Below are positions 1-64,000 of a stretch of DNA of 64,000 bases, piece after piece (position 1 is the stretch's first letter; each line of letters opens with the position of its first letter). The notes beneath the pieces were generated by a model. That model did no database searches, was not told the origin of the DNA, and worked only from the letters and a program-made list of their open reading frames with translations. Source of the DNA: Candidatus Omnitrophota bacterium. Lineage in GTDB: Bacteria; Omnitrophota; Gorgyraeia; Gygaellales; Profunditerraquicolaceae. Both the position numbers and the translations under genes were made by a program. The stretch lies in assembly GCA_043800555.1 (NCBI GenBank), contig JAZDMX010000014.1, forward strand, positions 15,001 to 79,000, read 5' to 3'.

Positions 1-83
1 TCAAGGCAACGCTTAAAGACTGGGTTTGGCTTTGTTTAGCAGTAATAATATTTACCGGAGCCGTCAAATTTAATAATGGATGA
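1..83 (+). CDS. 3' end of an upstream gene (partial). The hydrophobic C-terminus suggests a possible ECF/Cbi-type transporter permease component.
   Basis: Frame-3 translation KATLKDWVWLCLAVIIFTGAVKFNNG runs to a TGA stop at 81-83 and overlaps the downstream ABC ATPase start. Confidence 0.25.
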   Translation, partial: KATLKDWVWLCLAVIIFTGAVKFNNG

Positions 84-942
84 ATTGATCTGTTCGCCGG
101 AATTCAGGCCCCGCTGTTTAGGTAGCGGCGCCGAGGGATTTATTTTTAAGCTGGATAACGTGCATTTTTCATATCTAAATAAATTTCCCGCTCTCTGCGG
201 GATAGATATGGAAATTAAAAAAGCAGAGAAAATAGCTGTCCTTGGAGCAAATGGCTCGGGAAAATCCACGCTTTTGCAGCTATTGGACGCGCTTATCTTT
301 CCGGGCAAGGGGAGCGTTGAAGCCTTTGGCCGGAAACTGCTGGAAACTGATTTTAGCGACCCGGAATTTTGCCGTTCTTTCAGGAGCAGGGTAGGCTTAG
401 TCTTCCAGAACCCGGATATCCAGCTTTTCTGCTCGACGGTAAAAGAGGATATTTATTTCGGGCCATTACAGCTGGGTGTTGAGAAAAACGAGGCAAAAAA
501 ACGGGTGGAGAGGATAACCGAAGGTTTAAGGATAGGCGATTTGCTGGATCGCGCCCCGCACCAATTAAGCGTGGGAGAGAAACGTAAAGCTGCAATCGCC
601 ACTGTTTTGGCGATTGAGCCGGAAGTTATCCTTTTGGACGAGCCGACAGCCGGCCTTGACCCGCAGACCGCCAGGCATATAATAGACATTATCATCGAAG
701 CCAATGAGCGCGGAAAAACCATTATCACCGCTACCCACGATTTGCATATCGTGGAAGAAATAGCGGATACAGTTTATATTTTAAGCCGGGAGAAACGGGT
801 AGCCAGGTTTGGCCCCGCGGATAAATTATTATCCGACACAGGTCTTTTGCAGGAGCATAATTTGACGCATATCCACAAGCATAAGCATAATGGCCAGGCG
901 CATATTCATTCGCATCAGCACTTGGACCATCATGAGCATTAA
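76..942 (+). CDS. ABC transporter ATP-binding protein of the ECF/CbiO type, with a His-rich C-terminal tail.
   Basis: Walker A GANGSGKST, ABC signature LSVGEKRKA and Walker B ILLDEPTAGLD are all present. The C-terminus reads HIHKHKHNGQAHIHSHQHLDHHEH. Confidence 0.8.
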   Translation: MDELICSPEFRPRCLGSGAEGFIFKLDNVHFSYLNKFPALCGIDMEIKKAEKIAVLGANGSGKSTLLQLLDALIFPGKGSVEAFGRKLLETDFSDPEFCRSFRSRVGLVFQNPDIQLFCSTVKEDIYFGPLQLGVEKNEAKKRVERITEGLRIGDLLDRAPHQLSVGEKRKAAIATVLAIEPEVILLDEPTAGLDPQTARHIIDIIIEANERGKTIITATHDLHIVEEIADTVYILSREKRVARFGPADKLLSDTGLLQEHNLTHIHKHKHNGQAHIHSHQHLDHHEH

Positions 943-951
943 AAGGAAGAC

Positions 952-2127
952 ATGAAAAAGAGGCCATTATTTGTTTTCGCGTTTTTAATCCCGGCGTTAT
1001 TTCTGGCTTTAAGCAAAGCGCAGGGGGAGGAATTGCCCAAGCTGTTAGTTTTTCATTCACCGGCCTGCCATAGGTGCCTAGAAGTAAAAAAAGATATCCT
1101 GCCTCAAGTAGAGGATGCGTTTAAGGGTAAGATCAAGGTGGAATATTATGATATTTCCGATATCAAGAATTATGCCTTTTTGTTCGGGCTTAAAGAAAAA
1201 TACAGCAAGAATTTCGAACTGGATTTGCCGGTATTTTTTATCAATGGGCAGTTGGTAAACGGAAAAGGGGATGTAAAGAGTAACCTGGAAATAGCTATCA
1301 ATGTCGCCCTGGGAGAGTCGCAAAGAAGCGAGTCGGCCCTGGCGGTAGATTTAGTCAGGCATTTTAACGGTTTTAAGCCTTTGGCTATCGCCAGCTCCGG
1401 ATTAATCGACGGAATCAACCCTTGCGCCTTTACGGTCATCGTATTCTTTATTTCCTATTTGGCTTTTCAGGGCTATAGAAGGCTTGAGCTTATAATTATC
1501 GGCCTGACTTTTATATTCGCCGTATTCTGCACCTATTTATTGATTGGTTTGGGGATATTTAATTTTCTTTACCAGCTCGATAGTTTTTGGGTTATCTCCA
1601 AGGTCTTTAATATTTTGATCGGGATATTCAGCTTAATACTGGGTGGGGCGGCTATTTACGATTTATTAAAATTCAGGAAAACGCTTGATACGGAAGGCTT
1701 GCTTTTACAATTGCCGAAAGCGGTTAAAAACCAGATTCATTCCATAATCGGTTCGCATTATCGTAAAACAGGCGCGCTAGAAGCAACAAAAAAGACGGTA
1801 TTCGGGCGTTTGGCCAGGTTGTCCGTAAGCGCCCTTATCACCGGGTTTTTGGTTTCTATACTGGAAGCGGTTTGCACCGGGCAGCTTTATCTTCCGGTAA
1901 TTACCTTTATATTAAAATCCACGCCGCTTAAATTAAAGGCTTTAGGGTATCTGGTAGTTTACAATATTATGTTTATTGTCCCGTTATTTATAATATTCCT
2001 TTTGGCTTTGTTTGGAGTGACTTCGGGGCAATTCGCCCAATTCATCAAAAAGCACATGGTTACCGTAAAAGTCCTTATGAGTATTATGTTCATCGGTTTA
2101 GGGGTATTTTTAATCTGGAGGGGGTAG
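952..2127 (+). CDS. Exported thioredoxin-like domain fused to a DsbD/CcdA-like polytopic membrane domain.
   Basis: A signal peptide is followed by a CxxC motif (HSPACHRCLEV), then multiple TM helices carrying single Cys residues (GINPCAF, EAVCTGQ) as in DsbD-family proteins. Confidence 0.45.
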   Translation: MKKRPLFVFAFLIPALFLALSKAQGEELPKLLVFHSPACHRCLEVKKDILPQVEDAFKGKIKVEYYDISDIKNYAFLFGLKEKYSKNFELDLPVFFINGQLVNGKGDVKSNLEIAINVALGESQRSESALAVDLVRHFNGFKPLAIASSGLIDGINPCAFTVIVFFISYLAFQGYRRLELIIIGLTFIFAVFCTYLLIGLGIFNFLYQLDSFWVISKVFNILIGIFSLILGGAAIYDLLKFRKTLDTEGLLLQLPKAVKNQIHSIIGSHYRKTGALEATKKTVFGRLARLSVSALITGFLVSILEAVCTGQLYLPVITFILKSTPLKLKALGYLVVYNIMFIVPLFIIFLLALFGVTSGQFAQFIKKHMVTVKVLMSIMFIGLGVFLIWRG

Positions 2128-2514
2128 ATGAAGGGCTTTGCGGGTTTTGGGTCGCGGGTTTTCCGCCTGGCTACGGTTTTATTTCTTACATATACGGTTT
2201 CTCTTGCCGGTCAGATTGACCCTTATACCTGGGATTTTGGGCAAGTCAAGCAGGGAGAGGTACTCTTGCATAAGTTTACCTTAAAGAATGAGTCTGCCCA
2301 GAAGCTAAGGATTACGGGAGTAAATACCTCCTGCGGCTACACTGTTTCAGAGGCCAAATCCAGGGTCCTGCTCCCGCAGGAATCTACCGAAATCGAGGTT
2401 AAATTCAATTCCAAAGGTTATGCGGGCCCGGTGCAGCAGTTTGTATATGTTAATACCGATTCCATTGACAAGCCGCTGATTAGGTTTATAATTAAAGCTG
2501 ATGTAGCTAATTAA
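2128..2514 (+). CDS. DUF1573-family secreted or lipoprotein.
   Basis: N-terminal signal sequence and the family-typical motifs FGQVKQGE...TSCGYTV. Confidence 0.5.
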   Translation: MKGFAGFGSRVFRLATVLFLTYTVSLAGQIDPYTWDFGQVKQGEVLLHKFTLKNESAQKLRITGVNTSCGYTVSEAKSRVLLPQESTEIEVKFNSKGYAGPVQQFVYVNTDSIDKPLIRFIIKADVAN

Positions 2515-2531
2515 GAAGGAGCGTGATTTAA

Positions 2532-3497
2532 ATGTGGTCTCTACAATTAAGGATGTGGTTATTGTTGACGGTGCTTTTCGGTTTTATCTATGCGGCCAGC
2601 GTTGTCATAGGCAGGTCTTTTTTGCACTTCGGGGGTTTTAGCTTTTATCTGGTTATATCCCTGGTGCTTATGTTTATCCAGTATATGATCGGGCCCAAGA
2701 TAGTCGAGTGGACCATGCGGGTTAAATACCTCAAGCGGGCGGATAACCCGAGGCTGTTTCAAATGGTTGAAAGCCTGGCTATGCGCGCCAATATCCCTGC
2801 GCCTAAAATAGGCATTGCCCAGATTGAGATCCCCAATGCTTTTGCTTTCGGCAGAAGCCTTGGAGATGGCAGGGTCTGCGTTACGCAAGGGATATTGAAT
2901 TTACTTAGCGACGAAGAACTGAAGGCGGTCTTGGGCCATGAGCTGACGCATTTGAAAAACAGGGATGTTTTGACGATTACGCTACTTTCGGTAATCCCTA
3001 TGGTTATGTATAGGATCGCCTGGCAGTTCCTTTTTTTTGGCCGCAGGCGCGATAGCGACAGGGGAGGCAATACCGTTTTAATCGGGTTGGCAGCGTTTAT
3101 TTTTTATTTTATCACCAATCTTTTGGTCCTTTACGCCTCCCGGATTCGCGAATATTTTGCGGACAGGGGCTCGCTAGCTTTAGGAAATCAGCCTTCGGTG
3201 CTTGCTTCAAGCCTGTATAAGCTTGTTTATGGTTCAGCGCGGATGAGCCCGGAATCATTGCGGGAGTCCGAAGGGCTTAAGGCCTTTTTCGTAAATGACC
3301 CATCGCAGGCCAGAAACGAAATTAAAGAATTGTCCCAGCTTGATTTGGATAAAAGCGGGACAATCGATCCTTCGGAGTTGGCGCTTTTGAGGAACAAAAA
3401 CGTACGCTTAGGGGCCGGGGACAGGCTAATGGAACTTTTAAGCACCCATCCAAATATGCTTAAGCGCATAAAGAAGCTATCGGAATACAAGGGTTAG
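2532..3497 (+). CDS. htpX: M48 zinc metalloprotease of the HtpX family with a C-terminal EF-hand-like loop.
   Basis: HELTH (HExxH) motif, four TM segments, and a C-terminal DLDKSGTIDPSE loop that matches an EF-hand. Confidence 0.7.
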   Translation: MWSLQLRMWLLLTVLFGFIYAASVVIGRSFLHFGGFSFYLVISLVLMFIQYMIGPKIVEWTMRVKYLKRADNPRLFQMVESLAMRANIPAPKIGIAQIEIPNAFAFGRSLGDGRVCVTQGILNLLSDEELKAVLGHELTHLKNRDVLTITLLSVIPMVMYRIAWQFLFFGRRRDSDRGGNTVLIGLAAFIFYFITNLLVLYASRIREYFADRGSLALGNQPSVLASSLYKLVYGSARMSPESLRESEGLKAFFVNDPSQARNEIKELSQLDLDKSGTIDPSELALLRNKNVRLGAGDRLMELLSTHPNMLKRIKKLSEYKG

Positions 3498-3514
3498 CCA
3501 AATAGGTTAAATAA

Positions 3515-3568
3515 GGACAGCGGCTGTTTTTCCGGTTTTCTCTCTGCGGAAAAAACGGCCGCTGTTCC
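3515..3568 (+). terminator. Long imperfect hairpin downstream of htpX; putative terminator.
   Basis: ggacagcggctgtttttccgg ... cggaaaaaacggccgctgttcc forms an inverted repeat with an 11-nt loop. Confidence 0.4.
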
Positions 3569-3716
3569 TATTTAGCGTTCAAGAAGCTCGCAGGCATATG
3601 TTCGCGAATGTACGGCGGCAGGCCCCTTACTTATCCGCAGGGCGAATAGCCCGAGGATAAGTAAGGCGGCGACGCGGCAGGACCCGCCACAGTAGACTTT
3701 CGCAGGGTTCATAAAG

Positions 3717-5078
3717 TAAAATATATTTCGCACTTTGACATTGCCAGATAAATAAAAAAGGCATATCCTCTTAGGTTGATAAACTCGTAATTTATTAACC
3801 TAACCGGCCCTTACGGGCCAGCAAAGGAGGATACGCCTTATGAGCAAGTCAGTAAATTTTTCTACAGATAATCTACCAAAGCAATGGCAATATGTAAAGC
3901 GTAACTTACGAGAGATGGGCATAGTGAGTCAAGCAGGAATTGAAGATATAGAAGTTCGGGCCCGGCTTGTAGTAGAAGCATTCTTTCAGCGGGGTGTATT
4001 TGCCGAATTCCGCCAGCAGCTCAAGGCAGATGTATATGAGCGCGCCGATGAGCGGGAAGACATTCGTTCAGGGACCTACGCGCGGTATTTCACGACTACG
4101 TTTGGCAGGGCAAGGCTATTAATTCCAAAGGTCAGGAAGAAGAGCAAGGAGTATTTCTATAATCTTTTCGCCAAGTATCAGCGCCGGCAGGAGAAGTTTG
4201 ACGATATGGTAGTGTTATCCATGCTGCTAGGGTTCTCTACTCGCAAGCAGCAAAAATTCTTCCGTGCTTTTATCGGTGATTCGGTGAGCCATCAGACAGC
4301 CTCAAGGTTGTTGCATGGCCTTGCCGATGATCTACGCGTCTATCAAACCAAGCCAATAGAAGATAGATACCGGTTCCTTCTTCTAGACGGGTTATGGGTG
4401 CATATCAAAGAGATAGACATCAAGAAGAGGCCTATTCTCTTTGCCTTAGGTATAACTAAAGACGGTAAACAGGAGATTATCGCCTTTAAATTAGCCAAGG
4501 GCGAGACCGAAGAAGAATATACGGCCTTCCTCAACGATCTATACCGTAGAGGGCTCTTGGGTAAGTCGTTGGAATTGATTATTCAGGACGGTTCAGAGGC
4601 AATAACTGCCGCAGTTAATACTGTCTATCCCTATACGCCACGGCAACGCTGTTATACGCATAAGCTTAGGAATCTCTTGCAGAATATCCGGCACAAGATT
4701 AAACACAGGCCTAAGATGGCGCGTCAAGCCAGCAACATCTACAAAGCATCCTCCCGGCAGGAGGCCATCAGGCGCTTCAGGATTTTTGTCAACCGTTGGC
4801 GGCACATTGAGCCGAGGGCAACTAAATGCTTCCAGGATGAATTTTATCATACACTTAACTTCTATGACTTCCCGAAAGCAGTGCGCTCTGCCATATCCAC
4901 CACTAACCATTTAGAGCGCTTCCTTGAAGAGATTAGAAGGCGGATTAAGATTCAAGGCTATTTTAAGAACGAACGCAGCCTAAATCTTTGGATGTTTGGG
5001 CTTATAAAGCATATAAATTTAAACCCAATCCAACAACCTAAGGGCTACGCTTCAAAGCAAAAGTGCGAAATAATCCTT
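3717..5078 (+). mobile_element. IS256-family insertion sequence, about 1.36 kb, apparently intact.
   Basis: Imperfect terminal inverted repeats at 3717-3736 and 5058-5076 (RC ggattatttcgcactttt vs tatatttcgcacttt), a 13-nt core aaagtgcgaaata enclosing a single mutator-type transposase gene. The right IR overlaps the 3' end of the transposase ORF, as is typical for IS256. Confidence 0.7.
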
Positions 5079-5084
5079 GCTTAA
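3840..5084 (+). CDS. IS256-family (mutator-type) transposase.
   Basis: 414 aa, with the conserved IS256 transposase core (LLDGLWVHIKE, IIQDGSEAITAAV, RCYTHKLRNLL). Confidence 0.85.
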   Translation: MSKSVNFSTDNLPKQWQYVKRNLREMGIVSQAGIEDIEVRARLVVEAFFQRGVFAEFRQQLKADVYERADEREDIRSGTYARYFTTTFGRARLLIPKVRKKSKEYFYNLFAKYQRRQEKFDDMVVLSMLLGFSTRKQQKFFRAFIGDSVSHQTASRLLHGLADDLRVYQTKPIEDRYRFLLLDGLWVHIKEIDIKKRPILFALGITKDGKQEIIAFKLAKGETEEEYTAFLNDLYRRGLLGKSLELIIQDGSEAITAAVNTVYPYTPRQRCYTHKLRNLLQNIRHKIKHRPKMARQASNIYKASSRQEAIRRFRIFVNRWRHIEPRATKCFQDEFYHTLNFYDFPKAVRSAISTTNHLERFLEEIRRRIKIQGYFKNERSLNLWMFGLIKHINLNPIQQPKGYASKQKCEIILA

Positions 5085-5101
5085 CTTTTCGCTAAATAAC
5101 C

Positions 5102-5130
5102 TTGACAAGGGGCGGGCTAAATGGTATAGT
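5102..5130 (+). promoter_or_regulatory. Sigma70-like promoter for the pyr operon.
   Basis: TTGACA, a 17-nt spacer, then TATAGT. Confidence 0.4.
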
Positions 5131-5216
5131 TAACCAATACAGAAAGGACCTTTAAGCCGGCTCATGAGAAGCCGATAAGGCGGATAAGATGAAAAACCGA
5201 GCATTAAAAATCAAGG

Positions 5217-5248
5217 ACCCTTGGGAGATGACCCGAGGGTATTTTTTT
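5217..5248 (+). terminator. Leader hairpin plus U-tract upstream of pyrR; candidate PyrR-controlled attenuator.
   Basis: The stem acccttggg/cccgagggt is followed by TTTTTTT, about 120 nt upstream of the pyrR start. Confidence 0.4.
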
Positions 5249-5334
5249 ATCTTTGGGACGGCCGGCTTAATGGCCGAAGATAAAGTTTTTGCGTGATCGC
5301 AGGCAAAAGGTTATCCTCTAAGCCGCGCTGGTAA

Positions 5335-5907
<573 letters not shown>

Positions 5908-5947
5908 GTTATTAGCTGATAGGTAAAACTATGGGCTATGAGCTAAC

Positions 5948-6892
5948 ATGACCTGGACTAGAAAAGATTTATTAGGCTTAGAAGAACTGGCTAAAGAAGA
6001 AATCGAGCTGGTGCTTTCTACCGCCGAGAGCTTTAAAGAGATTTCAACCCGCGAGATCAAAAAAGTACCGGCGTTGCGCGGGAAAACAGTGGTAAATTTA
6101 TTTTACGAACCTTCTACCCGCACCCGCGTTTCCTTTGAAGTGGCCGCCAAAAGATTATCCGCGGACGTAATCAATATTGCTTCAGAAACCTCCAGCGTCA
6201 GAAAAGGGGAAACGCTTATTGATACAGGAAGGAACATCGAAGCCTTGAAGGCCGATATCATCGTCATGCGCCATAATTGCAGCGGCGCTTCAGCCATGCT
6301 TAGCCGCAATGTAAATTTAAGCGTTGTAAATGCCGGGGATGGCTGGCATGAGCACCCTACCCAGGCCTTGCTGGATATCTTTACATTAAAAGAAAGGCTA
6401 GGGAGAATAGAAGGCTTACGCGTAAGCATTGTTGGCGACATCGCGCATTCGCGGGTAGCCCGTTCCAATATTTGGGGGTTAATAAAGCTGGGGGCACAAG
6501 TAACGGTTTGCGCGCCAAAAATGCTGATACCTCCGGGAATCGAAGGCATGGGCGTAACTGTGTCTAATGATATAGATTTTGCCCTTAAAGATGCGGATGC
6601 GGTAAACGTTTTAAGGATGCAATTTGAGCGCGACGGCCAAACAGCCTTTCCGAAGCAGTTGGAATATTTCAGGGAATTCGGGGTCACCGAAGAGAGGTTA
6701 AAGAAGGCAAAAAAAGACATCATCGTAATGCATCCCGGGCCGATAAACCGCGGCATTGAAATGTCCAGCGCGGTAGCCGACGGAGCGCATTCCGTGATCC
6801 TGGATCAGGTTACCAATGGCATCGCGGTAAGAATGGCGGTGTTATTTCTGGTAGCGCAAGCTAATGATAAAATCAACGGAGGGCCGGGGTGA
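5948..6892 (+). CDS. pyrB: Aspartate carbamoyltransferase catalytic subunit.
   Basis: STRTR and HPTQ-like motifs of the ATCase/OTCase family; operon context. Confidence 0.85.
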   Translation: MTWTRKDLLGLEELAKEEIELVLSTAESFKEISTREIKKVPALRGKTVVNLFYEPSTRTRVSFEVAAKRLSADVINIASETSSVRKGETLIDTGRNIEALKADIIVMRHNCSGASAMLSRNVNLSVVNAGDGWHEHPTQALLDIFTLKERLGRIEGLRVSIVGDIAHSRVARSNIWGLIKLGAQVTVCAPKMLIPPGIEGMGVTVSNDIDFALKDADAVNVLRMQFERDGQTAFPKQLEYFREFGVTEERLKKAKKDIIVMHPGPINRGIEMSSAVADGAHSVILDQVTNGIAVRMAVLFLVAQANDKINGGPG

Positions 6893-8166
6893 AAATATTG
6901 ATTAAAGGCGCCAGAGTAGTTGACCCGGGGAATAAGCTTGACGAAACAATGGACATACTGGTAGAGGGCGCCAAGGTGGCCAGGGTGGCCAAAAATATCC
7001 AGGTTGAGGCACAGGAGATAATTGCGGCGCAAGGAAAGATTGTTATGCCGGGCATAGTAGATATGCACGTGCATTTAAGGGAGCCGGGCCGGGAAGACAA
7101 AGAAACCGTCTGCAGCGGCTCCAGGGCCGCTCTGGCCGGCGGAGTTACCAGCATTTTAGCTATGCCGAATACTGACCCGGCTATGGACTCCGTCGAGCAT
7201 ATAAAAATTCTTAGGGAGGCTATCCAGAAGAGCGCCAAGAATAATGTTTTTATCTGCGCGGCAATCACTAAGGGCAGGCAGGGGCAGGAGCTAAACGATA
7301 TAGCCGGACTTAAGAAATCCGGAGCAGTAGCCGTTTCTGACGACGGCGCGTCAGTGGAATCGGATAATGTAATGCTAGAATGCCTAAGAGCCGCTAAAAA
7401 AGAAGGAATTTTAGTGGTTTGCCACTCGGAAGATAAAAAACTTTCCAATGGCGGCCAGGTAAACCTGGGTTTTACCTCTACGCGTTTGGGGCTGCGCGGC
7501 GTGCCAGCCGAATCCGAATATAAAAGAATAAGCCGCGATATCGAACTGGCAGAAAAATCAGGCGCCAGTATTCATATTGCCCATATTAGCTGTAAGGAAT
7601 CGGTTGAAATCATTGCCAAGGCCAAGAAAAAGGGGATAAAGGTTACCTGCGAAACCGCTCCGCACTATTTTACTTTTAGCGACGAGGCAGTTCTGGGCTA
7701 CGATACTAATTTCAAGATGAACCCGCCCTTGAGGGCTAAGGCTGATGTTTTGGCTATACGCAGAGGTTTGGCCGACGGCACAATCGATGTCATTGCTTCC
7801 GACCACGCCCCGCATACCGAGAACGAAAAGGATATTGAGTTTGAGCGCGCGGAATTCGGGGTAATAGGCCTGGAAACGGAACTCTCTGCCGCCGTGACCG
7901 AGCTTATCGGCAATAATTTATTGAACTGGACTAAATTGGTTGAGAAGATGTCGTTAAACCCCGGCCGGATTTTAGGGATCGGCAAGGGGACTTTAAGCGT
8001 GGGAGCGGATGCGGATATCCTCGTGGTTGACCCCGGGAAAGAGTGGGTAGTAAAAAGAGAAAAGTTTTTATCCAAATCAAAAAACTCGCCTTTTCTCAAC
8101 CGCGCGCTTAAGGGTTTTGTCGAGTACACTCTTTGCAACGGAAAGGCGCACAAATGGAATTCATAG
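6889..8166 (+). CDS. pyrC: Dihydroorotase.
   Basis: DMHVHLREPG metal-binding motif of the amidohydrolase fold, 425 aa. Confidence 0.8.
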   Translation: MKILIKGARVVDPGNKLDETMDILVEGAKVARVAKNIQVEAQEIIAAQGKIVMPGIVDMHVHLREPGREDKETVCSGSRAALAGGVTSILAMPNTDPAMDSVEHIKILREAIQKSAKNNVFICAAITKGRQGQELNDIAGLKKSGAVAVSDDGASVESDNVMLECLRAAKKEGILVVCHSEDKKLSNGGQVNLGFTSTRLGLRGVPAESEYKRISRDIELAEKSGASIHIAHISCKESVEIIAKAKKKGIKVTCETAPHYFTFSDEAVLGYDTNFKMNPPLRAKADVLAIRRGLADGTIDVIASDHAPHTENEKDIEFERAEFGVIGLETELSAAVTELIGNNLLNWTKLVEKMSLNPGRILGIGKGTLSVGADADILVVDPGKEWVVKREKFLSKSKNSPFLNRALKGFVEYTLCNGKAHKWNS

Positions 8167-9392
8167 CCGATTTTCATATTCATTCCAAATACTCCCGGGC
8201 AACCAGCCGCAATATGGATGTTAAGAATTTAAGCGAGTGGGCAAAGCTCAAAGGCATAACCCTGATGGGAACGGGTGACTTCACCCATCATCTATGGCTG
8301 GAGGAGCTAAAACACTCTTTGGAAGATTGCGGGAACGGACTGTATCATTATAACGGCGTATATTTTATCCTTACTGCCGAAGTCAGCAGCATCTACTCCA
8401 AGAAGGGCAAGACCTACCGCATACACAACCTTATTTTCAGCCCGTCATTCAAAACTACGGATAAGATAAATGAGAAGCTCGGCAGAATCGGCAACCTGGC
8501 TAGCGATGGCCGTCCAATACTGGGCTTGGATGCGGCAGAGCTCGCGCGCATAGTCTTTGATATAGACGAGAATTGCATGATCGTACCCGGGCATATTTGG
8601 ACTCCGTGGTTTAGTTTGTTTGGTTCGATGTCGGGGTTTGATAAAATAGAGGATTGTTTCGAAGAGCAGACGCCCAAAATATTTGCCCTGGAGACCGGGC
8701 TATCCAGCGATCCGGCGATGAATTGGAGGTTGAGCGCTTTAGATAAATTCACGCTCATATCCAACAGCGATTCGCATTCGCCGCAGAAGATCGGGCGCGA
8801 GGCCAATGTGTTTAATTGCGAGCTGGACTATAAAACAATCCGCGAAGTCCTCAAAATCAAGGACAAAAGCAAATTCTTATACACTATTGAGTTTTTTCCT
8901 GAAGAGGGCAAGTATCATTTTGACGGCCATCGGCTTTGCGGGGTCCGTTGGTCCCCAAAGGAAACCCGGGAACACGCGGGGAAGTGTTTGAAGTGCGGCA
9001 AGCCTGTTACGGTGGGGGTAGTTAACCGCGTAGAAAGATTAGCGGATAGGCCGGAAGGGTTTAAGCCGGAGAGCGCCGTGCCTTTTAAGAACCTTATTCC
9101 CCTAGAAGAGATAATAGCCGATGCCAGGGGGGTGGGTAAGGCAAGCTTAGCCGTTGAGCGTGATTATCATAATTGTTTGAGCAAATTCGGCACAGAATTT
9201 GAGATTCTGATGCGCGCCTCAAAGCAGGATTTACTTAAAGGCTTGCCCTCTAAAGTTGCTGAAGGTGTTTTAAGGGTGCGCGAAGGAAAAGTTGATATTA
9301 AAGCCGGATATGACGGGGAATACGGGATAATTTCCATCTTTGGGAAAGAAGGCCCCGGGTTGAGAAGCGAACAACAATTAAGTTTGTTTTAA
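8133..9392 (+). CDS. PHP-domain nuclease resembling endonuclease Q (TIGR00375-like) with a C-terminal zinc ribbon. The true start is probably M at 8154 (MEFIADFHIHS).
   Basis: FHIHSKYSRATS...GTGDFTHHLW matches a PHP metal site, and a C-terminal CLKCGKP zinc-ribbon motif is present. Confidence 0.5.
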   Translation: MQRKGAQMEFIADFHIHSKYSRATSRNMDVKNLSEWAKLKGITLMGTGDFTHHLWLEELKHSLEDCGNGLYHYNGVYFILTAEVSSIYSKKGKTYRIHNLIFSPSFKTTDKINEKLGRIGNLASDGRPILGLDAAELARIVFDIDENCMIVPGHIWTPWFSLFGSMSGFDKIEDCFEEQTPKIFALETGLSSDPAMNWRLSALDKFTLISNSDSHSPQKIGREANVFNCELDYKTIREVLKIKDKSKFLYTIEFFPEEGKYHFDGHRLCGVRWSPKETREHAGKCLKCGKPVTVGVVNRVERLADRPEGFKPESAVPFKNLIPLEEIIADARGVGKASLAVERDYHNCLSKFGTEFEILMRASKQDLLKGLPSKVAEGVLRVREGKVDIKAGYDGEYGIISIFGKEGPGLRSEQQLSLF

Positions 9393-9456
9393 TATAAAAA
9401 TAAGCGCCTGTGGTTCGGCAGAAGCTCGCCACACGGCGAAAAGCAGAGTAAATTAA

Positions 9457-9528
9457 GCGCCTGTAGCGCAACGGATAGCGCACTGGCCTCCGGAGCCAGT
9501 TGTGACAGTTCGATTCTGTCCAGGCGCA
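9457..9528 (+). tRNA. tRNA-Arg (anticodon CCG).
   Basis: Cloverleaf with acceptor GCGCCTG/CAGGCGC, D-arm GCGC-AACGGATA-GCGC, anticodon stem CTGGC/GCCAG with loop CUCCGGA, and T-arm GACAG-TTCGATT-CTGTC. No encoded CCA. Confidence 0.8.
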
Positions 9529-9614
9529 CAAAAATAACCGCATCCAGCATTGATCGGCACCCGGTCCGGATAAGATCCAGGCCAATGTTCGCCCGGTGAT
9601 GAATAGTTACCCTG

Positions 9615-10133
9615 GTGTTGCCTTTGCAGGCAAGGAGAAAAATGAAGAAAATAGTCAGTGTTGTTGGTGGCAGGGTTTGTAATAAGGAAGTGGAACGAAT
9701 TGCTCAAGAATTGGGTAAGAAACTTGCTAAAGTGGCTGATATACTCGTTTCTGGAGGCTTAAGTGGAGTAATGGAGGCGGTTTGCTCTGGTTTTAAGGCA
9801 GAAGGCGGCCTAACTATGGGTATTTTACCAAGTTACAATAAGGCAGATGCCAATAGATTTGTGGATATAGCTATCCCTACCGGCTTAGGATTAGCCAGAA
9901 ACGTTTTAGTGGTTAAAGCTGCTGATGTGGTGGTTGCGCTTCCGGGAAGGGCAGGAACGCTTTCGGAAATAGCTTATTGCATACAATTCGGGATACCGGT
10001 AATTACCCTGGGTTCCTGGGATATTCCCGGAGTAATAAAGTTAAATACCGTGGATGAGGTTGCGGCCAAGGTTAAAGAGTTGTTAAAAAGCCTGCCGGAA
10101 GGCAAGCAGGGAGTTAATAGTGAAAAGCCATGA
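9615..10133 (+). CDS. LOG/TIGR00725-family Rossmann-fold protein. The likely start is MKKIVSVVGG at 9642.
   Basis: VVGG...SGG...PGRAGTLSE motifs are typical of the LOG/SLOG nucleotide-binding family. Confidence 0.45.
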   Translation: MLPLQARRKMKKIVSVVGGRVCNKEVERIAQELGKKLAKVADILVSGGLSGVMEAVCSGFKAEGGLTMGILPSYNKADANRFVDIAIPTGLGLARNVLVVKAADVVVALPGRAGTLSEIAYCIQFGIPVITLGSWDIPGVIKLNTVDEVAAKVKELLKSLPEGKQGVNSEKP

Positions 10134-11730
10134 AATAAGCCCGACCAAAAACAGAAAAGTGGTTATATTGGGGGGCGGGCCGAATCGTATCGGGCAGGGA
10201 ATTGAGTTTGATTATTGCTGCTGCCATGCCTCTTACGCTTTAAAAGAGGAAGGCGTTGAAAGTATTATGGTTAATTGCAACCCGGAAACAGTCTCTACGG
10301 ACTACGATACCTCCGATAGGCTGTATTTTGAGCCGCTTACCTTTGAAGATATTATGAGCATTATCGAGTTGGAGCAGCCTATTGGCGTAATCGTGCAGTT
10401 TGGAGGACAGACGCCTTTGAATTTGGCCGTTCCTTTGCGTAAGGCAGGAGTAAAGCTTTTGGGGACTTCGGCCGACAGTATTGATATTGCCGAGGACAGG
10501 GAGCGCTTTAAACAAATGCTGCATAAATTAAATCTTCTTCAACCCGAGAACGGCACAGCCTTTAATTTCCAAGAAGCGAAGCTTGTGGCTAGAAGAATAG
10601 GGTACCCGGTTTTAGTGAGGCCTTCTTATGTTTTAGGCGGCAGGGCCATGGAGATTGTCTACGAGGAGAAAGTTTTAGAGAAATTCATTAAAGAGGCGGC
10701 CGCGGTTTCCGGGGAGCATCCGGTTTTAATCGATAAATTCCTGGAGGATGCGACAGAGGTCGACGTTGACCTTATCGGAGACGGTAAAGATTTTGTTATC
10801 GGCGGGATCCTGGAGCATATCGAGGAGGCAGGGATACACTCCGGCGATTCGGCCATGTCCCTGCCCGCTTATAGTTTATCCCAGGGGCTCTTGGATAAAG
10901 TCAGGGAAGCAACTTATAGCATGGCTAAAGAGCTCAATATATCAGGTTTAATGAACGTGCAGTATGCCATACAGGATAATAAAGTTTATGTTTTAGAGGT
11001 TAATCCCCGGGCAAGCCGGACAGTGCCTTTTGTTTCTAAGGCCATAGGAGTGCCGCTGGTCAAGCTGGCGACCAAAGCCATGCTGGCTAAGACGTTAAAA
11101 AGCCTCGGGTTTACCGGGGAAATTATCCCCAAACATGTTTCCGTCAAAGAATCGGTTTTTCCTTTTAACCGTTTTCCGGGAGTAGATGTGATCTTGGGCC
11201 CGGAAATGAAATCCACCGGCGAAGTAATGGGAATTGACAAGGATTTCGGGCTTGCTTATATTAAAAGCCAGATTTCCGCCGGGCAGAAGCTTCCGCGGAA
11301 AGGGAATGTTTTTATCTCGGTGCGAGATAATGACAAGAAAAACATCTACCCCTTAGCCAGGAAACTGGAAAAGCTAAGGTTCAATATTTACGCGACTTCC
11401 GGGACTGCCGCGGTCTTGCAAAAACATAAGATAAAGGTTAAGGTCTTGCCTAAGATTGCCGAGGGCTCTCCCAACGTCCTGGATTTAATGAAAAGCGGTA
11501 AAATCCAGATGGTGATCAATACTCCGTCCGGAAGAATTCCCCGTCAGGACGAGGTAAAGATACGCTCGCATGTAATTTCGTATAGCATTCCTTATACTAC
11601 AACTATCTCAGGCGCCCAGGCAACTGTTAACGGGCTGGAATCTTTGGCCAAAAACAATTTAGCGGTTAAATCTTTACAAGAATATCACAAGGTGCCAGTA
11701 TGCCGGAATTGCCGGAAGTCGAAACGATAA
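10120..11730 (+). CDS. carB: Carbamoyl-phosphate synthase large subunit, C-terminal half only (second ATP-grasp plus MGS-like domain).
   Basis: Starts KVVILGGGPNRIGQGIEFDYCCCHA (the second CPSase repeat) and ends with an MGS-like domain. At 536 aa it is about half of a full CarB. Confidence 0.8.
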   Translation: MKSHEISPTKNRKVVILGGGPNRIGQGIEFDYCCCHASYALKEEGVESIMVNCNPETVSTDYDTSDRLYFEPLTFEDIMSIIELEQPIGVIVQFGGQTPLNLAVPLRKAGVKLLGTSADSIDIAEDRERFKQMLHKLNLLQPENGTAFNFQEAKLVARRIGYPVLVRPSYVLGGRAMEIVYEEKVLEKFIKEAAAVSGEHPVLIDKFLEDATEVDVDLIGDGKDFVIGGILEHIEEAGIHSGDSAMSLPAYSLSQGLLDKVREATYSMAKELNISGLMNVQYAIQDNKVYVLEVNPRASRTVPFVSKAIGVPLVKLATKAMLAKTLKSLGFTGEIIPKHVSVKESVFPFNRFPGVDVILGPEMKSTGEVMGIDKDFGLAYIKSQISAGQKLPRKGNVFISVRDNDKKNIYPLARKLEKLRFNIYATSGTAAVLQKHKIKVKVLPKIAEGSPNVLDLMKSGKIQMVINTPSGRIPRQDEVKIRSHVISYSIPYTTTISGAQATVNGLESLAKNNLAVKSLQEYHKVPVCRNCRKSKR

Positions 11731-12500
11731 GAAGAGATTTAGAAAGATTAGTCTTAGGCAAAAAGATTACCGAAGTTTGCGTGAATAATCCCAGGGTAAT
11801 TCGCGAGCCGGAGGTTTCAGGATTTAGAAAATGGCTTACAGGGGCGACGATAAAAAATATTTTACGCCGGGCCAAGCTATTGATTTTAGAGTTGTCTAAC
11901 GGGAAGTATCTGACGATACACCTTAAAATGACCGGGCAATTGGTTTATCCGGGAGCAGGTAAAAATAGCCGGGTAGCCTTTCATCTATCTAACGGGAAAA
12001 TTCTGGATTTCAACGATCAGAGGTTATTTGCGGAATTAAGGGTTTTGGATGATTGGCATACATTAAAATTTATTCAAGGATTAGGCCCGGAACCCGAAGA
12101 TTTAAGTTTATCGGAATTTAAAAGCAGGCTCGCTGGCAAAAAAACCAAGGTCAAGCCTTTATTGCTGGATCAGGCGTTTATTTCGGGAATCGGCAATATT
12201 TACGCCTCCGAGATCTTATTTCGGGCGAGGATCCGTCCTGAGCGCCGGGCAAACGAGTTAACGGATAAAGAAAAGGAATTGCTCTTTAAGGCGATTAATG
12301 ATATTTTGAAAGCGGCGATTGAGCACGCCGGTTCATCCGTTGATGATTATGTGCGGGTTTCCGGGGAAAAGGGCGGGTACGTCAAATACCACAAGGTTTA
12401 TGGCAGAGAAGGCAAAGAATGTTTAGCGTGTAAAACAATAATTAAGAGAATAAATCAGGGAGGAAGAGGCACCTATTTTTGCCCTAAGTGCCAAAAGTAA
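11700..12500 (+). CDS. mutM: Formamidopyrimidine-DNA glycosylase.
   Basis: N-terminal MPELPEVE (catalytic Pro2) and a C-terminal zinc finger CxxC...CPKCQ. Confidence 0.8.
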   Translation: MPELPEVETIRRDLERLVLGKKITEVCVNNPRVIREPEVSGFRKWLTGATIKNILRRAKLLILELSNGKYLTIHLKMTGQLVYPGAGKNSRVAFHLSNGKILDFNDQRLFAELRVLDDWHTLKFIQGLGPEPEDLSLSEFKSRLAGKKTKVKPLLLDQAFISGIGNIYASEILFRARIRPERRANELTDKEKELLFKAINDILKAAIEHAGSSVDDYVRVSGEKGGYVKYHKVYGREGKECLACKTIIKRINQGGRGTYFCPKCQK

Positions 12501-12504
12501 GAAA

Positions 12505-13077
12505 ATGAAGAAAAGGATAAAAATTAACGGGATAATTATGGGCCTAGCCTTAATCCTTGTCGCATATTTTCGGCAAACATTTTTCCGCCCGGATAATCCC
12601 GGGTGGCTAGAAAATTCCCTGAAGATAACCGGCTTGCTTTTTTTATTGCTAGGCCAGCTCATTCGCGTTTCAGCCCGGGGATACAAATCCGAGCATTCTA
12701 AGAATAGCCATGCCTTGATTGAGGGAGGGCCTTATCAAGTAGTGCGCAATCCCATGTATCTGGGCATTCTTTTAATCGGGCTGGGCGTGTCGCTTTTGAT
12801 CTTTAACTGGTGGGTAGCCCCATTGTTTCTCTTGATTTTTGCTTCGCGATACCTTCCGTTAATTCTCAGCGAAGAAAAGAAACTACGCAATATGTTTCCC
12901 GGAAGCTATGAGGCGTATTGCCGTAAGGTTCCGCGCATGCTGCCTCGGGGCTTTGGGTCTATGAAAGCCGGACTAAAGGAGAGTTTGCCGGTAAAACCGG
13001 CCTGGTTTAAGAAAGAACTAAACTCGATAATCCCGCTTTTAATATTGATTTTGTTGTTTTTTCTCTGGAGAAGATGA
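12505..13077 (+). CDS. Membrane methyltransferase of the ICMT/PEMT family.
   Basis: Polytopic membrane protein with the RNPMYLG motif. Confidence 0.55.
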   Translation: MKKRIKINGIIMGLALILVAYFRQTFFRPDNPGWLENSLKITGLLFLLLGQLIRVSARGYKSEHSKNSHALIEGGPYQVVRNPMYLGILLIGLGVSLLIFNWWVAPLFLLIFASRYLPLILSEEKKLRNMFPGSYEAYCRKVPRMLPRGFGSMKAGLKESLPVKPAWFKKELNSIIPLLILILLFFLWRR

Positions 13078-13874
13078 AAAAGACCCAGATGGAAGCAAGA
13101 ATACTATCGCAAACCAGGATAAAGGGCAATTACTGGCATTCTGAATTACTGGCTCCGCGGATTGCCAAGAACGCCCTTCCCGGGCAATTTATCAATATCC
13201 GGGTAAGCGATAATTTTGATCCGTTTTTAAGAAGGCCGATTAGCATACACGGAGTTAGCGCGACTAGCGTAAGGATCTTTTATGAAGTGGTGGGCAAAGC
13301 CACAGAGGCCTTGGCGCAAAAGAAAGCGGGGGAAAGCTTGGATATTATTGGCCCGCTGGGCAATGGTTTTGATTTTGGGAAACGGATGGCGGGTAACGAA
13401 AAACAGGTATTGGTGGCCGGAGGCATGGGTGTTGCTCCTTTAATGTTCGCCGCGCAAAGGCTTATGGAAAACGAAAAACGAAAAACGAAAGGCAGGGTTA
13501 TTGTTTTGATCGGGGCGCGCCGGAAAGACGATTTGCTTTGCGCCAATGATTTTAAAAAACTCGGTTGCGATGTAAGGATCGCTACTGACGACGGCTCAAA
13601 CGGATTTAAGGGCAGGGTTAGCGATTTACTCGAGCATCTGCTATCGGCTATCGATTATCGGTTATCGGCTGTGTATGCTTGTGGCCCAAAGCCGATGCTT
13701 CAGGCAGTGGCGGATATTTCTAATGAATACGGGTTGGCGGCGCAGCTATCTTTGGAAGAGCATATGAGTTGCGGGATCGGGGCCTGCCTGGGTTGCGTGG
13801 TTAAAACCAAGGCAGGATTAAAGCGGGTTTGTAAAGAAGGCCCGGTATTCTTGGCTAAAGATTTAGCCTGGTGA
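13074..13874 (+). CDS. pyrK: Dihydroorotate dehydrogenase electron-transfer subunit.
   Basis: FAD/NAD-binding ferredoxin-reductase fold plus a C-terminal [2Fe-2S] motif CGIGACLGC. Confidence 0.8.
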   Translation: MKKTQMEARILSQTRIKGNYWHSELLAPRIAKNALPGQFINIRVSDNFDPFLRRPISIHGVSATSVRIFYEVVGKATEALAQKKAGESLDIIGPLGNGFDFGKRMAGNEKQVLVAGGMGVAPLMFAAQRLMENEKRKTKGRVIVLIGARRKDDLLCANDFKKLGCDVRIATDDGSNGFKGRVSDLLEHLLSAIDYRLSAVYACGPKPMLQAVADISNEYGLAAQLSLEEHMSCGIGACLGCVVKTKAGLKRVCKEGPVFLAKDLAW

Positions 13875-14797
13875 AGAAAATGAAAGCCAATCTTGCGGTA
13901 GAAATAGGAAAATTAAGATTAAATAACCCGGTAATGGTCGCTTCCGGGACTTTTGGTTATGCCGAAGAATTCAAGGATTTCCTGGATTTAAAGAAGCTGG
14001 GTGCTATTGTTACCAAGACCATAACCTTGAAACCGCGCAAAGGCAATCCCGGGCCGCGCACTTGCGAAACCATCGGCGGCATGCTTAACTCTATTGGCTT
14101 AGAGACCCCGGGGTTGGATAGTTTTATCAAAGATAAGCTTCCTTTTTTAAGAAAGCTGGGTGTTCCTATAATTATGAGCGTGGCTTCCGAAGAAGCTCCG
14201 GAGGAATTCCCGGAGCTTATGTCACGGTTAGACAAAATTGAAGAAGTGGCGGCAATCGAATTGAACATCTCTTGTCCTAACGTGCAAGGCAAAGAGGGCT
14301 TGATCTCGCAGGACCCCGGGGCTACCCATAAAATCGTCCAGGAAGCGCGTAAGATTACCGATAAAACCCTTATTGCTAAGCTTTCTCCCAATGTTACGTC
14401 TATTTCCGCGATCGCTAAGTCGGCTGAGGATGCCGGCGCTGACGCGGTTTCCTTGATTAATACCCTGTCAGGGATGAGCATAGACGTAGAGCAAAGAAGG
14501 CCCAAGGTTGCTTGCGTAACCGCGGGGCTAAGCGGCCCGGCAATCCGGCCGGTTGCCGTAAAGATGGTTTGGGAAGTTTTTAATAAGGTCAAGATCCCGG
14601 TTATCGGAATGGGCGGCATAATGGATGTGGAGAGCGCCCTGGAATTTATCATTGCCGGCTCCAGCGCCGTAAGTATCGGAACGGCAAACTTCATAAACCC
14701 TAGAATAAGCGCAGATATAGCCTCCGGGTTAAAAGAATATTTAATCAAAAACAAAATAATTGATATTAAGGAGCTTGTTGGGAGCCTAAGAATATGA
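13871..14797 (+). CDS. pyrD: Dihydroorotate dehydrogenase catalytic subunit (class 1B).
   Basis: TIM-barrel DHODH motifs (ASGTFGY, NISCPN, GGI). Confidence 0.85.
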   Translation: MKKMKANLAVEIGKLRLNNPVMVASGTFGYAEEFKDFLDLKKLGAIVTKTITLKPRKGNPGPRTCETIGGMLNSIGLETPGLDSFIKDKLPFLRKLGVPIIMSVASEEAPEEFPELMSRLDKIEEVAAIELNISCPNVQGKEGLISQDPGATHKIVQEARKITDKTLIAKLSPNVTSISAIAKSAEDAGADAVSLINTLSGMSIDVEQRRPKVACVTAGLSGPAIRPVAVKMVWEVFNKVKIPVIGMGGIMDVESALEFIIAGSSAVSIGTANFINPRISADIASGLKEYLIKNKIIDIKELVGSLRI

Positions 14798-15459
14798 AAG
14801 CAGAGATAATCCTGGCTTTGGATGTGGATAGTTTTAGCAAAGCAAAATATTTTGTCCGTAAGCTCTATCCCGAAATCAAAATATTTAAAGTAGGCATGCA
14901 GCTTTATACCTCCGTGGGCCCCAAGGCAATAAAAATGATCCATGAAAATGGCGGGGAGGTTTTTCTGGACTTGAAATTTCTCGATATTCCCAATACTGTC
15001 GCTAAAGCTGTGCGCGAGGCGATGCGCCACAGAGTTAAAATGCTTACTCTGCATATATCCGGCGGAGAAGAAATGCTTAAAGCCGCGGTATCTGCTGCTA
15101 AAGACGAAGCTAAGAGATTAAAGATCAAAAAGCCGTTATTAGTTGGAGTTACAGTTTTAACCAGTCAAAAATCCACTCTTGCCCGGGTGCTGAAACTTGC
15201 TAGAATCGGGATTAACTCGGGGTTAGACGGAGTGGTTTGTTCAGCCTTAGAAGCCAAAAGCTTAAGAAGCAAGATTAAAAGTAGATTTGTGATAGTCACT
15301 CCGGGGATCAGGCCGGCGGGAGTAGATAAAAACGACCAAAAGCGAGTCACTACTGTGTCCGAAGCGATTAAAGCCGGAAGCAACCTCTTGGTTATTGGCC
15401 GGCCGATATTAGAAGCGCTTGATCCGCTAAAAGTAGCAAAGTCTTTAAAGGTAAATTAA
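14794..15459 (+). CDS. pyrF: Orotidine 5'-phosphate decarboxylase.
   Basis: ILALDV...KVGMQLY...DLKFLDIPNT motifs. Confidence 0.8.
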   Translation: MKAEIILALDVDSFSKAKYFVRKLYPEIKIFKVGMQLYTSVGPKAIKMIHENGGEVFLDLKFLDIPNTVAKAVREAMRHRVKMLTLHISGGEEMLKAAVSAAKDEAKRLKIKKPLLVGVTVLTSQKSTLARVLKLARIGINSGLDGVVCSALEAKSLRSKIKSRFVIVTPGIRPAGVDKNDQKRVTTVSEAIKAGSNLLVIGRPILEALDPLKVAKSLKVN

Positions 15460-15474
15460 AAGGGAGAAAGGTTT

Positions 15475-15876
15475 ATGCCTAAGAAACTAGCTGTATTCAT
15501 TTCTTCTCTGATTTTGTTGACGAATATTTGCGGTTGCGCCGCCTTGATAGTGGGAAGCGTGGCCGGCGGGGCAGGGACAGCGGTTTGGCTATCCGGAAAA
15601 TTGGTCCAGTATGTGGATTTCCCGCTTGATCAGGTAACAAGGGCCGCCAAAGATTCGTTAGAATCGGACAAAATTACTTTAATCAGCAAAGAAACGATTT
15701 CTTCCGGGCATGCCGTGGTTCAAATCCGGAGCAGATATGCCAGCGGAGAAAGAGTGCGCGTAGATATTCATAAAATTACCGAAACAAGATCGCGTATCGA
15801 GATACGGGTTGGCACGCTGATAGGCAACAAGGAAGCCGCGGACAAAATCTTAAAAGGCATTACCGGGCGGTTGTAA
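15475..15876 (+). CDS. Small lipoprotein, possibly DUF3568-like.
   Basis: Lipobox LTNICGC after the signal peptide. Confidence 0.35.
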   Translation: MPKKLAVFISSLILLTNICGCAALIVGSVAGGAGTAVWLSGKLVQYVDFPLDQVTRAAKDSLESDKITLISKETISSGHAVVQIRSRYASGERVRVDIHKITETRSRIEIRVGTLIGNKEAADKILKGITGRL

Positions 15877-15911
15877 TATAAAACAATTTGTTCTTTTGAT
15901 ATAAAATAAAT

Positions 15912-15946
15912 TGACATTACGAACCACCAGTAGTATATTATCAGAT
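15912..15946 (+). promoter_or_regulatory. Sigma70-like promoter.
   Basis: TTGACA, a 17-nt spacer, then TATATT upstream of the 15967 ORF. Confidence 0.35.
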
Positions 15947-15966
15947 AATAAGTACGGGGGTTCGGA

Positions 15967-16659
15967 TTGAGAACAGAAGAAAGAATAAAAGCAAGGAAGT
16001 TGCGTGCCCGGGGTTTATCTCTTGGGGAGATTTCCGAGAAAATCAAGTGTTCTAAGAGCTCGGTAAGCGGATGGGTGCGAGACATCCCTCTGACTGCCGG
16101 GCAAATCGCAAGGCTTAAGTCAAAGCAAGATAGAGGTCGTGCCAGTGCCGCCAACCACCCTAATAGCCCTAAGCAAGTTTGGGGGAAAATCCGTAGCGAT
16201 ATCGTAACTTCTGCAATCCAAGAAATTCCCGTAGTTCCCTCGAACTTGGCGTTAAAAGCCGTGGGGGCCGCATTATATTGGGGCGAAGGATGTAAAGCGG
16301 TAGTTAATATGGTCAGTTTTAGCAACTCCGATCCTGAAATGGTGGCTTTGATGATGAAGTTTTTTAGAGAAATATGCAAAGTCCCAAAAGTTAAATTTCG
16401 TGGCGCAGTGCGTATCAACCCGCATTTAGATAAAATAAAAGCCGAGAAATTTTGGTCGAAGGTTAGCGGGATACCGCTAACGCAATTTCATAAAACTCAA
16501 TTCGGGATTAGCAGAGCAAGTAAGCATAAAAGAAATTCATTGCCCTTGGGCACCTTTAATATAATAATATGTGATACCCGTCTTCAGTCAAGGATTAGGG
16601 GTTGGATTAAAGGCCTGGAGAGATGGATTAATATTCGGGCGGTTGGCGCAATTGGTTAG
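15967..16659 (+). CDS. Hypothetical HTH DNA-binding protein with a LAGLIDADG-like motif; its 3' end overlaps tRNA-Val.
   Basis: N-terminal resolvase-type HTH (GLSLGEISEKIKCSKSSVSGWVRD). An internal ALYWGEGCK...SFSNSDPEMVALMMKFF stretch resembles a degenerate LAGLIDADG motif followed by a helix. Confidence 0.3.
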   Translation: MRTEERIKARKLRARGLSLGEISEKIKCSKSSVSGWVRDIPLTAGQIARLKSKQDRGRASAANHPNSPKQVWGKIRSDIVTSAIQEIPVVPSNLALKAVGAALYWGEGCKAVVNMVSFSNSDPEMVALMMKFFREICKVPKVKFRGAVRINPHLDKIKAEKFWSKVSGIPLTQFHKTQFGISRASKHKRNSLPLGTFNIIICDTRLQSRIRGWIKGLERWINIRAVGAIG

Positions 16660-16714
16660 CGCGCCTGATTTACATTCAGGAGGTTTACAGGTTCAAGTCC
16701 TGTACCGCCCACCA
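16637..16714 (+). tRNA. tRNA-Val (anticodon TAC) with encoded CCA.
   Basis: Acceptor GGGCGGT/ACCGCCC, anticodon stem CCTGA/TCAGG with loop TTTACAT, T-arm ACAGG-TTCAAGT-CCTGT, and a terminal ACCA. Confidence 0.7.
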
Positions 16715-16779
16715 ATTTAACCGAAAAACCTATTGCAAGTTTGCTGTTTTTAGGTTAAAATTTACATCCTTATGTTTGT

Positions 16780-16855
16780 GGGGTCGTAGCTTAGCCCGGC
16801 TTAAAGCGCCTCCCTGTCACGGAGGAGATCGCGAGTCCGAATCTCGTCGGCCCCG
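16780..16855 (+). tRNA. tRNA-Asp (anticodon GTC).
   Basis: Anticodon arm CCTCC-CTGTCAC-GGAGG and T-arm GCGAG-TCCGAAT-CTCGT closely match the bacterial tRNA-Asp pattern. Acceptor GGGGTCG/CGGCCCC has one G-U pair. Confidence 0.65.
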
Positions 16856-16947
16856 TTAATTTCCGCTATCAAAGTCTGAAATTAATCCCGAGCCCCAACT
16901 ACAATTGCTTCTGGGGCGAGGGATCTAAGTTCCCGTAGTTTCCACTG

Positions 16948-16978
16948 TCCCCATAATTGCTTATGGGGATTTTTATTT
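16948..16978 (+). terminator. Rho-independent terminator after the tRNA pair.
   Basis: The stem cccca/tgggg with a 10-nt loop is followed by ATTTTTATTT. Confidence 0.5.
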
Positions 16979-17037
16979 GGTTTTCCTGCCGGATTTTATG
17001 GTATAATTACTTTGACTGTTAAACTTTGGGAGGATAG

Positions 17038-17358
17038 ATGGCCACGATTGATGATTTTAGAAAGATAGAGCTAAAAGTCGCTCAAATTAAAGAAGTTAGC
17101 GAGCATCCTAACGCGGATAAACTTTTGGTTTTGACTTTGGATTTGGGAGACAGGACTAAGCAGGTCGTTGCCGGGATCAAAAGCGCCTACACCAGGGAAA
17201 CGCTTCTAGGTAAATATGTAGTCTTGGTCGATAATTTGGATCCGGCCCTGTTACGTGGCGTCGAGAGCCAGGGGATGGTCTTGGCCGGTTCAGATGAATC
17301 CGGAGTAGTGATTATCAGCCCGGAAAGGCCTTTGAAATTAGGAAGCATAGTCAAATGA
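17038..17358 (+). CDS. csaA: tRNA-binding protein of the CsaA/Trbp111 family.
   Basis: EMAP/tRNA-binding OB-fold motifs (DFRKIELKVAQI...HPNADKL, NLDPALLRGVESQGM). An extended -10 promoter TGgTATAAT lies at 16999-17007. Confidence 0.65.
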   Translation: MATIDDFRKIELKVAQIKEVSEHPNADKLLVLTLDLGDRTKQVVAGIKSAYTRETLLGKYVVLVDNLDPALLRGVESQGMVLAGSDESGVVIISPERPLKLGSIVK

Positions 17359-17406
17359 AGGCACAATTTACGGAACGAAGCAAACCCGAATTGCTGTCAT
17401 TAAAAG

Positions 17407-17916
17407 ATGATCAAACAATTTATCCCGGAGAGCGCCTGTCTTGAATGCCAGGGATGCTGCCGGTTCAAGGAAATCGATTCTGTCTGGACCCCCTGCTTAT
17501 TAGAAGAAGAGGCCCAGGACTTAATCGATAAAGATATTCCGCCTGCCTATATTAATATACAGAAGAAAATCCGCCCGGTCCCTGATCCTAAAAGCGGGGG
17601 ATTTGCCTGCGCTTTCCTTGAAACCGAAAGTAATAAGTGCAAAATCTATACTATGCGCCCTTTCGAATGCCAGCTGTATCCATTTTTGATTACTTTAAGA
17701 AATAAAAAAGTAATTCTTACCGTGGATTTAAATTGTCCGTACATAAAAGAAAACCTGGATAAAAAAGAATTCCAGGAACACGTTAGTTATTTATCCGCCT
17801 ACTTGAATGCTCCCAAGCAGTTGGAGATGTTAAGAAATAACCCTCAAATCATCCAAGCTTATGAAGATGTCCTGGATGTGATTGAACTACAACTACCTGG
17901 GCCGCCCCTCTCTTGA
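17407..17916 (+). CDS. YkgJ/UPF0153-family zinc/iron-chelating Cys-cluster protein.
   Basis: CxxCxxCC at the N-terminus and a second cluster CAF...CKIY...ECQLYPF. Confidence 0.5.
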   Translation: MIKQFIPESACLECQGCCRFKEIDSVWTPCLLEEEAQDLIDKDIPPAYINIQKKIRPVPDPKSGGFACAFLETESNKCKIYTMRPFECQLYPFLITLRNKKVILTVDLNCPYIKENLDKKEFQEHVSYLSAYLNAPKQLEMLRNNPQIIQAYEDVLDVIELQLPGPPLS

Positions 17917-17974
17917 TGCAGTTGCTGCAGGCGGAATTGATAAGTCGGGGGTAAACGGCGGGAAGGAATGACGG

Positions 17975-18907
17975 GTGGCGCTGAACAGGCTTAAGCTTAG
18001 CGACAAGAAAATATTCGATAAATATCTGGGTTTTGAAAAGCACGGGTTATCCGTATATAATTTCGCGAATATTTATATCTGGAGGAAGTTCTTTGATATC
18101 CGCTGGGCCTTGATCGAAAACAATTTGTGCGTGTTTTTTCAGGATAAGATCGGCGCGTTTTTGTACCTTTCTCCTTTAGGAAAAAACAAGGGCCCTCAAA
18201 TTACAAAAGAAGTCTTTCGGACCCTCGGAAAACTAAATAAGAACCCGGAGTTTGCCCATATTGAAAATGTTGAGGAGAAGGACCTGGACTTTTACAAGGA
18301 GCCGGGCTTTAAGAGCGAATTAAAAGCTTGCGATTATCTTTGTAGGCGGTCAGATTTAGCCGGGCTTAAGGGGAATAAATTTAAATCCAAGCGATCAAGC
18401 CACAATTATTTTATCAAACACAATGATTTTACTTGCGGGAAAATTTTGCTAAAAGACAGGAGAGTTTGCGCGAAGTTGTACAACCTTTGGCAAAAGCAGA
18501 GGCAGGCGGATTATCCGGATCCTATTTACCGGGGATTATTAAATGATGGCGCGATTGCCTTAAAAGAGGCCCTGGATAATTACAAGGCGCTAGGTTTTCA
18601 GGGTGTTATAGTCAAGATAAATAAAGAAGCAAAGGGTTTTACTTTCGGTTTTGAACTGGATCCGGACACCTTTTGCATATTGTATGAGATAACCGATCTC
18701 TCGGTTAAGGGTTTGGCCCAATTTATTTTCCGCGCTTTTTGCCAGGAATTAAAAAAATACAAGTTTATCAATGTTATGGATGATTCTGGCCTGGAAAACC
18801 TGAAAAAAGTAAAATTGTCGTATCATCCGCAGAAACTTATTCCGGCCTATATTGTAAGAAATAAAACACCGGAGCCGTCCCTGCCAATTCCGCCTGTGGC
18901 CGGCTGA
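17975..18907 (+). CDS. Hypothetical protein.
   Basis: ORF only; no confident motif. It may have an acyltransferase-like fold. Confidence 0.25.
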   Translation: MALNRLKLSDKKIFDKYLGFEKHGLSVYNFANIYIWRKFFDIRWALIENNLCVFFQDKIGAFLYLSPLGKNKGPQITKEVFRTLGKLNKNPEFAHIENVEEKDLDFYKEPGFKSELKACDYLCRRSDLAGLKGNKFKSKRSSHNYFIKHNDFTCGKILLKDRRVCAKLYNLWQKQRQADYPDPIYRGLLNDGAIALKEALDNYKALGFQGVIVKINKEAKGFTFGFELDPDTFCILYEITDLSVKGLAQFIFRAFCQELKKYKFINVMDDSGLENLKKVKLSYHPQKLIPAYIVRNKTPEPSLPIPPVAG

Positions 18908-18948
18908 GGCAAGCCCTTAGGGAGATTGTTCCGTAGCAAAAGCCGCTT

Positions 18949-19800
18949 TTGGCAATGGCTAATATTATGGATATAGACGATATAGAATTCGTGATTTTCG
19001 ATACTGAAACTACCGGCTTGGACCCTTCTTCAGGGGACCGGATAGTTGAAATTGCCGCTTTAAGGTTTAAGGCCAGGGAAAAACTAGCGGAGTTTCAGGC
19101 TTTGATAAATCCGGGTAAACCTGTATCCAGCGCAGCTTTCGCGGTCAATAAAATCAGCCCGGATATGCTTAAAGATGCGCCTGCCCCGGGCGAAGTAATC
19201 CCCGGGTTCTTGGATTTTATCCAAGGCAGCTGCCTTTGTTCTTATAACGCCGGCTTTGATTTGGGCTTTTTGAATAACGAGCTTAAAATATTAGGGCTTC
19301 CTGCTTTAAAAGACGTTTTGGTAGTTGACGCGCTTAAGATGGCAAAGCGCCTTATGCCGGGACTTGAACGTTACGCGCTTTGGTTTGTGGCAGATGCCCT
19401 GGGAATAAAAATTCAGCAACAACACCGCGCGTTTTCCGATGTCAAGCTTACTTTAGGCGCCTTTTATGAATTAAAAGATATGCTTGCGGCTAAAGGCGTA
19501 ACTGATTTTAATAAATTCGCGGGTTTGTTCAGTATTGACCCGATCCTGCTAGAGAATATCAATAATCAAAAGATCGCCCAGATCCAGGAAGCGCTAAATT
19601 TAAAGGCCCAGGTAAAAATAGAATATATCTCCGCTTCCAGCGCCCAGGTCACCGAGCGCCAGGTAGCGCCGAAAGAGATCAAACAAGAGAATGGCCGTAG
19701 TTATCTGGTTGGGTATTGTTGCCTGAAGCGCCAAGAGCGCTCATTCCGGGTGGATAATATATTGCATATTGAGCTTATAAATGAAAGCAGTAAGGATTAA
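18949..19800 (+). CDS. DnaQ-like 3'-5' exonuclease (DEDDh) with an extra C-terminal domain.
   Basis: Exo I motif FVIFDTETTGL, Exo II YNAGFDLGFL and Exo III HRAFSDV, plus a C-terminal domain of about 90 aa. Confidence 0.65.
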   Translation: MAMANIMDIDDIEFVIFDTETTGLDPSSGDRIVEIAALRFKAREKLAEFQALINPGKPVSSAAFAVNKISPDMLKDAPAPGEVIPGFLDFIQGSCLCSYNAGFDLGFLNNELKILGLPALKDVLVVDALKMAKRLMPGLERYALWFVADALGIKIQQQHRAFSDVKLTLGAFYELKDMLAAKGVTDFNKFAGLFSIDPILLENINNQKIAQIQEALNLKAQVKIEYISASSAQVTERQVAPKEIKQENGRSYLVGYCCLKRQERSFRVDNILHIELINESSKD

Positions 19801-20842
19801 ATTACCCGTTAAATTAAGAAAAACGGTTTTGGCCTTAGGCCCGCAAACTAAAAACACTATTTGCTTTGCCAAAGGCAGCAGCGCGTATATTAGCCCTATG
19901 CATGCGGATTTAAGCTTGCCCGCAGATTTATCAGCTTTTGGGAAAGACGCAAGATATTTTCTTAAAAAGCATCCTAAAATTGTAGCTTGCGATTTACACC
20001 CGGAATATCAGTCAACTAAGCTCGCTCTTTCTATCTCTGGCAGGCGCAATCCCGAGTTAATCCAGCATCACCACGCGCATATTGCCGCTTGCATGGCTGA
20101 AAATGGGTTGAAAGGCCAAAAAGTAATCGGCGTCGCTTTTGATGGGACGGGCTTAGGGCCCGATAATAATATTTGGGGCGCGGAATTCCTAGTCTGTAAT
20201 TATAAAACATTTGTCAGGCAGGCGCATTTAAAAGAGATCCCGCTAGTCGGCGGAGAGAGGGCGGTTTTAGAGCCCTGGAGGGTATTGGCTGCCTGGTTTG
20301 ATTTCGATAAGGACCGGGAGTTAAAGAAAATATACCAATCCGGAATCAATTCTCCTTTGGCTAGCAGCATGGGCAGATTATTCGACGCAGTTGCCAGCCT
20401 TATCTTAAGCAAGGCAAAGGCGAGTTTCGAGGCAGAATTACCGATCGCCTTGGAAAAATTAGCCGAAAAAGGCAAGTTCCGGAATTCGGACTATAGGTTT
20501 AACCTGAAAAAATGCCAAGGCAGCTATATTATTGATCCCGCGGGCGTATTTAAGCGGATCCTTAAGGACCTGAAATCAGGAATTTCGCGTAATGACATTG
20601 CTTTAAATTTTCATCATAGCGTTGCCAGGATGATTGCGCAAACCTGCTCAGTTTTAAGAAAAAGAAATCAAATCAAGAAAGTGGCTTTATCCGGAGGAGT
20701 TTTTCAAAACAGGATTTTACAAAGATTGAGTTCGGATTTATTATATCAAGAAGGATTTGAAGTTTTTACGCATAAAAAATTATCCTGCAATGATTCGTGT
20801 GTTTCCTTGGGAGAGGCAATAATAGCAGGTTTAAGGAGCTAA
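19781..20842 (+). CDS. hypF: HypF-like carbamoyltransferase, Kae1-like C-terminal domain only. The acylphosphatase, zinc-finger and YrdC domains are absent.
   Basis: VLALGPQTKNTICFAKG, DLHPEYQSTKLA, IQHHHAHIAACMAENGL and VALSGGVFQNRIL are hallmark motifs of the HypF C-terminal domain. hypC and hypD follow immediately. Confidence 0.65.
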   Translation: MKAVRIKLPVKLRKTVLALGPQTKNTICFAKGSSAYISPMHADLSLPADLSAFGKDARYFLKKHPKIVACDLHPEYQSTKLALSISGRRNPELIQHHHAHIAACMAENGLKGQKVIGVAFDGTGLGPDNNIWGAEFLVCNYKTFVRQAHLKEIPLVGGERAVLEPWRVLAAWFDFDKDRELKKIYQSGINSPLASSMGRLFDAVASLILSKAKASFEAELPIALEKLAEKGKFRNSDYRFNLKKCQGSYIIDPAGVFKRILKDLKSGISRNDIALNFHHSVARMIAQTCSVLRKRNQIKKVALSGGVFQNRILQRLSSDLLYQEGFEVFTHKKLSCNDSCVSLGEAIIAGLRS

Positions 20843-20845
20843 GTT

Positions 20846-21055
20846 ATGTGTTTGGGCATACCCATGAAGATTAAAAGGATAAGCGGAGATTTCGCCGAAG
20901 TGGAATCCGGGAGGCTTTTACGCAGAGCCAATATCCAAATGCTGCCGGGATTAAGGATAGGGGACTATGTATTGGTCCACGCCGGTTTTGCCATCCAGAA
21001 GGTCAGCCCTAAAAGGGCCAGGGAAACTTTAAGAATAGCCGATGAAATACATTGA
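20846..21055 (+). CDS. hypC: Hydrogenase maturation factor HypC.
   Basis: N-terminal MCLGIPMKI with the conserved Cys2; 69 aa. Confidence 0.8.
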   Translation: MCLGIPMKIKRISGDFAEVESGRLLRRANIQMLPGLRIGDYVLVHAGFAIQKVSPKRARETLRIADEIH

Positions 21056-22130
21056 TGAATTCCGCAACCCTAGGTTAGTCAAAAGGCTCGCCGCAAATAT
21101 TTCCGGCTCAAACCCCGGAGTTAAAATTAATATTATGGAGGTTTGCGGGACCCACACGCAGAATTTCTACCGTTTTGGGTTGCCTGGGCTCTTGCCCGGC
21201 AATATCAGGTTGATTTCCGGCCCCGGCTGCCCTGTATGCGTAAGCCCGCAGGGCTATATTGATTCCGCCATTGCATTAGCTAAAAATAAAGATTTAATTA
21301 TCGCTACTTTTGGCGATATGCTGCGCATACCCGGGACAAGTTCGTCGTTAGAAAGAGAAAAGGCCAGGCTTGGCAATGTCCGGGTGGCGTATTCCCCTTT
21401 GGATGCGTTGGCGATAGCCGAAAACAATCCTGATAAACAAATAGTATTTTTGGCAGTAGGGTTTGAAACTACGGCTCCCGCGATTGCTTTAACAGTCCTG
21501 GAGGCGAAAAGAAAAAAGCTAAAGAACCTTTCTTTTTTTTCGTCCCTCAAATTGATCCCGCCGGCCATGCGGCATTTATTATCCGACAAAAGGCTTAAGA
21601 TCGACGGTTTTTTGTGCCCGGGCCATGTCTCGGCGGTTATCGGGACAAGGGGTTATGAGTTTATCCCGAAGCAATACAAAATACCTTGTTGTGTCGCCGG
21701 ATTTGAGCCGGTGGATATCCTGGAGGCAATCCTTATCATCATCGGGCAAATCATTTTGCATAAAGCTTGTGTGGCTAACCAGTACGCGCGCGTAGTCACT
21801 GAATCCGGGAATATCCTGGCGCAGGGCGTTATCAACCGCGTCTTTGAACCCGGGGATTCAAATTGGCGGGGTTTTGGCGTTATACCTGATAGCGGGCTTG
21901 AATTAAGGAAAGAATTTTCTGCTTTTGACGCAAAGCGCATTTTTTCTATCAGCGGTAAAACAGCCAGAACAAGGATTGCCGGCAAGTGCCGGTGCGCCGA
22001 TGTCTTGAAAGGGATAATTTCTCCGGATGCCTGCGTTTTATTCGCTAAGGCGTGTAACCCGGATAACCCCATTGGCCCGTGCATGGTTTCCAGCGAGGGG
22101 GCGTGTAATGCGTATTATAAATTCCGGTAA
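21042..22130 (+). CDS. hypD: Hydrogenase maturation factor HypD.
   Basis: CGTHT, GPGCPVC and CPVCV...FETTAP motifs. Confidence 0.8.
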   Translation: MKYIDEFRNPRLVKRLAANISGSNPGVKINIMEVCGTHTQNFYRFGLPGLLPGNIRLISGPGCPVCVSPQGYIDSAIALAKNKDLIIATFGDMLRIPGTSSSLEREKARLGNVRVAYSPLDALAIAENNPDKQIVFLAVGFETTAPAIALTVLEAKRKKLKNLSFFSSLKLIPPAMRHLLSDKRLKIDGFLCPGHVSAVIGTRGYEFIPKQYKIPCCVAGFEPVDILEAILIIIGQIILHKACVANQYARVVTESGNILAQGVINRVFEPGDSNWRGFGVIPDSGLELRKEFSAFDAKRIFSISGKTARTRIAGKCRCADVLKGIISPDACVLFAKACNPDNPIGPCMVSSEGACNAYYKFR

Positions 22131-24558
22131 CCGAATTCCGGCATTCCGGCATAAAAAGCCCGGTAAACTGCTTATTTGTTTTTGGCTATTATCCGGTTAT
22201 TGCTGTTTGATTGCCGGCTCTTTGTCCGGATGCGCCCGTGCGCCCGAAACAAAAACCCCCCAGGATTACATAAAACTATCCGAAGATTATTACCATAAGG
22301 CCGTCAAGCAGTATAAAAGGCTAATCGCGGAGAATCAAAATACCGATGGATTGTACCTTGGGCTAGGCAAACTCTATTACGGCCGCGGAGACCTTGAAAG
22401 CTCCATTGAGGCGTTTCAAAAAACATCATCTCCTGAAGCCGGCAAGTTTATCGCTCTGGCCTATTATCGTTTAGGCGATTATACGGGCGCCTTGGAAATA
22501 TTTAACCGTAAAAATGATGTTGACGATGAGTATAGGTATTATCATGGCCGTACCTGTGAAAAGCTGAATTTATTTGACCAAGCCTTAAATATTTACAGGG
22601 GGTTGGGAAACGGGGAATTCCGGGTTAAGGCAGGAAAGCGGATCGAAATAATCGAAAACAATATCCGCTCAACGCATATCCGGGATTTAGACCCGGAAAT
22701 CAGCAAGATGATAGAGCGCCTGGACCAGCAAGAAAAATACCCGCAGGCAAGCGCGCTTATTCTCTTGGCTGATGAGAAGGTGGAGGTCGCTAAGGATAAT
22801 ACCGAGGTTTCTGATCTGCATTATTTGATCAAGATCTTAAATGAGCGTGGCAAGGAGAGTTTTGCGGAGGCCCAAATAGAGTATGACTCCACTTTTGAAA
22901 AAGTGGAGTTGGAATACGCGCGCACCATTAAGCCTGACGGTAAGGTGGTTAACGTTGGCTCGCGCCACATCCGCGATGTGTCAAAATACCTGAACTATCC
23001 GCTTTATAGTAACGACAGGATTTTCATAATTTCGTTCCCCGAAGTAGCCATAGGCTCCTGCCTTGAATACAAATTGAAAATAAAACGCAGCGAGCTTATT
23101 AATAAGAAAGATTTTGTCTTGAGTTATCCGCTGCAATCTGAAGAGCCGGTTATCGCGGCGGATTTTTCACTCACTTTGCCTAAAGAGAAGAAACTTAAAA
23201 CTAAGATCATCAACGGTAAATACAATGATTTCGGGGCCGGCCTTGTTCCTCTTGTTGAAGAGCTCCGGGATAGCGTAGTTTATCGCTGGAAATTTAAAGA
23301 CATCCCCCAGATAATCCCGGAATCCAATATGCCGGCTAGCGCAGAGATTAACCCCACAATATTATTATCTACTTTCCAGGATTGGGATGAAGTCTATAAT
23401 TGGTGGTGGGGCTTAGCCAAAGATAAGACGCAGGCAGATATCGCTATTAAAGAAAAGGTTAAGTTCCTGACAAGGGGAGCGCGTTCTGATGAAGACAGGG
23501 CGCGTTCGATTTATAACTTTTGCGCTCAGAACATCCGTTATGTTGCGGTAGAATATGGGCAGGCCGGTTACCAGCCGCATCCGGCAGCCGAAATATTCAA
23601 AAATAAATACGGAGATTGCAAAGACCAGTCCATACTTTTAGTTACCATGCTTAAGGAGGCCGGATTTAATGCCTATCCTGTGCTTATCAGCACGGATGAA
23701 TCCATTAATCTTAATCCCGATTTGGCGGCAACATTATTTAACCACTGTATAGCGGCGCTAGAGCTTAACGGGAAGACTATATTTCTCGACCCTACTGCCC
23801 AAACATGTTCTTTTGGGGACCTGCCTGCGCAGGATCAATCGCGCAAGGTTTTGGCATTTAGCCCCCAGGGGTATAAAATTCTGGATACGCCGTTATACCC
23901 GCCGGGGCATAACTTAATTCGCCAGGAGCTGGATATAAAAATCAACAGTAACCAGGGAATTATCGCCCGTAAAGAGATTTATGCCCGCGGTTATTATGAC
24001 CAAGCCCAGCGCTATTGGCTTCTCTATACCCAGCCGGAATTGATACAGGATGCATTAAACAGTATGGCGCAGAAAGTTTCAATCGGGGCCAGGGTGGATA
24101 AATATACAATCGATAACCTGGATGATTTGAATAAGACAGTTGTGCTGGCGTATGATTTTTCCGGCAATGAATTCTTTACCGTTTCGGGCCGCTTAAGGAT
24201 TTTACCGCAATTGGCCTCGGTAAACACGTCTTTGGCCTCCAAGCCTAAACGGAAATACCCTCTTGACCTGGGCTTTTTGGATACCAAGGAAGAATACCTG
24301 GATATAGAATTACCGGACGGGTTTGCCATCAAGGGCATGCCGGATAACCTAAGCGAGGATAGCCCGTGGCTGAAGCTTGAGGTCGAGTATAGGCATAAGG
24401 GCAATACGATTTCCTTCCGGCAAAAAACCGAGACTAAGAAAAAAATCATTCCTCAGAATGAATACGCGCATTTTAAGGCCTTTTTGGAGAAACTCGCCCA
24501 AGACCTTAAGCAAAGGGTGATCCTGGAGAAAGAAGGCGGTGAAGATGCAGAAAAATGA
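22107..24558 (+). CDS. Large lipoprotein with TPR repeats, DUF3857-like region and a transglutaminase-like cysteine protease domain. The start is uncertain; the ORF is open from 22027.
   Basis: Lipobox LSGCA, TPR-like YY..G repeats, and a transglutaminase core YGDCKDQS. Confidence 0.55.
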
Positions 24559-26506
24559 TTTCCCCGGAGCAGAGCAGCGTAAATACGTGCGCCTGGATAC
24601 GGTTTTCCCGGTGCAATTTAGCCTTTTAACTATCGACGGTAAAATAAACTTATCCGGCCCCCTGCAAGGATTTACCAACAATTTAAGCAGCGGCGGGATA
24701 TGCTTATGCGTGAATAATCTTGAACTCCGCTTTGCCCAGATGATAAAAGAGCATCAGGCAAAATTTTCCTTAATGATAGATATACCGTTCTTAAGGAAAC
24801 CGATAGGCGCCTTAGCCCTTCCTGTTTGGGTGAAGGTTGATACTGCCGGAGGGAATAAATATTACATCGGGCTTCTTTACGAGGTAATCGAGGCGTCTGC
24901 CAACCATAAATTAATGTCTTATGCCCGCAGGAAGAAATTCTTTGTCCCCGTAGTGTTAGGGGTTGTTATTTTCCTGGGGGCCCTCTTGGCGTTAAACAGT
25001 TTTATGAATATTAAGCTTACGGAAGAAAACAGGGCCTTGGTCCGGGAATTGACCGCGGTAATCCGGGAATCCGGAGAGGCCCGGAGGCAAATAAGCGGGA
25101 TAAACAAAGAAAAGCTCCTGTTGGAGTCAAACATTAAAGCGTTAGAATCGCGCATTAAGGGAATAGACGATGAAAGGCTAAAATTAGAAAATAGGTCCCA
25201 GACGGCCACCGGCGAGCTTAGGGAGCAGTCCAGAAAGATAGGCGAATTAAACAGCCGGATTAAGCAATTAACGGCTGAAAAAGAGGGGCTTAAAAGCAAG
25301 CTGGCCGTAACCCGGATGAAAGAGGGCGCTATTTCCAAAGAGATTGAGCGCATAGACAAGAAAAAAGCAGTCTTAGAAAGGGCAAATTTTGAAGCGATGT
25401 ATCAATGGATCCGGGTGCATCAAAATCCGCGCACCGGATTAGTTATGAGCTTTGAAGGCGACAGCGATATAAGCGGGTGGGCTTTTACTTACGATCAGTC
25501 TCTGGTCATTCAGGCTTTTACTAATTTTAGCGATTTTCAACGCGCAAAAAAAATACTGGATTTTTTTAATAACCGGGCCCAAAAAAAGGACGGCTTATTC
25601 CTGAACGCCTATTATGCCGATGACGGGGCGCCGGCTGAATATGTAATCCACTGCGGCCCGAATATCTGGTTGGGCATTGCGGCAGTCCAATATTCTTATA
25701 AGGCGCATGACAGAACATATCTGGATATGGCCGAGAGCATTGCCGATGGGGTAATCAATTTGCAGGGGCAGGATTCCGAAGGAGGCCTGCGCGGGGGCCC
25801 CGGCGTAACCTGGTATTCTACCGAACATAACCTAGACGCTTATGCGTTTTTTGACATGCTTTATACGCTTACGAATAAGCAAAAATACCTGGAGGCGCGG
25901 GATAAAGTGCTGGATTGGTTGGTTAAGAATACCTATAGCAGGACAGGCATACCTATTAAGCGCGGCAAGGGAGATTCCACTATTGCCACCGATACTTACG
26001 CCTGGTCAATCGCAGCTATTGGGCCGGATAAATTAGAAAGTTTAGGGATGGACCCGGATAAAATTATGGATTTTGCGGAGAAAACCTGCGGGGTAAATGT
26101 TTGTTATAAGCCGCCCGGCAGGGGCAAGGTCCAAATCCAGGGGTTTGATTTTGCCCCCCAGAGGCATGTTTCCCGGGGCGGGGTAATTTCATCGGAGTGG
26201 ACCGCCCAGATGATTATTTCTTTTAAGATCATGGCGGATTATTATCTTAGAAAGGGTGTTATTGCCAAGGAGAATAGTTACCGGTTGAAAGCGGAGGAAT
26301 ACCTGCTCTCTTTAAGTAATATGATTATCTGTAGCCCCTCGGCTTCGGGCCAGGGCGCTAACTGCCTTCCTTACGCCAGCCTTGATTTCGTGGATACCGG
26401 CCATGGCTGGTTTACGCCAAAAGGCAAAGATACGGGTTCGGTATCCGGAACCACCTATACAATTTTCGCTTATTATAATTACAATCCCCTGAAGCTTAAA
26501 GATTAA
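24539..26506 (+). CDS. PilZ domain, TM segment, coiled coil and a C-terminal alpha/alpha-barrel-like (glycoside-hydrolase-like) domain in one protein.
   Basis: PilZ motifs RKYVR and NLSSGGICL, one TM helix, a heptad-rich 170-aa segment, and a C-terminal 400-aa W/Y/D-rich domain. Confidence 0.45.
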   Translation: MKMQKNDFPGAEQRKYVRLDTVFPVQFSLLTIDGKINLSGPLQGFTNNLSSGGICLCVNNLELRFAQMIKEHQAKFSLMIDIPFLRKPIGALALPVWVKVDTAGGNKYYIGLLYEVIEASANHKLMSYARRKKFFVPVVLGVVIFLGALLALNSFMNIKLTEENRALVRELTAVIRESGEARRQISGINKEKLLLESNIKALESRIKGIDDERLKLENRSQTATGELREQSRKIGELNSRIKQLTAEKEGLKSKLAVTRMKEGAISKEIERIDKKKAVLERANFEAMYQWIRVHQNPRTGLVMSFEGDSDISGWAFTYDQSLVIQAFTNFSDFQRAKKILDFFNNRAQKKDGLFLNAYYADDGAPAEYVIHCGPNIWLGIAAVQYSYKAHDRTYLDMAESIADGVINLQGQDSEGGLRGGPGVTWYSTEHNLDAYAFFDMLYTLTNKQKYLEARDKVLDWLVKNTYSRTGIPIKRGKGDSTIATDTYAWSIAAIGPDKLESLGMDPDKIMDFAEKTCGVNVCYKPPGRGKVQIQGFDFAPQRHVSRGGVISSEWTAQMIISFKIMADYYLRKGVIAKENSYRLKAEEYLLSLSNMIICSPSASGQGANCLPYASLDFVDTGHGWFTPKGKDTGSVSGTTYTIFAYYNYNPLKLKD

Positions 26507-26508
26507 GG

Positions 26509-27147
26509 ATGGAGAGAAAGCTAAAGTCAATTTACAACAAGCTTTATTCTTATTTCGGCCCACAGCGCTGGTGGCCGGCTGACTCCGCTTTTGAAGTGAT
26601 GGCGGGAGCTATCCTTACCCAAAATACCAGTTGGCTAAATGTAGAAAAGGCAATAGCGAATTTAAAAAAACATAAGCTGTTGGACCCGTTTAAGCTTTAT
26701 AATCTGGCCGATAAAAAACTCGCTGCGCTTATCCGGCGGGCGGGCTACTATAATATCAAGGCCAAACGGCTCAAAGAATTCCTTAAATTCTATATAAATA
26801 ATTACGGGGCAGACGTTAAAAAGATATCCGCGAAGAACTTGGGCGTTCTGCGCAAAGAATTGCTCTCGGTAAAAGGCGTTGGCCCGGAAACGGCGGATTC
26901 GATTTTGCTCTACGCTTTGAATAAGCCTGTTTTTGTTATCGATAGTTACACCAAAAGGGTATTCTCGCGGCATAAATTACTGAAGGAAGATTCCGGCTAT
27001 GATGAGGCCCAGGAGCTGTTTATGTCCAATCTAGGCAGAAACGCCAAATTATTTAATGAATACCACGCTCTTATAGTGGCATTGGCCAAAGCTTATTGCA
27101 GCAAATCGAATCCTAAATGTTCCGTATGCCCCCTGGATTTTTGTTAA
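26509..27147 (+). CDS. HhH-GPD base-excision glycosylase (EndoIII-like) with a 4Fe-4S cluster.
   Basis: HhH (LLSVKGVGPETAD) and a C-terminal CxxxxxxCxxCxxxxxC cluster. Confidence 0.6.
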   Translation: MERKLKSIYNKLYSYFGPQRWWPADSAFEVMAGAILTQNTSWLNVEKAIANLKKHKLLDPFKLYNLADKKLAALIRRAGYYNIKAKRLKEFLKFYINNYGADVKKISAKNLGVLRKELLSVKGVGPETADSILLYALNKPVFVIDSYTKRVFSRHKLLKEDSGYDEAQELFMSNLGRNAKLFNEYHALIVALAKAYCSKSNPKCSVCPLDFC

Positions 27148-27297
27148 AATTCTGCTATAATAATAAATATTAAGCGGCTTGGTTATCGCGGGGATTGCTC
27201 CAAGGGAGCGGGAATAGCCAGCCTATGAGAAATTGATTCTTCGCCTGACGGCAAAGCAGGCTCGATTTTTAGCTAGCAAAGTCCGCCATAGCATTAG

Positions 27298-28422
27298 ATG
27301 ATTAATAAAGTTCGCCTTATCAATCTTACCCGTAAGCTTATCCGGATAAATTCCGAAAATCCTCCCGGTAATGAATCGGCTTTGGCTGATTTCGTGCATA
27401 GGTATCTTAAGAAAATGGGCTTAAGGGTGAGGATCTATGAATTTAAGAAAAACCGTTCCAATGTGCTGGCGTATCTGGAAAATCCGGGCAATAAGCGGCA
27501 GATGCTTATCAGCCCGCACCTGGATACGGTTTGCGCCGGAAATAATTGGAAGTTTGACCCTTTTGCGGCCAAGATAGCCGGTGATAAGATTTACGGTTTA
27601 GGCGCAACCGACTGCAAGGGAAACCTGGCGGCTGCCCTGGAAGCGATAAACAGCCTTGTTGAGGATAATAAACGCCTGGATTATGATTTAATCCTTGCGG
27701 CCACCGCGGATGAGGAGTGCGGTTCGGATTTAGGCTTAATTCCTCTTCTGGATAAGGAAATATTGAAGCCCGATGCGGCTTTAGTCCTTGACGCCGATGA
27801 TTTTGAGATTATCATAGCGCAAAAAGGCTTATTGCACCTTAAGGTGAAGATAGAAGGCAAGCGCGCGCATGGCGCGTACCCGCATTTGGGAGTTAACGCT
27901 ATTGATATTGCCTTAGATGCGATAAGAGAGATAAAGAAACATAAATTTTCTTACTCCAGGAATGAATATCTTAAAGCCCCGACCGTTAATACCGGGACCA
28001 TCCGGGGAGGAGACAAGGTCAATATTGTGGCTGACTGGTGCGAATTTGAGTTGGACTTTAGGTTTTTACCCGGGACTAAGCCCGAAAACATATTGGACGC
28101 GCTTAAAGGGATCCTGAAGAAACGCGCCAAAGAATATAAGATAGAGATCGCCAGTATTCAGCAAGCCTACTCAATTTCCGAGAAGCACCCCTTGGTCGGC
28201 TGCCTTAGGAAAGCAATACGCCAGTCCGGGCTAAGCCCCCGCGTTAGCGGTTCGGAGGGAGCGACCGTGATTACGTTTTTCCAGCATAAGAATATTCCGG
28301 CGGTTGCCAGCGGATTTGGTTCTTCCGGTTGCGCGCATATTTCAAACGAATACGCCAAGATCAGCAATCTTTATAAAGGGGCCAAAGTTCTGGAGGCGTT
28401 TTTAGCGAGCTATAAATTTTAA
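27298..28422 (+). CDS. M20-family metallopeptidase or deacylase (ArgE/DapE-like).
   Basis: M20 metal-binding motifs (HLDTV, GATDCKG, ADEE, HG-AYPH). Confidence 0.65.
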   Translation: MINKVRLINLTRKLIRINSENPPGNESALADFVHRYLKKMGLRVRIYEFKKNRSNVLAYLENPGNKRQMLISPHLDTVCAGNNWKFDPFAAKIAGDKIYGLGATDCKGNLAAALEAINSLVEDNKRLDYDLILAATADEECGSDLGLIPLLDKEILKPDAALVLDADDFEIIIAQKGLLHLKVKIEGKRAHGAYPHLGVNAIDIALDAIREIKKHKFSYSRNEYLKAPTVNTGTIRGGDKVNIVADWCEFELDFRFLPGTKPENILDALKGILKKRAKEYKIEIASIQQAYSISEKHPLVGCLRKAIRQSGLSPRVSGSEGATVITFFQHKNIPAVASGFGSSGCAHISNEYAKISNLYKGAKVLEAFLASYKF

Positions 28423-28453
28423 ACAAAGACAGCCTGCAAAAGGAGTAAAGATT

Positions 28454-29422
28454 ATGGAAGGGGTAAAAATCATCAAAAGGCCGCGTTTAAGAAAACCGCA
28501 TTTGATTGTTGCCTGGCCGGGAATGGGAGAAGTTGCTTTTAGGGCGGTTTCTTACCTGATTGAGAAATTGAACGCCGAGGAATTTGCTTCGTTATATGCC
28601 GAAGACTTCTTTTATTTGGCCGGAAGCGTGGTGAAGAACGGGTTGTTGAGCACTTCAGATTTACCGGAGAGCAAATTTTATTTCTGGAAGAATAAAGGAG
28701 GCAAAAACGACCTTATTGTATTTTTGAGCAATGCCCAGCCGGATCTGGCCAGGGCCGAAGGTTACTCCAAGATTATTGTCCAGGTGGCTAAGAGTTTCAA
28801 AGTGGATAAGGTCATCAGTTTTGCTTCTATGCCGCAAGGCATTGATCACGCCCAGGATCCCGAAGTTTGGTTTGCGGCTACTTCCGAAGAGTTAAGCAGC
28901 AGCCTTAAGAAATTCAACCTTAAGAGTTTAAAAGAAGGCCAGATTAGCGGTATGAACGGGCTTTTCCTGGGTATAGCCAAAAGAGAGGGCCTTGACGGGT
29001 TTTGCCTTTTAGGGGAGATCCCGCTTTACACTATCCAGATTGAAAACCCGAAAGCCTCCGGAGCCGTTTTGGAAACCTTGTATACGGTTACGGGCATCCG
29101 GGTTGATTTATCCGGCTTGTCTGCCCAGGCACAAACTATGGAAGATGAAATCAACAAGCTGTTGGACTACCTTAAGCTTGGGCCGGCGGCTAGCGGCCCG
29201 ATTGAAGAAGAAGATATAGAAAAAATCAAGAAAACCTTGAATCAACTCACTAAGCTTCCTGTTTCGGTCAAGGAGAGAATCGAGCAGTTTTTTGCTCAGG
29301 CAAAAACCGATATATCCAAAGCGCGCGAACTTAAAGTCGAGCTGGATAAATGGAACGTTTACAAGGAATACGAAGACAGGTTCCTGGACTTGTTTAAGAA
29401 GACCGGTGAAAAGAACAACTAA
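28454..29422 (+). CDS. PAC2-family (proteasome-assembly-chaperone-like) protein.
   Basis: N-terminal LIVAWPGMGEVA is typical of PAC2/COG1938 proteins, with a C-terminal coiled region. Confidence 0.4.
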   Translation: MEGVKIIKRPRLRKPHLIVAWPGMGEVAFRAVSYLIEKLNAEEFASLYAEDFFYLAGSVVKNGLLSTSDLPESKFYFWKNKGGKNDLIVFLSNAQPDLARAEGYSKIIVQVAKSFKVDKVISFASMPQGIDHAQDPEVWFAATSEELSSSLKKFNLKSLKEGQISGMNGLFLGIAKREGLDGFCLLGEIPLYTIQIENPKASGAVLETLYTVTGIRVDLSGLSAQAQTMEDEINKLLDYLKLGPAASGPIEEEDIEKIKKTLNQLTKLPVSVKERIEQFFAQAKTDISKARELKVELDKWNVYKEYEDRFLDLFKKTGEKNN

Positions 29423-30416
29423 GATATTACTCGGGCATGGAAGCGGCGGAAGGTTAACCCATAATTTTGTTAACCGGGAAATCCTGAAGAAGTTGAAGAA
29501 CCCTATTCTGGAGGAACTGGCTGATGGGGCGGTTATAGACTACAAGGAGAAAACCGCTTTTACCACGGATTCTTTTGTGGTTAGCCCGTTATTTTTCCCC
29601 GGAGGCGATATCGGCAAGCTTTCGGTATCCGGCACGGTTAATGACTTGGTTATGCTGGGGGCTGTCCCGGAGTATCTCTCTTTGGCTTTAATTATAGAGG
29701 AGGGGTTAGAGCAAAAAATCCTTGAAAGGATAATTGATTCCATATCCTTGCAGGCCAAAGCCGCAGGAGTTAAGGTTGTTACCGGAGACACGAAAGTAGT
29801 GGAAAGGCTGGCCGCGGATAAATTATTCATTAATACTTCGGGCCTGGGCAGGTTAGTTTCGCCCAGAAGGCTATCGCTGAAGAATATTTCGCCCGGAGAC
29901 AAAATTATCGTTACCGGAGGAATCGGCGAACATGGCTTAAGCGTGCTTGCCAAAAGAAAAGAATTAAACTTGGGCCTTAACATTAAAAGCGATTGCGCAA
30001 GCCTGAATGGTTTGATTATCCCGCTTTTAAAGGTTACCAGGGGCATAAAATTTATGCGCGATCCGACGCGCGGAGGAGTAGCGACGACCTTGAATGAAAT
30101 TGCCGAAGGCTCGGGTTTGGGGATAGTTATTGAAGAGAAGGATGTCCCGGTGTCTTCCAAAATCAGGGTTGCTTCGGAATTACTGGGTATAGACCCGTTT
30201 TACGTTGCTAATGAAGGAAAGGCGCTGCTCGCCGTAGAGCCTAAAGAAGCGCCAAGGATTGCAGGCCTTTTAAGGAGGCATCCCTTAGGCCGCAACGCCA
30301 AGATTATCGGAACGGTTGTCAAAGAGCCTTCGGGGATGGTTGTCTTGCGCACTCTTTTTAATACCGAACGCGTCCTGGATATGTTAGTTTCCGATCCATT
30401 GCCGAGGATATGTTAA
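29406..30416 (+). CDS. hypE: Hydrogenase maturation factor HypE. The start is probably GTG at 29406; the ORF is open from 29292.
   Basis: ILLGHGSGG N-terminal motif, a PurM-like fold and a C-terminal PRIC (Cys) tail. Confidence 0.8.
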   Translation: MKRTTKILLGHGSGGRLTHNFVNREILKKLKNPILEELADGAVIDYKEKTAFTTDSFVVSPLFFPGGDIGKLSVSGTVNDLVMLGAVPEYLSLALIIEEGLEQKILERIIDSISLQAKAAGVKVVTGDTKVVERLAADKLFINTSGLGRLVSPRRLSLKNISPGDKIIVTGGIGEHGLSVLAKRKELNLGLNIKSDCASLNGLIIPLLKVTRGIKFMRDPTRGGVATTLNEIAEGSGLGIVIEEKDVPVSSKIRVASELLGIDPFYVANEGKALLAVEPKEAPRIAGLLRRHPLGRNAKIIGTVVKEPSGMVVLRTLFNTERVLDMLVSDPLPRIC

Positions 30417-30568
30417 TTATTAAAAGCCGCTAAGCGGTTGCCTTAGAGGCAGATAACAGGCAGCAATTATTAGTTGTAAAATCTGCCTACTAACTATTCC
30501 CCGGCGCCTTAATAATGTTTAAGGGTATTGTTTTTTAGCATAATGCCGGATAAGAAAGAAGGTGAGAG

Positions 30569-31306
30569 GTGAAATCATCAAGATACATGAGGCGTTTTTA
30601 CCGTGACTGGGCCCGGGCCAAGGGCCTTTATTCTTTGCACCTGGCAGCAAAAGAAACCGACCTGCAGATTTTTACCGATAAGCCCGTAAAGGCGGAATTC
30701 ATCGAAGAAAGAATCCGGGCTTATCGTTGGGAAATAGAAAATTATATAAATAAGGACCATCGGTTCCTGACTTCTTTAAAGCCGATTCCGGTTGAGCTTA
30801 ATGCCGCTCCTATTGTAAAGGATATGGCAAGCCAGGCCGGCAAGGCGAATGTCGGGCCAATGAGCACGGTTGCCGGGGCAATAGCTGAATTCCTGGGGAA
30901 AGACCTTCTTGGCGCCGGGTATAAGGAAGTGATAGTCGAGAATGGCGGGGATATTTTCCTGAAATCGCGTAAAATCCGCAAGATTGGGGTATATGTGGGG
31001 CGCTCCAAGATGTGGAATAAATTGCAGCTGGAGATAAAGCCGAAAGATACCCCGTTAGGGATATGCACTTCTTCGGGCACAATGGGCCATTCTTTAAGCT
31101 TTGGCTGCGCAGATAGCGTGGTAATTATTTCCAAAAGCGCAAGCCTGGCGGATAGCGTAGCTACCGCAACAGCCAATCGTATTAATTCAAAAGAAGACCT
31201 GCAGCGGGCCCTTGATTTTGCCCGTTCCGTTAAAGGCGTTTCAGGCGTAGTTATTATTTTAAAGAATAATTTGATTACCTGGGGAAAGGTGGAATTTGTT
31301 CGTTGA
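30569..31306 (+). CDS. UPF0280-like (ApbE-superfamily-like) uncharacterized protein.
   Basis: Gly/Ser-rich core GICTSSGTMGHSLSFGCADSVVII; the assignment is tentative. Confidence 0.3.
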   Translation: MKSSRYMRRFYRDWARAKGLYSLHLAAKETDLQIFTDKPVKAEFIEERIRAYRWEIENYINKDHRFLTSLKPIPVELNAAPIVKDMASQAGKANVGPMSTVAGAIAEFLGKDLLGAGYKEVIVENGGDIFLKSRKIRKIGVYVGRSKMWNKLQLEIKPKDTPLGICTSSGTMGHSLSFGCADSVVIISKSASLADSVATATANRINSKEDLQRALDFARSVKGVSGVVIILKNNLITWGKVEFVR

Positions 31307-31312
31307 AATTTC

Positions 31313-31350
31313 TTGACAATCACAGCGGATTGTGATAAAAAATCATTATA
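31313..31350 (+). promoter_or_regulatory. Promoter with an overlapping palindromic operator-like site.
   Basis: TTGACA followed by ATCACAgcggatTGTGAT (a 6-6-6 inverted repeat), then an A/T-rich -10 region. Confidence 0.3.
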
Positions 31351-31463
31351 AATACAATATTTAGCGTAATTTATTTAGGAGGCGTTAAGCTTAAATTGGA
31401 AAAATAGGCGTAAGCAAGAAAGGCTCTTTCAGGGAACAAAGGGCCTTTTTTTGTAATACAAAT

Positions 31464-32453
31464 ATGAAAACAGTCGGATTAACCTACGATTTGAAAACAG
31501 ATTATGAATTTAAGGATGGCGATCCTCTGGATGCCAACGCCGAATTCGACCATCCTTCGACTATTGATGTCATTGCCGAGGCAATTGAGTCAAATGGTTT
31601 TAAGGTAAACAGGATAGGAAACGCCGGAAACCTCCTGGAAAAATTATCTTCTTTAAAAGCGGACATTGTTTTTAATATTTCCGAAGGAGTGACCGGGAGG
31701 AACCGTGAATCCCAGGTGCCGATATTGCTTGAGATGGCCGGAATCCCTTTTGTCGGTTCCGACGCCTTGACCCTGGGGCTTACCCTGGATAAGGTGGTAG
31801 CCAAAAAGATTTTTATCGCCGATAAGATACCTACCCCGAAATTCATCGAAGCAGGTTCAGCCGATGAATTAGCGGACACCAATCATTATAAGTTTCCTCT
31901 AATCGTAAAGCCGCGCTTTGAAGGCTCTTCCAAGGGTTTAAGCGAAAGTTCCCGCGTAGAGAATAAAGACGATTTGCTTAAGCAGGTGGAATATATTGTT
32001 AATACCTATAAACAACCGGCTTTGGTCGAAGAATTCATATCCGGGCAGGAATTTACCGTGGCCTTGGTGGGAAACGACCCCGTGGAAGTCCTGCCGGTCG
32101 TTCAAATCAAAATCGACGGAAAACTAAAATTAAACGATAAGTTCTATACTTTCGCCCGGATCACCTCCGACAGGTTAGAGTATATTTGCCCGGCGAAAAT
32201 CCCGCAAGAATTAAAGAAAAAAATAGACGAACTGGCCTTAAGGACTTATAGGGCTGTAGATTGCTGCGATTTTGGCCGCGTGGATTTTCGCGTAGATAGC
32301 GAAGGCAAGCCTTATGTATTGGAAATCAATCCTTTGCCGTCTCTTTCTACGGAAGATGTCTTTAAGCTTTTGGCCGAGAATACAGGGATCACTTACGAAC
32401 AGATGATCGGCAAAATTTTAAACAGCGCGATTAAAAGGCATAATATAAATTAG
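31464..32453 (+). CDS. D-Ala-D-Ala-ligase-like ATP-grasp enzyme, paralog 1.
   Basis: Ddl-family N-terminal and central ATP-grasp motifs (FNISEG..G, KPRFEGSSKG, EEFISGQEFTV, LEINPLPSLS). Confidence 0.65.
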   Translation: MKTVGLTYDLKTDYEFKDGDPLDANAEFDHPSTIDVIAEAIESNGFKVNRIGNAGNLLEKLSSLKADIVFNISEGVTGRNRESQVPILLEMAGIPFVGSDALTLGLTLDKVVAKKIFIADKIPTPKFIEAGSADELADTNHYKFPLIVKPRFEGSSKGLSESSRVENKDDLLKQVEYIVNTYKQPALVEEFISGQEFTVALVGNDPVEVLPVVQIKIDGKLKLNDKFYTFARITSDRLEYICPAKIPQELKKKIDELALRTYRAVDCCDFGRVDFRVDSEGKPYVLEINPLPSLSTEDVFKLLAENTGITYEQMIGKILNSAIKRHNIN

Positions 32454-32479
32454 CGGATAAAGGCGTTCGTAAGGATAGC

Positions 32480-33481
32480 ATGAAAATAGCTTTAACTTAT
32501 AACCTAAAAAAGAAAGACGCGACAAAACCGGAGGATTATTTCTCGGAGTGCGACAGCGAAGAGACCGTTGACGCCATTGCCGGAGCTATCCGGAGAAAAG
32601 GCCATAACGTCGAGGCGATAGACGTGGAATACCCCAAACTTTTTTCATATTTCAAGGAAAATTCCGTGGATATGGTTTTTAATATTGCCGAAGGCAAATC
32701 CGGTAAATTCCGCGAGTCAGAGGTTCCGGCAATATTGGACTATTTAAATATCCCCTATACGGGTTCGGATACATTTTCGCTGGCCTTAGCCTTAAATAAG
32801 GCCCTTACGAAGAAGATCCTAAAAGCCGAAAATATCCCCACGCCGAATTTCCAAGTTTTCTTTAAAGGCACGGAAGAATTGGACCCGGAGTTAAAATTCC
32901 CCTTAATCGTAAAACCGAATTGTGAAGGTTCGGCTAAAGGCATAAGCAGGGCCAATGTGGTCTGTAACGCGCCGGATTTATTTAAGAGGGTGAAAGAAAC
33001 GCTTGATATATACAAACAGGAAGCGCTTGTGGAAGAATTTATTGAGGGCAAAGAGCTTACCGTCGGAATATTGGAAAACGGGAAGACCCGCGTCCTGCCG
33101 ATTTTAGAAATTGATTTCTCCAGCTGCATCAATAGCGGAGAATATTTTTATTCCTGGAAGATGAAGGAATACCAGGGCAATGAAGCATTGGGGTTGGTGC
33201 CGAGTTTCCACTGCCCGGCGCGCCTTGACCCGGAAACCGAAAAGGCAGTCAAAGAGGCAGCGCTTAGGACCCACCGCGCGGTAGGCTGCCTGGATATCTC
33301 GCGCACCGACATACGCCTGGATAAATTTAATGTGCCTTATGTTTTGGAGATCAACCCTTTGCCGGGGCTAGACCCTAAAGAATCTAATTTCCCGATTATG
33401 GCGTATGCCGCGGGAATGCAATACGAAGATCTTATTGAGGCAATAATCCTAAGCGCCTCGGAAAGGAAAGGATTAAATTGA
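32480..33481 (+). CDS. D-Ala-D-Ala-ligase-like ATP-grasp enzyme, paralog 2.
   Basis: Same architecture as 31464..32453 (FNIAEGKSG, KPNCEGSAKG, EEFIEGKELTV, LEINPLPGLD). Confidence 0.65.
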   Translation: MKIALTYNLKKKDATKPEDYFSECDSEETVDAIAGAIRRKGHNVEAIDVEYPKLFSYFKENSVDMVFNIAEGKSGKFRESEVPAILDYLNIPYTGSDTFSLALALNKALTKKILKAENIPTPNFQVFFKGTEELDPELKFPLIVKPNCEGSAKGISRANVVCNAPDLFKRVKETLDIYKQEALVEEFIEGKELTVGILENGKTRVLPILEIDFSSCINSGEYFYSWKMKEYQGNEALGLVPSFHCPARLDPETEKAVKEAALRTHRAVGCLDISRTDIRLDKFNVPYVLEINPLPGLDPKESNFPIMAYAAGMQYEDLIEAIILSASERKGLN

Positions 33482-34665
33482 GCAGCGTCCAGGCAATTGA
33501 AAATCAAAAATTGCAGCAGGAAAACGCTACTGTTGTTAAGCCGGCCAGGCGCCCGCGGGATTACCAGCAGATAAGTATCTATAAAGATGTCAACCCTTTG
33601 GACTGGGAAGACTGGCAGTGGCAGATAAAAAACAGGATTTGCACAAAAGACATCCTTTCACAAATCATTAATTTAACTGCCGACGAGGAAAAGGGCATAG
33701 ATAAAGCTAAAGGCAGGTTATCCATGGCCGTAACTCCTTATTGGGGTTCGCTTCTTGACCCTGATGACGCAAATTGCCCGATCCGGCGCCAGGCTGTCCC
33801 GGTGGTCCAGGAGTCAATTGTTACTCCGCATGAAATGACTGACCCTTGCGCAGAAGACAGGGATTCTCCCGCTCCGCATTTAGTGCACCGTTATCCGGAC
33901 AGGGTTTTATTATTGGCGACCGACCACTGCGCTATGTATTGCCGCCATTGCACGCGCAGGCGGCTGGTCGGAGACCATGAGGCAAAAGACTCGACAAGCG
34001 CCTCCAGGTTCGACGCAGCCATCGAATACATAAAAGCCAACCGTAAGATCAGGGACGTGCTGATATCCGGAGGAGACCCGTTAATCCTGGAAGACGGAGA
34101 ACTAGAAAGCCTGCTTCAGAAAATCCGGGCCATATCGCACGTGGAATTCTTAAGGATCGGCACGCGCATACCGGTTACGCTTCCCCAGCGCATTACGGAG
34201 AATTTGGTGAATATGCTGAAAAAATATTCTCCGGTCTGGATGAGCATACATTTTAATCATCCGAAAGAAATCACCAAGCGCTGCAAGATAGCTTGCGATA
34301 TGCTGTCGGAATCCGGGGTCCCTTTAGGGAGCCAGACCGTCCTTTTAAAAGGCGTTAATGACCGGCCTTTCATTATGAAAAAGCTGGTCCATGAATTATT
34401 GCAGATAAGGGTTAGGCCTTATTATATTTACCAGTGCGATCCGGTCCGCGGCACGCAGCATTTCAGGACTCCCGTAGCCACCGGGATCAATATTATGGAA
34501 AAGTTGCGCGGGCATACTTCCGGATACGCTGTCCCTACTTATGTCATAGACGGCCCCGGCGGCGGCGGCAAGATCCCCGTTGGGCCGAATTATATTCTTT
34601 CACAGGCCAAAGGGAAATACGTCTTGCGTAACTATACGGGCAAGATCTACACCTACCTAGAATAG
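33478..34665 (+). CDS. kamA: Lysine 2,3-aminomutase (KamA family radical SAM).
   Basis: CAMYCRHCTRRR radical-SAM cluster motif, a KamA N-terminal region, and the C-terminal GGGGK motif. Confidence 0.8.
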   Translation: MSSVQAIENQKLQQENATVVKPARRPRDYQQISIYKDVNPLDWEDWQWQIKNRICTKDILSQIINLTADEEKGIDKAKGRLSMAVTPYWGSLLDPDDANCPIRRQAVPVVQESIVTPHEMTDPCAEDRDSPAPHLVHRYPDRVLLLATDHCAMYCRHCTRRRLVGDHEAKDSTSASRFDAAIEYIKANRKIRDVLISGGDPLILEDGELESLLQKIRAISHVEFLRIGTRIPVTLPQRITENLVNMLKKYSPVWMSIHFNHPKEITKRCKIACDMLSESGVPLGSQTVLLKGVNDRPFIMKKLVHELLQIRVRPYYIYQCDPVRGTQHFRTPVATGINIMEKLRGHTSGYAVPTYVIDGPGGGGKIPVGPNYILSQAKGKYVLRNYTGKIYTYLE

Positions 34666-34764
34666 GGTATATACGCCTAGGCGCACGCAAGGCATAAATA
34701 GCCTTCGATAATTTCTCTTTGCCTCCACCTTGGCCGTTATTTTCTTAGCTGGGGAATTAACGCT

Positions 34765-36720
34765 ATGGATGCTAAGAATAAGCGCAATTTTATCCTCTTA
34801 GGCCATGCCCAGTCAGGCAAAACCAGCCTTGCCGAAAGCATACTTTATTTTTCTAAGGCCACTACCCGTAAAGGCAGCATAGAGGGCGGTTCAACCGTCA
34901 GCGACTATGGCTTTGACGAGATTGAGAAAAAACATTCTATAAATCTAAGCTTGCTCTTTTGTGATTATAAGGGGTTCCGTTTTCAGTTCATTGACACTCC
35001 CGGTTACGCGGATTTCTTAGGCGAAGTTATCTCCGGGGCGCGTTCCGTAGACAGCGCGATTATCATAGTGGATGCCGTAAGCGGGCCGCAGGCAGGGACG
35101 CAGCGTGCCTGGGATATATGCGAGCAAGCCGGTATCCCGTGCATGATTTTTATCAATAAGATGGATAAGGAAGGCGCCGGCTTAAATAAGGCGTTAGCGG
35201 ATTTAAAATCCGCTTTTTCCAGAAACTGCGTTATAATCCAATCTTTGGAAGATTCGCTTCTGGTGGAGGCGATTGTTGAAACCGACGACAGCCTGCTGGA
35301 GAAATACCTTTCGGCTTTACAGCTTTCTATGGAGGAGATTGAAAACGGATTGACTAGCGCCGTGAATAAGCGCAAGATTTTTCCGGTTTTCTCGGGTTCG
35401 GCGCTTGCCGATAAAGGGCTTTCGGATTTATTGGATGGCATCCTGCGGTATCTGCCCAGCCCTTTGGATAGAAACCCCGTAAAGGCATTTGATCCTCTGA
35501 GGCCGGAGCAAGCCAAAGAGGTGATTTTAAAAGAGGAGGCGCCTTTCTCGGCCCTTGTTTTTAAAAACATCTCGGATCCTTTCGTGGGCCAGCTCACTTT
35601 GTTGCGCGTTTTCTCCGGTAAGCTTTTAAGCAATAGCGGTTTCTATAACGTTAGCCGGAAACTAAAAGAGAGGATCGGCCCTATTTATATTTTGCAGGGT
35701 AAAGAGCAGCGTTTAATTGAGGCTGCCGGCTGCGGCGACATTGTCGCTATCGCCAAATTGAAGGATACGGGGGTTTCAGATTCTCTTTCCGGGGATAAAG
35801 AGCAATTTTTATTTGAGCCTCTTGTCTTTCCGCCAGAAGCGATATCCGCTTCGGTCAAGCCTAAATCCCGCGAAGATGAAGAAAAGATTTCCGATGCCCT
35901 GCATAAGCTTGCGGCGGAAGACCATACCTTCAGGGTGAGGCATGACCCTCAAACCAGGGAATTGATTATTTCTGGCCTGGGCGACTTGCATTTATCGGTT
36001 ATGGTCGCCCGCATGAGAAAAAGGTTTAATGTTGCGGTTGAATTAGGAACGCCCAAAGTTTCTTATCAAGAGACTATTACTAAGAGCGTTAAGGCCCAGG
36101 GTAAATTTAAGCGTCAGTCCGGCGGCCGCGGCCAATACGGCGACTGTTGGATTGAAGTTTGCCCTTTGGAGAGAGGGAAGGGCCTGGAATTTGTTGACAA
36201 AATATTTGGAGGCGCTATCCCGCGCAACTTTATTCCTTCTGTTGAGAAAGGGGTGCGCCAGGCAGCCGCGGAAGGCGCGGTCGCGGGGTTCCCGGTTGAA
36301 GATATCCGGGTGAGTTTGGTTGACGGCTCCTACCATGAAGTCGACTCTTCAGATATGGCTTTTCAGATTGCCGGAGCTATGGCCTTACGCAAGGCTGTTA
36401 TGGGGGCCGGCCCTGTTTTATTAGAGCCGTTAATGGACGCGGAGATCAGTATTCCGGAAGATTGCCTGGGGGTTATTTCCGGGGACATTAATTCCCGCCG
36501 CGGCAGGGTAATAGGAATGGAGATAAAGGGTAAACAACAAATCGTAAAGGCCCAGGTCCCGCTAGCGGAAATGTTGAAATACGCCAATGACCTGCGTTCG
36601 ATAACCGGAGGCCGCGGGACATATACGATGCGATTCTCGCATTATGAAGAGGCGCCGCATAAAGTTGCCTCCCCGGTTATTGCCCAGTATCAAGACTCGA
36701 AAAAACAGGAAGAACAGTAG
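34765..36720 (+). CDS. Divergent EF-G-family translational GTPase (EF-G paralog).
   Basis: G1 GHAQSGKTS, G3 DTPGYADF and G4 NKMD, plus EF-G domains II-V; 651 aa. Confidence 0.6.
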   Translation: MDAKNKRNFILLGHAQSGKTSLAESILYFSKATTRKGSIEGGSTVSDYGFDEIEKKHSINLSLLFCDYKGFRFQFIDTPGYADFLGEVISGARSVDSAIIIVDAVSGPQAGTQRAWDICEQAGIPCMIFINKMDKEGAGLNKALADLKSAFSRNCVIIQSLEDSLLVEAIVETDDSLLEKYLSALQLSMEEIENGLTSAVNKRKIFPVFSGSALADKGLSDLLDGILRYLPSPLDRNPVKAFDPLRPEQAKEVILKEEAPFSALVFKNISDPFVGQLTLLRVFSGKLLSNSGFYNVSRKLKERIGPIYILQGKEQRLIEAAGCGDIVAIAKLKDTGVSDSLSGDKEQFLFEPLVFPPEAISASVKPKSREDEEKISDALHKLAAEDHTFRVRHDPQTRELIISGLGDLHLSVMVARMRKRFNVAVELGTPKVSYQETITKSVKAQGKFKRQSGGRGQYGDCWIEVCPLERGKGLEFVDKIFGGAIPRNFIPSVEKGVRQAAAEGAVAGFPVEDIRVSLVDGSYHEVDSSDMAFQIAGAMALRKAVMGAGPVLLEPLMDAEISIPEDCLGVISGDINSRRGRVIGMEIKGKQQIVKAQVPLAEMLKYANDLRSITGGRGTYTMRFSHYEEAPHKVASPVIAQYQDSKKQEEQ

Positions 36721-36802
36721 GCTTTCGATAAAGAATGTAGCGGGCGTTTGGGATTTCGCTGCCATATCAAGAGAAGTGCCTCTGTAAGATGAAAAGGACA
36801 AA

Positions 36803-37504
36803 ATGAAAATAAGCGCAGTTGGTTTACCGGAATTAAACCCCGGAAAGCATAATGTCAAGGATTCTCGTTTGGACCAGGTGGATAGCATAACTTGCGCCAA
36901 GAAAAAAACCTATATTCAAGTTGAGCTTGTTTCAGAGGAAGGGGTAATTGACGCAAACGCGGTCATTACCGCCAAAGATTCGGCCGCCGACCTTATTCTT
37001 AAAGACCTTGAATTTGTGGAAACGCGCCTTTCGCGTTCGGCGGATGAGGCTGAAAAGGCTTTATTTAATAAGCTAAAAGCGGCCCTGGAAAAAGAAGAGT
37101 TCCTGTTTAATGCGGGGCTTACGGAAACAGAGAAGAAAGAGCTGGTTAAATATGGCTTACTTACCGCAAAGCCGGTTATTATCGCGGAGGCAAAAGACCT
37201 GGAAGACAAAAACGCCCTCCTGCTTAAAGCTTTAAGAGAAAGCGGTTTTATCAGTTTTTTCACTACCGGAGAGAAAGATACCCGGGCCTGGCTCATAAGA
37301 AATGGCGCTAATGCCTGGGAAGCCTCGGGAGCGATACATTCGGATATCCAACAGGGGTTTATCCGGGCAGAGATTATCTCTTTCAGGGATTTTATGGAGT
37401 GCGGCGGAGAGAATAAAGCCAAGCAGGCGGGTAAGATGCGCCTGGAGCCCAAAGAATATATAATGCAAGACTGCGATTTAGCGAACTTCAGGTTTAATAA
37501 ATAA
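36803..37504 (+). CDS. YchF-like protein lacking the G-domain core (degenerate P-loop).
   Basis: The C-terminus matches the YchF TGS region (TTGEKDTRAW...QQGFIRAEIISF...KMRLEPKEYI). The N-terminus ISAVGLPELNPGKHN replaces GIVGLPNVGKST. It is about 130 aa shorter than YchF. Confidence 0.55.
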   Translation: MKISAVGLPELNPGKHNVKDSRLDQVDSITCAKKKTYIQVELVSEEGVIDANAVITAKDSAADLILKDLEFVETRLSRSADEAEKALFNKLKAALEKEEFLFNAGLTETEKKELVKYGLLTAKPVIIAEAKDLEDKNALLLKALRESGFISFFTTGEKDTRAWLIRNGANAWEASGAIHSDIQQGFIRAEIISFRDFMECGGENKAKQAGKMRLEPKEYIMQDCDLANFRFNK

Positions 37505-37523
37505 CAAATAGGGAGAGGCGATA

Positions 37524-39083
37524 ATGGTTAAGATCAGGCGGGCGCTCATCAGCGTATCGGATAAAACAGGCATATTAGATTTGGCCAAAGAGTTGCATAG
37601 GTCCGGGGCAGAAATTCTTTCTACCGGAGGGACGGCAAAGTTGTTCCGCGAAAACAACATACCGGTTAAAGAAGTTTCAGAATATACCGGTTTTCCCGAA
37701 ATGCTCGATGGCCGGGTTAAAACCCTGCATCCTAAAATCCACGGGGGCCTGCTTGCCTTAAGAGATAACCCCGGGCATCTGCAAACAATCCAAGAGCATG
37801 GCATTGGCTTAATCGATATGGTTGTAGTGAATCTTTATCCATTTGAAAAGACGGCGCTTAAGCCCGGTGTTTCTATCGAAGAGGCGGTTGAAAATATCGA
37901 TATCGGAGGCCCGTCGATGTTGCGCTCTGCCGCCAAAAATTACCGGTCAGTAGCGGTTATCTGCAACCCCGGGCGTTATCCGCAGGTCGTCGAAGCGTTA
38001 AGAAAGAATAACGGCGCTTTGCCGGGCAGCTTAATGCGCGATTTAGGGGCCGAGGCATTCAGCCGGACATCCAAATACGACGCAGCGATATTTGAATATT
38101 TGGACAAAATGAATAATCGCGCTTGCGGTCAGGCCGCCGCCTTTCCTAGCGACCTAACGCTGTCTTTTGAGAAAATCCAGGAGTTACGCTACGGAGAAAA
38201 TCCGCACCAGAAAGCGGCTTTTTACAAAGAAAACGGCAAGACAAACGGGTTAATCAATCTCAAGCAATTGCAGGGAAAGGAGCTTTCATTTAATAATATC
38301 CTGGATTTAAATTCTGCTTTTGAATCGGTCAGGGAATTCTCGGGCCCTGCCGCGGTAATCGTTAAGCACAATAATCCTTGTGGGGTAGCCCAAGACAAAA
38401 CCCTTGCAAAAGCTTTCTTAGCCGCTTGGACGTGCGATAAGCTTTCGGCGTTTGGCGGGATAGTGGCCTTAAACAGAAAAATGGATCTCAAAACCGCTAA
38501 GGCAATTGCCAAAAGCGGTTTTCTGGAGTGTATTATTGCCCCGGGTTTTGACAGGCAGGCATTGGCGTTATTTAAGGAAAGAAAGAATTTGCGCGTCCTG
38601 GAATCTGGCGGTATCGAGCTCGTAAACGAGCCGGATTTTAAGCGGGTTAGCGGCGGGTTGTTGTTGCAGGATAAGGATTTGGCTACGCTGGATTTAAATA
38701 ACCTTAAGATAGTTACCAAAAGAAAACCGACAAAACAGGAGATGCAAAGTTTAATTTTTGGCTGGAAAGTAGCTAAGCACGTAAAGTCAAACGCTATTGT
38801 TTTAACCCGGGGGACCAGGACTGTCGGCATAGGTGCAGGCCAAATGTCGCGGGTCGATTCGGTAATGATTGCCAAGAAGAAAGCCGGTAAATTAAGCGTT
38901 AATTCCTGCCTGGCTTCCGACGCCTTCTTCCCCAAACCGGACGCTATTCTCCGGGCGCATAAAGCCGGGTGCCGGGCAATAATCCAGCCCGGAGGCTCGA
39001 TTGCCGACGCAGAAATAATCAGGGCTTGCGATAAATATAAGATTGCCATGGTTACTTGCGGCATCCGTCATTTCAGGCACTGA
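37524..39083 (+). CDS. purH: Bifunctional AICAR transformylase and IMP cyclohydrolase.
   Basis: MGS-like N-terminus (ALISVSDKTG) and an AICARFT C-terminal domain; 519 aa. Confidence 0.85.
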   Translation: MVKIRRALISVSDKTGILDLAKELHRSGAEILSTGGTAKLFRENNIPVKEVSEYTGFPEMLDGRVKTLHPKIHGGLLALRDNPGHLQTIQEHGIGLIDMVVVNLYPFEKTALKPGVSIEEAVENIDIGGPSMLRSAAKNYRSVAVICNPGRYPQVVEALRKNNGALPGSLMRDLGAEAFSRTSKYDAAIFEYLDKMNNRACGQAAAFPSDLTLSFEKIQELRYGENPHQKAAFYKENGKTNGLINLKQLQGKELSFNNILDLNSAFESVREFSGPAAVIVKHNNPCGVAQDKTLAKAFLAAWTCDKLSAFGGIVALNRKMDLKTAKAIAKSGFLECIIAPGFDRQALALFKERKNLRVLESGGIELVNEPDFKRVSGGLLLQDKDLATLDLNNLKIVTKRKPTKQEMQSLIFGWKVAKHVKSNAIVLTRGTRTVGIGAGQMSRVDSVMIAKKKAGKLSVNSCLASDAFFPKPDAILRAHKAGCRAIIQPGGSIADAEIIRACDKYKIAMVTCGIRHFRH

Positions 39084-39087
39084 TGCA

Positions 39088-40512
39088 ATGTCCTACCTTA
39101 AAGCGCTTGGATACGCGGAGTCTTTTACCAATTACGAAAAGCATTCCAGGTATTCGTATAAAGAAGCGCTGGGCCTGGAGCGTATCCGATCCTTCCTGGA
39201 TTTAATCCATAATCCGCAAGCGGGCTTAAAGTCTATCCATATAGCCGGGACAAAAGGCAAGGGCTCAAGTTCTGCCTTTATTGCCTATATGCTAAGAGAG
39301 GCGGGATTTAAGTCCGGGCTTTATACCTCTCCGCACTTGTCGGACTTTAGGGAACGGATTAGGATTCTGAAGCCGCATCCGGCATCCGGCATCCGGCATC
39401 CGGAATTCGAGGGGATGATCCCCAAGCGCGCATTCGCCGCTTTGGTTTCCAGGTTAAAACCCGCAATAGAGAAACATAATCGTATTTCAAGATATGGGCC
39501 GCTTACTTTCTTCGAAGTGTGCACGGCAATAGCCTTTTGTTATTTCAAAGAAGAAAATGTGGACTTCGCCGTTTTAGAAACCGGATTAGGCGGGAGGCTG
39601 GATGCGACGAATGTGGTTAATCCGCTTGTCAGCGTAATAACGCCCATAAGCTGTGAGCATATGGATAAGCTGGGGCATACTTTAAGTAAGATAGCTGCGG
39701 AGAAAGCCGGTATTATTAAGGGTTGCCGGCCAAGGGTTGAGGGTTACGGCGGCGGGGCAACGTTATCCGCATCCCGTTATTTGCATCCGGTTATTTGCGT
39801 CCCGCCAGTAGTCAGCGCGCCGCAAAAAGAAGAGGCGTTGGCTGTTATCAGAAATAAGTGTAAGAAAGAGAGGGCAAAATTATCGGTAGTAGGGAAAGAC
39901 ATAAAATATAGCGGGAGAGAAGGTAGCTTCAGGGTCAGTAGCTCTTACGGAGAATATCAGGGTTTAAAGATAAGATTGATTGGGGCCCATCAGCTGGCCA
40001 ATGCCGTTACCGCGTTAACCGCAATCGAATCTCTGCGGGCATATGGCATTAAACTCGGTATTGATTCTATAAGGCGGGGGCTTTATAATACCCTGTGGCC
40101 GGGTAGATGCGAGGTCGCTAGCAGAAAGCCGTTTATTGTCTTAGATGGCGCGCACAATCCTGCCTCCGCAAGCGCTTTAAAGAAAACGATCCGGGAAAAA
40201 TTCCGTTACCGGAGGCTTATTCTCGTATTGGGCGTATCTAATGATAAAGACATTAAGGCTATAGCGCTCCAGCTTTATGATTTGGCCGATACGGTCATAT
40301 TGACCAAAGCGAAGAGCCCGCGCGCAGCCAGCCCTTACGCGCTGAAGAAATATTTTAAAAGTAAACCGGTGCAGGTTACAGATAGCGTAGAGCAGGCAAG
40401 AGATTTGGCCTTAAGCATTTCCAGCGGGGAAGACTTGGTTTTAGTTACCGGCTCCTTGTTGGTGGTGGGCGAAGCGCGGGATAATTTAAAAAGATGGTCA
40501 ACCACGATTTAA
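39088..40512 (+). CDS. folC: Folylpolyglutamate synthase / dihydrofolate synthase.
   Basis: P-loop IHIAGTKGKGSS and a Mur-ligase fold; the ORF is open from 39043. Confidence 0.75.
   Translation: MSYLKALGYAESFTNYEKHSRYSYKEALGLERIRSFLDLIHNPQAGLKSIHIAGTKGKGSSSAFIAYMLREAGFKSGLYTSPHLSDFRERIRILKPHPASGIRHPEFEGMIPKRAFAALVSRLKPAIEKHNRISRYGPLTFFEVCTAIAFCYFKEENVDFAVLETGLGGRLDATNVVNPLVSVITPISCEHMDKLGHTLSKIAAEKAGIIKGCRPRVEGYGGGATLSASRYLHPVICVPPVVSAPQKEEALAVIRNKCKKERAKLSVVGKDIKYSGREGSFRVSSSYGEYQGLKIRLIGAHQLANAVTALTAIESLRAYGIKLGIDSIRRGLYNTLWPGRCEVASRKPFIVLDGAHNPASASALKKTIREKFRYRRLILVLGVSNDKDIKAIALQLYDLADTVILTKAKSPRAASPYALKKYFKSKPVQVTDSVEQARDLALSISSGEDLVLVTGSLLVVGEARDNLKRWSTTI
39376..39403 (+). repeat. Perfect tandem heptanucleotide repeat (CATCCGG) x4 inside folC.
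   Basis: catccggcatccggcatccggcatccgg, translated in-frame as HPASGIRHP. Confidence 0.9.
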
Positions 40513-41912
40513 GCGATACGATAGCGGCTATTTCAACTCCGGTGGGACAAGGGGGTATAGGGATAGTGCGTTTAAGCGGGAGAGAGTCGCTCAATATCTG
40601 CGACAAGATATTTGTTTCCCCTTCCGGGAAGAAGCCCTCGGCGTTTAAAACATATACTACGCATTACGGTTGGATTGTGAATAAATCAGCTGGCGAGCGG
40701 GCTAGAAGTTCCTCTCCTCCGGCAAAGATTATCGACGAGGTGATCCTTACTGTTATGCGTTCTCCCGGATCCTACACCAGGGAGGATATTGCCGAGATAA
40801 ATTGCCATGGCGGTATAGTGGCTTTACGCGATACGCTTAACCTGGTTTTAGACAATGGGGCGCGCCTGGCTAACCCGGGGGAATTCACCAAGCGCGCGTT
40901 CCTGAACGGAAGGATAGACCTGACCCAAGCCGAAGCAGTTTTGGATATCATCCGCGCCAAGACAGATTCGGCTTTAAAAATGGGGATCAAACAGCTTAAA
41001 GGCGGATTATCCGGGCAGATAAACAAACAGAGGGAATCTTTATTGAGCGTTCTTGCCGAATTGGAAGCCGGCATTGATTTTCCGGAAGAAGAAACCCCCG
41101 CCCCCGGGCAAAAATCAATCTCCGGGAGAATCGAAGAAATAAGCAAGGGGCTGGAAAAGTTGATCAAGGGTTCGAGACTCTCCAGAATATTGCGCGAGGG
41201 TATACATGTGGTCATCTGCGGCAAGCCTAATTCCGGAAAATCATCGTTATTAAACGCGCTCCTAGAGGAAGAGCGCTCCATCGTGACTCCTGTTGCCGGG
41301 ACTACCCGCGACGCCATAGAAGAGGTAATCGACATTCGGGGGATACCGGTCAAAATCGTTGATACTGCCGGTATTTTGAAGCCGCGGGATTTGGTGGAGA
41401 GAAAGGCAGTAAAGCGTTCCAAAGAGCGCATTGCTTCGGCGGATTTAGCGATAATTTTGTTCGATGGAAGCAGGAAGCTGTCAAAAGAAGACTTGTTTAT
41501 AATCAATAAATTAAAGAAAAAGAAGGCGATTGCCCTGGTAAACAAAATCGATCTTAAGCAAAAGATCGAGCGGGATAAGCTATCGACTTTCTTCAAAGAT
41601 TTCCTGGAGATATCGGCGAAAAAGGGAAAAAACATATCCCTGATTGAGGATGCAATCGCGGATTTTGTGTACGGCGGTAATATCGCCGGATCCGAATCCA
41701 TTATGGCGGCGAATTTGCGGTGCGTTAAAATTATCCAAAAGGCAAAGATTGCTATTGCGCATGCGCAAAGTTCATTAGATAATAACCTATCCCCTGAATT
41801 CATCGCGCAAGGGCTCAAGGAAGCGTTATGGTTTTTAGATGAAATATTAGGCAAGAGGTTTTCCGAGGATATGCTGGATAAGATATTTTCGGAATTCTGC
41901 ATAGGTAAATAA
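40494..41912 (+). CDS. mnmE: tRNA modification GTPase MnmE.
   Basis: G-domain GKPNSGKSSLLNAL and the C-terminal CIGK motif. Confidence 0.8.
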   Translation: MVNHDLSDTIAAISTPVGQGGIGIVRLSGRESLNICDKIFVSPSGKKPSAFKTYTTHYGWIVNKSAGERARSSSPPAKIIDEVILTVMRSPGSYTREDIAEINCHGGIVALRDTLNLVLDNGARLANPGEFTKRAFLNGRIDLTQAEAVLDIIRAKTDSALKMGIKQLKGGLSGQINKQRESLLSVLAELEAGIDFPEEETPAPGQKSISGRIEEISKGLEKLIKGSRLSRILREGIHVVICGKPNSGKSSLLNALLEEERSIVTPVAGTTRDAIEEVIDIRGIPVKIVDTAGILKPRDLVERKAVKRSKERIASADLAIILFDGSRKLSKEDLFIINKLKKKKAIALVNKIDLKQKIERDKLSTFFKDFLEISAKKGKNISLIEDAIADFVYGGNIAGSESIMAANLRCVKIIQKAKIAIAHAQSSLDNNLSPEFIAQGLKEALWFLDEILGKRFSEDMLDKIFSEFCIGK

Positions 41913-41975
41913 GGCCGTTTTCGGAGCTTTGCGGCGGCAAGAACGGAATTTACCCTGCCGAATACAAGGAGAACC

Positions 41976-42533
41976 ATGAATAAGAAAAAGATTGAAAAGG
42001 CGGTTCGCGACATATTGGAAGCGATCGGGGAGGACCCGAAGAAAAAGGACCTTCTGGAAACCCCCAAACGCGTGGCTGAAATGTATGAAGAGATTTTTGC
42101 CGGGATCAAGCTTGACCCCGAGGAAGAGCTGGAGGTGGTCCTTGACCAGAAGCACCATGAGATTATACTGCTTAAAGATATCCCCCTATATTCAATATGC
42201 GAGCATCACCTTTTGCCTTTTATCGGCAAAGCCAGCATAGCTTATATACCGAGAAATGGCCGGGTAACAGGATTAAGCAAGCTAGCCCGGGTAGTTGATG
42301 TTTTGGCGCGCAGGCCGCAGGTGCAGGAACGCCTGACTACGCAGGTCGCCGAGATTATTATGTCTAAATTAAAGCCTTTGGGGGTAATGGTGGTCCTTGA
42401 GGCAGAGCATCTGTGTATGTCTATGCGCGGCGTAAAAAAACCCGGGACATTGACGGTTACTTCGGCTGTGCGCGGCATATTCAAAGAGAACGAGAAAACC
42501 CGCTCAGAGGCGCTGGCATTGATCAAATCTTGA
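41976..42533 (+). CDS. folE: GTP cyclohydrolase I.
   Basis: CEHHLLPF and the HQ motif region; 185 aa. Confidence 0.85.
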
Positions 42534-42613
42534 TTTTAGCTTGCGGTTTGAGCCGCGAGATTTCAAGAAACGGGGTTGCCTGCGGCGTTTGGCAATAAAA
42601 AAAGAGGGCTTTT

Positions 42614-42967
42614 ATGAAGCATGTAAACCAGGGTAAATCGAGCTTTGGGGTGGAGGCAAACATCGCCGCGCTCTTGAGCTATCTTTTTGGTTTTATTTCG
42701 GGCGTTATTTTCTATACCCTGGAGAAAAGAAACAAATTTGTGCGCTTTCACGCTATGCAGTCAATTATAACGTTCGGGTCTTTATTTGTTTTTGGCGCCA
42801 TAGCAAAATTCCTGCCATTCATAGGGTCTATTATTATTACTTGCCTGGGAGTAATCGAAATAGCCCTCTGGGTAATCCTTATGATTAAGGCCTATCAAGG
42901 TAAATATTTCAAGCTGCCGGTCGCCGGAGAGATCGCCTCTCGCCGTTGCCACGCCTGGAGCCATTAA
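42614..42967 (+). CDS. DUF4870-like small membrane protein.
   Basis: Two or three TM helices and an EKRNKFVRFHAMQS motif. Confidence 0.4.
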   Translation: MKHVNQGKSSFGVEANIAALLSYLFGFISGVIFYTLEKRNKFVRFHAMQSIITFGSLFVFGAIAKFLPFIGSIIITCLGVIEIALWVILMIKAYQGKYFKLPVAGEIASRRCHAWSH

Positions 42968-43159
42968 TACAAGGCAAGCGTTGTCTATGGCGGCGAGTTT
43001 TAAGGCATCGGCCCTGCTTTCCTGACGATAGCCGCGCAAAGAAAACGCTTTCTAAAAAATCGAATATAGCCTTGAAACCGGTTTTAAACATAGGCATACT
43101 ATGTATGCACAGTGTTAAAGGCTTTAATTCTGTTTATAATATCCGCGGAGGGATAGCCA

Positions 43160-43501
43160 ATGCCTGATAACTGTCCTGAAGACAAAAGAAAGTCGGTTAG
43201 GTTCCTCATTACTATCCCGCTAAAATACGAAAAACTGGATGTCGAATGCCTTGATTCAAAATACACCCATGATATCAGTTCTCATGGCGTAGGCGTAATC
43301 AGCGCCGAGAAGTTGCCGTTAAACACGCCTATAATCTTATGCCTTAAAATCCCCGATAACGACGAAGAAATAATACTTGAAGCCGAAGCTGTCTGGTCAA
43401 CGCAGGTAGCAGATTCCATGTACAGGTCAGGCCTCAAGCTTAAGAACCCCCCGATTAAGCCGATACCGCTGGTGCTAAGGACTATTTATTCACGGCTATA
43501 G
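43160..43501 (+). CDS. Stand-alone PilZ-domain protein.
   Basis: RKSVR and DISSHGVGV motifs, beta-barrel length. Confidence 0.5.
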   Translation: MPDNCPEDKRKSVRFLITIPLKYEKLDVECLDSKYTHDISSHGVGVISAEKLPLNTPIILCLKIPDNDEEIILEAEAVWSTQVADSMYRSGLKLKNPPIKPIPLVLRTIYSRL

Positions 43502-43550
43502 GCTGCGTAATAATCTCCCGCCAGTTTTCAATATATGAGAAAATGAGGAC

Positions 43551-43620
43551 GAAAAAAAGGGGACGTTTCTACTTTTCCCGAGCTTGGCTGCCGGAAAAGT
43601 AGAAACGTCCCCCTTTTTTT
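43551..43620. repeat. Palindromic element copy 1: 20-bp perfect stem flanked by an A-run and a T-run.
   Basis: The stem ggggacgtttctacttttcc pairs across a 14-nt loop with ggaaaagtagaaacgtcccc, with aaaaaaa before and ttttttt after. The same stem recurs at 47352. Confidence 0.85.
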
Positions 43621-43772
43621 CTCCGAAACGCATAATGTTAATTGACATACTTCTCTCAAAGTAGTATCATATCTTCATTAAAAATAAACCCAAAAATCGC
43701 CCGCGAAGACGCCTGTTTGCTAAAACAGGAAAGCAGCTTGCGCGCGGCGCATAATCCAGATGGACAAGGATA

Positions 43773-44843
43773 TTGACAGTAACAATGATTAAAAAATGCG
43801 TATTTTTCATACCTTTAGCTATTCTGTTTCTTTCAGGATGCGCTACCTATAGTTTTAAAAAAGGCGAAGCGCCTTACAATAATGGTTTTGTAGCCGCCAG
43901 ATACGATAGGGTTATTCCCGAATATACCATTGGAAAGGACAATTCTGTCCCTGATGAGCAGGTTGCCCGCGAGCGTTTCCAGAGGCGGCGCTCGGAAGTA
44001 GAAAGCTATTACAAGAAAATGGGTTATATTGAAAATCGGTTCAAGCAGAGTTTTGTGGATCCTCCGGTTTTTATGATTCAGGCTTTCTTGGGCATATTCC
44101 GGCTGCCCTCTGTCGCTATAGACGACTATAAATATAACCATGACCCGCAGTATAAAAATAGCGTGGATAAAAAGGAAGACGCTGAATACAAGGCTGAAAA
44201 AGAGCGCCTCAAGGCTTTAAGGGAACAGCTAAACGTCTATATCCAGGAAGATTTGCAGAAAGAAGCTCTTTCTGTCCCGGCAGAGCAAAAAAGCGCGGCA
44301 GTATCTAAGGTTAAGGTGAAAATCAAACCTGCGCCCAAAACCAAAGAGCCGGTTCAAGAAAATGCTTTAACGAAAGCGCCTCAAGCGGCAAAAGAAGAGA
44401 GACCTGCGCCTGAAAAAGTTAAAGAGGCGGCCGCTCCTAGCGTTGTTCATCAGGAGCCGTTGCGGGAAAGCGCGGCAGCCAACGAAATTGTTTTGCCCGT
44501 AGTTGCCGTAAGCGGCAATCCCCAGGCAATAGCGCCGGCATTAATCAAGGATGATAAACCGTTAAAATCTCCTGTTGCAGTAATTATCGCCAAGCCGTTA
44601 ACGGGAAATTCCCCCTTACTTGTCCAATTCGACGGTTCAAAATCCTATTCATCCAGCTCCAGGATAGTTTCATATTTTTGGGATTTCGGCGACGGAGACA
44701 GCTCTACTAGGAGAAACCCCTCCAATACTTATTGGAGCACAACTTACGGAAAACCGCGTCAATACACCGCAAGGCTTACGGTAAAAGACAGTAAAGGAAA
44801 CACCGGAGATGCCAGCGTCATTATCGAAGTGCTTACCAGATAG
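43773..44843 (+). CDS. Lipoprotein with a Lys/Ala/Pro-rich linker and a C-terminal PKD domain.
   Basis: Lipobox LSGCA; the PKD motif WDFGDGDSS...YTARLTVKDSKGNTG. Confidence 0.5.
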   Translation: MTVTMIKKCVFFIPLAILFLSGCATYSFKKGEAPYNNGFVAARYDRVIPEYTIGKDNSVPDEQVARERFQRRRSEVESYYKKMGYIENRFKQSFVDPPVFMIQAFLGIFRLPSVAIDDYKYNHDPQYKNSVDKKEDAEYKAEKERLKALREQLNVYIQEDLQKEALSVPAEQKSAAVSKVKVKIKPAPKTKEPVQENALTKAPQAAKEERPAPEKVKEAAAPSVVHQEPLRESAAANEIVLPVVAVSGNPQAIAPALIKDDKPLKSPVAVIIAKPLTGNSPLLVQFDGSKSYSSSSRIVSYFWDFGDGDSSTRRNPSNTYWSTTYGKPRQYTARLTVKDSKGNTGDASVIIEVLTR

Positions 44844-44866
44844 GTTATCTCATAGGGGCAGTCCTA

Positions 44867-45700
44867 TTGAAGGGATCCCAGGCCTTAAATAAACCCAAAG
44901 ACAAAATACCCGATTCAAAAATCCGCGTTTTCGTTTTTACTCTTTGTATTCTCGGTTTTCTACCGGTTATTGCTCAAGCCGAAATAGCAGATTCTTCCTG
45001 GCAGGTCAATAAATCCCAGCATTTCATAATTTATTACCGGGGCGCCCAGCCGTCTTTGGTTAACGATCTTGCCAGTAAAGCCGAGGCTTATTATAACGGC
45101 ATATTGGAGGAACTGGGTTACCGCAGGTTTGTTTTCTGGAATTGGGATAACCGCGCCAAGATTTATCTTTACGACGATGCGCAAGCATTCCAGAGAGATA
45201 CCGGGCATTCTTTATGGGCGGGAGCGATAGTTTCCGTGAATGGGCGCCGCATTAAAACTTATATCGGGCAAAGCGGGTTTCTTGATTCCATACTCCCTCA
45301 TGAAATGACCCATATAATCTTCCGCGAATTCATCGGGTTGAATACTCCGCTGCCTCTTTGGATTGACGAAGGGGTAGCTAGTTCCCAGGAAAAAAGTTAC
45401 CTTAATTCCCGGCTCCAAATTGCCCGGCAGCTTATCGCGCAGAATAAATATTATGATATCGGCGCGCTATCCGGATTAAGCCGGCCGGATGAAGATATAG
45501 CGCCCGATGTTTTTTATTCGGAAGCGGCGTCCTTGATTGTTTTTCTTATCCGCCAGAAAGGCAGGGATAGTTTTCTGGATTTCAGCCGGCTCCTGCGCGA
45601 CGGCGCGGACTGGAGAAAAGCCCTTTTAAGGGCATTCAACTTCTCCAGCTTTCAAGAGTTAGAGGCCGAATGGAAGGATTTTATGTTGAAGCAGGGATGA
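44867..45700 (+). CDS. Secreted HExxH protein, a putative zinc metallopeptidase.
   Basis: Signal peptide and a HEMTH motif. Confidence 0.4.
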   Translation: MKGSQALNKPKDKIPDSKIRVFVFTLCILGFLPVIAQAEIADSSWQVNKSQHFIIYYRGAQPSLVNDLASKAEAYYNGILEELGYRRFVFWNWDNRAKIYLYDDAQAFQRDTGHSLWAGAIVSVNGRRIKTYIGQSGFLDSILPHEMTHIIFREFIGLNTPLPLWIDEGVASSQEKSYLNSRLQIARQLIAQNKYYDIGALSGLSRPDEDIAPDVFYSEAASLIVFLIRQKGRDSFLDFSRLLRDGADWRKALLRAFNFSSFQELEAEWKDFMLKQG

Positions 45701-45723
45701 GAGCAAAACGGCAAATTTTGTTT

Positions 45724-47247
45724 TTATAAGCTTCTGTCTAAACTCCGGTATTGCACTGCTTCAGAGACGTGTTGCGCAAGGATTACCTCTGAACCCTCCA
45801 AATCCGCAATTGTCCTTGAGATCTTCAGTATCTTATCATATGCCCGGGCGCTAAAATTCAGTTCATGCATCGCCATCTTGAGTAATTCGTTTTCATCTTT
45901 ACCCAGGGGGCAAAACCTCCTCAATAACTTGTGGTTCATCTGGGAGTTAGAAAAAACACCCGCAAAAGACAACCGCCGCGCTTGCATCGCGCGGGCATCC
46001 TTGACCCTCGCTTTAATTGCAGCCGAAGATTCAGCGTCATTGAGGTCAACCAGTTCTTTATATTTCACCGGAGGCAATTCAATATGTATGTCTATCCTGT
46101 CTAAAAGCGGGCCGGATATTTTTCCCATATACCGGGCAATCTTATCCGGATTGCAGCGGCATACTTTACGCGGGTCAGTGTAATAGCCGCAGGGACAGGG
46201 GTTCATGGCGGCGACTAATACAAAAGAGGCGGGAAAGACCAGGGATTTAAATATCCGCGATATGCGAATCAAGCCGTCTTCAAGCGGCTGCCGCAAGGCT
46301 TCAAGGCAGTCACGCCTGAATTCCGGAAGTTCATCCAGAAAAAGCACGCCCTGATGCGCCAGGCTTATTTCTCCCGGAATCGGGATTGAGCCGCCGCCTA
46401 CCAGGGCAGCGCTGGAAATAGTATGGTGAAGGGAGCGAAACGGCCGGGTAGCCACGACCCCGTCTTGATTCGCCAGGGATCCGGCTACCGAATGGATTTT
46501 ACTTACTTCCAGCGTTTCTTCAATGGTCATCTCCGGCATAATCGTAGGTATTCTTTTGGCCAGCATAGTTTTTCCGCTTCCGGGAGGGCCGATCATCAGG
46601 ATGTTGTGCCCTCCGGCTATGGCTATTTCAAGGGCCCTTTTTGCCAGGTATTGGCCTTTTACCTCTGAGAAATCTACGTTATAGCGGCTCTTTTGGGATA
46701 AGTTTAAAGGGTCGGCTTGAAAAGGCTTGAAGTTAGCCGGGTTATTCAAGAATTCCACGCTTTCCCGTAAGGCCTTAAGGGCGAATATAGAGGCCCCGGA
46801 TACTATGGCCGCTTCTCCGGCGTTTTTTTCCGGGACTATTATCTTCTTGCAGGAGGATTTACTTACTGCCATAGCTATCGGCAGCATGCCGCGCACCGGC
46901 CTAAGAGAGCCGTCTAAGGACAATTCTCCCAAGACAAAATAATTTGATAGCCCGGAATTATTTATTTGTTCGGTAGCTGCCAGTATGCCCAGGGCTATCC
47001 CCAAGTCAAAATAAGCGCCTTCTTTTTTGATTCCGGAAGGAGCCAGGCTTATAGTGACCCTTTCAGCCGGCCAGATAAAGCCGGAGTTTTTGATCGCGCT
47101 CTTTACCCTTTCTTTGCTTTCTTTTACCGCAGAATCCGGCAGGCCCACTACGTTTACAGCCGGCAGGCCCCGGGAAACATCTACTTCGATCTCTACGGGG
47201 AAGGCTTCTATTCCGTGTATCCCAAAACTTAATACTTTAGCTAACAT
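45724..47247 (-). CDS. comM: Mg-chelatase-like AAA+ ATPase ComM/YifB.
   Basis: Lon-like N-terminus, Walker A GPPGSGKT, and a ChlI-type C-terminus; 507 aa. It is the only minus-strand gene in the window. Confidence 0.8.
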   Translation of the reverse strand: MLAKVLSFGIHGIEAFPVEIEVDVSRGLPAVNVVGLPDSAVKESKERVKSAIKNSGFIWPAERVTISLAPSGIKKEGAYFDLGIALGILAATEQINNSGLSNYFVLGELSLDGSLRPVRGMLPIAMAVSKSSCKKIIVPEKNAGEAAIVSGASIFALKALRESVEFLNNPANFKPFQADPLNLSQKSRYNVDFSEVKGQYLAKRALEIAIAGGHNILMIGPPGSGKTMLAKRIPTIMPEMTIEETLEVSKIHSVAGSLANQDGVVATRPFRSLHHTISSAALVGGGSIPIPGEISLAHQGVLFLDELPEFRRDCLEALRQPLEDGLIRISRIFKSLVFPASFVLVAAMNPCPCGYYTDPRKVCRCNPDKIARYMGKISGPLLDRIDIHIELPPVKYKELVDLNDAESSAAIKARVKDARAMQARRLSFAGVFSNSQMNHKLLRRFCPLGKDENELLKMAMHELNFSARAYDKILKISRTIADLEGSEVILAQHVSEAVQYRSLDRSL

Positions 47248-47343
47248 ATTCCCCCTCCTTAATTTGAGCGTAAGGCTATCCTGCCGCAGGTTAGCCAGCG
47301 CTCTTACTTAAATAGACGTAAGAAACAGCTAAATCTAACAGAG

Positions 47344-47415
47344 AAAGAGCCGAAAAGAAAATGGGGACGTTTCTACTTTTCCCGCACCTAAAGCCAGAAA
47401 AGTAGAAACGTCCCC
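47344..47415. repeat. Palindromic element copy 2: the same 20-bp stem as at 43559.
   Basis: tggggacgtttctacttttcc pairs across a 12-nt loop with agaaaagtagaaacgtcccca. Confidence 0.85.
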
Positions 47416-47491
47416 ATTTTCTTTTTCACCCGTTTTCTACTAACAGAGAAAAGGCTTGCAATTTGGGGCTCTGATTATATAATATTGCGTT

Positions 47492-48034
47492 ATGAGCAGG
47501 CGAATGCTGGTCAACATTCCTATTTTGCTCTTGGTAAGCGTAGTTGGCGCAATTGCCCTGAGGCATCTCTATTTCTTAAGCGAAAGAGTCCCTATTCTTG
47601 AAAATCAGGAACAAAACCTTTTGCAAGAGCTTAAGAAAGAGAAAATGGTTTCCTGGCAGCTGAATGCCGAGAACGTAACGTTAAAAGCTTATTTAAGGAG
47701 CGCCCAGAAGAGGATAAATAAATCTTTTACGGTTTTAGGCAGGCTGGAAAAAGCAGTAGAGGCAGCGGACAGGCTTAAAGCGCAGTATTCCATGCTCAAG
47801 GCTGAAAACAGCGCGCTTTTGGAAGACCGAAACAAGCTTGCCGGGAAAAACGAAGCAATAAAGGTAAAATTAGATTCCGCGCAGGAGCCTAAAGATGCGG
47901 TTAAGGAAGTAAAAAAAGAGGCTAAGCCGGGGGTTAAGGCAGAAGATAACCGGGGGGTTTTGTTTAAAGCAAAACAGCCGGCTTCCGCTTCAAGAATTAC
48001 CATAGAAGTGGTTCCTGCTGCAAGCCAAAAATAA
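47492..48034 (+). CDS. Membrane-anchored coiled-coil protein (hypothetical).
   Basis: An N-terminal TM helix followed by heptad-rich, Lys/Ala-rich sequence. Confidence 0.3.
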   Translation: MSRRMLVNIPILLLVSVVGAIALRHLYFLSERVPILENQEQNLLQELKKEKMVSWQLNAENVTLKAYLRSAQKRINKSFTVLGRLEKAVEAADRLKAQYSMLKAENSALLEDRNKLAGKNEAIKVKLDSAQEPKDAVKEVKKEAKPGVKAEDNRGVLFKAKQPASASRITIEVVPAASQK

Positions 48035-48480
48035 TGAAAGAGATACTGACCCAGTTATCCCAAAATAAGATTTTTCTGACGACTCTTTCAGCTTGGTTAA
48101 TTGCCCAGGTTTTAAAGGTGCTTATCGGTGTCGCGCAGAAGAAGAGGTTTGATTTTCGCTTATTCGTAGGCACGGGCGGGATGCCCTCCAGCCACGTAGC
48201 CGGGGCGGCATGCTTAGCTACCGCGATAGGCTTAGATTATGGTTTTGACAGTGTTTATTTTGCTTTGGCTGCTTCATTTGCCATTGTAGTTATGTTTGAT
48301 GCTCAAGGCGTGCGCCGGGCAACAGGTAAACAGGCGCGTATCTTAAATAAAATAACCGAGGACATTTACTGGCAGGGAAAGATTCATGACGGACGTCTGC
48401 GCGAGCTCATCGGCCATACGCCGCTTGAAGTAATCGGCGGATTTCTCGTCGGAGTGCTCATAGCGATGTTGGCGCATTAA
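48034..48480 (+). CDS. DUF212-family (divergent PAP2 / acid phosphatase-like) membrane protein.
   Basis: GGMPSSHVA and FDAQGVRR motifs. Confidence 0.5.
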   Translation: MKEILTQLSQNKIFLTTLSAWLIAQVLKVLIGVAQKKRFDFRLFVGTGGMPSSHVAGAACLATAIGLDYGFDSVYFALAASFAIVVMFDAQGVRRATGKQARILNKITEDIYWQGKIHDGRLRELIGHTPLEVIGGFLVGVLIAMLAH

Positions 48481-48700
48481 AATAACTGAAAGCTATATGC
48501 TGGCCGGTTTCCCGCTTTTTTGCGTCCGGGGGAAAATAGTAATACTTACCGAGCGAAACCAAAAGCGTACACGTAATCCGGGATACGCAATCCAGCAATA
48601 CAATCAACGATAAGAATACAGGAAAGGAAGTGCGCAGTGAACAGGAAGATTTTAATAGTATCCGGCATAATACTGGCGCTTTTGTTTTTAACCGCCCTTT

Positions 48701-49450
48701 TTGTCCTTAAAAAAAAACAAAAGCCCTCTTACCGGGCAAAAAGACTCTTCGCAAGCGCAGGCCTTGTTAAATGAAGCAAAGACTTTGCAGGCCAAGGCAG
48801 ATTTAATGGGCGTTAAGTCCATTTATCAGAAGCTGGTGGATGATTTTCCTAATTCAGGCGATGTAATGAGCTGGCAGAAAAAGATCGATGATGTTAACAT
48901 AGCGCTTTTGTTTTCGCCTGTAATAACACCTAAGAGCGAACTCTATGAAATAAAATCCGGGGATACTTTGAATAAAATAGCCCGGGAATTCAAGACCACG
49001 GCGGATTTGATTAAAAAAAGTAATAATCTAAGCAGCGATATAATCAACGCGGGCAGGAAGATTAAGGTTTGGACTGCGCCTTTTAGCGTCCTGGTGGACA
49101 AGTCCCAGAATATCCTGATCCTGAAAAGCGATGAAGAAATAATTAAGACTTACATCGTATCAACGGGGAAAAACAATTCCACTCCCACCGGTAATTTTAA
49201 GGTTGCCTCTAAGCTGATGAACCCGACCTGGTTTAAAACCGGAGCAGTTATTCCGGCCGGCAGCCCTGAAAACGTTTTGGGCACGCGATGGTTAGGTTTG
49301 GATAAGCCTTCGTACGGTATCCATGGCACGATTGAGCCGCAAGACTTGGGAAAACAAGTTACTCAAGGCTGCGTGCGCATGGCTAATTCAGACGTAGAAG
49401 AGCTCTACGCGATTGTTCCTGTCGGGACAGAAGTAGTCATTGTAGATTAA
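48701..49450 (+). CDS. LysM plus YkuD L,D-transpeptidase. The N-terminal TM anchor is encoded in another frame from GTG 48637, with an A9 tract at the junction.
   Basis: LysM (YEIKSGDTLNKIAREF), and YkuD catalytic residues HGT...GCVRM. The upstream frame-1 ORF 48637-48774 encodes a TM helix and ends within or after the A-run at 48709-48717. Confidence 0.65.
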   Translation: MSLKKNKSPLTGQKDSSQAQALLNEAKTLQAKADLMGVKSIYQKLVDDFPNSGDVMSWQKKIDDVNIALLFSPVITPKSELYEIKSGDTLNKIAREFKTTADLIKKSNNLSSDIINAGRKIKVWTAPFSVLVDKSQNILILKSDEEIIKTYIVSTGKNNSTPTGNFKVASKLMNPTWFKTGAVIPAGSPENVLGTRWLGLDKPSYGIHGTIEPQDLGKQVTQGCVRMANSDVEELYAIVPVGTEVVIVD

Positions 49451-49528
49451 TAAGGACAGCGAACGTTTCTTGGGCCCGGATAGGGGCCCGGAAGAACAGC
49501 CGCTGCCCGCTATAAAAAGGGCATTGTT

Positions 49529-50476
49529 ATGGCCGGATTAGATTTCGAAAAACCAATCGTTGAATTAGAGAAGAAAATACAGGAATTAAAGCATTTTGTT
49601 TCGGACAAGAAAATAGACCTTTCTTCCGAGGTTAAGCGCCTTGAGGATAAACTCGAACACCTCAAAAAAGACACCTACACTAATCTTTCCGCCTGGCAGA
49701 GGGTGCAGCTTGCCCGTCATCCCCAGAGGCCGTATACCCTAGATTATATAAACCTGATTATGTCGGATTTTATCGAACTGCACGGGGACAGGCTTTTTGG
49801 AGATGACAAAGCCATAGTTTGCGGGTTTGCTAAATTAGATAAACAAAAAATAGCGGTTATCGGCCATCAAAAAGGCAGGGATACCAAGGAAAACCTTAAG
49901 CGTAATTTTGGATGCGCCCATCCCGAAGGTTACCGAAAGGCGCTTAGGGTTATGCAATTAGCCGAAGAATTCGGTTTGCCGGTGGTAATATTTATCGATA
50001 CGCCCGGGGCATACCCGGGAATAGGCGCGGAGGAGCGTGGCCAATCGCAAGCCATCGCGCTTAATTTAAGAGAAATGGTTGCCATCGCTACTCCTATAAT
50101 TTCTATTGTAATCGGAGAGGGCGGCTCAGGAGGGGCTTTAGGCGTGGGAGTGGCCGACCGTATCTTTGTATTGGAAAATTCCTATTATTCCGTTATTTCT
50201 CCCGAAGGTTGCGCCGCGATATTGTGGAAAGACGGTTCAAAGGCGCCTCAGGCAGCAGAGGTCCTTAAGTTGACAGGGGATGATTTGCTCGGCCTTAAGA
50301 TTATTGATGAAGTTATCCTTGAGCCTTTGGGAGGGGCGCATCGCGACCCCCAAAAGACATCCCGGGGATTAAAGGAGGCCATTGCCAGGAGCCTTAACGA
50401 ATTAAAATCTCATAGCAGGGATGAACTTCTAAAATTAAGATACAAAAAATTCCGCAACATAGGCATTGTAGCATGA
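49529..50476 (+). CDS. accA: Acetyl-CoA carboxylase carboxyltransferase alpha subunit.
   Basis: Crotonase-fold AccA motifs ([20 protein letters not shown]). Confidence 0.85.
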
Positions 50477-50991
50477 TTGAGCAGGAGTTATTATTATTAG
50501 GCTTACTAAAAGAAGGCCCCAAGCACGGCTACGATATTAAGACTAATATACAGCAGATCCTTTCTTTGTTCGCCGGAGTAGAATTAAAATCCATCTATTA
50601 CCCTTTGCGCATACTTGAGAAAAGAGGGTTGGTTGCCAAGCGAAGGATCAAGCCGGGCAAGAGGCCCGAGCGTATGGTTTACGCTTTAACCGCTAAGGGG
50701 CAGCAGCGTTTTAATGAGCTTTTAAATAAAAGCCTGCTTAGCCTTAAAAGGCCGCAATTTAGTTTGGATTTAAGCCTGTATTTTCTGCATTACATGAAAC
50801 CTGCGATAGCGGCCCGCCGTTTACGCGCCAGGTTACATATGCTTAATAAGATATCCGGGGGCCTGGAGCATATGGTTAAGGCTTCATCTGAAAGTAAGGC
50901 AGCGCCCTTAAGCCGTATTCTAGAGCATAACTTCAGGTTGCTTAAGGCAGAATCCCGCTATATCCTGCGGTTGATTAATACTTTGCGGTAA
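50473..50991 (+). CDS. PadR-family transcriptional regulator.
   Basis: Winged-HTH PadR N-terminus ([13 protein letters not shown]...[12 protein letters not shown]) with a C-terminal dimerization helix. Confidence 0.7.
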
Positions 50992-50997
50992 TTTTAC

Positions 50998-51026
50998 TTG
51001 ACAGCCCGGCTGTAATTTCATAAAAT
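50998..51026 (+). promoter_or_regulatory. Sigma70-like promoter preceding the 51.1-61.5 kb locus.
   Basis: TTGACA, a 17-nt spacer, then TAAAAT. Confidence 0.4.
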
Positions 51027-51041
51027 ATGAGTAAATTTAAA

Positions 51042-51057
51042 TAGTAAAATTTTACTA
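51042..51057. promoter_or_regulatory. Perfect 16-bp palindrome; candidate PadR operator.
   Basis: TAGTAAAATTTTACTA is its own reverse complement. It lies 15 nt downstream of the -10 and just after the padR gene. Confidence 0.45.
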
Positions 51058-51122
51058 TATACGCAGTAAGCCAAGCGCCTTCCGGCAGCTAGGCCTTAGC
51101 TATGACAAAAGGGATTTGATAT

Positions 51123-51380
51123 ATGGATTGGGATAAGGCTACGCAGAATAAGTTTCAGGTTGTGGTTACCAAGATACCTGTTTTCCATCGTCATATTACG
51201 GAAGAGGCGGTCACTAAAGGTTCGCAGGAGTATGCCCGGAAACGAGGCGCTGCTAAGGTCGAAGAAGTGGACGTGATTAGCGCTTTTTTCTCGGATGTCC
51301 CGGCTGCTTTCTATAGTATGATGGTCAGGCTCCTGGAGCAGAACGGGTTTGATTATAAGAAATACGGTTTTCCTAAATAG
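51123..51380 (+). CDS. Small PCP_red-like (protochlorophyllide-reductase C-terminal-domain-like) protein.
   Basis: At 85 aa, KIPVFHRHITEEAVTKGSQEYARKRG resembles the PCP_red fold motif; the assignment is tentative. Confidence 0.3.
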   Translation: MDWDKATQNKFQVVVTKIPVFHRHITEEAVTKGSQEYARKRGAAKVEEVDVISAFFSDVPAAFYSMMVRLLEQNGFDYKKYGFPK

Positions 51381-51425
51381 CGATGGCCCTGCTTGCCATG
51401 CTGACATGACCGTACCCGGGAAAAG

Positions 51426-52433
51426 TTGATGAGAATAGCAGTCATTGGCGCAGGCGCCATAGGGAACCTGATTGCCGGCTACCTGAAATTAAAGGGCGAG
51501 GATGTCTATCTGGTGGGCCGCGGGGAAGCGCTCCAGGCTATCTCAAATAACGGTTTGAAGATTAGCGGAGTGCGCGGAGACTTTAAAGTCGATATCGGCA
51601 TATACGACGCGTTGGTCTCCAATCCGGAGCTTGTAATATTAGCCACAAAGACACAGGATATAGGCCAGGCGTTAAAAGATAATCTTAACCGGATTAAAGG
51701 TTCTATTGTTTTGACTACGCAAAACGGCCTTGCCGCCGAAAGAATAGCCGCCGGGTTTCTTGCGAAAGAAAATATTTTCTCCAGTATTGTCATGTTTGGG
51801 GCTACTTGCCTGGAGGCGGGAAAAGTTATCCATAATTTTGAAGGGAGCTGGGTTTTAGGGAATTTGTTCTCTGAATCCATGGATCCGCGGTTGCTTCCTT
51901 TAAGCCTGGTTTCAGACAAGGCGTTTCCTTCGGTAATCAGCGCAGAAATCCTGGGGATGAAATACCTGAAGGTCTTTGTTAATGCCAATAACTGTATCCC
52001 GGCGATATTGGGAGTCAGTATGCAGGAAGCTTTCTTAGACCCGAAAATAAGCGGCATAAGCGTTGCGATTTGGAGAGAAGGTTTTCGGGTAATTTCAAAA
52101 GCCCGTATAAAGCTTGTTTCTTTGCCGGGTTTCCCGGTCGAAAACATAACCCGGCTTGTTGCTCTTGAGCCGGAAAAAGCGGCAGATGTTTTTTCGGGGA
52201 TTATGGGCAAGCTAAGCCGTGACCCGCTCTACGGATCCATATTGCAGAGTATTAAGAGAGGCAGGCCCTCGGAGATTGATTATATTAACGGAGAATTCGT
52301 AAGTTTAGCCCGGCGGTGTAATTTAAAGGCAGATTTGAACCAAAGGCTGGTTGAGATGGTGCATGAGGTAGAAAAGAGCAGGAGTTTTTTTACCAGGCTT
52401 GAGCTTTTGAACGCTACGCAAGGGTTTTTATAA
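51426..52433 (+). CDS. 2-dehydropantoate 2-reductase family (ApbA/PanE-like) NAD(P)-dependent ketoreductase.
   Basis: N-terminal Rossmann IAVIGAGAIGN and a PanE-family C-terminal domain. Confidence 0.65.
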   Translation: MMRIAVIGAGAIGNLIAGYLKLKGEDVYLVGRGEALQAISNNGLKISGVRGDFKVDIGIYDALVSNPELVILATKTQDIGQALKDNLNRIKGSIVLTTQNGLAAERIAAGFLAKENIFSSIVMFGATCLEAGKVIHNFEGSWVLGNLFSESMDPRLLPLSLVSDKAFPSVISAEILGMKYLKVFVNANNCIPAILGVSMQEAFLDPKISGISVAIWREGFRVISKARIKLVSLPGFPVENITRLVALEPEKAADVFSGIMGKLSRDPLYGSILQSIKRGRPSEIDYINGEFVSLARRCNLKADLNQRLVEMVHEVEKSRSFFTRLELLNATQGFL

Positions 52434-52499
52434 ATTAATCACGCGTAATGATAGCGGGAGTTTAAACACCCTCTCTGGCTAAAATAGGATTAAATATAT

Positions 52500-53090
52500 A
52501 TGGTAGATACGCCTTTCCCGAAATTAAAACTCACGGTCACAGGAGTATTTGGCGACTGTTACCACGGGTATAAATCCGGGGATGAGATGATTCTGGAAGA
52601 TTTTACCCATCCGCCCAAGCACTTTTGCCTGGGGCTGGCGCATGCGCTATTTCCGGTAATCTATGCTTTAAGTTTCGGCGCGAAATTCGGTTTCCGCGAT
52701 AATCAGCGTTCGCTTCTGGTGACTTGTCCCGATGGAGGAAAGTTAGAGTTTAAGGCGGAGATCTTGGATAAGGCAGGTAAGGTAGAGGTTCTCTCCAAGG
52801 ATCCGGCCCATAAATTTAATCCCAAAAAGATGGCTATTGAAGTAGTCAAAGCCAAAGGCAAGTGTACTTTTGGGTATAAGGTTGGAGATAAATGGGAGAC
52901 CCTGGGGTTAAAATGCATCCCGGGTTTTTGCGGGGCGGCGTTTCATACCGCGTTTCCAGCGCTGTTTGCCTTGAATTTCGGGGCAAAGTTTTTATTTATG
53001 GATGACCCGGATTCGATCGACACCGTAACCTGCCCCGACGGCGGGAATATCGTGTTTAAAGTTAGCCGGTTAGAAGGGGAGAAAAAATAA
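52500..53090 (+). CDS. Internally duplicated Cys/His-rich domain protein, possibly TIGR04076-like.
   Basis: Two 85-aa repeats each carry GxK.GD, FP.(I/L)(Y/F)AL.FGAKF and VTCPDGG motifs. Confidence 0.4.
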   Translation: MVDTPFPKLKLTVTGVFGDCYHGYKSGDEMILEDFTHPPKHFCLGLAHALFPVIYALSFGAKFGFRDNQRSLLVTCPDGGKLEFKAEILDKAGKVEVLSKDPAHKFNPKKMAIEVVKAKGKCTFGYKVGDKWETLGLKCIPGFCGAAFHTAFPALFALNFGAKFLFMDDPDSIDTVTCPDGGNIVFKVSRLEGEKK

Positions 53091-53093
53091 TTC

Positions 53094-54356
53094 ATGAATA
53101 AGCGCAGAGTAGTGATTACTGGGATCGGGGTAATTTCACCTAATGGTATAGGCAAGGATAAGGTTTATCGGGCGATGTGCGATGGCGTTTCCGGAATAAA
53201 GCGGGTAGACGGTTTTGATGTTTCGGTATTTAATACCAAGATTGCCGCGGAGGTGCGCGACTTCGATCCCTTTAAGTTCGGGCTTACCCACCAGGAAGCT
53301 GTGCGTATGGATAGATATGTGCAGTTTGGGGTGGTTGCCGGAAACATGGCGGTTAAGGACAGCGGTTTGGATTTTTCCAAAGTCGACCCCGGGCGTGTGG
53401 GAGTTTGCCTTGCCAATGCTATTTGCGGGACCAAATATATGGAAGAGGAATTTGCCCTGGTAACTGATGACGGGAAAAACCCGATTGACCCCTTAAAAGT
53501 AAGGCCAGATCTTTATGATGCCGCGATGTTTAATACGCCTTCCATAGAGCTATCTTCGAAATATCATTTGAATGGAATCTGCAATACCCTTTCTACGGGT
53601 TGCACAGCCGGGACAGATTCTTTGGGGTTTGGTCTAGAAGCGATCCAAGACGCAGAGCAGGATATCATGATTTGCGGGGCGGCAGAAGCCCCGATTACGC
53701 CGATTACTTTTGGCGCTTTTGACGTGGTAAATGTTTTATCGGTCCGCAACGATAACCCCGAGGCATCTTCACGGCCGTTTGATAACAAGCGTGACGGGTT
53801 TGTCCTAAGCGAGGGAGCCGGAATCGTGATCCTGGAGGAATTAAATCACGCTTTAAAGCGCAATGCCCGCATCTATTGCGAAGTTTTGGGTTTTGGCACC
53901 AGTTGCAACGCTTTTCATATGACTGATCTTCCGGGTGACGGACAGGCCATGACCACTTGTATAGTTTTAGCCATAAAAGACTCCGGGATCAAACCGCAGG
54001 AAATCGATTATATCAGCGCCCACGGCTCAAGCACGAGAATGAATGATATATTCGAAACCAACTCCTATAAGGCGGTTTTCGGGGATTACGCGTATAAGCT
54101 TCCTATAAGTTCGCTTAAGTCTATGATCGGCCATCCATTGGCCGCCTCCAACGCCATTGAGGTCACTGTTTGTTCCCTGATTTTCGAAAAGAACATCCTT
54201 CCTCCGACAATAAATCAAGAAGAGAAAGACCCTTTGTGCGATTTGAATTACGTCCCTAACCAAGCCATTACCAAGAAAGTAGATACGATCATTAAGACTA
54301 GTTCGGGTTTCTCCGGGATCCATTCTTCGCTGATCTTAAGGAGATATAATGGATAA
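53094..54356 (+). CDS. Beta-ketoacyl synthase (KS-alpha-like, FabF/KASII fold, catalytically complete).
   Basis: Active-site Cys (LSTGCTAGTDS), His (AFHMTD) and His (AHGSSTRMND) are all present. Confidence 0.8.
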   Translation: MNKRRVVITGIGVISPNGIGKDKVYRAMCDGVSGIKRVDGFDVSVFNTKIAAEVRDFDPFKFGLTHQEAVRMDRYVQFGVVAGNMAVKDSGLDFSKVDPGRVGVCLANAICGTKYMEEEFALVTDDGKNPIDPLKVRPDLYDAAMFNTPSIELSSKYHLNGICNTLSTGCTAGTDSLGFGLEAIQDAEQDIMICGAAEAPITPITFGAFDVVNVLSVRNDNPEASSRPFDNKRDGFVLSEGAGIVILEELNHALKRNARIYCEVLGFGTSCNAFHMTDLPGDGQAMTTCIVLAIKDSGIKPQEIDYISAHGSSTRMNDIFETNSYKAVFGDYAYKLPISSLKSMIGHPLAASNAIEVTVCSLIFEKNILPPTINQEEKDPLCDLNYVPNQAITKKVDTIIKTSSGFSGIHSSLILRRYNG

Positions 54357-55578
54357 AATAGCGATTACGGGCATTGGCATTGTCAGCCCTTCGGGAATAA
54401 ATAAGCGCCAGTTCTGGGCAAATATAAAAAGCGGGCGTTCTTTTATCAAAGAGATTACCCGCTTTGACGCTTCCAAATACCCCTCGCGCATCGCCGGGCA
54501 AATCGACGAGTTGAATAAATACAGCAACATATCCGAGCGTTTGCTTAAAAAGATAGATACGTTTTCACACATGGCCTTGATTGCTTCAGATCTTGCCTTG
54601 CAGGATTCCGGTATCGACATAAAGAATGAGGACCCCAATTTAGTCGGCATATTCTTAGGCAATGCTATCGGCGGCTGGCTTTATGCGGAAACCGAATTAC
54701 GTGATTTATATATCGAAGGCCGCGAAGGCGTATCTCCCTATATGGCTTCGGCGTGGTTTCCCGCTGCCCCGCAAGGCCAGGTTTCTATTTATTACGGGAT
54801 CAAGGGATTTTCTAAGACAGTTGTCGCAGATAGGGCCAGTTCTTTAATGGCTTTAGGTTATGGCTGCAAGGTTTTAAATAAGAATAAACTGAATATGATC
54901 CTGGCCGGAGGGATGGAAGCGCCGGTTACCCCTTATGCGCTTTTGTGCTGCAGCACCTACGGGGCCTTATCAAAGAATAATTCCAGCCCCCAGGAAGCTT
55001 ACAGGCCGTTTGACAGCAAGCGCGATGGTTGTGTAATCGGCGAAGGCGCAGGGATTGTGGTTATGGAGAGCATCGAGCGGGCCAGTAAAAGAGGCGTAAG
55101 GCCTTTAGCTTATATTTCCGGTTACGCCACTAACTGCGATGGAGTCGACCGGATTAATTGCGCCAGCGACGGTAAAGAACTAGCCAGGGCCATTAAATTA
55201 GCTCTTGCCGAAGCTAAAACCAATATCGATGAAATTGATTACATTAGTTTGGACGGCTTGGGGTTAAGTTTATGGGATGACTCTGAACTCCAGGCGGTTA
55301 AAAGCGTTTTTGCCAATAGGGCCAAGGATATCCCGGTAAGTTGCCCTAAATCAATGTTCGGGAATTTGTTGGGAGCTTCGGGCGCAGTGGATATGATCGC
55401 TGCTGTTCTGACGATGGAGCATAATTTAGTCCCGGTTACTTTAAATTTGGATGAGCCGGCAGTTAAAGGGCTCAATTATGTTACTAAGGAAGCCAAAGAA
55501 TACAAAATCAAAAAGGCCCTGGTTATTTCACGCGGAAGAGGGGGGATTAATTCGGTCTTGGTGGTTGAGAAACCGTAA
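54349..55578 (+). CDS. Ketosynthase-like partner lacking the Cys-His-His triad (chain-length-factor/KS-beta-like).
   Basis: KS fold, but the Cys position reads VVADRASS and the His positions read YATNCDG and LDGLGLS. It overlaps KS1 by 8 nt, consistent with translational coupling. Confidence 0.7.
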   Translation: MDKIAITGIGIVSPSGINKRQFWANIKSGRSFIKEITRFDASKYPSRIAGQIDELNKYSNISERLLKKIDTFSHMALIASDLALQDSGIDIKNEDPNLVGIFLGNAIGGWLYAETELRDLYIEGREGVSPYMASAWFPAAPQGQVSIYYGIKGFSKTVVADRASSLMALGYGCKVLNKNKLNMILAGGMEAPVTPYALLCCSTYGALSKNNSSPQEAYRPFDSKRDGCVIGEGAGIVVMESIERASKRGVRPLAYISGYATNCDGVDRINCASDGKELARAIKLALAEAKTNIDEIDYISLDGLGLSLWDDSELQAVKSVFANRAKDIPVSCPKSMFGNLLGASGAVDMIAAVLTMEHNLVPVTLNLDEPAVKGLNYVTKEAKEYKIKKALVISRGRGGINSVLVVEKP

Positions 55579-55597
55579 AATTTAGCAAATCCCCACA

Positions 55598-55638
55598 AAT
55601 TCCAATGCGGGTTTGGAATTCCAAACCCGCATTGGAAT
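55598..55638. repeat. Perfect inverted repeat of about 40 bp between the KS-beta-like gene and the radical SAM gene.
   Basis: aattccaatgcgggtttggaattccaaacccgcattggaat lies immediately upstream of the RBS ggaggtaagATG. Confidence 0.85.
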
Positions 55639-55653
55639 GAAAATGGAGGTAAG

Positions 55654-57114
55654 ATGAAAATACTTTTTGTCATGCCTAAAGTTGGCGCATGGGCAACACA
55701 CGGGATTCACCGCTCTCCGAATCAACTATACGCGCATTGGGCTGCGTATGTGCGCGAAAAAGGATATAAGGATGTTGCGGTTATTGACGGCAAGGCTGAA
55801 CAGATCCCTATGGACCGGCTTATCGAGCAGGTAAGGCTTAAGAATCCCGATGTTGTAGTGATGGGCGAGCAGCTCCATGGTTATGGCGGCTACGGAGTCT
55901 TGCGTCACTTTAAAGATGCTGCCGTTGGGATTAAAAAAGCGCTTCCTAAAACAAAAATAGTTTTCGGAGGCCTATGGTATTCGGCGATGCCCGTTTCTAC
56001 TCTGGAGGAAAATCCCGCAGTTGATTTTGTGGTTATGGGAGAAGAGGAGTCGTTCGGTGATTTGATCGAGGCAATAGATAAAAATAAGCCGCTTAAAGAC
56101 GTTGGCGGGGTTACTTCGCGTATCGACGGCTCAATTGTTATGGGCCCGCATAAGCCTTTGATGGAGGATTTGGATAAATTACCGCTTCCGGCGTATGATT
56201 TGTTCCCCATGGATAAATATGTGGGGCATACCTATTGGAAACCGTTTGTAGATATGGTTACTTCCCGGGGTTGCCCTTCGGCCTGCACTTTTTGCTATGA
56301 ATGGGACCAATTTGACCCGCGCCACCCTTCGGACTTCTTAAAGTGGCGCGCCAAAAGCCCGGAGCGGGTAATCGAGGAAATGAAGCTCCTGCGCGATAAA
56401 TACGGCGTCAAGGTAGTGGTAATCCAGGACGATAATTTCATCGTGGATCCTGCGCGCGTCAAGAAATTCTGCGAGTTAAAGAAGAAAAACAACATCGATA
56501 CCAAGTGGGTTTCTTTGGGCCGGGCAATTGATTGGATTAACTGCGAATCGATTTTGCCGCTTATGAAAGAGACGGGTTTGTTTATGGGGGTTTTTGGAAT
56601 CGAAGTAACCACCCAGTCAGAGCTTAAGAAAATCGCTAAAGGCATCACCATTGATCAGATCCAAAAGACAATCGATATTTTGCGTAAACAGGATATTGCT
56701 ATTGTCGCCGACATTATGATGGGTTTTGATTATGATACCGAAGCGATAATCAAGCAGCGTTTTGAGTTTACCGACGCAGTGGACCCGGATATTTTATGGG
56801 TAGGCTATGTCACTCCTGCACCGAATTCGCCCATGTGGAAGGTCGCTTTGAAGAAGAACTGGATTGACCCCAAGAAAGTCGATTTCTCGACGTGGGATTT
56901 CTTGCATCCGGTTATCCCCACGGACCATTTGAGCGTTGAGGACTTGGGCAGGCTTGGTTCATGGTGTATGCGTGAATTTTTCTCCAAGCCTGGGCGCGTC
57001 AACCGGATTATGGAGAGCGATTTTGACCCGCTGGCTAAACTTTGCTTCCAGGATGTTATGAACGGGCTCAATAAATGGGAAGCAGCCGCGACAAAGGGCG
57101 AAGTTCAGATATAA
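55654..57114 (+). CDS. B12-binding-domain radical SAM enzyme (class B).
   Basis: N-terminal B12-binding Rossmann region and a CxxxCxxC motif (RGCPSACTFC); 486 aa. Confidence 0.75.
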   Translation: MKILFVMPKVGAWATHGIHRSPNQLYAHWAAYVREKGYKDVAVIDGKAEQIPMDRLIEQVRLKNPDVVVMGEQLHGYGGYGVLRHFKDAAVGIKKALPKTKIVFGGLWYSAMPVSTLEENPAVDFVVMGEEESFGDLIEAIDKNKPLKDVGGVTSRIDGSIVMGPHKPLMEDLDKLPLPAYDLFPMDKYVGHTYWKPFVDMVTSRGCPSACTFCYEWDQFDPRHPSDFLKWRAKSPERVIEEMKLLRDKYGVKVVVIQDDNFIVDPARVKKFCELKKKNNIDTKWVSLGRAIDWINCESILPLMKETGLFMGVFGIEVTTQSELKKIAKGITIDQIQKTIDILRKQDIAIVADIMMGFDYDTEAIIKQRFEFTDAVDPDILWVGYVTPAPNSPMWKVALKKNWIDPKKVDFSTWDFLHPVIPTDHLSVEDLGRLGSWCMREFFSKPGRVNRIMESDFDPLAKLCFQDVMNGLNKWEAAATKGEVQI

Positions 57115-57214
57115 ACAGGGACAGTTTTGAGTCCCAGGGCGGAAACCGTTTTCCTGCCTGCCTGCAGGCAATTCAACCGTAAGAGCGGGAATATATGGTT
57201 TATGGAGGAAGGGC

Positions 57215-57448
57215 ATGGAGATGAAAGCAAAAGTTAAGGAAGTTCTGGCTAATTTGCTTAAGGTAAAGCCGGAAGAATTAAAAGAGGGCGTTTCTTTGGA
57301 AGAGAGCATAGGGGTGGATTCAACTGAAATGGTTGAGTCGGCCATTGCCCTGGAAAAAGCCTTTGGAGTGAAATTAAGCCCTAAAGAAATAAGCAAGTCT
57401 TCAAGCATTGAAGATATCGAGAGAGCGATTAAATCCAAGTTAGGCTGA
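57215..57448 (+). CDS. Acyl carrier protein.
   Basis: At 77 aa, it carries the phosphopantetheine-attachment motif GVDSTEMVE. Confidence 0.7.
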   Translation: MEMKAKVKEVLANLLKVKPEELKEGVSLEESIGVDSTEMVESAIALEKAFGVKLSPKEISKSSSIEDIERAIKSKLG

Positions 57449-58245
57449 TGAAAATAATCGACTTAAGCCTTCCGATAGATGACAAGGCGTTTGAGGTGCA
57501 CAAGGTCGCTATTGAGCGCATAACCCATAAGGCCGGCGTTGAGAAATTCAACCGCGTGATTATGGGCAAGGCCTTTTCAGAGAAAATAAAATACCTTTTA
57601 GGAAAACGCATCCTCAAAAAAGAAGATTTACCCGATGAAGAATTCCTGTCTCTGGAAGTTGTGCATTCACCGGTCCACGTCGGGACCCACCTTGATTATT
57701 CATTCCATTACGGCTCAAAATCAGAGAATCGGGCAGCTAAAACAGCCGAAGAGATCCCGCTTGAATACTGTTACCAGGATGGAATAAAGTTGGACCTTAG
57801 CCATAAAAGGCCTAACGAGGTAATCTGTGCTTCGGATGTCACAGCTGCGCTTGAAAAAATAAACTATAAATTAAAACCGCTGGATATTGTTTTGTTGCAT
57901 ACGGGAGCGGATAAATTGTACGGTTCGCCGGAATATTTCTCGGATTATCCGGGATTGGATATTTCGGCGATAGATTATATTTTGGATCAGGGGGTTAAGA
58001 TTTTTGGGGTGGATACAATGGGCATAGACCGGCCCTACAGGTTTATGTTGAAAGATTTTCTAGTGAACAAAGAATTTAAGGCCCTGTATCCGGCGCATTT
58101 CTACGGAAGAAAAAGGGAATTTATTCATATTGAGAGGTTGGCGAATTTAGAGAAGCTTCCGGCAACCGGATTCAAAGTTATTTGTTTTCCGGTAAAGATC
58201 AGGCAGACAGGAGCGGCTTGGTCGCGTGTAGTAGCGATAATATAA
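57448..58245 (+). CDS. Cyclase-family protein (PF04199-like, kynurenine-formamidase fold).
   Basis: HSPVHVGTHLD metal-binding motif (HxGTHxD). Confidence 0.6.
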   Translation: MKIIDLSLPIDDKAFEVHKVAIERITHKAGVEKFNRVIMGKAFSEKIKYLLGKRILKKEDLPDEEFLSLEVVHSPVHVGTHLDYSFHYGSKSENRAAKTAEEIPLEYCYQDGIKLDLSHKRPNEVICASDVTAALEKINYKLKPLDIVLLHTGADKLYGSPEYFSDYPGLDISAIDYILDQGVKIFGVDTMGIDRPYRFMLKDFLVNKEFKALYPAHFYGRKREFIHIERLANLEKLPATGFKVICFPVKIRQTGAAWSRVVAII

Positions 58246-58318
58246 ACCCCTGGCAGCTATCTGTAAATCATCGGTTGCCCGGGATCAATGCCTGTAATAA
58301 AAAAGAGAGGAGAAATTT

Positions 58319-58765
58319 ATGGGACATACCTGTAATTCAATAGTTATCAAAGCCCCGTATGATTTAGTATTTGATATTTCTAACGATATCCCGCGCTGGA
58401 CCGAATTATTCGGCAGCGAATACAAAAAAGCCGAGATTATAAAAAAAGAAGATAACAAGATTACTTTCCGCCTGACTGATGACGAAGACAAATCCTGGAT
58501 TTCCTGGAGGCTGCTTTATAAGGATAAATTCTTTACTTATTCCGAAAGGCAGGAACCAAAGTTCCCGTTTAAATATATGAAGATCGTCTGGCTCTATACA
58601 AAAAAACCGGAACAAGTGGATCTCACCTGGATTCAGCATTTTGAAATGGATGATAAAGCCAAGTTTGATGATGAGCAGGTGGAAGGCTTCATTAATAAAC
58701 ACTCCCAAGATAATCTTTTGATCTTTAAGAATGTAATTGAAAAGTTATCCACAACTGTAGCCTAG
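58319..58765 (+). CDS. SRPBCC (Bet v1-like) polyketide cyclase/dehydratase-like protein.
   Basis: At 148 aa, with predicted beta-alpha-beta START/Polyketide_cyc2-like topology; tentative. Confidence 0.45.
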   Translation: MGHTCNSIVIKAPYDLVFDISNDIPRWTELFGSEYKKAEIIKKEDNKITFRLTDDEDKSWISWRLLYKDKFFTYSERQEPKFPFKYMKIVWLYTKKPEQVDLTWIQHFEMDDKAKFDDEQVEGFINKHSQDNLLIFKNVIEKLSTTVA

Positions 58766-58808
58766 GTTTAAATCCGTCCTACCTCTGTGGATCAACAGGA
58801 GGCTAAAG

Positions 58809-59585
58809 ATGAATCAGGAATTAAAAGGTAAGGTAGCGATTGTAACAGGAGCAAGCCGGGGGATTGGCAAAGCCCTTGCCTGTACCGCAGCGGGTCTGGG
58901 AGCAAATTTGACTATTGCTGCCCGCGGCGAAGGCCCGTTAAAAGAAACAGCTGCTGAAATTGCCAAGCAATATAAGGTAGATGTTTTAACTGTTCCTTGC
59001 GATGTTACTAAGTTAGGGGATTTGGAGAATTTAGTGAATAAGACCAAAGAAAAATTCGGTAAGATCGATATCTTAATCAATAATGCCGGAGTTTCTTCGC
59101 AGTATCCTTTTCAGGAGCAGCCGATTGAGGATTTTGAAAGGCTTGCCCATACCAACTATTTGGGCTATGTGCGCCTGATTCGTTTGGTCATCAACGATAT
59201 GATAAAAAATAAGAGCGGAGCGATAATTAACATGGTTTCCGGTTCAACCTTATGCGATCCATTGCCAAGAAATTTTATCGTCTATAGCTCGTTGAAAGTC
59301 GGTTTACGTGCGTTTTCCAAAGGCCTTTTCTGGGAATTACGCGATCACGGCATAAAAGTAACTTCCATATTGCCCGGAGTTACGGATACAGACTTGACCG
59401 GGAAATTAAGCGAGATTACCAGTCAGTCCTCTAGGTTAATGAGCACTGAAGCGATTGAGGGCGCGGTCAGGTTTGCCCTGACTGTACCGCAAAATGTTTG
59501 TCCGTTAGAGATCGCGGTAATCAACCAGCAGACGCCTTGGACAGCCCCGGTAATCCCGTTTGAGCAGAAGCACCCCAGTAAATAA
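58809..59585 (+). CDS. Short-chain dehydrogenase/reductase (ketoreductase-like).
   Basis: TGASRGIGKA cofactor-binding motif, NNAG, and catalytic YSSLK. Confidence 0.8.
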   Translation: MNQELKGKVAIVTGASRGIGKALACTAAGLGANLTIAARGEGPLKETAAEIAKQYKVDVLTVPCDVTKLGDLENLVNKTKEKFGKIDILINNAGVSSQYPFQEQPIEDFERLAHTNYLGYVRLIRLVINDMIKNKSGAIINMVSGSTLCDPLPRNFIVYSSLKVGLRAFSKGLFWELRDHGIKVTSILPGVTDTDLTGKLSEITSQSSRLMSTEAIEGAVRFALTVPQNVCPLEIAVINQQTPWTAPVIPFEQKHPSK

Positions 59586-59632
59586 AACCCACCTCCACTT
59601 ACGATGTGGAGGAGGGAAAAGGAGGGTAAGAA

Positions 59633-60244
59633 ATGAAAAAAACAATTGTTTTGGCAGCGATTTTGTTTTTAGGCATAACAGGGATTGGTTTTGCCGCAGA
59701 GGGTAATTTATTGGTTGATGATTTTGAGATAGCAGTTTCTGCCGGCCCGGAGGGGACAGTTGATTTTGGCGCAGGCAATGGCTCAACTATAAAAGTTACC
59801 GCGGCAGCGGATGTTAAAAATACCGGTAAGCAGAGTTTAAAAGTAGATTTTGATGCGGTTACCGGTGGGTATATGTATGTTGCCCGGGGAGAAGGCCTTG
59901 ATGCGCATAATACCGGATGGCTCGTAAACCCCGACGATATCAAATGGCAGGATTACAAAGCCTTTTCTTTTTATATGTATGGTTCAGGTTCCAAAGGCAA
60001 AATAGCTTTTGATCTTAAGGATAACGGGAATGAAATCTGGCGTTTTATAGTCGAGGACAATTTCAAAGGCTGGAAGCAAATTATCTGCAATTTTGACCAA
60101 TTTACCGTCAGAGGCGATTGGCAGCCGCAGAGTTCCGATAATAACGGAATGCTTAATTTTCCAGTCAAGTCTTTTCAATTCGAGCCGCTTCCCCCGTTTA
60201 AAGGCATAATTTATTTTGATACAATGGAGTTGATCAAGAAATAA
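59633..60244 (+). CDS. Secreted beta-rich protein, possibly a carbohydrate-binding-module/CIA30-like fold.
   Basis: Signal peptide; no enzymatic motif. Confidence 0.3.
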   Translation: MKKTIVLAAILFLGITGIGFAAEGNLLVDDFEIAVSAGPEGTVDFGAGNGSTIKVTAAADVKNTGKQSLKVDFDAVTGGYMYVARGEGLDAHNTGWLVNPDDIKWQDYKAFSFYMYGSGSKGKIAFDLKDNGNEIWRFIVEDNFKGWKQIICNFDQFTVRGDWQPQSSDNNGMLNFPVKSFQFEPLPPFKGIIYFDTMELIKK

Positions 60245-60636
60245 TGCATAGACGGGATTTAAAGAACCTAAAAAAACGTTACCTTATTTGGTTTTATAAA
60301 ACTACCAAAGAGGCGTTGGATAAAATCGAGCGCAAATTTACCCAGGTTGATATCGACCGTTTTATCCTGGAAGAGTTGAAGAATTCGGATAAGGATAAAG
60401 CGGCCGAGTCTTTAATCGCCCGGTTTGAAGAGTATCTTCAAAAGAAGGAGACAGACGGCCTTAGTTTAAAATTCGAAAACAAAAAGGTAAGGCCGGATTA
60501 TTTATTCCTTTGCTGGAAATTAGAGGCGATTGAAAAAGCGATCGCCAAAGAGCTGGGGAAGAAAGCTCTCGAAGAGATAAAACTTCTTTATGAAGTCGAG
60601 ATGATCGAACGGATATTAAGGAGCACAGAGCACTAA
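60244..60636 (+). CDS. Hypothetical protein.
   Basis: ORF only, charged and helical. Confidence 0.25.
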   Translation: MHRRDLKNLKKRYLIWFYKTTKEALDKIERKFTQVDIDRFILEELKNSDKDKAAESLIARFEEYLQKKETDGLSLKFENKKVRPDYLFLCWKLEAIEKAIAKELGKKALEEIKLLYEVEMIERILRSTEH

Positions 60637-61545
60637 ATGTTTATTGACGCTCATAGTCATTGGTTACCGGAAGGCATAATCAAAAACGCCCATTTTTTCC
60701 ATAAGGGCTGGGGGGATATTGAGTCTCAGCTGAAGATGATGGATGAGGCGGGAATTGATAAGGCTGTTCTGTCTTATCCGACTAGTGATGCGCATCTGAA
60801 ATTGGGAAGCATATCCGAAGTTGTACGCATATTTAACGATCATGTCGCAAAAATCATCAAGAAATACCCGGATAGGTTTATCGGAGCGGCAACTCTGCCC
60901 ATAGACCACCAGTCGGATATGCTCAAAGAAATAAGGCGCGCGACAGAGGAATTAGGTTTTCAGGCCTTATCCCTGGGGACTAGTTATGCCGGCATTTATT
61001 TGGATGATGCAAGATTCCTGGATGTATATAAACTGGCGCAAAGCAAAAACCTGCCGATTTTCGTCCATCCGCAGATAGTAAAGCCGATAGGCAGCGAGCG
61101 CGTAGAGGATGCGCTGCTCACCCCCGTAATAGAATATGTATTTGATACGACGATGTGCATCGGAAAACTCCTGATGTCGGATATTTTGCGCGATTATCAA
61201 ACAAAGTTTATTTTCAGTTATTTTGGCGGAGTTACGCCGTTTTTGGCAAACAGGTTTGATGCGACTTATCAGATGCTGCGGGGCTTGAATTTTGTTAAGG
61301 ATTTGCAAGCCAGGCCCACAGAGTTATTGAAGAATATTTATGTGGATACCAGCGGAGATATGGCCAAAGCGAATTTCCAGGCAGCCCTGGAGTTATTCGG
61401 GCCGCAGCATATTTTATGGGGGAGCGACTGGCCGGCCAAGCGCGACATTGCCCCCGGCATCAATGCAATCAAGGATTTGAATATATCTGAAGCGGATAAA
61501 AATAGTATTTTAGGAGGTAATTTAGCTCAAATTCTTGCTCTTTAG
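60637..61545 (+). CDS. Amidohydrolase-2 family TIM-barrel metal-dependent hydrolase.
   Basis: N-terminal DAHSHW metal-binding motif and an Amidohydro_2 pattern. Confidence 0.6.
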   Translation: MFIDAHSHWLPEGIIKNAHFFHKGWGDIESQLKMMDEAGIDKAVLSYPTSDAHLKLGSISEVVRIFNDHVAKIIKKYPDRFIGAATLPIDHQSDMLKEIRRATEELGFQALSLGTSYAGIYLDDARFLDVYKLAQSKNLPIFVHPQIVKPIGSERVEDALLTPVIEYVFDTTMCIGKLLMSDILRDYQTKFIFSYFGGVTPFLANRFDATYQMLRGLNFVKDLQARPTELLKNIYVDTSGDMAKANFQAALELFGPQHILWGSDWPAKRDIAPGINAIKDLNISEADKNSILGGNLAQILAL

Positions 61546-61635
61546 CAATTTGTATCTGGTTTGTCTTATTTCTTGTGGGAGGTCCCGGGCTCGCTCAAGG
61601 CCTTGAGCGAACAAAGCGGCAGATTCATTGGTATC

Positions 61636-62010
61636 ATGATAAAATTCTTAAATCTGGTTATTGGCGGAGCAGCAGGAACAATTGCTCGATATGTTTTAGC
61701 CGGGGCTGTTTATAGAATAACCGGCTCAGCGTTTCCTTATGGAACGCTTATCGTCAATATTTCCGGGTGTTTTGTCTTAGGGGTCTTGGCGTCTTTAGCG
61801 GAGAAGAAGTTTATTCTAGGGCCTGACGCCCGGATATTGCTGATGATAGGTTTTTGCGGAGCGTTTACTACGTTCTCAACTTTGATCTTTGAAAGCGATA
61901 CTCTTGTAAGAAATGGGCAGGCGATAAAAGCATTCGGCAATATATTGGTCAGCGTAGTTTTGGGCCTTATTTTGTTTAGGGTCGGTTCTTTATTAGGCGA
62001 GATTATTTAA
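61636..62010 (+). CDS. crcB: Fluoride channel CrcB/Fluc.
   Basis: At 124 aa with four TM helices, it carries GxxGTxxRY and GFCGAFTTFSTF motifs. The ORF is open from 61561. Confidence 0.75.
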   Translation: MIKFLNLVIGGAAGTIARYVLAGAVYRITGSAFPYGTLIVNISGCFVLGVLASLAEKKFILGPDARILLMIGFCGAFTTFSTLIFESDTLVRNGQAIKAFGNILVSVVLGLILFRVGSLLGEII

Positions 62011-62024
62011 ACCGGGAGATAAAA

Positions 62025-62357
62025 ATGAAGATTCCTGCTGATGGCAAGCTCTTAAGGATTTTTATAGGCGAGGCCGACAAATGGAACGGCAAGCCGCTTT
62101 ATGAAGAGATCGTGCTTTTGGCTAAAAAAGAAGGAATGGCCGGGGCAACCGCTATAAAGGGATTTATGGGTTTTGGATGCAAGAGCCATATGCACACAGT
62201 AAATCTGCTTAGGTTATCCGAAGACTTGCCGGTTGTCATTGAAATAGTCGATAGTGAGGACAAAATCAATAAGCTTATTCCACAGCTTGATAATATGGTT
62301 AAGGAAGGCCTAATTACTCTGGAGAAAGCCAACGTAATTATGTACCGCGCGCAATAA
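62025..62357 (+). CDS. DUF190-family protein, a frequent crcB partner.
   Basis: LLRIFIGEADKWNGKPLYE N-terminus and a GATAIKGFMGFG motif. Confidence 0.6.
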   Translation: MKIPADGKLLRIFIGEADKWNGKPLYEEIVLLAKKEGMAGATAIKGFMGFGCKSHMHTVNLLRLSEDLPVVIEIVDSEDKINKLIPQLDNMVKEGLITLEKANVIMYRAQ

Positions 62358-62373
62358 AAAGGAGACAATTAAC

Positions 62374-63123
62374 ATGCAAATGGCAAAGGATGTTCATTTA
62401 ACGGGTAAAGATTTAACGCAAATGGTGCAGTTGCGCCAGCAGGATGTGGGTAAATACGCGATTGTCCCCGGCCCCAAGGATAGGCTGGAAGTCCTGATGA
62501 AGAAAATCGATAGTCCGGTAAAAAACTTCTCGTTTATGGAGTACACGATGTACACCGGCACTTATCAGGGAATAAAATTAACCGCAATTAACGGCGGCAG
62601 GTTTTCTACCGATACCTCCATTACCAGCGAAGTAATGTGTAATGCCAGGATCGACAATATCATCCGCGTGGGCACAGCCGGTTCTTTGGATGAAAATATA
62701 AAGGTAGGAGATTTGTTTGTGGTTGATGAGGTTATCCGGGGAGACGGAGTTACGCCTTATTATGTGGATAAGGATTTTGAAACCGTAGCCGACAAAAGAA
62801 TAGCCGATACGCTTTACGAAATCGGTAAGGCTATGGGATTAAATATTCATCGCGGCAAAGCCTGGACAACGGATGCGCTTTTACGCGAAACTAGAGAGAT
62901 AGTCGAAGCTAAGCGTAAGGAGGGGGCAAGGGCGGTAGATATGGTTTCTGCAACGCTCTTAACCATTGCCCAGACTTATGGCGTTAAGGCAGGTTCAATC
63001 TTAGCCGTAAGCGATAACGTGGTAACCGGCGAGATGGGCTTTATGAACCCTTTGTATTATATGGCTGAAGCCAACATCTTGAAAATTGCCCTTGAGGCAG
63101 TGGTAAAACTAGAGGGAAAATGA
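62374..63123 (+). CDS. PNP/UDP-family nucleoside phosphorylase (purine/uridine/MTA phosphorylase-like).
   Basis: PNP_UDP_1 motifs (AIVPGPKDR, IRVGTAGSL, DMVSAT). Confidence 0.65.
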   Translation: MQMAKDVHLTGKDLTQMVQLRQQDVGKYAIVPGPKDRLEVLMKKIDSPVKNFSFMEYTMYTGTYQGIKLTAINGGRFSTDTSITSEVMCNARIDNIIRVGTAGSLDENIKVGDLFVVDEVIRGDGVTPYYVDKDFETVADKRIADTLYEIGKAMGLNIHRGKAWTTDALLRETREIVEAKRKEGARAVDMVSATLLTIAQTYGVKAGSILAVSDNVVTGEMGFMNPLYYMAEANILKIALEAVVKLEGK

Positions 63124-64000
63124 AATTTTCTCCACTCTTCTGGCCGATCCAGCTTAAGGATGGCGTAGTTTACATCCTTGATGAAACTCTCCTGCCGCGC
63201 AAGCTTACCTATATAAAGACTAAGAATTACCAGGAAGCCTGCCGCGCAATTAAGGAAATGAAAACCCGGGCCGTAGGCCAGGTTCTTTTAGTGATGTATA
63301 TTTTCCTGCAGTTAATTAAGCGAGGAAAACAAAAGGACCTGGCAAAAGTAGCTAACGCCATAAACTCGACCCGGCCGACATTATCGTTTAAGTTTTTAAC
63401 GGATATGGTTCTGGGTTGGGCCAAATCCGGAGCCCCCTTAGAAAAATGCATTCTAGGATTCTTAGAAGGTTTAAAATACAGCCGGATTAAACAGGCAGAA
63501 GAAGCCAATACGCTAATTAATGATGGAGATTCAATCCTTACCCATTGCAACATTAGCGGGCTTTTGCCTTTAATCGGAGAGATTTGCCGCAAGCAGGGAA
63601 AGAGAATACGTTTTTTTGCTACTGAAACCCGGCCATATATGCAAGGCTCGCGTTTAACCGCCTGGGAATTAAAACAGGCTGGTTTTGATGTTACTTTAAT
63701 CACTGACGGAATGACTGCCGCGGTTATGTCGCTGGGTAAAGTAAATAAAGTTATTGTCGGAGCAGATCATTTGGCGCAAAATGGCGATATCGCTAATAAA
63801 ATCGGGACTTACGGTATTGCGGTTTTAGCCAAGCATTTTAAATTGCCTTTTTATGTTTTATGCCCGCCGGCTTCCGGGTTAAGGAGCGGCAAAGATATTA
63901 AAATCGAGATAAGGCCGGATAAAGAGATGTTGGAGTACCAGGGTTTACGCTTAGCGCCCAAAGGCGCGAAAGGTTATTATCCGGCATTCGATGTTACACC
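63120..64000 (+). CDS. e2b2-family isomerase (ribose-1,5-bisphosphate isomerase or methylthioribose-1-phosphate isomerase), 3'-partial at the window edge.
   Basis: ETRPYMQGSRLTAWEL, LITDGMTAAVM and GADHLAQNGDIANKIGTY motifs. Its ATG overlaps the upstream TGA. Confidence 0.65.
   Translation, partial: MKFSPLFWPIQLKDGVVYILDETLLPRKLTYIKTKNYQEACRAIKEMKTRAVGQVLLVMYIFLQLIKRGKQKDLAKVANAINSTRPTLSFKFLTDMVLGWAKSGAPLEKCILGFLEGLKYSRIKQAEEANTLINDGDSILTHCNISGLLPLIGEICRKQGKRIRFFATETRPYMQGSRLTAWELKQAGFDVTLITDGMTAAVMSLGKVNKVIVGADHLAQNGDIANKIGTYGIAVLAKHFKLPFYVLCPPASGLRSGKDIKIEIRPDKEMLEYQGLRLAPKGAKGYYPAFDVT

What the first reader, a model, noticed from the sequence alone, without database searches (positions are those of the whole stretch)
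31307..34665. Two paralogous Ddl-like ATP-grasp ligases in tandem immediately upstream of lysine 2,3-aminomutase
Seen: 31464..32453 and 32480..33481 are clear paralogs of the D-Ala-D-Ala ligase ATP-grasp family. They are followed, with a 4-nt overlap, by a KamA-family radical SAM enzyme (CAMYCRHCTRRR).

Established: KamA makes beta-lysine, and Ddl-family enzymes ligate amino acids.

Inference: the cassette could make a beta-lysine-containing dipeptide or oligomer, for example an osmolyte or a modification moiety. That differs from the known Nε-acetyl-beta-lysine (AblAB) and EF-P beta-lysylation (EpmAB) systems.

A palindromic operator-like site (ATCACAgcggatTGTGAT) overlaps the promoter at 31313..31350, and a hairpin plus T7 tract sits just before the first start codon.
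Basis: partly seen in the sequence, partly recalled or inferred. Interest (0 to 1): 0.6.

Follow-up and report, generated by a model that had tools for sequence, protein, structure and literature searches.

The report
Beta-lysine peptide ligase operon
An uncultivated Omnitrophota bacterium carries an operon pairing a lysine 2,3-aminomutase with two enzymes derived from the cell-wall D-Ala-D-Ala ligase; the same pairing recurs, sometimes fused into one protein, across many anaerobic bacteria and archaea, and probably makes an undescribed beta-lysine-containing compound.

Summary
AG1 (31464..32453) and AG2 (32480..33481) are 41% identical paralogs with a Ddl-like ATP-grasp fold. A KamA-family radical SAM gene (33478..34665) overlaps AG2 by 4 nt.

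- **Not cell-wall Ddl.** Both ligases score below NCBIfam Ddl cut-offs. They keep the ATP/Mg/acyl-phosphate residues but have an altered substrate site (His63→Glu and Glu68→Arg invariant in the family sample; Tyr216 lost).
- **KamA.** It keeps every lysine 2,3-aminomutase substrate and cofactor residue but lacks the zinc site and C-terminal domain.
- **Linkage is conserved.** It is seen in 52/52 informative Omnitrophota loci and 17 of 24 loci from other bacterial phyla and Bathyarchaeia. More than 100 protein clusters are KamA–ligase fusions, mostly from archaea that have no murein.
- **Best reading.** Lysine is converted to beta-lysine, then ligated with ATP into a small beta-lysine amide or peptide. 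The product is unknown.
- **Palindrome.** The "operator" palindrome is not conserved.
- **Leader.** The hairpin plus T7 is part of a conserved leader dedicated to this operon: promoter, GGAGG, TTGGAAAAA mini-ORF, terminator. It looks like an attenuator.

I found no published description. I rate it a new variant of a known kind, of moderately high interest.

The parts
31313..31358 (+). Promoter region. TTGACA (31313-18), a 17-nt spacer, then TGaTAAAAA (31333-41). An overlapping TTGTGA-17-TACAAT alternative lies at 31330-58.
   Evidence: Sequence; scan. TTGACA and TTGTGATAAAAAA are conserved at a fixed distance from the terminator in about 35 Omnitrophota loci.
31319..31336 (.). Palindrome ATCACA-N6-TGTGAT in the promoter spacer. 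It is probably not an operator.
   Evidence: Present. The left arm is not conserved in L001, L015, L019, L023 and L027-L029. The right arm coincides with the extended -10 element.
31378..31407 (+). Conserved leader core. GGAGG (31378-82), a 13-nt spacer, then TTG GAA AAA TAG (31396-31407), a mini-ORF encoding M-E-K-stop.
   Evidence: The pattern occurs once in the window and only at this position in the loci. A metagenome scan found 65 copies, each followed by an AG1 homologue. Of 103 unique variants, 77 have a 3-8-codon ORF beginning MEK, MKK or MGK.
31416..31452 (+). Intrinsic-terminator-like hairpin (arms 31416-29 and 31438-51; core GGCTCTTT/AAAGGGCC) followed by T7 (31446-52). The T-run ends 11 nt before the AG1 start codon.
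   Evidence: (z = -2.8). It is the only consensus structure in the alignment of 30 leaders, with one covarying pair. The stem GGGCTC/GAGCCC is conserved in 103 variants.
31464..32453 (+). AG1: Ddl-derived ATP-grasp ligase of clade I, 329 aa. It is predicted to be catalytically competent, with an altered substrate site.
32480..33481 (+). AG2: paralogous Ddl-derived ATP-grasp ligase of clade II, 333 aa. Clade II is the clade that is fused to KamA in archaea.
33478..34665 (+). KamA-family radical SAM/PLP lysine 2,3-aminomutase, short form, 395 aa. Key residues: C151/C155/C158, R160, D321, D358, K365. It has no zinc site and no C-terminal domain.

Best explanation
The three genes form one operon for a short pathway built around beta-lysine.

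**Step 1 (strong homology inference).** The KamA-like enzyme uses a [4Fe-4S] cluster, SAM and PLP to move the alpha-amino group of free L-lysine to C3. This gives beta-lysine.

**Step 2 (inferred).** AG1 and AG2 descend from D-Ala-D-Ala ligase and keep its chemistry: ATP phosphorylates a carboxylate, and an amine attacks the acyl phosphate. Their substrate pocket has been rebuilt with an extra invariant Glu and Arg. They are proposed to join beta-lysine to a partner amino acid or amine, possibly a second beta-lysine or lysine. Two sequential or alternative ligations would then give a small beta-lysine-containing amide or oligopeptide. The product and its role (compatible solute, polycation, or exported metabolite) are unknown.

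**Regulation (inferred).** In Omnitrophota the operon is transcribed from a conserved promoter through a dedicated leader about 100 nt long that ends in an intrinsic terminator. Read-through is probably governed by a ribosome on a tiny M-E-K... upstream ORF that stops just before the hairpin.
For: **Operon structure**
- The AG1-AG2 gap is 26 nt and AG2/KamA overlap by 4 nt.

**KamA**
- 481 bits to C. subterminale LAM (PDB 2A5H). CxxxCxxC, Arg134, Asp293, Asp330 and Lys337 are all conserved.
- Across 84 ligase-linked homologues, the three cluster Cys and Arg134 are kept in all 84, and Asp293, Asp330 and Lys337 in 81 each.
- TIGR03820 scores 521 against a cut-off of 525. The Glu-, Arg- and EpmB-type models score far below their cut-offs.

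**Ligases**
- Full-length Ddl fold: pLDDT 95, TM about 0.8 to Ddl structures.
- The equivalents of K97, K144, S150, E180, E187, R255, D257, E270, N272 and E15 are conserved in both AG1 and AG2.
- H63→E and E68→R are invariant in the 28-sequence family alignment. Y216 is lost, and S281→D in AG1.

**Conserved linkage**
- KamA lies next to the ligase in 52/52 Omnitrophota loci that extend far enough.
- It also does so in 17 of 24 loci from Desulfobacterota, Syntrophales, Dehalococcoidia/Chloroflexota, Bacteroidota (Kryptonia), Bacillota and Bathyarchaeia.
- The ligase and KamA are the only gene families shared across these phyla.

**Fusions**
- KamA–ligase fusions of about 700 aa make up more than 100 clusters, on contigs up to 654 kb. 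They come from Thermoplasmatota, Woesearchaeota, Nanoarchaeota, Methanocellales, Spirochaetales and Deltaproteobacteria.
- One ligase–KamA fusion was seen in the opposite order.
- About 45 of the 150 best family representatives are ligase–ligase tandems.

**Accessory genes pointing to a small amine-bearing metabolite**
- GNAT, in one case fused to a ligase; an HDAC-type deacetylase; MFS and MarC membrane proteins; MscL and ion exchangers.

**Leader**
-.
Against: - No biochemical datum exists for any member of this ligase family. The partner substrate, the number of residues joined and the direction of ligation (beta-lysine as acyl donor or as amine) are all unknown.
- No single ligase clade is universal. 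Lineages carry I alone, I+II, I+III, II+III or I+II+III, so products may differ between lineages.
- Four or five Bacillota loci have the ligase with no KamA within 8 kb.
- The osmolyte idea sits oddly with freshwater and groundwater Omnitrophota.
- In Omnitrophota an EF-G paralog always lies nearby, so a translation-related role is not excluded.
- The leader mechanism is conjecture. The SD-TTG spacing of 12-15 nt is long, and 26 of 103 variants have long ORFs instead of mini-ORFs.
Confidence: 0.6

Rival explanations
1. Ordinary cell-wall D-Ala-D-Ala ligases, duplicated, that merely sit beside a lysine-fermentation or osmolyte kamA. On this view there is no functional link.
For: The best Pfam, NCBIfam and PDB matches are all Ddl. 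The catalytic residues are intact.
Against: - Scores of 189 and 196 fall below the Ddl cut-offs of 243-246.
- His63, Glu68 and Tyr216 are replaced, as is Ser281 in AG1. The N-terminal 35-60 residues do not align to any Ddl.
- The genes are not in a mur/dcw context.
- The family, fused to KamA, is common in Thermoplasmatota, DPANN and Bathyarchaeia. These archaea have no murein (my knowledge, not a tool result).
- Linkage to KamA holds across phyla.
- No lysine-fermentation genes lie next to the cassette in any locus.
Confidence: 0.03
2. The ligases attach beta-lysine to a macromolecule. Candidates are a protein (for example a translation factor, by analogy with EF-P beta-lysylation) or an envelope precursor (by analogy with the ATP-grasp D-aspartate ligase that builds peptidoglycan cross-bridges).
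For: - In Omnitrophota an EF-G paralog and a YchF-C-domain protein follow KamA in most loci.
- The KamA is a short form without the zinc/C-terminal domain. EpmB is also a short form (the EpmB comparison is from my knowledge).
Against: - The EF-G/YchF linkage stops at the phylum border, and upstream synteny is conserved in the same way. It is therefore phylum synteny, not a functional module.
- Insertions of 1-5 kb separate KamA and EF-G in L009, L014, L019, L028 and L075.
- The KamA resembles AblA/LAM far more than EpmB (521 vs 246 bits).
- The Ddl fold, with its omega-loop region retained, is a closed small-molecule site (inference).
- The envelopes of the host lineages are too diverse for one common envelope target.
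Confidence: 0.12
3. The ligases polymerise beta-lysine, alone or with a second residue, into an oligo- or poly-amide. Possible roles are nitrogen storage or a polycation, made in the manner of cyanophycin synthetase or RimK, or resembling the beta-lysine chains of streptothricins.
For: - One to three ligase paralogs occur per locus, and tandem ligase fusions are frequent.
- The ancestral Ddl reaction joins two identical molecules, so a beta-Lys + beta-Lys reaction is a short evolutionary step (inference).
- GNAT and deacetylase neighbours suit free-amine polycations.
Against: - Ddl-clade enzymes are known to make dipeptides or depsipeptides, not polymers (my knowledge).
- The profile is far from cyanophycin synthase (E about 1e-5, against 1e-51 for Ddl). 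RimK is not among the 60 best of 97 matches listed there.
- No primer or carrier gene is conserved.
Confidence: 0.12
4. The order of steps is reversed. The ligases first make a lysine-containing dipeptide, and the KamA-like enzyme then isomerises the lysyl residue within it.
For: - In fusion proteins either domain order occurs.
- The short KamA lacks the C-terminal domain, so its active-site access could differ.
Against: All residues that hold free lysine in LAM are conserved: Arg134 for the alpha-carboxylate, and Asp293 and Asp330 for the epsilon-ammonium. The residue roles are from my knowledge. This argues for free L-lysine as the substrate.
Confidence: 0.08

Closest known systems
D-alanine-D-alanine ligase (DdlA/DdlB) and the VanA/B/C/G ligases
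   Same: Same three-domain ATP-grasp fold (TM about 0.8). Same ATP/Mg/acyl-phosphate residues and the same Glu15-equivalent amino-group ligand. These are by far the closest solved structures and profiles.
   Different: - Only 23-28% identity, and below the family cut-offs.
- A distinctive N-terminal segment (LTYxLK...DxxAEFD).
- His63→Glu and Glu68→Arg invariant; Tyr216 lost.
- Not in a cell-wall gene context.
- Present in archaea that have no murein.
- Genetically coupled or fused to KamA.
AblA/AblB, the N-epsilon-acetyl-beta-lysine osmolyte pathway of methanogens and some bacteria
   Same: - Step 1 is the same enzyme type; AblA is the best-scoring NCBIfam equivalog (521 bits).
- Both modify beta-lysine by amide formation.
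- Some lineages add a GNAT to the cassette.
   Different: - The partner is an ATP-grasp ligase (one to three of them), not the AblB acetyltransferase.
- The GNATs found are generic and RimI-like. TIGR03827 AblB scores only 17.7 bits against a cut-off of 205.
- The KamA lacks the zinc/C-terminal domain.
EpmA/EpmB (PoxA/YjeK), EF-P beta-lysylation
   Same: A short KamA-family aminomutase supplies beta-lysine to an ATP-dependent ligase.
   Different: - The ligase there is a lysyl-tRNA-synthetase paralog that acts on a protein. No such gene is present here.
- The EpmB model scores 246 against a cut-off of 369.
PylB/PylC in pyrrolysine biosynthesis
   Same: The logic is the same. A radical SAM enzyme rearranges L-lysine, and an ATP-grasp ligase then joins the rearranged amino acid through an amide bond, in that case to the epsilon-amine of a second lysine (my knowledge).
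   Different: - PylB is not a KamA-family or PLP enzyme (my knowledge).
- No PylC structure appears in the sequence search (40 matches), among the 60 best of 97 profile matches, or among the 50 Foldseek matches shown.
- No PylD is present.
Ngg (N-acetylglutaminylglutamine amide synthase) and carnosine synthase
   Same: - These are ATP-grasp enzymes that make small dipeptide metabolites.
- Ngg is a GNAT + ATP-grasp fusion that makes an osmolyte. This matches the ligase-GNAT fusion in L086.
- Carnosine synthase activates a beta-amino acid (my knowledge).
   Different: They belong to different ATP-grasp clades, use different substrates, and involve no aminomutase.

Membership tests
D-alanine-D-alanine ligase (EC 6.3.2.4) | ATP-grasp fold with the Dala_Dala_lig_C domain and the catalytic residues K97, K144, E180, E187, R255, D257, E270, N272 | tested here: met
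   Pfam E = 6e-39 and 9e-36. Foldseek TM about 0.8. All these residues are conserved in AG1 and AG2.
D-alanine-D-alanine ligase (EC 6.3.2.4) | Score above the curated family cut-off | tested here: not met
   NF002378 scores 189.3 (AG1) and 196.5 (AG2) against a cut-off of 243. TIGR01205 scores 164 and 163 against 245.65.
D-alanine-D-alanine ligase (EC 6.3.2.4) | Intact D-Ala sites: the Glu15-Ser150-Tyr216 triad, His63, Lys215, Ser281/Leu282 | tested here: not met
   - Glu15 and Ser150 are kept.
- His63→Glu is invariant in the family sample.
- Tyr216→Thr/Ile in AG1 and Glu in AG2.
- Lys215→Ile/Arg in AG1.
- Ser281→Asp in AG1.
- The roles of these residues are from my knowledge of the DdlB structures.
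D-alanine-D-alanine ligase (EC 6.3.2.4) | Occurs in murein-containing organisms, typically in a mur/dcw context | tested here: not met
   - The neighbours here are a UPF0280/ApbE-like gene, KamA and an EF-G paralog.
- The family occurs in Bathyarchaeia, Thermoplasmatota and DPANN.
Lysine 2,3-aminomutase (KamA/AblA) | CxxxCxxC radical SAM cluster motif and the PLP-binding Lys337 | tested here: met
   C151/C155/C158 and K365 align to C125/C129/C132 and K337 of 2A5H.
Lysine 2,3-aminomutase (KamA/AblA) | Lysine-binding residues Arg134, Asp293 and Asp330 (replaced in glutamate 2,3-aminomutase) | tested here: met
   R160, D321 and D358 are present. Among 84 ligase-linked homologues, Arg134 is kept in all 84 and each Asp in 81.
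Lysine 2,3-aminomutase (KamA/AblA) | Equivalog score cut-off (TIGR03820) and family cut-off (TIGR00238) | tested here: inconclusive
   TIGR03820 scores 521.2 against 525.4, a narrow miss; the match ends at position 360 of the 417-position model. TIGR00238 (KamA family) scores 348 against 199 and is met.
Lysine 2,3-aminomutase (KamA/AblA) | Zinc site (Cys268 plus three C-terminal Cys) and the C-terminal oligomerisation domain of clostridial LAM | tested here: not met
   Cys268 is Arg296 here. The protein ends at the equivalent of LAM residue 367. Cys268 is kept in none of the 84 ligase-linked homologues. The zinc ligand identities are from my knowledge.
AblAB N-epsilon-acetyl-beta-lysine system | AblB-type GNAT acetyltransferase adjacent to the aminomutase | tested here: not met
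   No GNAT lies in or next to the operon in the window. GNATs in other lineages are generic: TIGR03827 scores 17.7 against 205.
EpmAB EF-P beta-lysylation system | EpmB-type aminomutase together with the EpmA LysRS paralog | tested here: not met
   TIGR03821 scores 245.6 against 369.3. The annotated genes flanking the operon (27298-37504) include no aminoacyl-tRNA-synthetase-like gene, and none is among the families shared by the non-Omnitrophota loci. The rest of the genome was not visible.
PylC-type or L-amino-acid-ligase (BacD/RizA/TabS) ATP-grasp enzymes | Closest sequence or profile similarity to those families | tested here: not met
   The profile gives E = 1e-51 to Ddl but only 3.5e-14 to the L-amino-acid ligase BL00235. 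PylC is not among the 60 matches listed.
Transcription attenuator (leader with intrinsic terminator) | GC-rich hairpin plus U-tract between the promoter and the first gene, conserved and specific to the operon | tested here: met
   All 65 leader copies with downstream sequence precede an AG1 homologue.
Transcription attenuator (leader with intrinsic terminator) | A defined sensing element: an alternative antiterminator helix, a riboswitch aptamer or a regulatory leader peptide | tested here: inconclusive
   - No Rfam family matched (best E = 0.055, far below gathering score).
- No conserved helix other than the terminator.
- A GGAGG plus TTG mini-ORF (MEK...) ends 0-15 nt before the hairpin in 77 of 103 variants, but is long in 26.

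The most novel reading that the evidence does not exclude
KamA plus one to three Ddl-derived ligases (with or without a GNAT) is a widespread, so far unrecognised pathway of anaerobic, mostly uncultivated bacteria and archaea. Hosts include Omnitrophota, DPANN, Thermoplasmatota, Bathyarchaeia and Dehalococcoidia. It would make a new class of beta-lysine-containing peptides, such as beta-lysyl dipeptides or short oligo-beta-lysines serving as solute or polycation. In Omnitrophota it would be switched by a new kind of mini-ORF/terminator attenuator that may read lysine supply through the invariant Lys codon.
Probability: 0.4. Interest if true: 0.72.

Novelty: new variant of a known kind. Interest (0 to 1): 0.62.

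Why it matters
**Known fates of beta-lysine.** As far as I know, there are four:
- an acetylated osmolyte (AblAB);
- the EF-P modification (EpmAB);
- a lysine-fermentation intermediate;
- a building block added by NRPS-type enzymes in antibiotics.

**What would be new.** A conserved, often fused pairing with Ddl-derived ligases would add a fifth route, an ATP-grasp route. It would also give a function to a large ligase family: 1,154 clusters at 50% identity score below E = 1e-30. Genome annotation currently labels these proteins "D-alanine-D-alanine ligase" or "ATP-grasp domain-containing protein".

**Annotation consequence.** The mislabelling matters most in archaea and candidate phyla, where a "Ddl" call can be misread as evidence for peptidoglycan.

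**Testability.** The pathway has only three genes, so it can be tested directly by anaerobic heterologous expression.

**The leader.** It is a compact candidate for a new ribosome-dependent attenuator.

Tried and rejected
**Searches and tests that gave nothing**
- **Riboswitch.** Rfam at E ≤ 10 on 30900-31700 gave only chance-level hits to terminator-containing families. RNAalifold on 30 leaders found no helix other than the terminator.
- **Palindrome as operator.** Rejected after comparison with relatives.
- **Leader regulon.** I looked for the leader upstream of other genes. There are no other copies in the window or in 83 loci. The 8 non-AG1 hits in the metagenome scan lack the terminator and are chance matches.
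- **Extra conserved partners.** I looked for a conserved carrier protein, transporter or peptidase across phyla. None is shared; only lineage-specific neighbours exist.
- **Literature.** Eight full-text searches combined KamA / lysine 2,3-aminomutase / beta-lysine with ATP-grasp, Ddl, ligase, osmolyte or the host taxa. None found a description of this pairing. Three apparent hits were read and were irrelevant.

**Technical failures and limits**
- The first genome scan, with the 28-sequence alignment, failed for lack of a conserved stretch. It was repeated with 9 sequences.

**Readings rejected**
- **N-terminal extension of AG1.** An ATT codon at 31395 opens a frame continuous with AG1. I rejected it because the distance from terminator to ATG varies from 28 to 305 nt among relatives.
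- **Glutamate or arginine 2,3-aminomutase.** Rejected on residue identity and model scores.

Full report
**1. What is in the sequence**

The window comes from a Candidatus Omnitrophota metagenome-assembled genome. The AG1 protein is 100% identical to an NCBI "ATP-grasp domain-containing protein" from that phylum.
- AG1: 31464..32453, 329 aa.
- AG2: 32480..33481, 333 aa.
- KamA-family gene: 33478..34665, 395 aa, TTG start.

The KamA start overlaps the AG2 stop by 4 nt (TTGA). AG1 and AG2 are separated by 26 nt. The three genes therefore look like one operon. AG1 and AG2 are 41% identical (E = 4e-77). Both carry the Dala_Dala_lig_C ATP-grasp domain (E = 6e-39 and 9e-36). No further paralog lies in the 64 kb.

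**2. The aminomutase**

The third protein aligns over 364 residues with Clostridium subterminale lysine 2,3-aminomutase (PDB 2A5H, 481 bits). The following residues are conserved (LAM numbering in brackets):
- the cluster motif C151-x3-C155-x2-C158 (C125/C129/C132);
- R160 (Arg134, which binds the substrate carboxylate);
- D321 and D358 (Asp293 and Asp330, which hold the epsilon-ammonium of lysine and are replaced in glutamate 2,3-aminomutase);
- K365 (Lys337, the PLP lysine).

The residue roles come from my knowledge of the LAM literature.

NCBIfam ranks the models as follows:

| Model | Score | Cut-off |
|---|---|---|
| AblA-type lysine 2,3-aminomutase (TIGR03820) | 521.2 | 525.4 |
| Glutamate 2,3-aminomutase | 477 | 650 |
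| Arginine 2,3-aminomutase | 412 | 600 |
| EpmB | 246 | 369 |

The narrow miss on TIGR03820 arises because the protein stops at the equivalent of LAM residue 367. It therefore lacks the C-terminal domain with its three zinc-binding cysteines. The fourth zinc ligand, Cys268, is Arg296 here.

I aligned 84 KamA homologues that sit beside, or are fused to, this kind of ligase. All 84 keep the three cluster Cys and Arg134. Asp293, Asp330 and Lys337 are each kept in 81. None keeps Cys268. This is a distinct "short" lysine 2,3-aminomutase clade whose substrate should still be free L-lysine.

**3. The ligases are derived from Ddl but are not Ddl**

Evidence that they share the Ddl fold:
- An AlphaFold model of AG1 is confident (pLDDT 95.4).
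- Its best solved-structure matches are all Ddl (TM about 0.8, 23-26% identity).
- A family profile hits Ddl/Van ligases at E = 1e-51 to 1e-19. It hits the L-amino-acid ligase BL00235 only at 3.5e-14. PurD, biotin carboxylases, GshAB and cyanophycin synthase come in at 1e-10 to 1e-5.
- PylC does not appear in that list.

Evidence that they are not Ddl:
- Both proteins fall below the curated Ddl cut-offs: 189 and 196 against 243, and 164 and 163 against 246.
- The first 35-60 residues match no Ddl.

Mapping onto E. coli DdlB gives this picture:
- **Kept:** the ATP, Mg and acyl-phosphate machinery (K97, K144, S150, E180, E187, R255, D257, E270, N272) and the Glu15 amino-group ligand. These are retained in AG1, in AG2 and throughout a 28-sequence family alignment. 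Both enzymes should therefore be active ligases.
- **Changed:** His63→Glu and Glu68→Arg, both invariant in that alignment; Lys181→Glu; Tyr216→Thr/Ile in AG1 and Glu in AG2; Ser281→Asp in AG1.
- **Added:** a 14-residue insertion with an invariant Asp (D23) precedes the Glu15 equivalent.

More acidic groups around the first substrate site fit a diamino acid such as beta-lysine. That last point is inference only.

**4. The linkage is conserved far beyond this genome**

A scan of one genome per GTDB species returned 80 loci. I annotated them by tblastn.
- **Omnitrophota.** Among the 56 loci of Omnitrophota type, every one of the 52 with enough sequence has KamA directly after the ligase or ligases.
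- **One or two ligases.** The nearer relatives carry AG1-AG2-KamA. About 16 more distant Omnitrophota carry AG1-KamA only.
- **Other phyla.** Seventeen of the 24 remaining loci also pair the ligase (usually two paralogs) with KamA, in varying gene orders. They come from Desulfobacterota/Deltaproteobacteria, Syntrophales, Dehalococcoidia/Chloroflexota, Bacteroidota (Kryptonia), Bacillota and Bathyarchaeia.
- **Exceptions.** Four or five Bacillota loci have a ligase and no KamA within 8 kb.
- **Shared families.** All-against-all clustering of neighbouring ORFs found only two families shared across phyla: the ligase and KamA.

**5. Gene fusions**

An exhaustive search of 1.84 billion cluster representatives found 1,154 relatives below E = 1e-30.
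- About 45 of the best 150 are proteins of 550-790 aa with two ligase modules in tandem.
- Three are fusions with KamA, in both orders.
- Searching with one KamA-ligase fusion returned more than 100 further 90%-identity clusters with the same architecture. They sit on contigs up to 654 kb.
- The fusions that carry an NCBI name are called "KamA family radical SAM protein". Their source organisms include Thermoplasmatota, Woesearchaeota, Nanoarchaeota, Methanocellales, Spirochaetales and Deltaproteobacteria.

The fusions are therefore real, and they tie the two activities into one pathway. These archaea have no murein (my knowledge). Their abundance among the hosts excludes a peptidoglycan role for the family as a whole.

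Four fusion loci were inspected:

| Locus | Gene arrangement | Notable neighbours |
|---|---|---|
| L084 | [KamA-ligase][ligase][ligase] | MFS transporters |
| L085 | [KamA-ligase][ligase] | MscL and cation exchangers |
| L086 | [KamA-ligase][ligase-GNAT fusion] | none noted |
| L087 | [KamA-ligase][ligase][ligase] | none noted |

Other lineage-specific neighbours:
- In Syntrophales and Kryptonia, a small generic GNAT sits between the second ligase and KamA.
- In Dehalococcoidia, a histone-deacetylase-family protein and a MarC membrane protein follow.
- In one Bacillota locus, an MFS transporter precedes.

These accessories suit a small metabolite that carries amines. The evidence from them is weak.

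**6. Three old ligase clades**

A neighbour-joining tree rooted on E. coli DdlB separates three clades. The method is crude and there are no support values.
- **Clade I:** AG1, with the first ligase of Deltaproteobacteria, Dehalococcoidia, Syntrophales and Bacillota.
- **Clade II:** AG2, with the ligase domain of the KamA fusions and the first ligase of Bathyarchaeia.
- **Clade III:** the second ligases of most non-Omnitrophota loci.

Lineages hold I alone, I+II, I+III, II+III or all three. AG2 is therefore not a recent copy of AG1. The number of ligation steps probably differs between lineages.

**7. Most likely mechanism**

- **Step 1 (strong homology inference).** L-lysine is converted to beta-lysine by the short KamA.
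- **Step 2 (inferred from fold, retained catalytic residues, fusions and synteny).** One or more ATP-dependent amide ligations involve beta-lysine.
- **Order of steps.** Because the free-lysine ligands are kept, the aminomutase most likely acts first on free lysine.
- **Not determinable here.** Whether beta-lysine is the acyl donor (as beta-alanine is in carnosine synthase) or the amine. What the partner is; a second beta-lysine or lysine would be the smallest change from the ancestral D-Ala + D-Ala reaction. Whether AG1 and AG2 act in series or as a heteromer.
- **Closest analogy.** The logic is closest to PylB/PylC: a radical SAM rearrangement of lysine followed by an ATP-grasp amide bond. 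Where a GNAT is present, it also resembles AblAB and Ngg.

I put 0.6 on "small beta-lysine-containing amide or peptide". Macromolecule modification and polymer formation each get about 0.12, reversed order about 0.08, and plain Ddl about 0.03.

**8. The upstream region**

*Promoter and palindrome*
- The promoter is good: TTGACA at 31313-18, a 17-nt spacer, then TGaTAAAAA. An overlapping alternative is TTGTGA-17-TACAAT.
- The palindrome ATCACA-N6-TGTGAT lies in the spacer.
- Its left arm is not conserved in L001, L015, L019, L023 or L027-L029. Its right arm is just the conserved extended -10 element.
- I do not regard it as an operator.

*The conserved leader*
- The hairpin plus T7 belongs to a conserved leader.
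- In about 35 Omnitrophota genomes the order and spacing are fixed: TTGACA, then GGAGG 63-73 nt later, TTGGAAAAA at 81-90 nt, and a GGGCTC/GAGCCC hairpin with a T-run at 133-142 nt.
- This spacing holds whatever gene lies upstream.
- A pattern scan of the metagenome collection returned 80 loci. In 65 an AG1 homologue starts within 500 nt. In 7 the contig ends. The other 8 are GC-rich chance matches without a terminator.
- All 27 leader loci with at least 2.5 kb downstream carry AG1-AG2-KamA.
- The leader is therefore dedicated to this operon.

*Read-through is required*
- In the window the T-run ends 11 nt before an ATG that has no Shine-Dalgarno sequence.
- Expression must therefore come from read-through of the terminator.

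*What senses the signal*
- No Rfam family matches.
- No helix other than the terminator is conserved. A riboswitch is therefore unlikely.
- GGAGG lies 12-15 nt before a TTG that opens a mini-ORF. In 77 of 103 distinct leaders the ORF has 3-8 codons: MEKIG 27, MEK 20, and others beginning MEK, MKK or MGK.
- Its stop lies 0-15 nt before the hairpin. In the other 26 leaders the ORF runs through the hairpin.
- A ribosome at or near that stop would cover the 5' arm of the terminator. A translation-dependent attenuator is thus a reasonable guess, perhaps reading lysine supply through the invariant AAA codon.
- It remains a guess, and I list it as unexplained.

**9. Known or new**

Eight full-text searches found no paper that describes a KamA plus Ddl-like ligase pairing or an ATP-grasp beta-lysine ligase. 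Neither Pfam nor NCBIfam has a specific model, and NCBI names the proteins generically. The library lacks most subscription journals, so absence of a hit is not proof. Both enzyme superfamilies and the type of chemistry are well known. The pairing, the ligase subfamily, the likely product class and the leader are not. I therefore rate the finding a new variant of a known kind, with interest 0.62.

Noticed in passing
window 31313-31455; also L001-L037, L075, L089-L168: A conserved leader of about 100 nt, specific to this operon: promoter, GGAGG, TTGGAAAAA mini-ORF, terminator. It matches no Rfam family and has no conserved helix except the terminator. It is a candidate ribosome-dependent attenuator of a new type.
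   Followed up: partly
window 34765-36720 (+): An EF-G paralog of 651 aa. NF009381 scores 813 bits, but TIGR00484 EF-G scores 618, below its cut-off of 659, and about 40 residues are missing after the G domain. It follows KamA in most Omnitrophota loci but not outside the phylum. It is not in a str-operon context.
   Followed up: partly
window 36803-37504 (+): A 233-aa protein in which only the C-terminal 84 residues match YchF (the YchF-GTPase_C/DUF933 domain). No GTPase domain is detected. It is syntenic with the EF-G paralog across Omnitrophota.
   Followed up: no
window 27298-31306 (+): A conserved upstream block: an M20 ArgE/DapE-type deacylase, a PAC2 (proteasome-assembly-chaperone-like) protein, an AIR-synthase-related (PurM/HypE-like) protein, and a UPF0280/ApbE-like protein (NF003323, 262 bits against a cut-off of 271). 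The mechanical ORF for the AIRS gene (TTG at 29292) overlaps PAC2. Homologues suggest the real start is near 29410.
   Followed up: no
L001 11996-13179: In this closely related genome (about 80% identity) the KamA gene is split into three frames, and the called gene is only 339 aa. This is either a frameshifted pseudogene or an assembly error. An extra 284-aa ORF lies between it and EF-G.
   Followed up: no
L086 8261-9871; L073 9993-10499; L077 10034-10519; L071 11117-12856: Lineage-specific accessories of the cassette. These are a ligase-GNAT fusion (from the KamA-ligase fusion family whose named members are mostly Thermoplasmatota), small RimI-like GNATs (Syntrophales, Kryptonia), and a 579-aa histone-deacetylase-family protein (Dehalococcoidia). 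They hint at an acetylation/deacetylation cycle on the product.
   Followed up: partly
L058, L060, L068, L076 (Bacillota): Clade I/II ligases with no KamA within 8 kb. In L058 and L060 they sit beside a conserved 360-400-aa protein with no Pfam match. These ligases may use another substrate or imported beta-lysine.
   Followed up: no
L006-L008, L015-L017, L022-L023, L030-L031, L033, L038, L040-L041, L043-L045, L047, L055-L057, L075 (record titles): Several genomes that share this Omnitrophota-type synteny at 50-82% protein identity are deposited as 'Planctomycetales', 'Planctomycetia', 'Margulisiibacteriota' or 'Elusimicrobia'. Their taxonomic labels are probably unreliable.
   Followed up: no

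Follow-up and report, generated by a model that had tools for sequence, protein, structure and literature searches.

[quoted passage not shown] It lies within the window, the stretch of 64,000 nucleotides analysed here. An aromatic polyketide pathway is favored because the ketosynthases group with KS-alpha and chain-length factors (CLFs), the closest named CLF relatives come from Clostridium and Ktedonobacter, a small protein matches WhiE and TcmN, and the amidohydrolase is decarboxylase-like. A B12 radical enzyme and near-unchanged retention in a small-genome lineage are unusual for a type II PKS operon. An earlier note on this DNA had named type II polyketide, aryl-polyene or unusual-lipid pathways; the first of these stands, whereas the evidence points away from the other two and toward an aromatic polyketide. 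Its suggestion of an undescribed product class still applies.

Architecture of the operon

The gene order is small protein, ApbA/PanE reductase, tandem TIGR04076 protein, KS1, KS2, B12-radical-SAM enzyme, ACP, PF04199 cyclase, SRPBCC protein, SDR, two variable or unknown genes, and Amidohydro_2. Features of the operon and its borders are as follows.

50473..50991, +, PadR-family regulator (PF03551, 52 bits), overlapping accA by 4 nt
50998..51026, +, promoter-like site TTGACA-17-TAAAAT (11 of 12 consensus matches) in the gap between the PadR and small-protein genes
51123..51380, +, conserved 85-aa protein, first gene of the operon
51426..52433, +, ApbA/PanE-family NAD(P)H-dependent oxidoreductase (PF02558, 106 bits; PF08546, 65 bits; TIGR00745, 160 bits, cut-off 141)
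52500..53090, +, Cys/His-rich protein of two tandem TIGR04076 domains (95.7 bits, cut-off 33; 2 stretches)
53094..54356, +, KS1, active ketosynthase, KS-alpha (PF00109, 143.6 bits; PF02801, 102.9 bits)
54349..55578, +, KS2, chain-length factor, KS-beta (PF00109, 156.3 bits; PF02801, 92 bits)
55654..57114, +, class B (B12-binding) radical SAM enzyme (PF02310, 41.4 bits; PF04055, 71.4 bits; CxxxCxxC as GCPSACTFC)
57215..57448, +, dedicated acyl carrier protein, ACP (PF00550, 40.8 bits; phosphopantetheine Ser in GVDSTEM)
57448..58245, +, PF04199 metal-dependent cyclase, OxyN type (98.4 bits; HVGTHLDYSFH)
58319..58765, +, TcmN/WhiE-type monodomain aromatase/cyclase, SRPBCC fold (PF03364, 24.9 bits, cut-off 23.4)
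58809..59585, +, SDR, ketoreductase-type tailoring enzyme (PF00106, 172.7 bits)
59633..60244, +, secreted CBM_11-like protein (PF03425, 68 bits), the N terminus reading as a signal peptide
60244..60636, +, conserved 130-aa protein
60637..61545, +, Amidohydro_2 protein of the non-oxidative aromatic-acid decarboxylase type (PF04909, 83.9 bits)
62374..63123, +, nucleoside phosphorylase, PNP_UDP_1 (PF01048, 116 bits; NCBIfam matches sub-threshold only)
63120..64000, running past the window end, +, MtnA-like (IF-2B family) sugar-1-phosphate isomerase (NF004326, 224 bits; TIGR00524, 186.3 bits, cut-off 185.85)

Every gene named in the earlier note was found in place on the + strand, and its family calls passed profile scans with curated thresholds overall. 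These comprise the PanE-like reductase upstream of the KS pair, the tandemly duplicated "VTCPDGG" protein (now two TIGR04076 domains), the B12-radical-SAM gene between the KS pair and the ACP, the ACP with its DST motif, the PF04199-type cyclase with HxGTHxD, the SDR ketoreductase and the downstream amidohydrolase. Only the PCP_red-like call for the 85-aa protein could not be demonstrated (PF08369, 12.4 bits, E 0.17; the best match, DUF2621, reaches 20.5 bits against a cut-off of 27.7). All 54 related loci whose flank is long enough contain this protein (mean identity 66%), as do loci L090 and L005. The 130-aa protein, for which profile searches gave no family match, occurs in 39 of 42 related loci and in L090. 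The CBM_11-like gene is a variable passenger inside the operon (29/45 related loci).

The PadR gene adjoins the operon in only part of the relatives (32 of 53 loci), and its product is a possible regulator of the operon. The promoter-like site has the top score in a promoter scan of the region, in which the number of sites is not above shuffled expectation; it is a suggestive candidate for the operon start. GC content is 45.4% in the cluster and 46.2% in the rest of the window. The operon contains no gene for a malonyl-CoA:ACP transacylase, phosphopantetheinyl transferase, thioesterase, O2-dependent tailoring enzyme, FabZ-type dehydratase or enoyl reductase.

The ketosynthase pair

The KS1 and KS2 genes overlap by 8 nt (54349-54356), as had been noted earlier, which suggests translational coupling. 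The catalytic triad corresponds to Cys163, His303 (AHGTST) and His340 (KSMTGH) of FabF. KS1 retains Cys/His/His together with the Lys, and KS2 carries Arg/Asp/Asn with only the Lys kept; neither the HMMER alignment to FabF nor the active-site table places a catalytic Cys in KS2. Hence, the triad states of the earlier note hold, but its motifs "HMTD" and "ATNCDG" do not lie at a triad position.

In a neighbor-joining (NJ, distance) tree of 30 sequences with 300 bootstraps, KS1 orthologues group with ClrA and the actinorhodin KS-alpha, and KS2 with ClrB, the Ktedonobacter CLF and the actinorhodin CLF, each with 100% bootstrap. The FabF proteins of E. coli, B. subtilis and Listeria fall outside both clades. 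The best PDB matches of KS1 are the actinorhodin KS (1tqy_A, 367.6 bits, 42% identity) and the ketosynthase 6smo_B (357.9 bits), which we take to be AntD, whereas all FabFs in the PDB score 337 bits or less. Despite its place in the same clade, KS2 shares just 33% identity with the actinorhodin CLF, against which it reaches 235 bits versus 273 bits against FabF. Among 1.84 billion proteins, the nearest single-domain relatives of KS2 are CLF-like; all contain a WF(P/Y)A motif (WFPAAPQGQ/WFYA), and the Cys is missing in all but one. The nearest named ones are the CLFs of Clostridium beijerinckii/puniceum and Ktedonobacter. Though triad-less, KS2 is evidently under strong purifying selection, its identity being 77-90% across 80 species. 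At the Cys position, the CLFs of the window and of Clostridium both have Arg, whereas the actinorhodin CLF has Gln; since actinobacterial CLFs carry this Gln, chain initiation may differ here. The His positions read D/N in the window and E/H in Clostridium, and the presumed CLF gatekeeper positions read W/A/L and W/G/L, respectively.

Taken with the lack of fab synteny and with cyclases above threshold (both below), the NJ clades and the missing Cys of KS2 bear out the earlier reading of a KS-alpha/CLF pair. Within the proposed pathway, the ACP would be loaded with malonate by a malonyl transferase, with this enzyme and the phosphopantetheinyl transferase being encoded elsewhere. A presumed KS1/KS2 heterodimer would then build the poly-β-ketone chain, with KS1 as the active KS-alpha and KS2 as a catalytically dead CLF that shapes the tunnel.

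Proposed cyclization, tailoring and 5'-deoxyadenosine salvage

Each related locus (58/58) keeps the ACP gene, and both the TcmN-type and the OxyN-type cyclase are kept throughout the clade. Pfam evidence for the SRPBCC protein is marginal, with PF03364 just above threshold and PF10604 below it (23.4 bits, cut-off 27.4), but its PDB matches are unambiguous. The sole matches with E below 1e-20 are the WhiE ARO/CYC (3tvr, 3tl1, 2kf2; ~88 bits) and the TcmN ARO/CYC (2rer and others; ~81 bits), to which it aligns in full length; ZhuI follows at E 0.28. Tyr35, Ser67, Arg69, Met91, Trp95, Trp108 and Gln110, which we take to be the catalytic and pocket residues of TcmN, are matched in this alignment. 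We propose that this enzyme closes and aromatizes the first ring and that the PF04199 cyclase, 46% identical to that of the C. beijerinckii cluster, closes later rings. The Amidohydro_2 protein has its best PDB matches in the 5-carboxyvanillate decarboxylase LigW (87 bits), ACMSD, γ-resorcylate decarboxylase and 2,3-dihydroxybenzoate decarboxylase. Its gene occurs in 42/42 related loci and has orthologues in the C. beijerinckii cluster as well as in L004, L006 and L090; the enzyme is proposed to strip the terminal carboxylate from the cyclized polyketide.

Keto groups would be adjusted by the two reductases. The ApbA-family enzyme, which probably reduces a keto group or the starter unit, is encoded in 55/55 related loci and also directly upstream of TIGR04076-KS-CLF in L004, L006 and L090. 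The SDR gene (48/48, mean identity 86%) is absent from L004, L006 and L008 and confined to the Omnitrophota/L090 version of the cluster. Each TIGR04076 repeat has a β-β-α-β-β arrangement. The domain recurs across type II PKS clusters of anaerobes, and the tandem protein is a probable accessory partner of the ACP/PKS.

Of 58 related loci, 57 contain the radical SAM gene, which is better conserved than any other gene of the operon (mean identity 88%). Its product lies under the cut-off of every curated family, the nearest being BchE (199.7 bits, cut-off 481) and HpnJ (156.5 bits, cut-off 578); the best PDB match is AprD4 (59 bits). It shares the domain order and the CxxxCxxC motif with BchE and HpnJ, but these act in a tetrapyrrole and a hopanoid pathway, whereas the enzyme of the window sits in a PKS context and scores far under both family cut-offs. 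We propose an O2-independent tailoring role, namely C-methylation, or BchE-like methylene-to-ketone oxidation or C-C bond formation. BchE performs the latter two without O2 (PMC13598231), and for type II PKSs, PMC9714029 offers the precedent of a radical SAM enzyme that C-methylates an anthraquinone.

The phosphorylase gene lies behind the operon in 35/36 related loci and likewise in L006 and L090. Its product is the probable first step of a 5'-deoxyadenosine/MTA salvage tied to the radical SAM enzyme, with the MtnA-like isomerase proposed as the second. In relatives (L001-L003, L006, L090), the next genes encode a class II aldolase and an aldehyde dehydrogenase. Phosphorylase, isomerase and aldolase could thereby recycle the 5'-deoxyadenosine by-product, a route described as the DHAP shunt (PMC6079011, PMC10986504). 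This link to the operon is our inference from gene context, and the salvage genes could be neighbors by conserved synteny alone. Such genes also trail the cluster in contigs whose labels assign them to two further phyla; the putative taxon labels of L006 and L090 would support co-transfer.

Conservation, alternative pathways and related clusters

In 80 Omnitrophota species genomes, synteny spans the entire operon, which is complete wherever the flank suffices. Because the same order recurs in 80 independent genomes, the gene set is far beyond chance. Identities equal those of the neighboring AccA and PNP, and most operon genes show a positive correlation between their own divergence and that of the genes on the flanks, though a weak one for KS1 and the PF04199 cyclase. 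Because at least 80 species of a lineage with small genomes retain the operon nearly unaltered, its product is probably physiologically important.

Housekeeping-level conservation would also suit a specialized fatty-acid or lipid pathway analogous to ladderane "Cluster I" of anammox bacteria, a reading we consider very unlikely. In that single conserved chromosomal cluster, FabF2 and FabF-mut form a heterodimer that, with a dedicated ACP and a B12-radical-SAM enzyme, produces an unusual membrane lipid (amxFabF2/amxFabF-mut, amxACP, amxFabZ, B12 radical SAM, PDH; bioRxiv 10.64898/2026.05.19.726425). The window follows the same logic with its active KS, triad-less partner, dedicated ACP and cobalamin radical SAM enzyme. 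A hydrophobic product destined for the membrane is suggested by further genes of related loci, which encode phytoene-desaturase-like Amino_oxidase proteins (as in L004 and L006), MMPL transporters and LolA-like proteins. The PVC group includes Omnitrophota as well as the anammox Planctomycetota. The proteins are, however, not orthologous: against the 9s5h chains, presumably the anammox KS pair, KS1 and KS2 score 266/203 and 188/181 bits, below FabF (337/273) and the actinorhodin KS/CLF (368/235), and the radical SAM enzyme reaches 65 bits against the "ladderane" family TIGR04072 (cut-off 360). Where KS2 has Arg, the anammox partner carries Val or Thr. Cluster I includes a FabZ, whereas the operon, devoid of dehydratase and enoyl reductase, encodes two aromatic-polyketide cyclases, one with TcmN residues matched, and an aromatic-acid decarboxylase homologue.

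The lack of a dehydratase and the clade-wide TcmN- and OxyN-type cyclases equally oppose a non-aromatic product of a highly reducing (polyene, ishigamide, aryl-polyene) or cispentacin-like type II PKS, which is very unlikely despite the ApbA-family and SDR reductases. LolA-like and MMPL genes, present in relatives, are typical of aryl-polyene clusters, but the match of KS1 to the ishigamide KS (6kxd_A) reaches 237 bits versus 368 for the actinorhodin KS, and the NCBIfam matches to cispentacin AmcF and AmcB are weak (AmcF 157 bits, cut-off 325). There is hardly any probability left for an ordinary FabF pair that serves fatty acid synthesis and in which one paralogue has decayed. FabF models are the best NCBIfam matches of both proteins, about half of the relatives have accA upstream, and no further KS was seen within the 64-kb window. 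Yet KS1 (442 bits, TIGR03150) and KS2 (361 bits) both stay under the FabF equivalog cut-off of 493.75, a decayed copy sits ill with the purifying selection on KS2, and phylogeny and synteny refute this reading: both proteins fall outside the FabF clade, and none of more than 85 related loci shows fabD, fabH, fabG, fabZ or fabI synteny.

The preferred reading, an aromatic type II PKS of the ancestral clade, agrees with the cluster of C. beijerinckii/C. puniceum (clostrubin producers, ClrA/ClrB clade), likewise anaerobes. KS-alpha, CLF, TIGR04076, ACP, PF04199 cyclase, TcmN-type SRPBCC and Amidohydro_2 are common to both at 30-46% identity and in similar order. L008, judging from the species pair, would be the published clr cluster. 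The Clostridium cluster lacks the B12-radical-SAM enzyme, ApbA reductase, SDR, 85-aa and 130-aa proteins and has instead KSIII, two ACPS genes, CMD, DUF362, DUF169 and hydrolases; there, an ACP-like half is fused to the TIGR04076 domain, whereas the window has a free tandem pair of such domains.

The ancestral architecture is KS-CLF-ACP-TcmN-OxyN, and the core of KS, CLF, ACP and both cyclase types is shared with the dendrubin den, AQ-256 ant and pyxidicycline pcy clusters (PMC7693217). The window differs from these by a monomeric instead of a duplicated TcmN-TcmN domain, by the radical SAM gene inserted between CLF and ACP, and by a lineage-wide, chromosomal instead of a sporadic distribution. 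The pathway proposed for dendrubin includes a terminal decarboxylation, with an anthrone being oxygenated and methylated at later steps (PMC7693217). Given this non-actinobacterial clade, with clostrubin, dendrubin and AQ-256 among its products (PMC7693217), the earlier remark that such clusters are rare outside Actinobacteria is out of date, and a catalogue of 2023 already includes CLFs from Ca. Omnitrophica (PMC10132072).

Gene content of the operon and the ketosynthase pair

Thirteen genes on the plus strand, separated by short gaps or overlapping, occupy about 10.4 kb of the window. The features with their coordinates are as follows.

51123-61545 (+), operon
53094-54356 (+), KS1, active ketosynthase
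54349-55578 (+), KS2, triad-less partner of KS1
55654-57114 (+), rSAM, predicted B12-binding radical SAM enzyme
58319-58765 (+), SRPBCC protein
59633-60244 (+), CBM_11-like protein
61561-62357, CrcB (fluoride channel) and DUF190
62374-63123, PNP_UDP_1 phosphorylase
62374-64000, salvage-type genes, of which the phosphorylase is the first

According to scans with curated models, the operon encodes an ApbA/PanE-family reductase, a protein of two TIGR04076 domains, two full-length ketosynthases, rSAM, an ACP, a PF04199 cyclase, an SRPBCC protein, an SDR, a CBM_11-like protein, and an Amidohydro_2 enzyme. Two small proteins of 85 and 130 amino acids belong to no family. The ACP scores 40.8 bits with PF00550 and carries the phosphopantetheine Ser in GVDSTEM, and neither a FabZ-type dehydratase nor an enoyl reductase is encoded among the operon genes. 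An earlier note, made from the sequence alone, had correctly described the 8-nt overlap of KS1 and KS2, the DST motif of the ACP, the HxGTHxD motif of the cyclase, and the position of the radical SAM gene; its PCP_red-like label for the 85-amino-acid protein is discarded (12.4 bits, E 0.17). The G+C content of the operon is 45.4%, compared with 46.2% in its surroundings. Rfam and tRNA scans give no hit within the operon or adjoining it, the terminator scan of the region stays at chance level, and the DNA stretch from the ketosynthases to rSAM finds no match among plasmid sequences. The CBM_11-like protein shows an apparent signal peptide, and its gene lies between those of the SDR and the 130-amino-acid protein. 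Of 45 related loci, 29 have it; elsewhere, an MFS transporter replaces or accompanies it (the relative L002 and the more distant L090).

The two ketosynthases were aligned to the FabFs of Escherichia coli, Bacillus subtilis, and Listeria, in which the triad is formed by Cys163, His303, and His340 (motifs ACxSG, AHGTST, and KSMTGH). KS1 keeps the Cys, both His, and the Lys, whereas KS2 has Arg, Asp, and Asn at the triad positions and keeps only the Lys. The motifs HMTD and ATNCDG, which the earlier note had read as part of the triad, correspond to no triad position, but the loss of all three residues in KS2 stands in the alignment. The top PDB matches of KS1 are the actinorhodin KS-alpha (367.6 bits) and the ketosynthase 6smo_B (357.9 bits), which we take to be Photorhabdus AntD, with the best FabF at 337 bits. 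An exhaustive HMMER search with KS2 against 1.84 billion representative proteins retrieves only single-domain relatives with the CLF-typical motif WFPAAPQGQ/WFYA. The catalytic Cys is missing in all but one of these relatives, and most contain D-R-A-S. By cluster membership, they come from Clostridium beijerinckii and Clostridium puniceum, the two clostrubin producers, as well as from Ktedonobacter racemifer, Chitinivibrionales, and Deltaproteobacteria MAGs; one protein of a Candidatus Omnitrophota MAG is 100% identical to KS2.

A neighbor-joining tree with 300 bootstraps and modest sampling was built from the KS/CLF pairs of the fetched loci and E. coli FabF, together with actinorhodin KS, actinorhodin CLF, B. 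subtilis FabF, and Listeria FabF as cut from the printed PDB alignments. Herein, the KS1 orthologues group with ClrA (the Clostridium KS) and actinorhodin KS, and the KS2 orthologues with ClrB (the Clostridium CLF), the Ktedonobacter CLF, and actinorhodin CLF. Each clade has 100% bootstrap and leaves FabF outside; thus, this tree places neither ketosynthase inside FabF. The identity between KS1 and KS2 (32%) is lower than that of KS1 to the Clostridium KS (44%) and of KS2 to the Clostridium CLF (42%), which indicates an old duplication and orthologous pairs.

A Gln at the CLF active site is a hallmark of actinobacterial CLFs and is linked to malonyl-ACP decarboxylation. Actinorhodin CLF has this Gln, whereas KS2 has an Arg (ADRASS), like the CLFs of Clostridium and Ktedonobacter. 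Because these CLFs of accepted type II PKS organisms share the Arg, it is a trait of the clade and does not speak against membership of KS2.

Several other assignments of the pair and of the operon were weighed against the KS-alpha/CLF reading. Both proteins score with the FabF equivalog TIGR03150 (KS1 442.1 bits, KS2 360.8 bits), in each case below its cut-off of 493.75, no fab genes are found in the window or the related loci, and FabF falls outside both clades; hence, FabF identity is rejected. The distinction of a KS-alpha/CLF pair from FabF, as originally suggested, is thereby borne out by the scores, the PDB ranking, the relatives of KS2, and the tree. A cispentacin-type PKS is rejected as well, with 157 bits (KS1) and 138 bits (KS2) for the AmcF model NF058662 against a cut-off of 325, and so is a polyene-type reading of the operon, for want of a dehydratase gene and in view of its TcmN- and OxyN-type cyclases.

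A further comparison concerns the anammox ladderane system. With KS1 as well as with KS2, the 9s5h chains (presumably the anammox ladderane FabF pair) give lower scores than FabF does. In ladderane Cluster I, two FabF homologues form a KS/CLF-like heterodimer, beside which a dedicated ACP, FabZ, a phytoene-desaturase homologue, and a cobalamin radical SAM enzyme are encoded (bioRxiv 10.64898/2026.05.19.726425). The logic is alike, but the proteins are not orthologous, and the window has aromatic cyclases and no FabZ, whereas the anammox cluster has FabZ. Membership in Cluster I is rejected on this lack of FabZ, on the 9s5h scores, and on the 65.4 bits that rSAM reaches with the "ladderane" family TIGR04072 (cut-off 360).

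Cyclases, putative decarboxylase, and radical SAM enzyme

The significant PDB matches of the SRPBCC protein are all type II PKS aromatase/cyclases, with WhiE at about 88 bits and TcmN at about 81 bits; ZhuI follows with an E value of 0.28. The pocket and catalytic residues of TcmN (Tyr35, Ser67, Arg69, Met91, Trp95, Trp108, and Gln110) are matched in the alignment of the SRPBCC protein with the PDB entry. The reaction of TcmN-type aromatase/cyclases is the C9-C14 closure of the first ring (PMC10945814). The PF04199 cyclase scores 98.4 bits, contains HxGTHxD, and shares 46% identity with its counterpart in the Clostridium cluster. It represents the "OxyN" member of an architecture, KS-CLF-ACP-TcmN-OxyN, considered ancestral by Hertweck and colleagues (PMC7693217). 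The Amidohydro_2 enzyme is nearest to non-oxidative aromatic-acid decarboxylases, namely LigW (87 bits), ACMSD, and the gamma-resorcylate and 2,3-dihydroxybenzoate decarboxylases, and would fit a terminal decarboxylation as proposed for the dendrubins (PMC7693217). The accessory genes thus point to an aromatic product, and the operon is probably a type II aromatic PKS of the ancestral, anaerobe-associated clade. The clade of the Clostridium CLF is described as C20 (PMC7693217), and a C20-like chain length would be a weak guess from the likeness of KS2 to the Clostridium CLF.

The radical SAM enzyme has the domain order of class B, with PF02310 at 41.4 bits (cut-off 32.1), PF04055 at 71.4 bits, and the CxxxCxxC motif as GCPSACTFC, and is therefore predicted to bind cobalamin. 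Among the curated families, BchE (199.7 bits; cut-off 481.35) and HpnJ (156.5 bits; cut-off 577.6) are nearest, and methylase families score lower; no cut-off is reached, and membership in the BchE or HpnJ family is rejected since both scores lie far below. Two chemistries are plausible. A radical SAM methylase that acts on an anthraquinone is a precedent in a type II PKS (PMC9714029), and C-methylation is somewhat the likelier of the two, though short of even odds. BchE turns a methylene into a ketone or forms C-C bonds without O2 (PMC13598231); such an oxidation or cyclization is somewhat less likely here, and would equal an anaerobic form of anthrone oxygenation. A reaction of another kind is about as likely as the latter.

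Directly 3' of the operon follow the PNP_UDP_1 phosphorylase and an MtnA-like isomerase cut by the window end. The isomerase gene scores 186.3 bits with TIGR00524 (cut-off 185.85), and the phosphorylase remains under every NCBIfam cut-off. Genes for a class II aldolase and an aldehyde dehydrogenase come next in related loci, with Aldolase_II in L001 to L003 and in L006 and L090. The trio of phosphorylase, isomerase, and aldolase follows the cluster in Omnitrophota (L001, 17240-19910) and also in L006 (18447-21242) and L090 (16181-18873), which are labelled Deltaproteobacteria and Thermodesulfobacteriota, respectively. Its composition is that of the DHAP shunt for salvage of 5'-deoxyadenosine and MTA, and this shunt disposes of 5'-deoxyadenosine, an inhibitory by-product of radical SAM enzymes (PMC6079011, PMC10986504). 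A functional link of the salvage-type genes to rSAM is thus probable. CrcB and DUF190, located between operon and phosphorylase, occur in only 10 of 41 related loci, which suggests a lineage-specific insertion; in the 15-nt gap at these genes, Rfam gives no fluoride riboswitch.

Conservation and related clusters

In a scan of one genome per GTDB species, 480 genomes encode a motif-bearing CLF relative, of which the best 80 were inspected. These 80 show 77-90% identity and are all Omnitrophota or carry doubtful "Planctomycetales" labels. Wherever the flank suffices among them, the same gene order is complete: 85-amino-acid protein, ApbA, two TIGR04076 domains, KS1, KS2, rSAM (57 of 58), ACP, cyclase, SRPBCC, SDR, and Amidohydro_2. 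In the same set, the mean identity to the window is 88% for rSAM, 86% for the SDR, 85% for TIGR04076, and 80% each for KS1 and KS2, and that of the flanking housekeeping genes is 81% (AccA) and 83% (PNP). For most operon genes, divergence rises with that of the flanking genes (Spearman about 0.4-0.7); for KS1 and the PF04199 cyclase the correlation is weak. Synteny, identities, and correlation together argue for an operon of old standing in the lineage, passed on mostly vertically and kept by strong purifying selection; "phylum-wide" would overstate this spread, as the base is the best 80 of 480 loci. Fully syntenic contigs with a 77-82% identical KS2 (L018, L020, L022, L023, and others) are labelled "uncultured Planctomycetales" at NCBI, and L090, with a 70% identical KS2 and the same synteny, is labelled "Thermodesulfobacteriota"; these represent either doubtful taxon labels or recent transfer.

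Farther clusters are found in L004/L005 (KS2 identity 47%), L006/L007 (58%, labelled Deltaproteobacteria), and L090/L091 (70%, labelled Thermodesulfobacteriota). All retain the series ApbA-TIGR04076-KS-CLF-ACP-cyclase-SRPBCC-Amidohydro_2, with varied accessories: B12-radical SAM enzymes, aldehyde:ferredoxin oxidoreductases, phytoene-desaturase-like flavoproteins, MFS or MMPL transporters, and LolA-like DUF1329/DUF1302 proteins. The C. beijerinckii locus L008, which we take from the species pair to be the published clr cluster, has KS, CLF, PF04199 cyclase, SRPBCC, Amidohydro_2, and a TIGR04076 domain in common with the window. Herein, TIGR04076 forms the N-terminal half of a 175-amino-acid protein, of which the C-terminal half is ACP-like (DMDSTEV). 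In the Chitinivibrionales-like locus L094, a single TIGR04076 gene stands before the cyclase, and the locus further encodes LuxC/LuxE and two different B12-radical SAM enzymes. L095 is without B12-radical SAM and TIGR04076 and contains O-methyltransferase, cupin, and flavin-monooxygenase genes; we read it as an aerobic-type cluster. The comparison shows B12-radical SAM enzymes and TIGR04076 as recurrent companions of the type II PKSs of anaerobes. MMPL/RND transporters that carry sterol-sensing-like domains, and LolA-like DUF1329/DUF1302/TP_0789 proteins, also border related clusters (L006, 1-3236; L090, 3208-5574 and 19031-21461; L094, 18683-19236; and the related locus L009, 11258-11992), which hints at a hydrophobic product destined for the outer membrane.

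The common view of type II PKSs is that of sporadic secondary metabolism, mostly of actinomycetes. The PKS of the window has a fixed chromosomal position and is conserved like acetyl-CoA carboxylase in at least 80 species of an uncultivated lineage. Together with the small genomes of Omnitrophota, which measure only 0.86-3.2 Mb (PMC10066038), this argues for a physiologically important product. CLFs of Candidatus Omnitrophica already appear in a 2023 survey, among those of 14 phyla and without being analysed further (PMC10132072). The Omnitrophota survey paper makes no mention of polyketides or secondary metabolism, and searches on Omnitrophota ketosynthases, TIGR04076, and Velamenicoccus/OP3 polyketides returned nothing relevant; a paper on expression in S. 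mutans gives no detail of the cluster. To judge from the searchable literature, what is new lies in the complete structure of the operon, in how strictly it is conserved and its housekeeping-like evolutionary rate, in the embedded B12-radical SAM enzyme, in the connection of TIGR04076 with ACP, and in the adjacent salvage-type genes. The orphan family TIGR04076 gains a first functional handle from the Clostridium fusion to an ACP-like domain and the constant PKS neighborhood; rSAM is a concrete candidate for O2-free tailoring of aromatic polyketides in strict anaerobes, and the operon is a compact target for heterologous expression. In the most far-reaching interpretation, which we consider unlikely, the product would be a lineage-wide and quasi-primary metabolite of Omnitrophota and some Desulfobacterota-labelled bacteria rather than a sporadic antibiotic. 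It would be a polycyclic aromatic polyketide made wholly without O2 and serving as membrane redox carrier or protective pigment. The B12-radical SAM enzyme would then stand in, under anaerobic conditions, for anthrone oxygenases or quinone C-methylases, and TIGR04076 would be a previously unrecognized ACP-partner module of anaerobic type II PKSs. If true, core physiology in a phylum of streamlined genomes would have taken over a type II PKS.

The surrounding chromosome

The remaining window is ordinary chromosome with genes for pyrimidine and purine synthesis, a Mur ligase, EF-G, HypD/HypF, and tRNAs. A look through the window for genes of respiratory complexes or quinones showed the large ORFs to belong instead to purine and pyrimidine synthesis, to Mur ligase, and to hydrogenase maturation. 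At 19781-22130, HypD lies beside a protein that matches only the C-terminal Kae1-like half of HypF, with no N-terminal HypF domains seen in this ORF; both proteins suggest maturation of a [NiFe]-hydrogenase and an anaerobic way of life. Among the housekeeping genes, at 3840-5084, is a Mutator-family transposase (PF00872, 237 bits). The run at 27298-34665 encodes an M20 peptidase, a PAC2-family protein, an AIR-synthase-related protein, two tandem D-Ala-D-Ala-ligase-like ATP-grasp enzymes, and a lysine-2,3-aminomutase-like radical SAM enzyme, and may be a small cluster for peptide or amino-acid modification.
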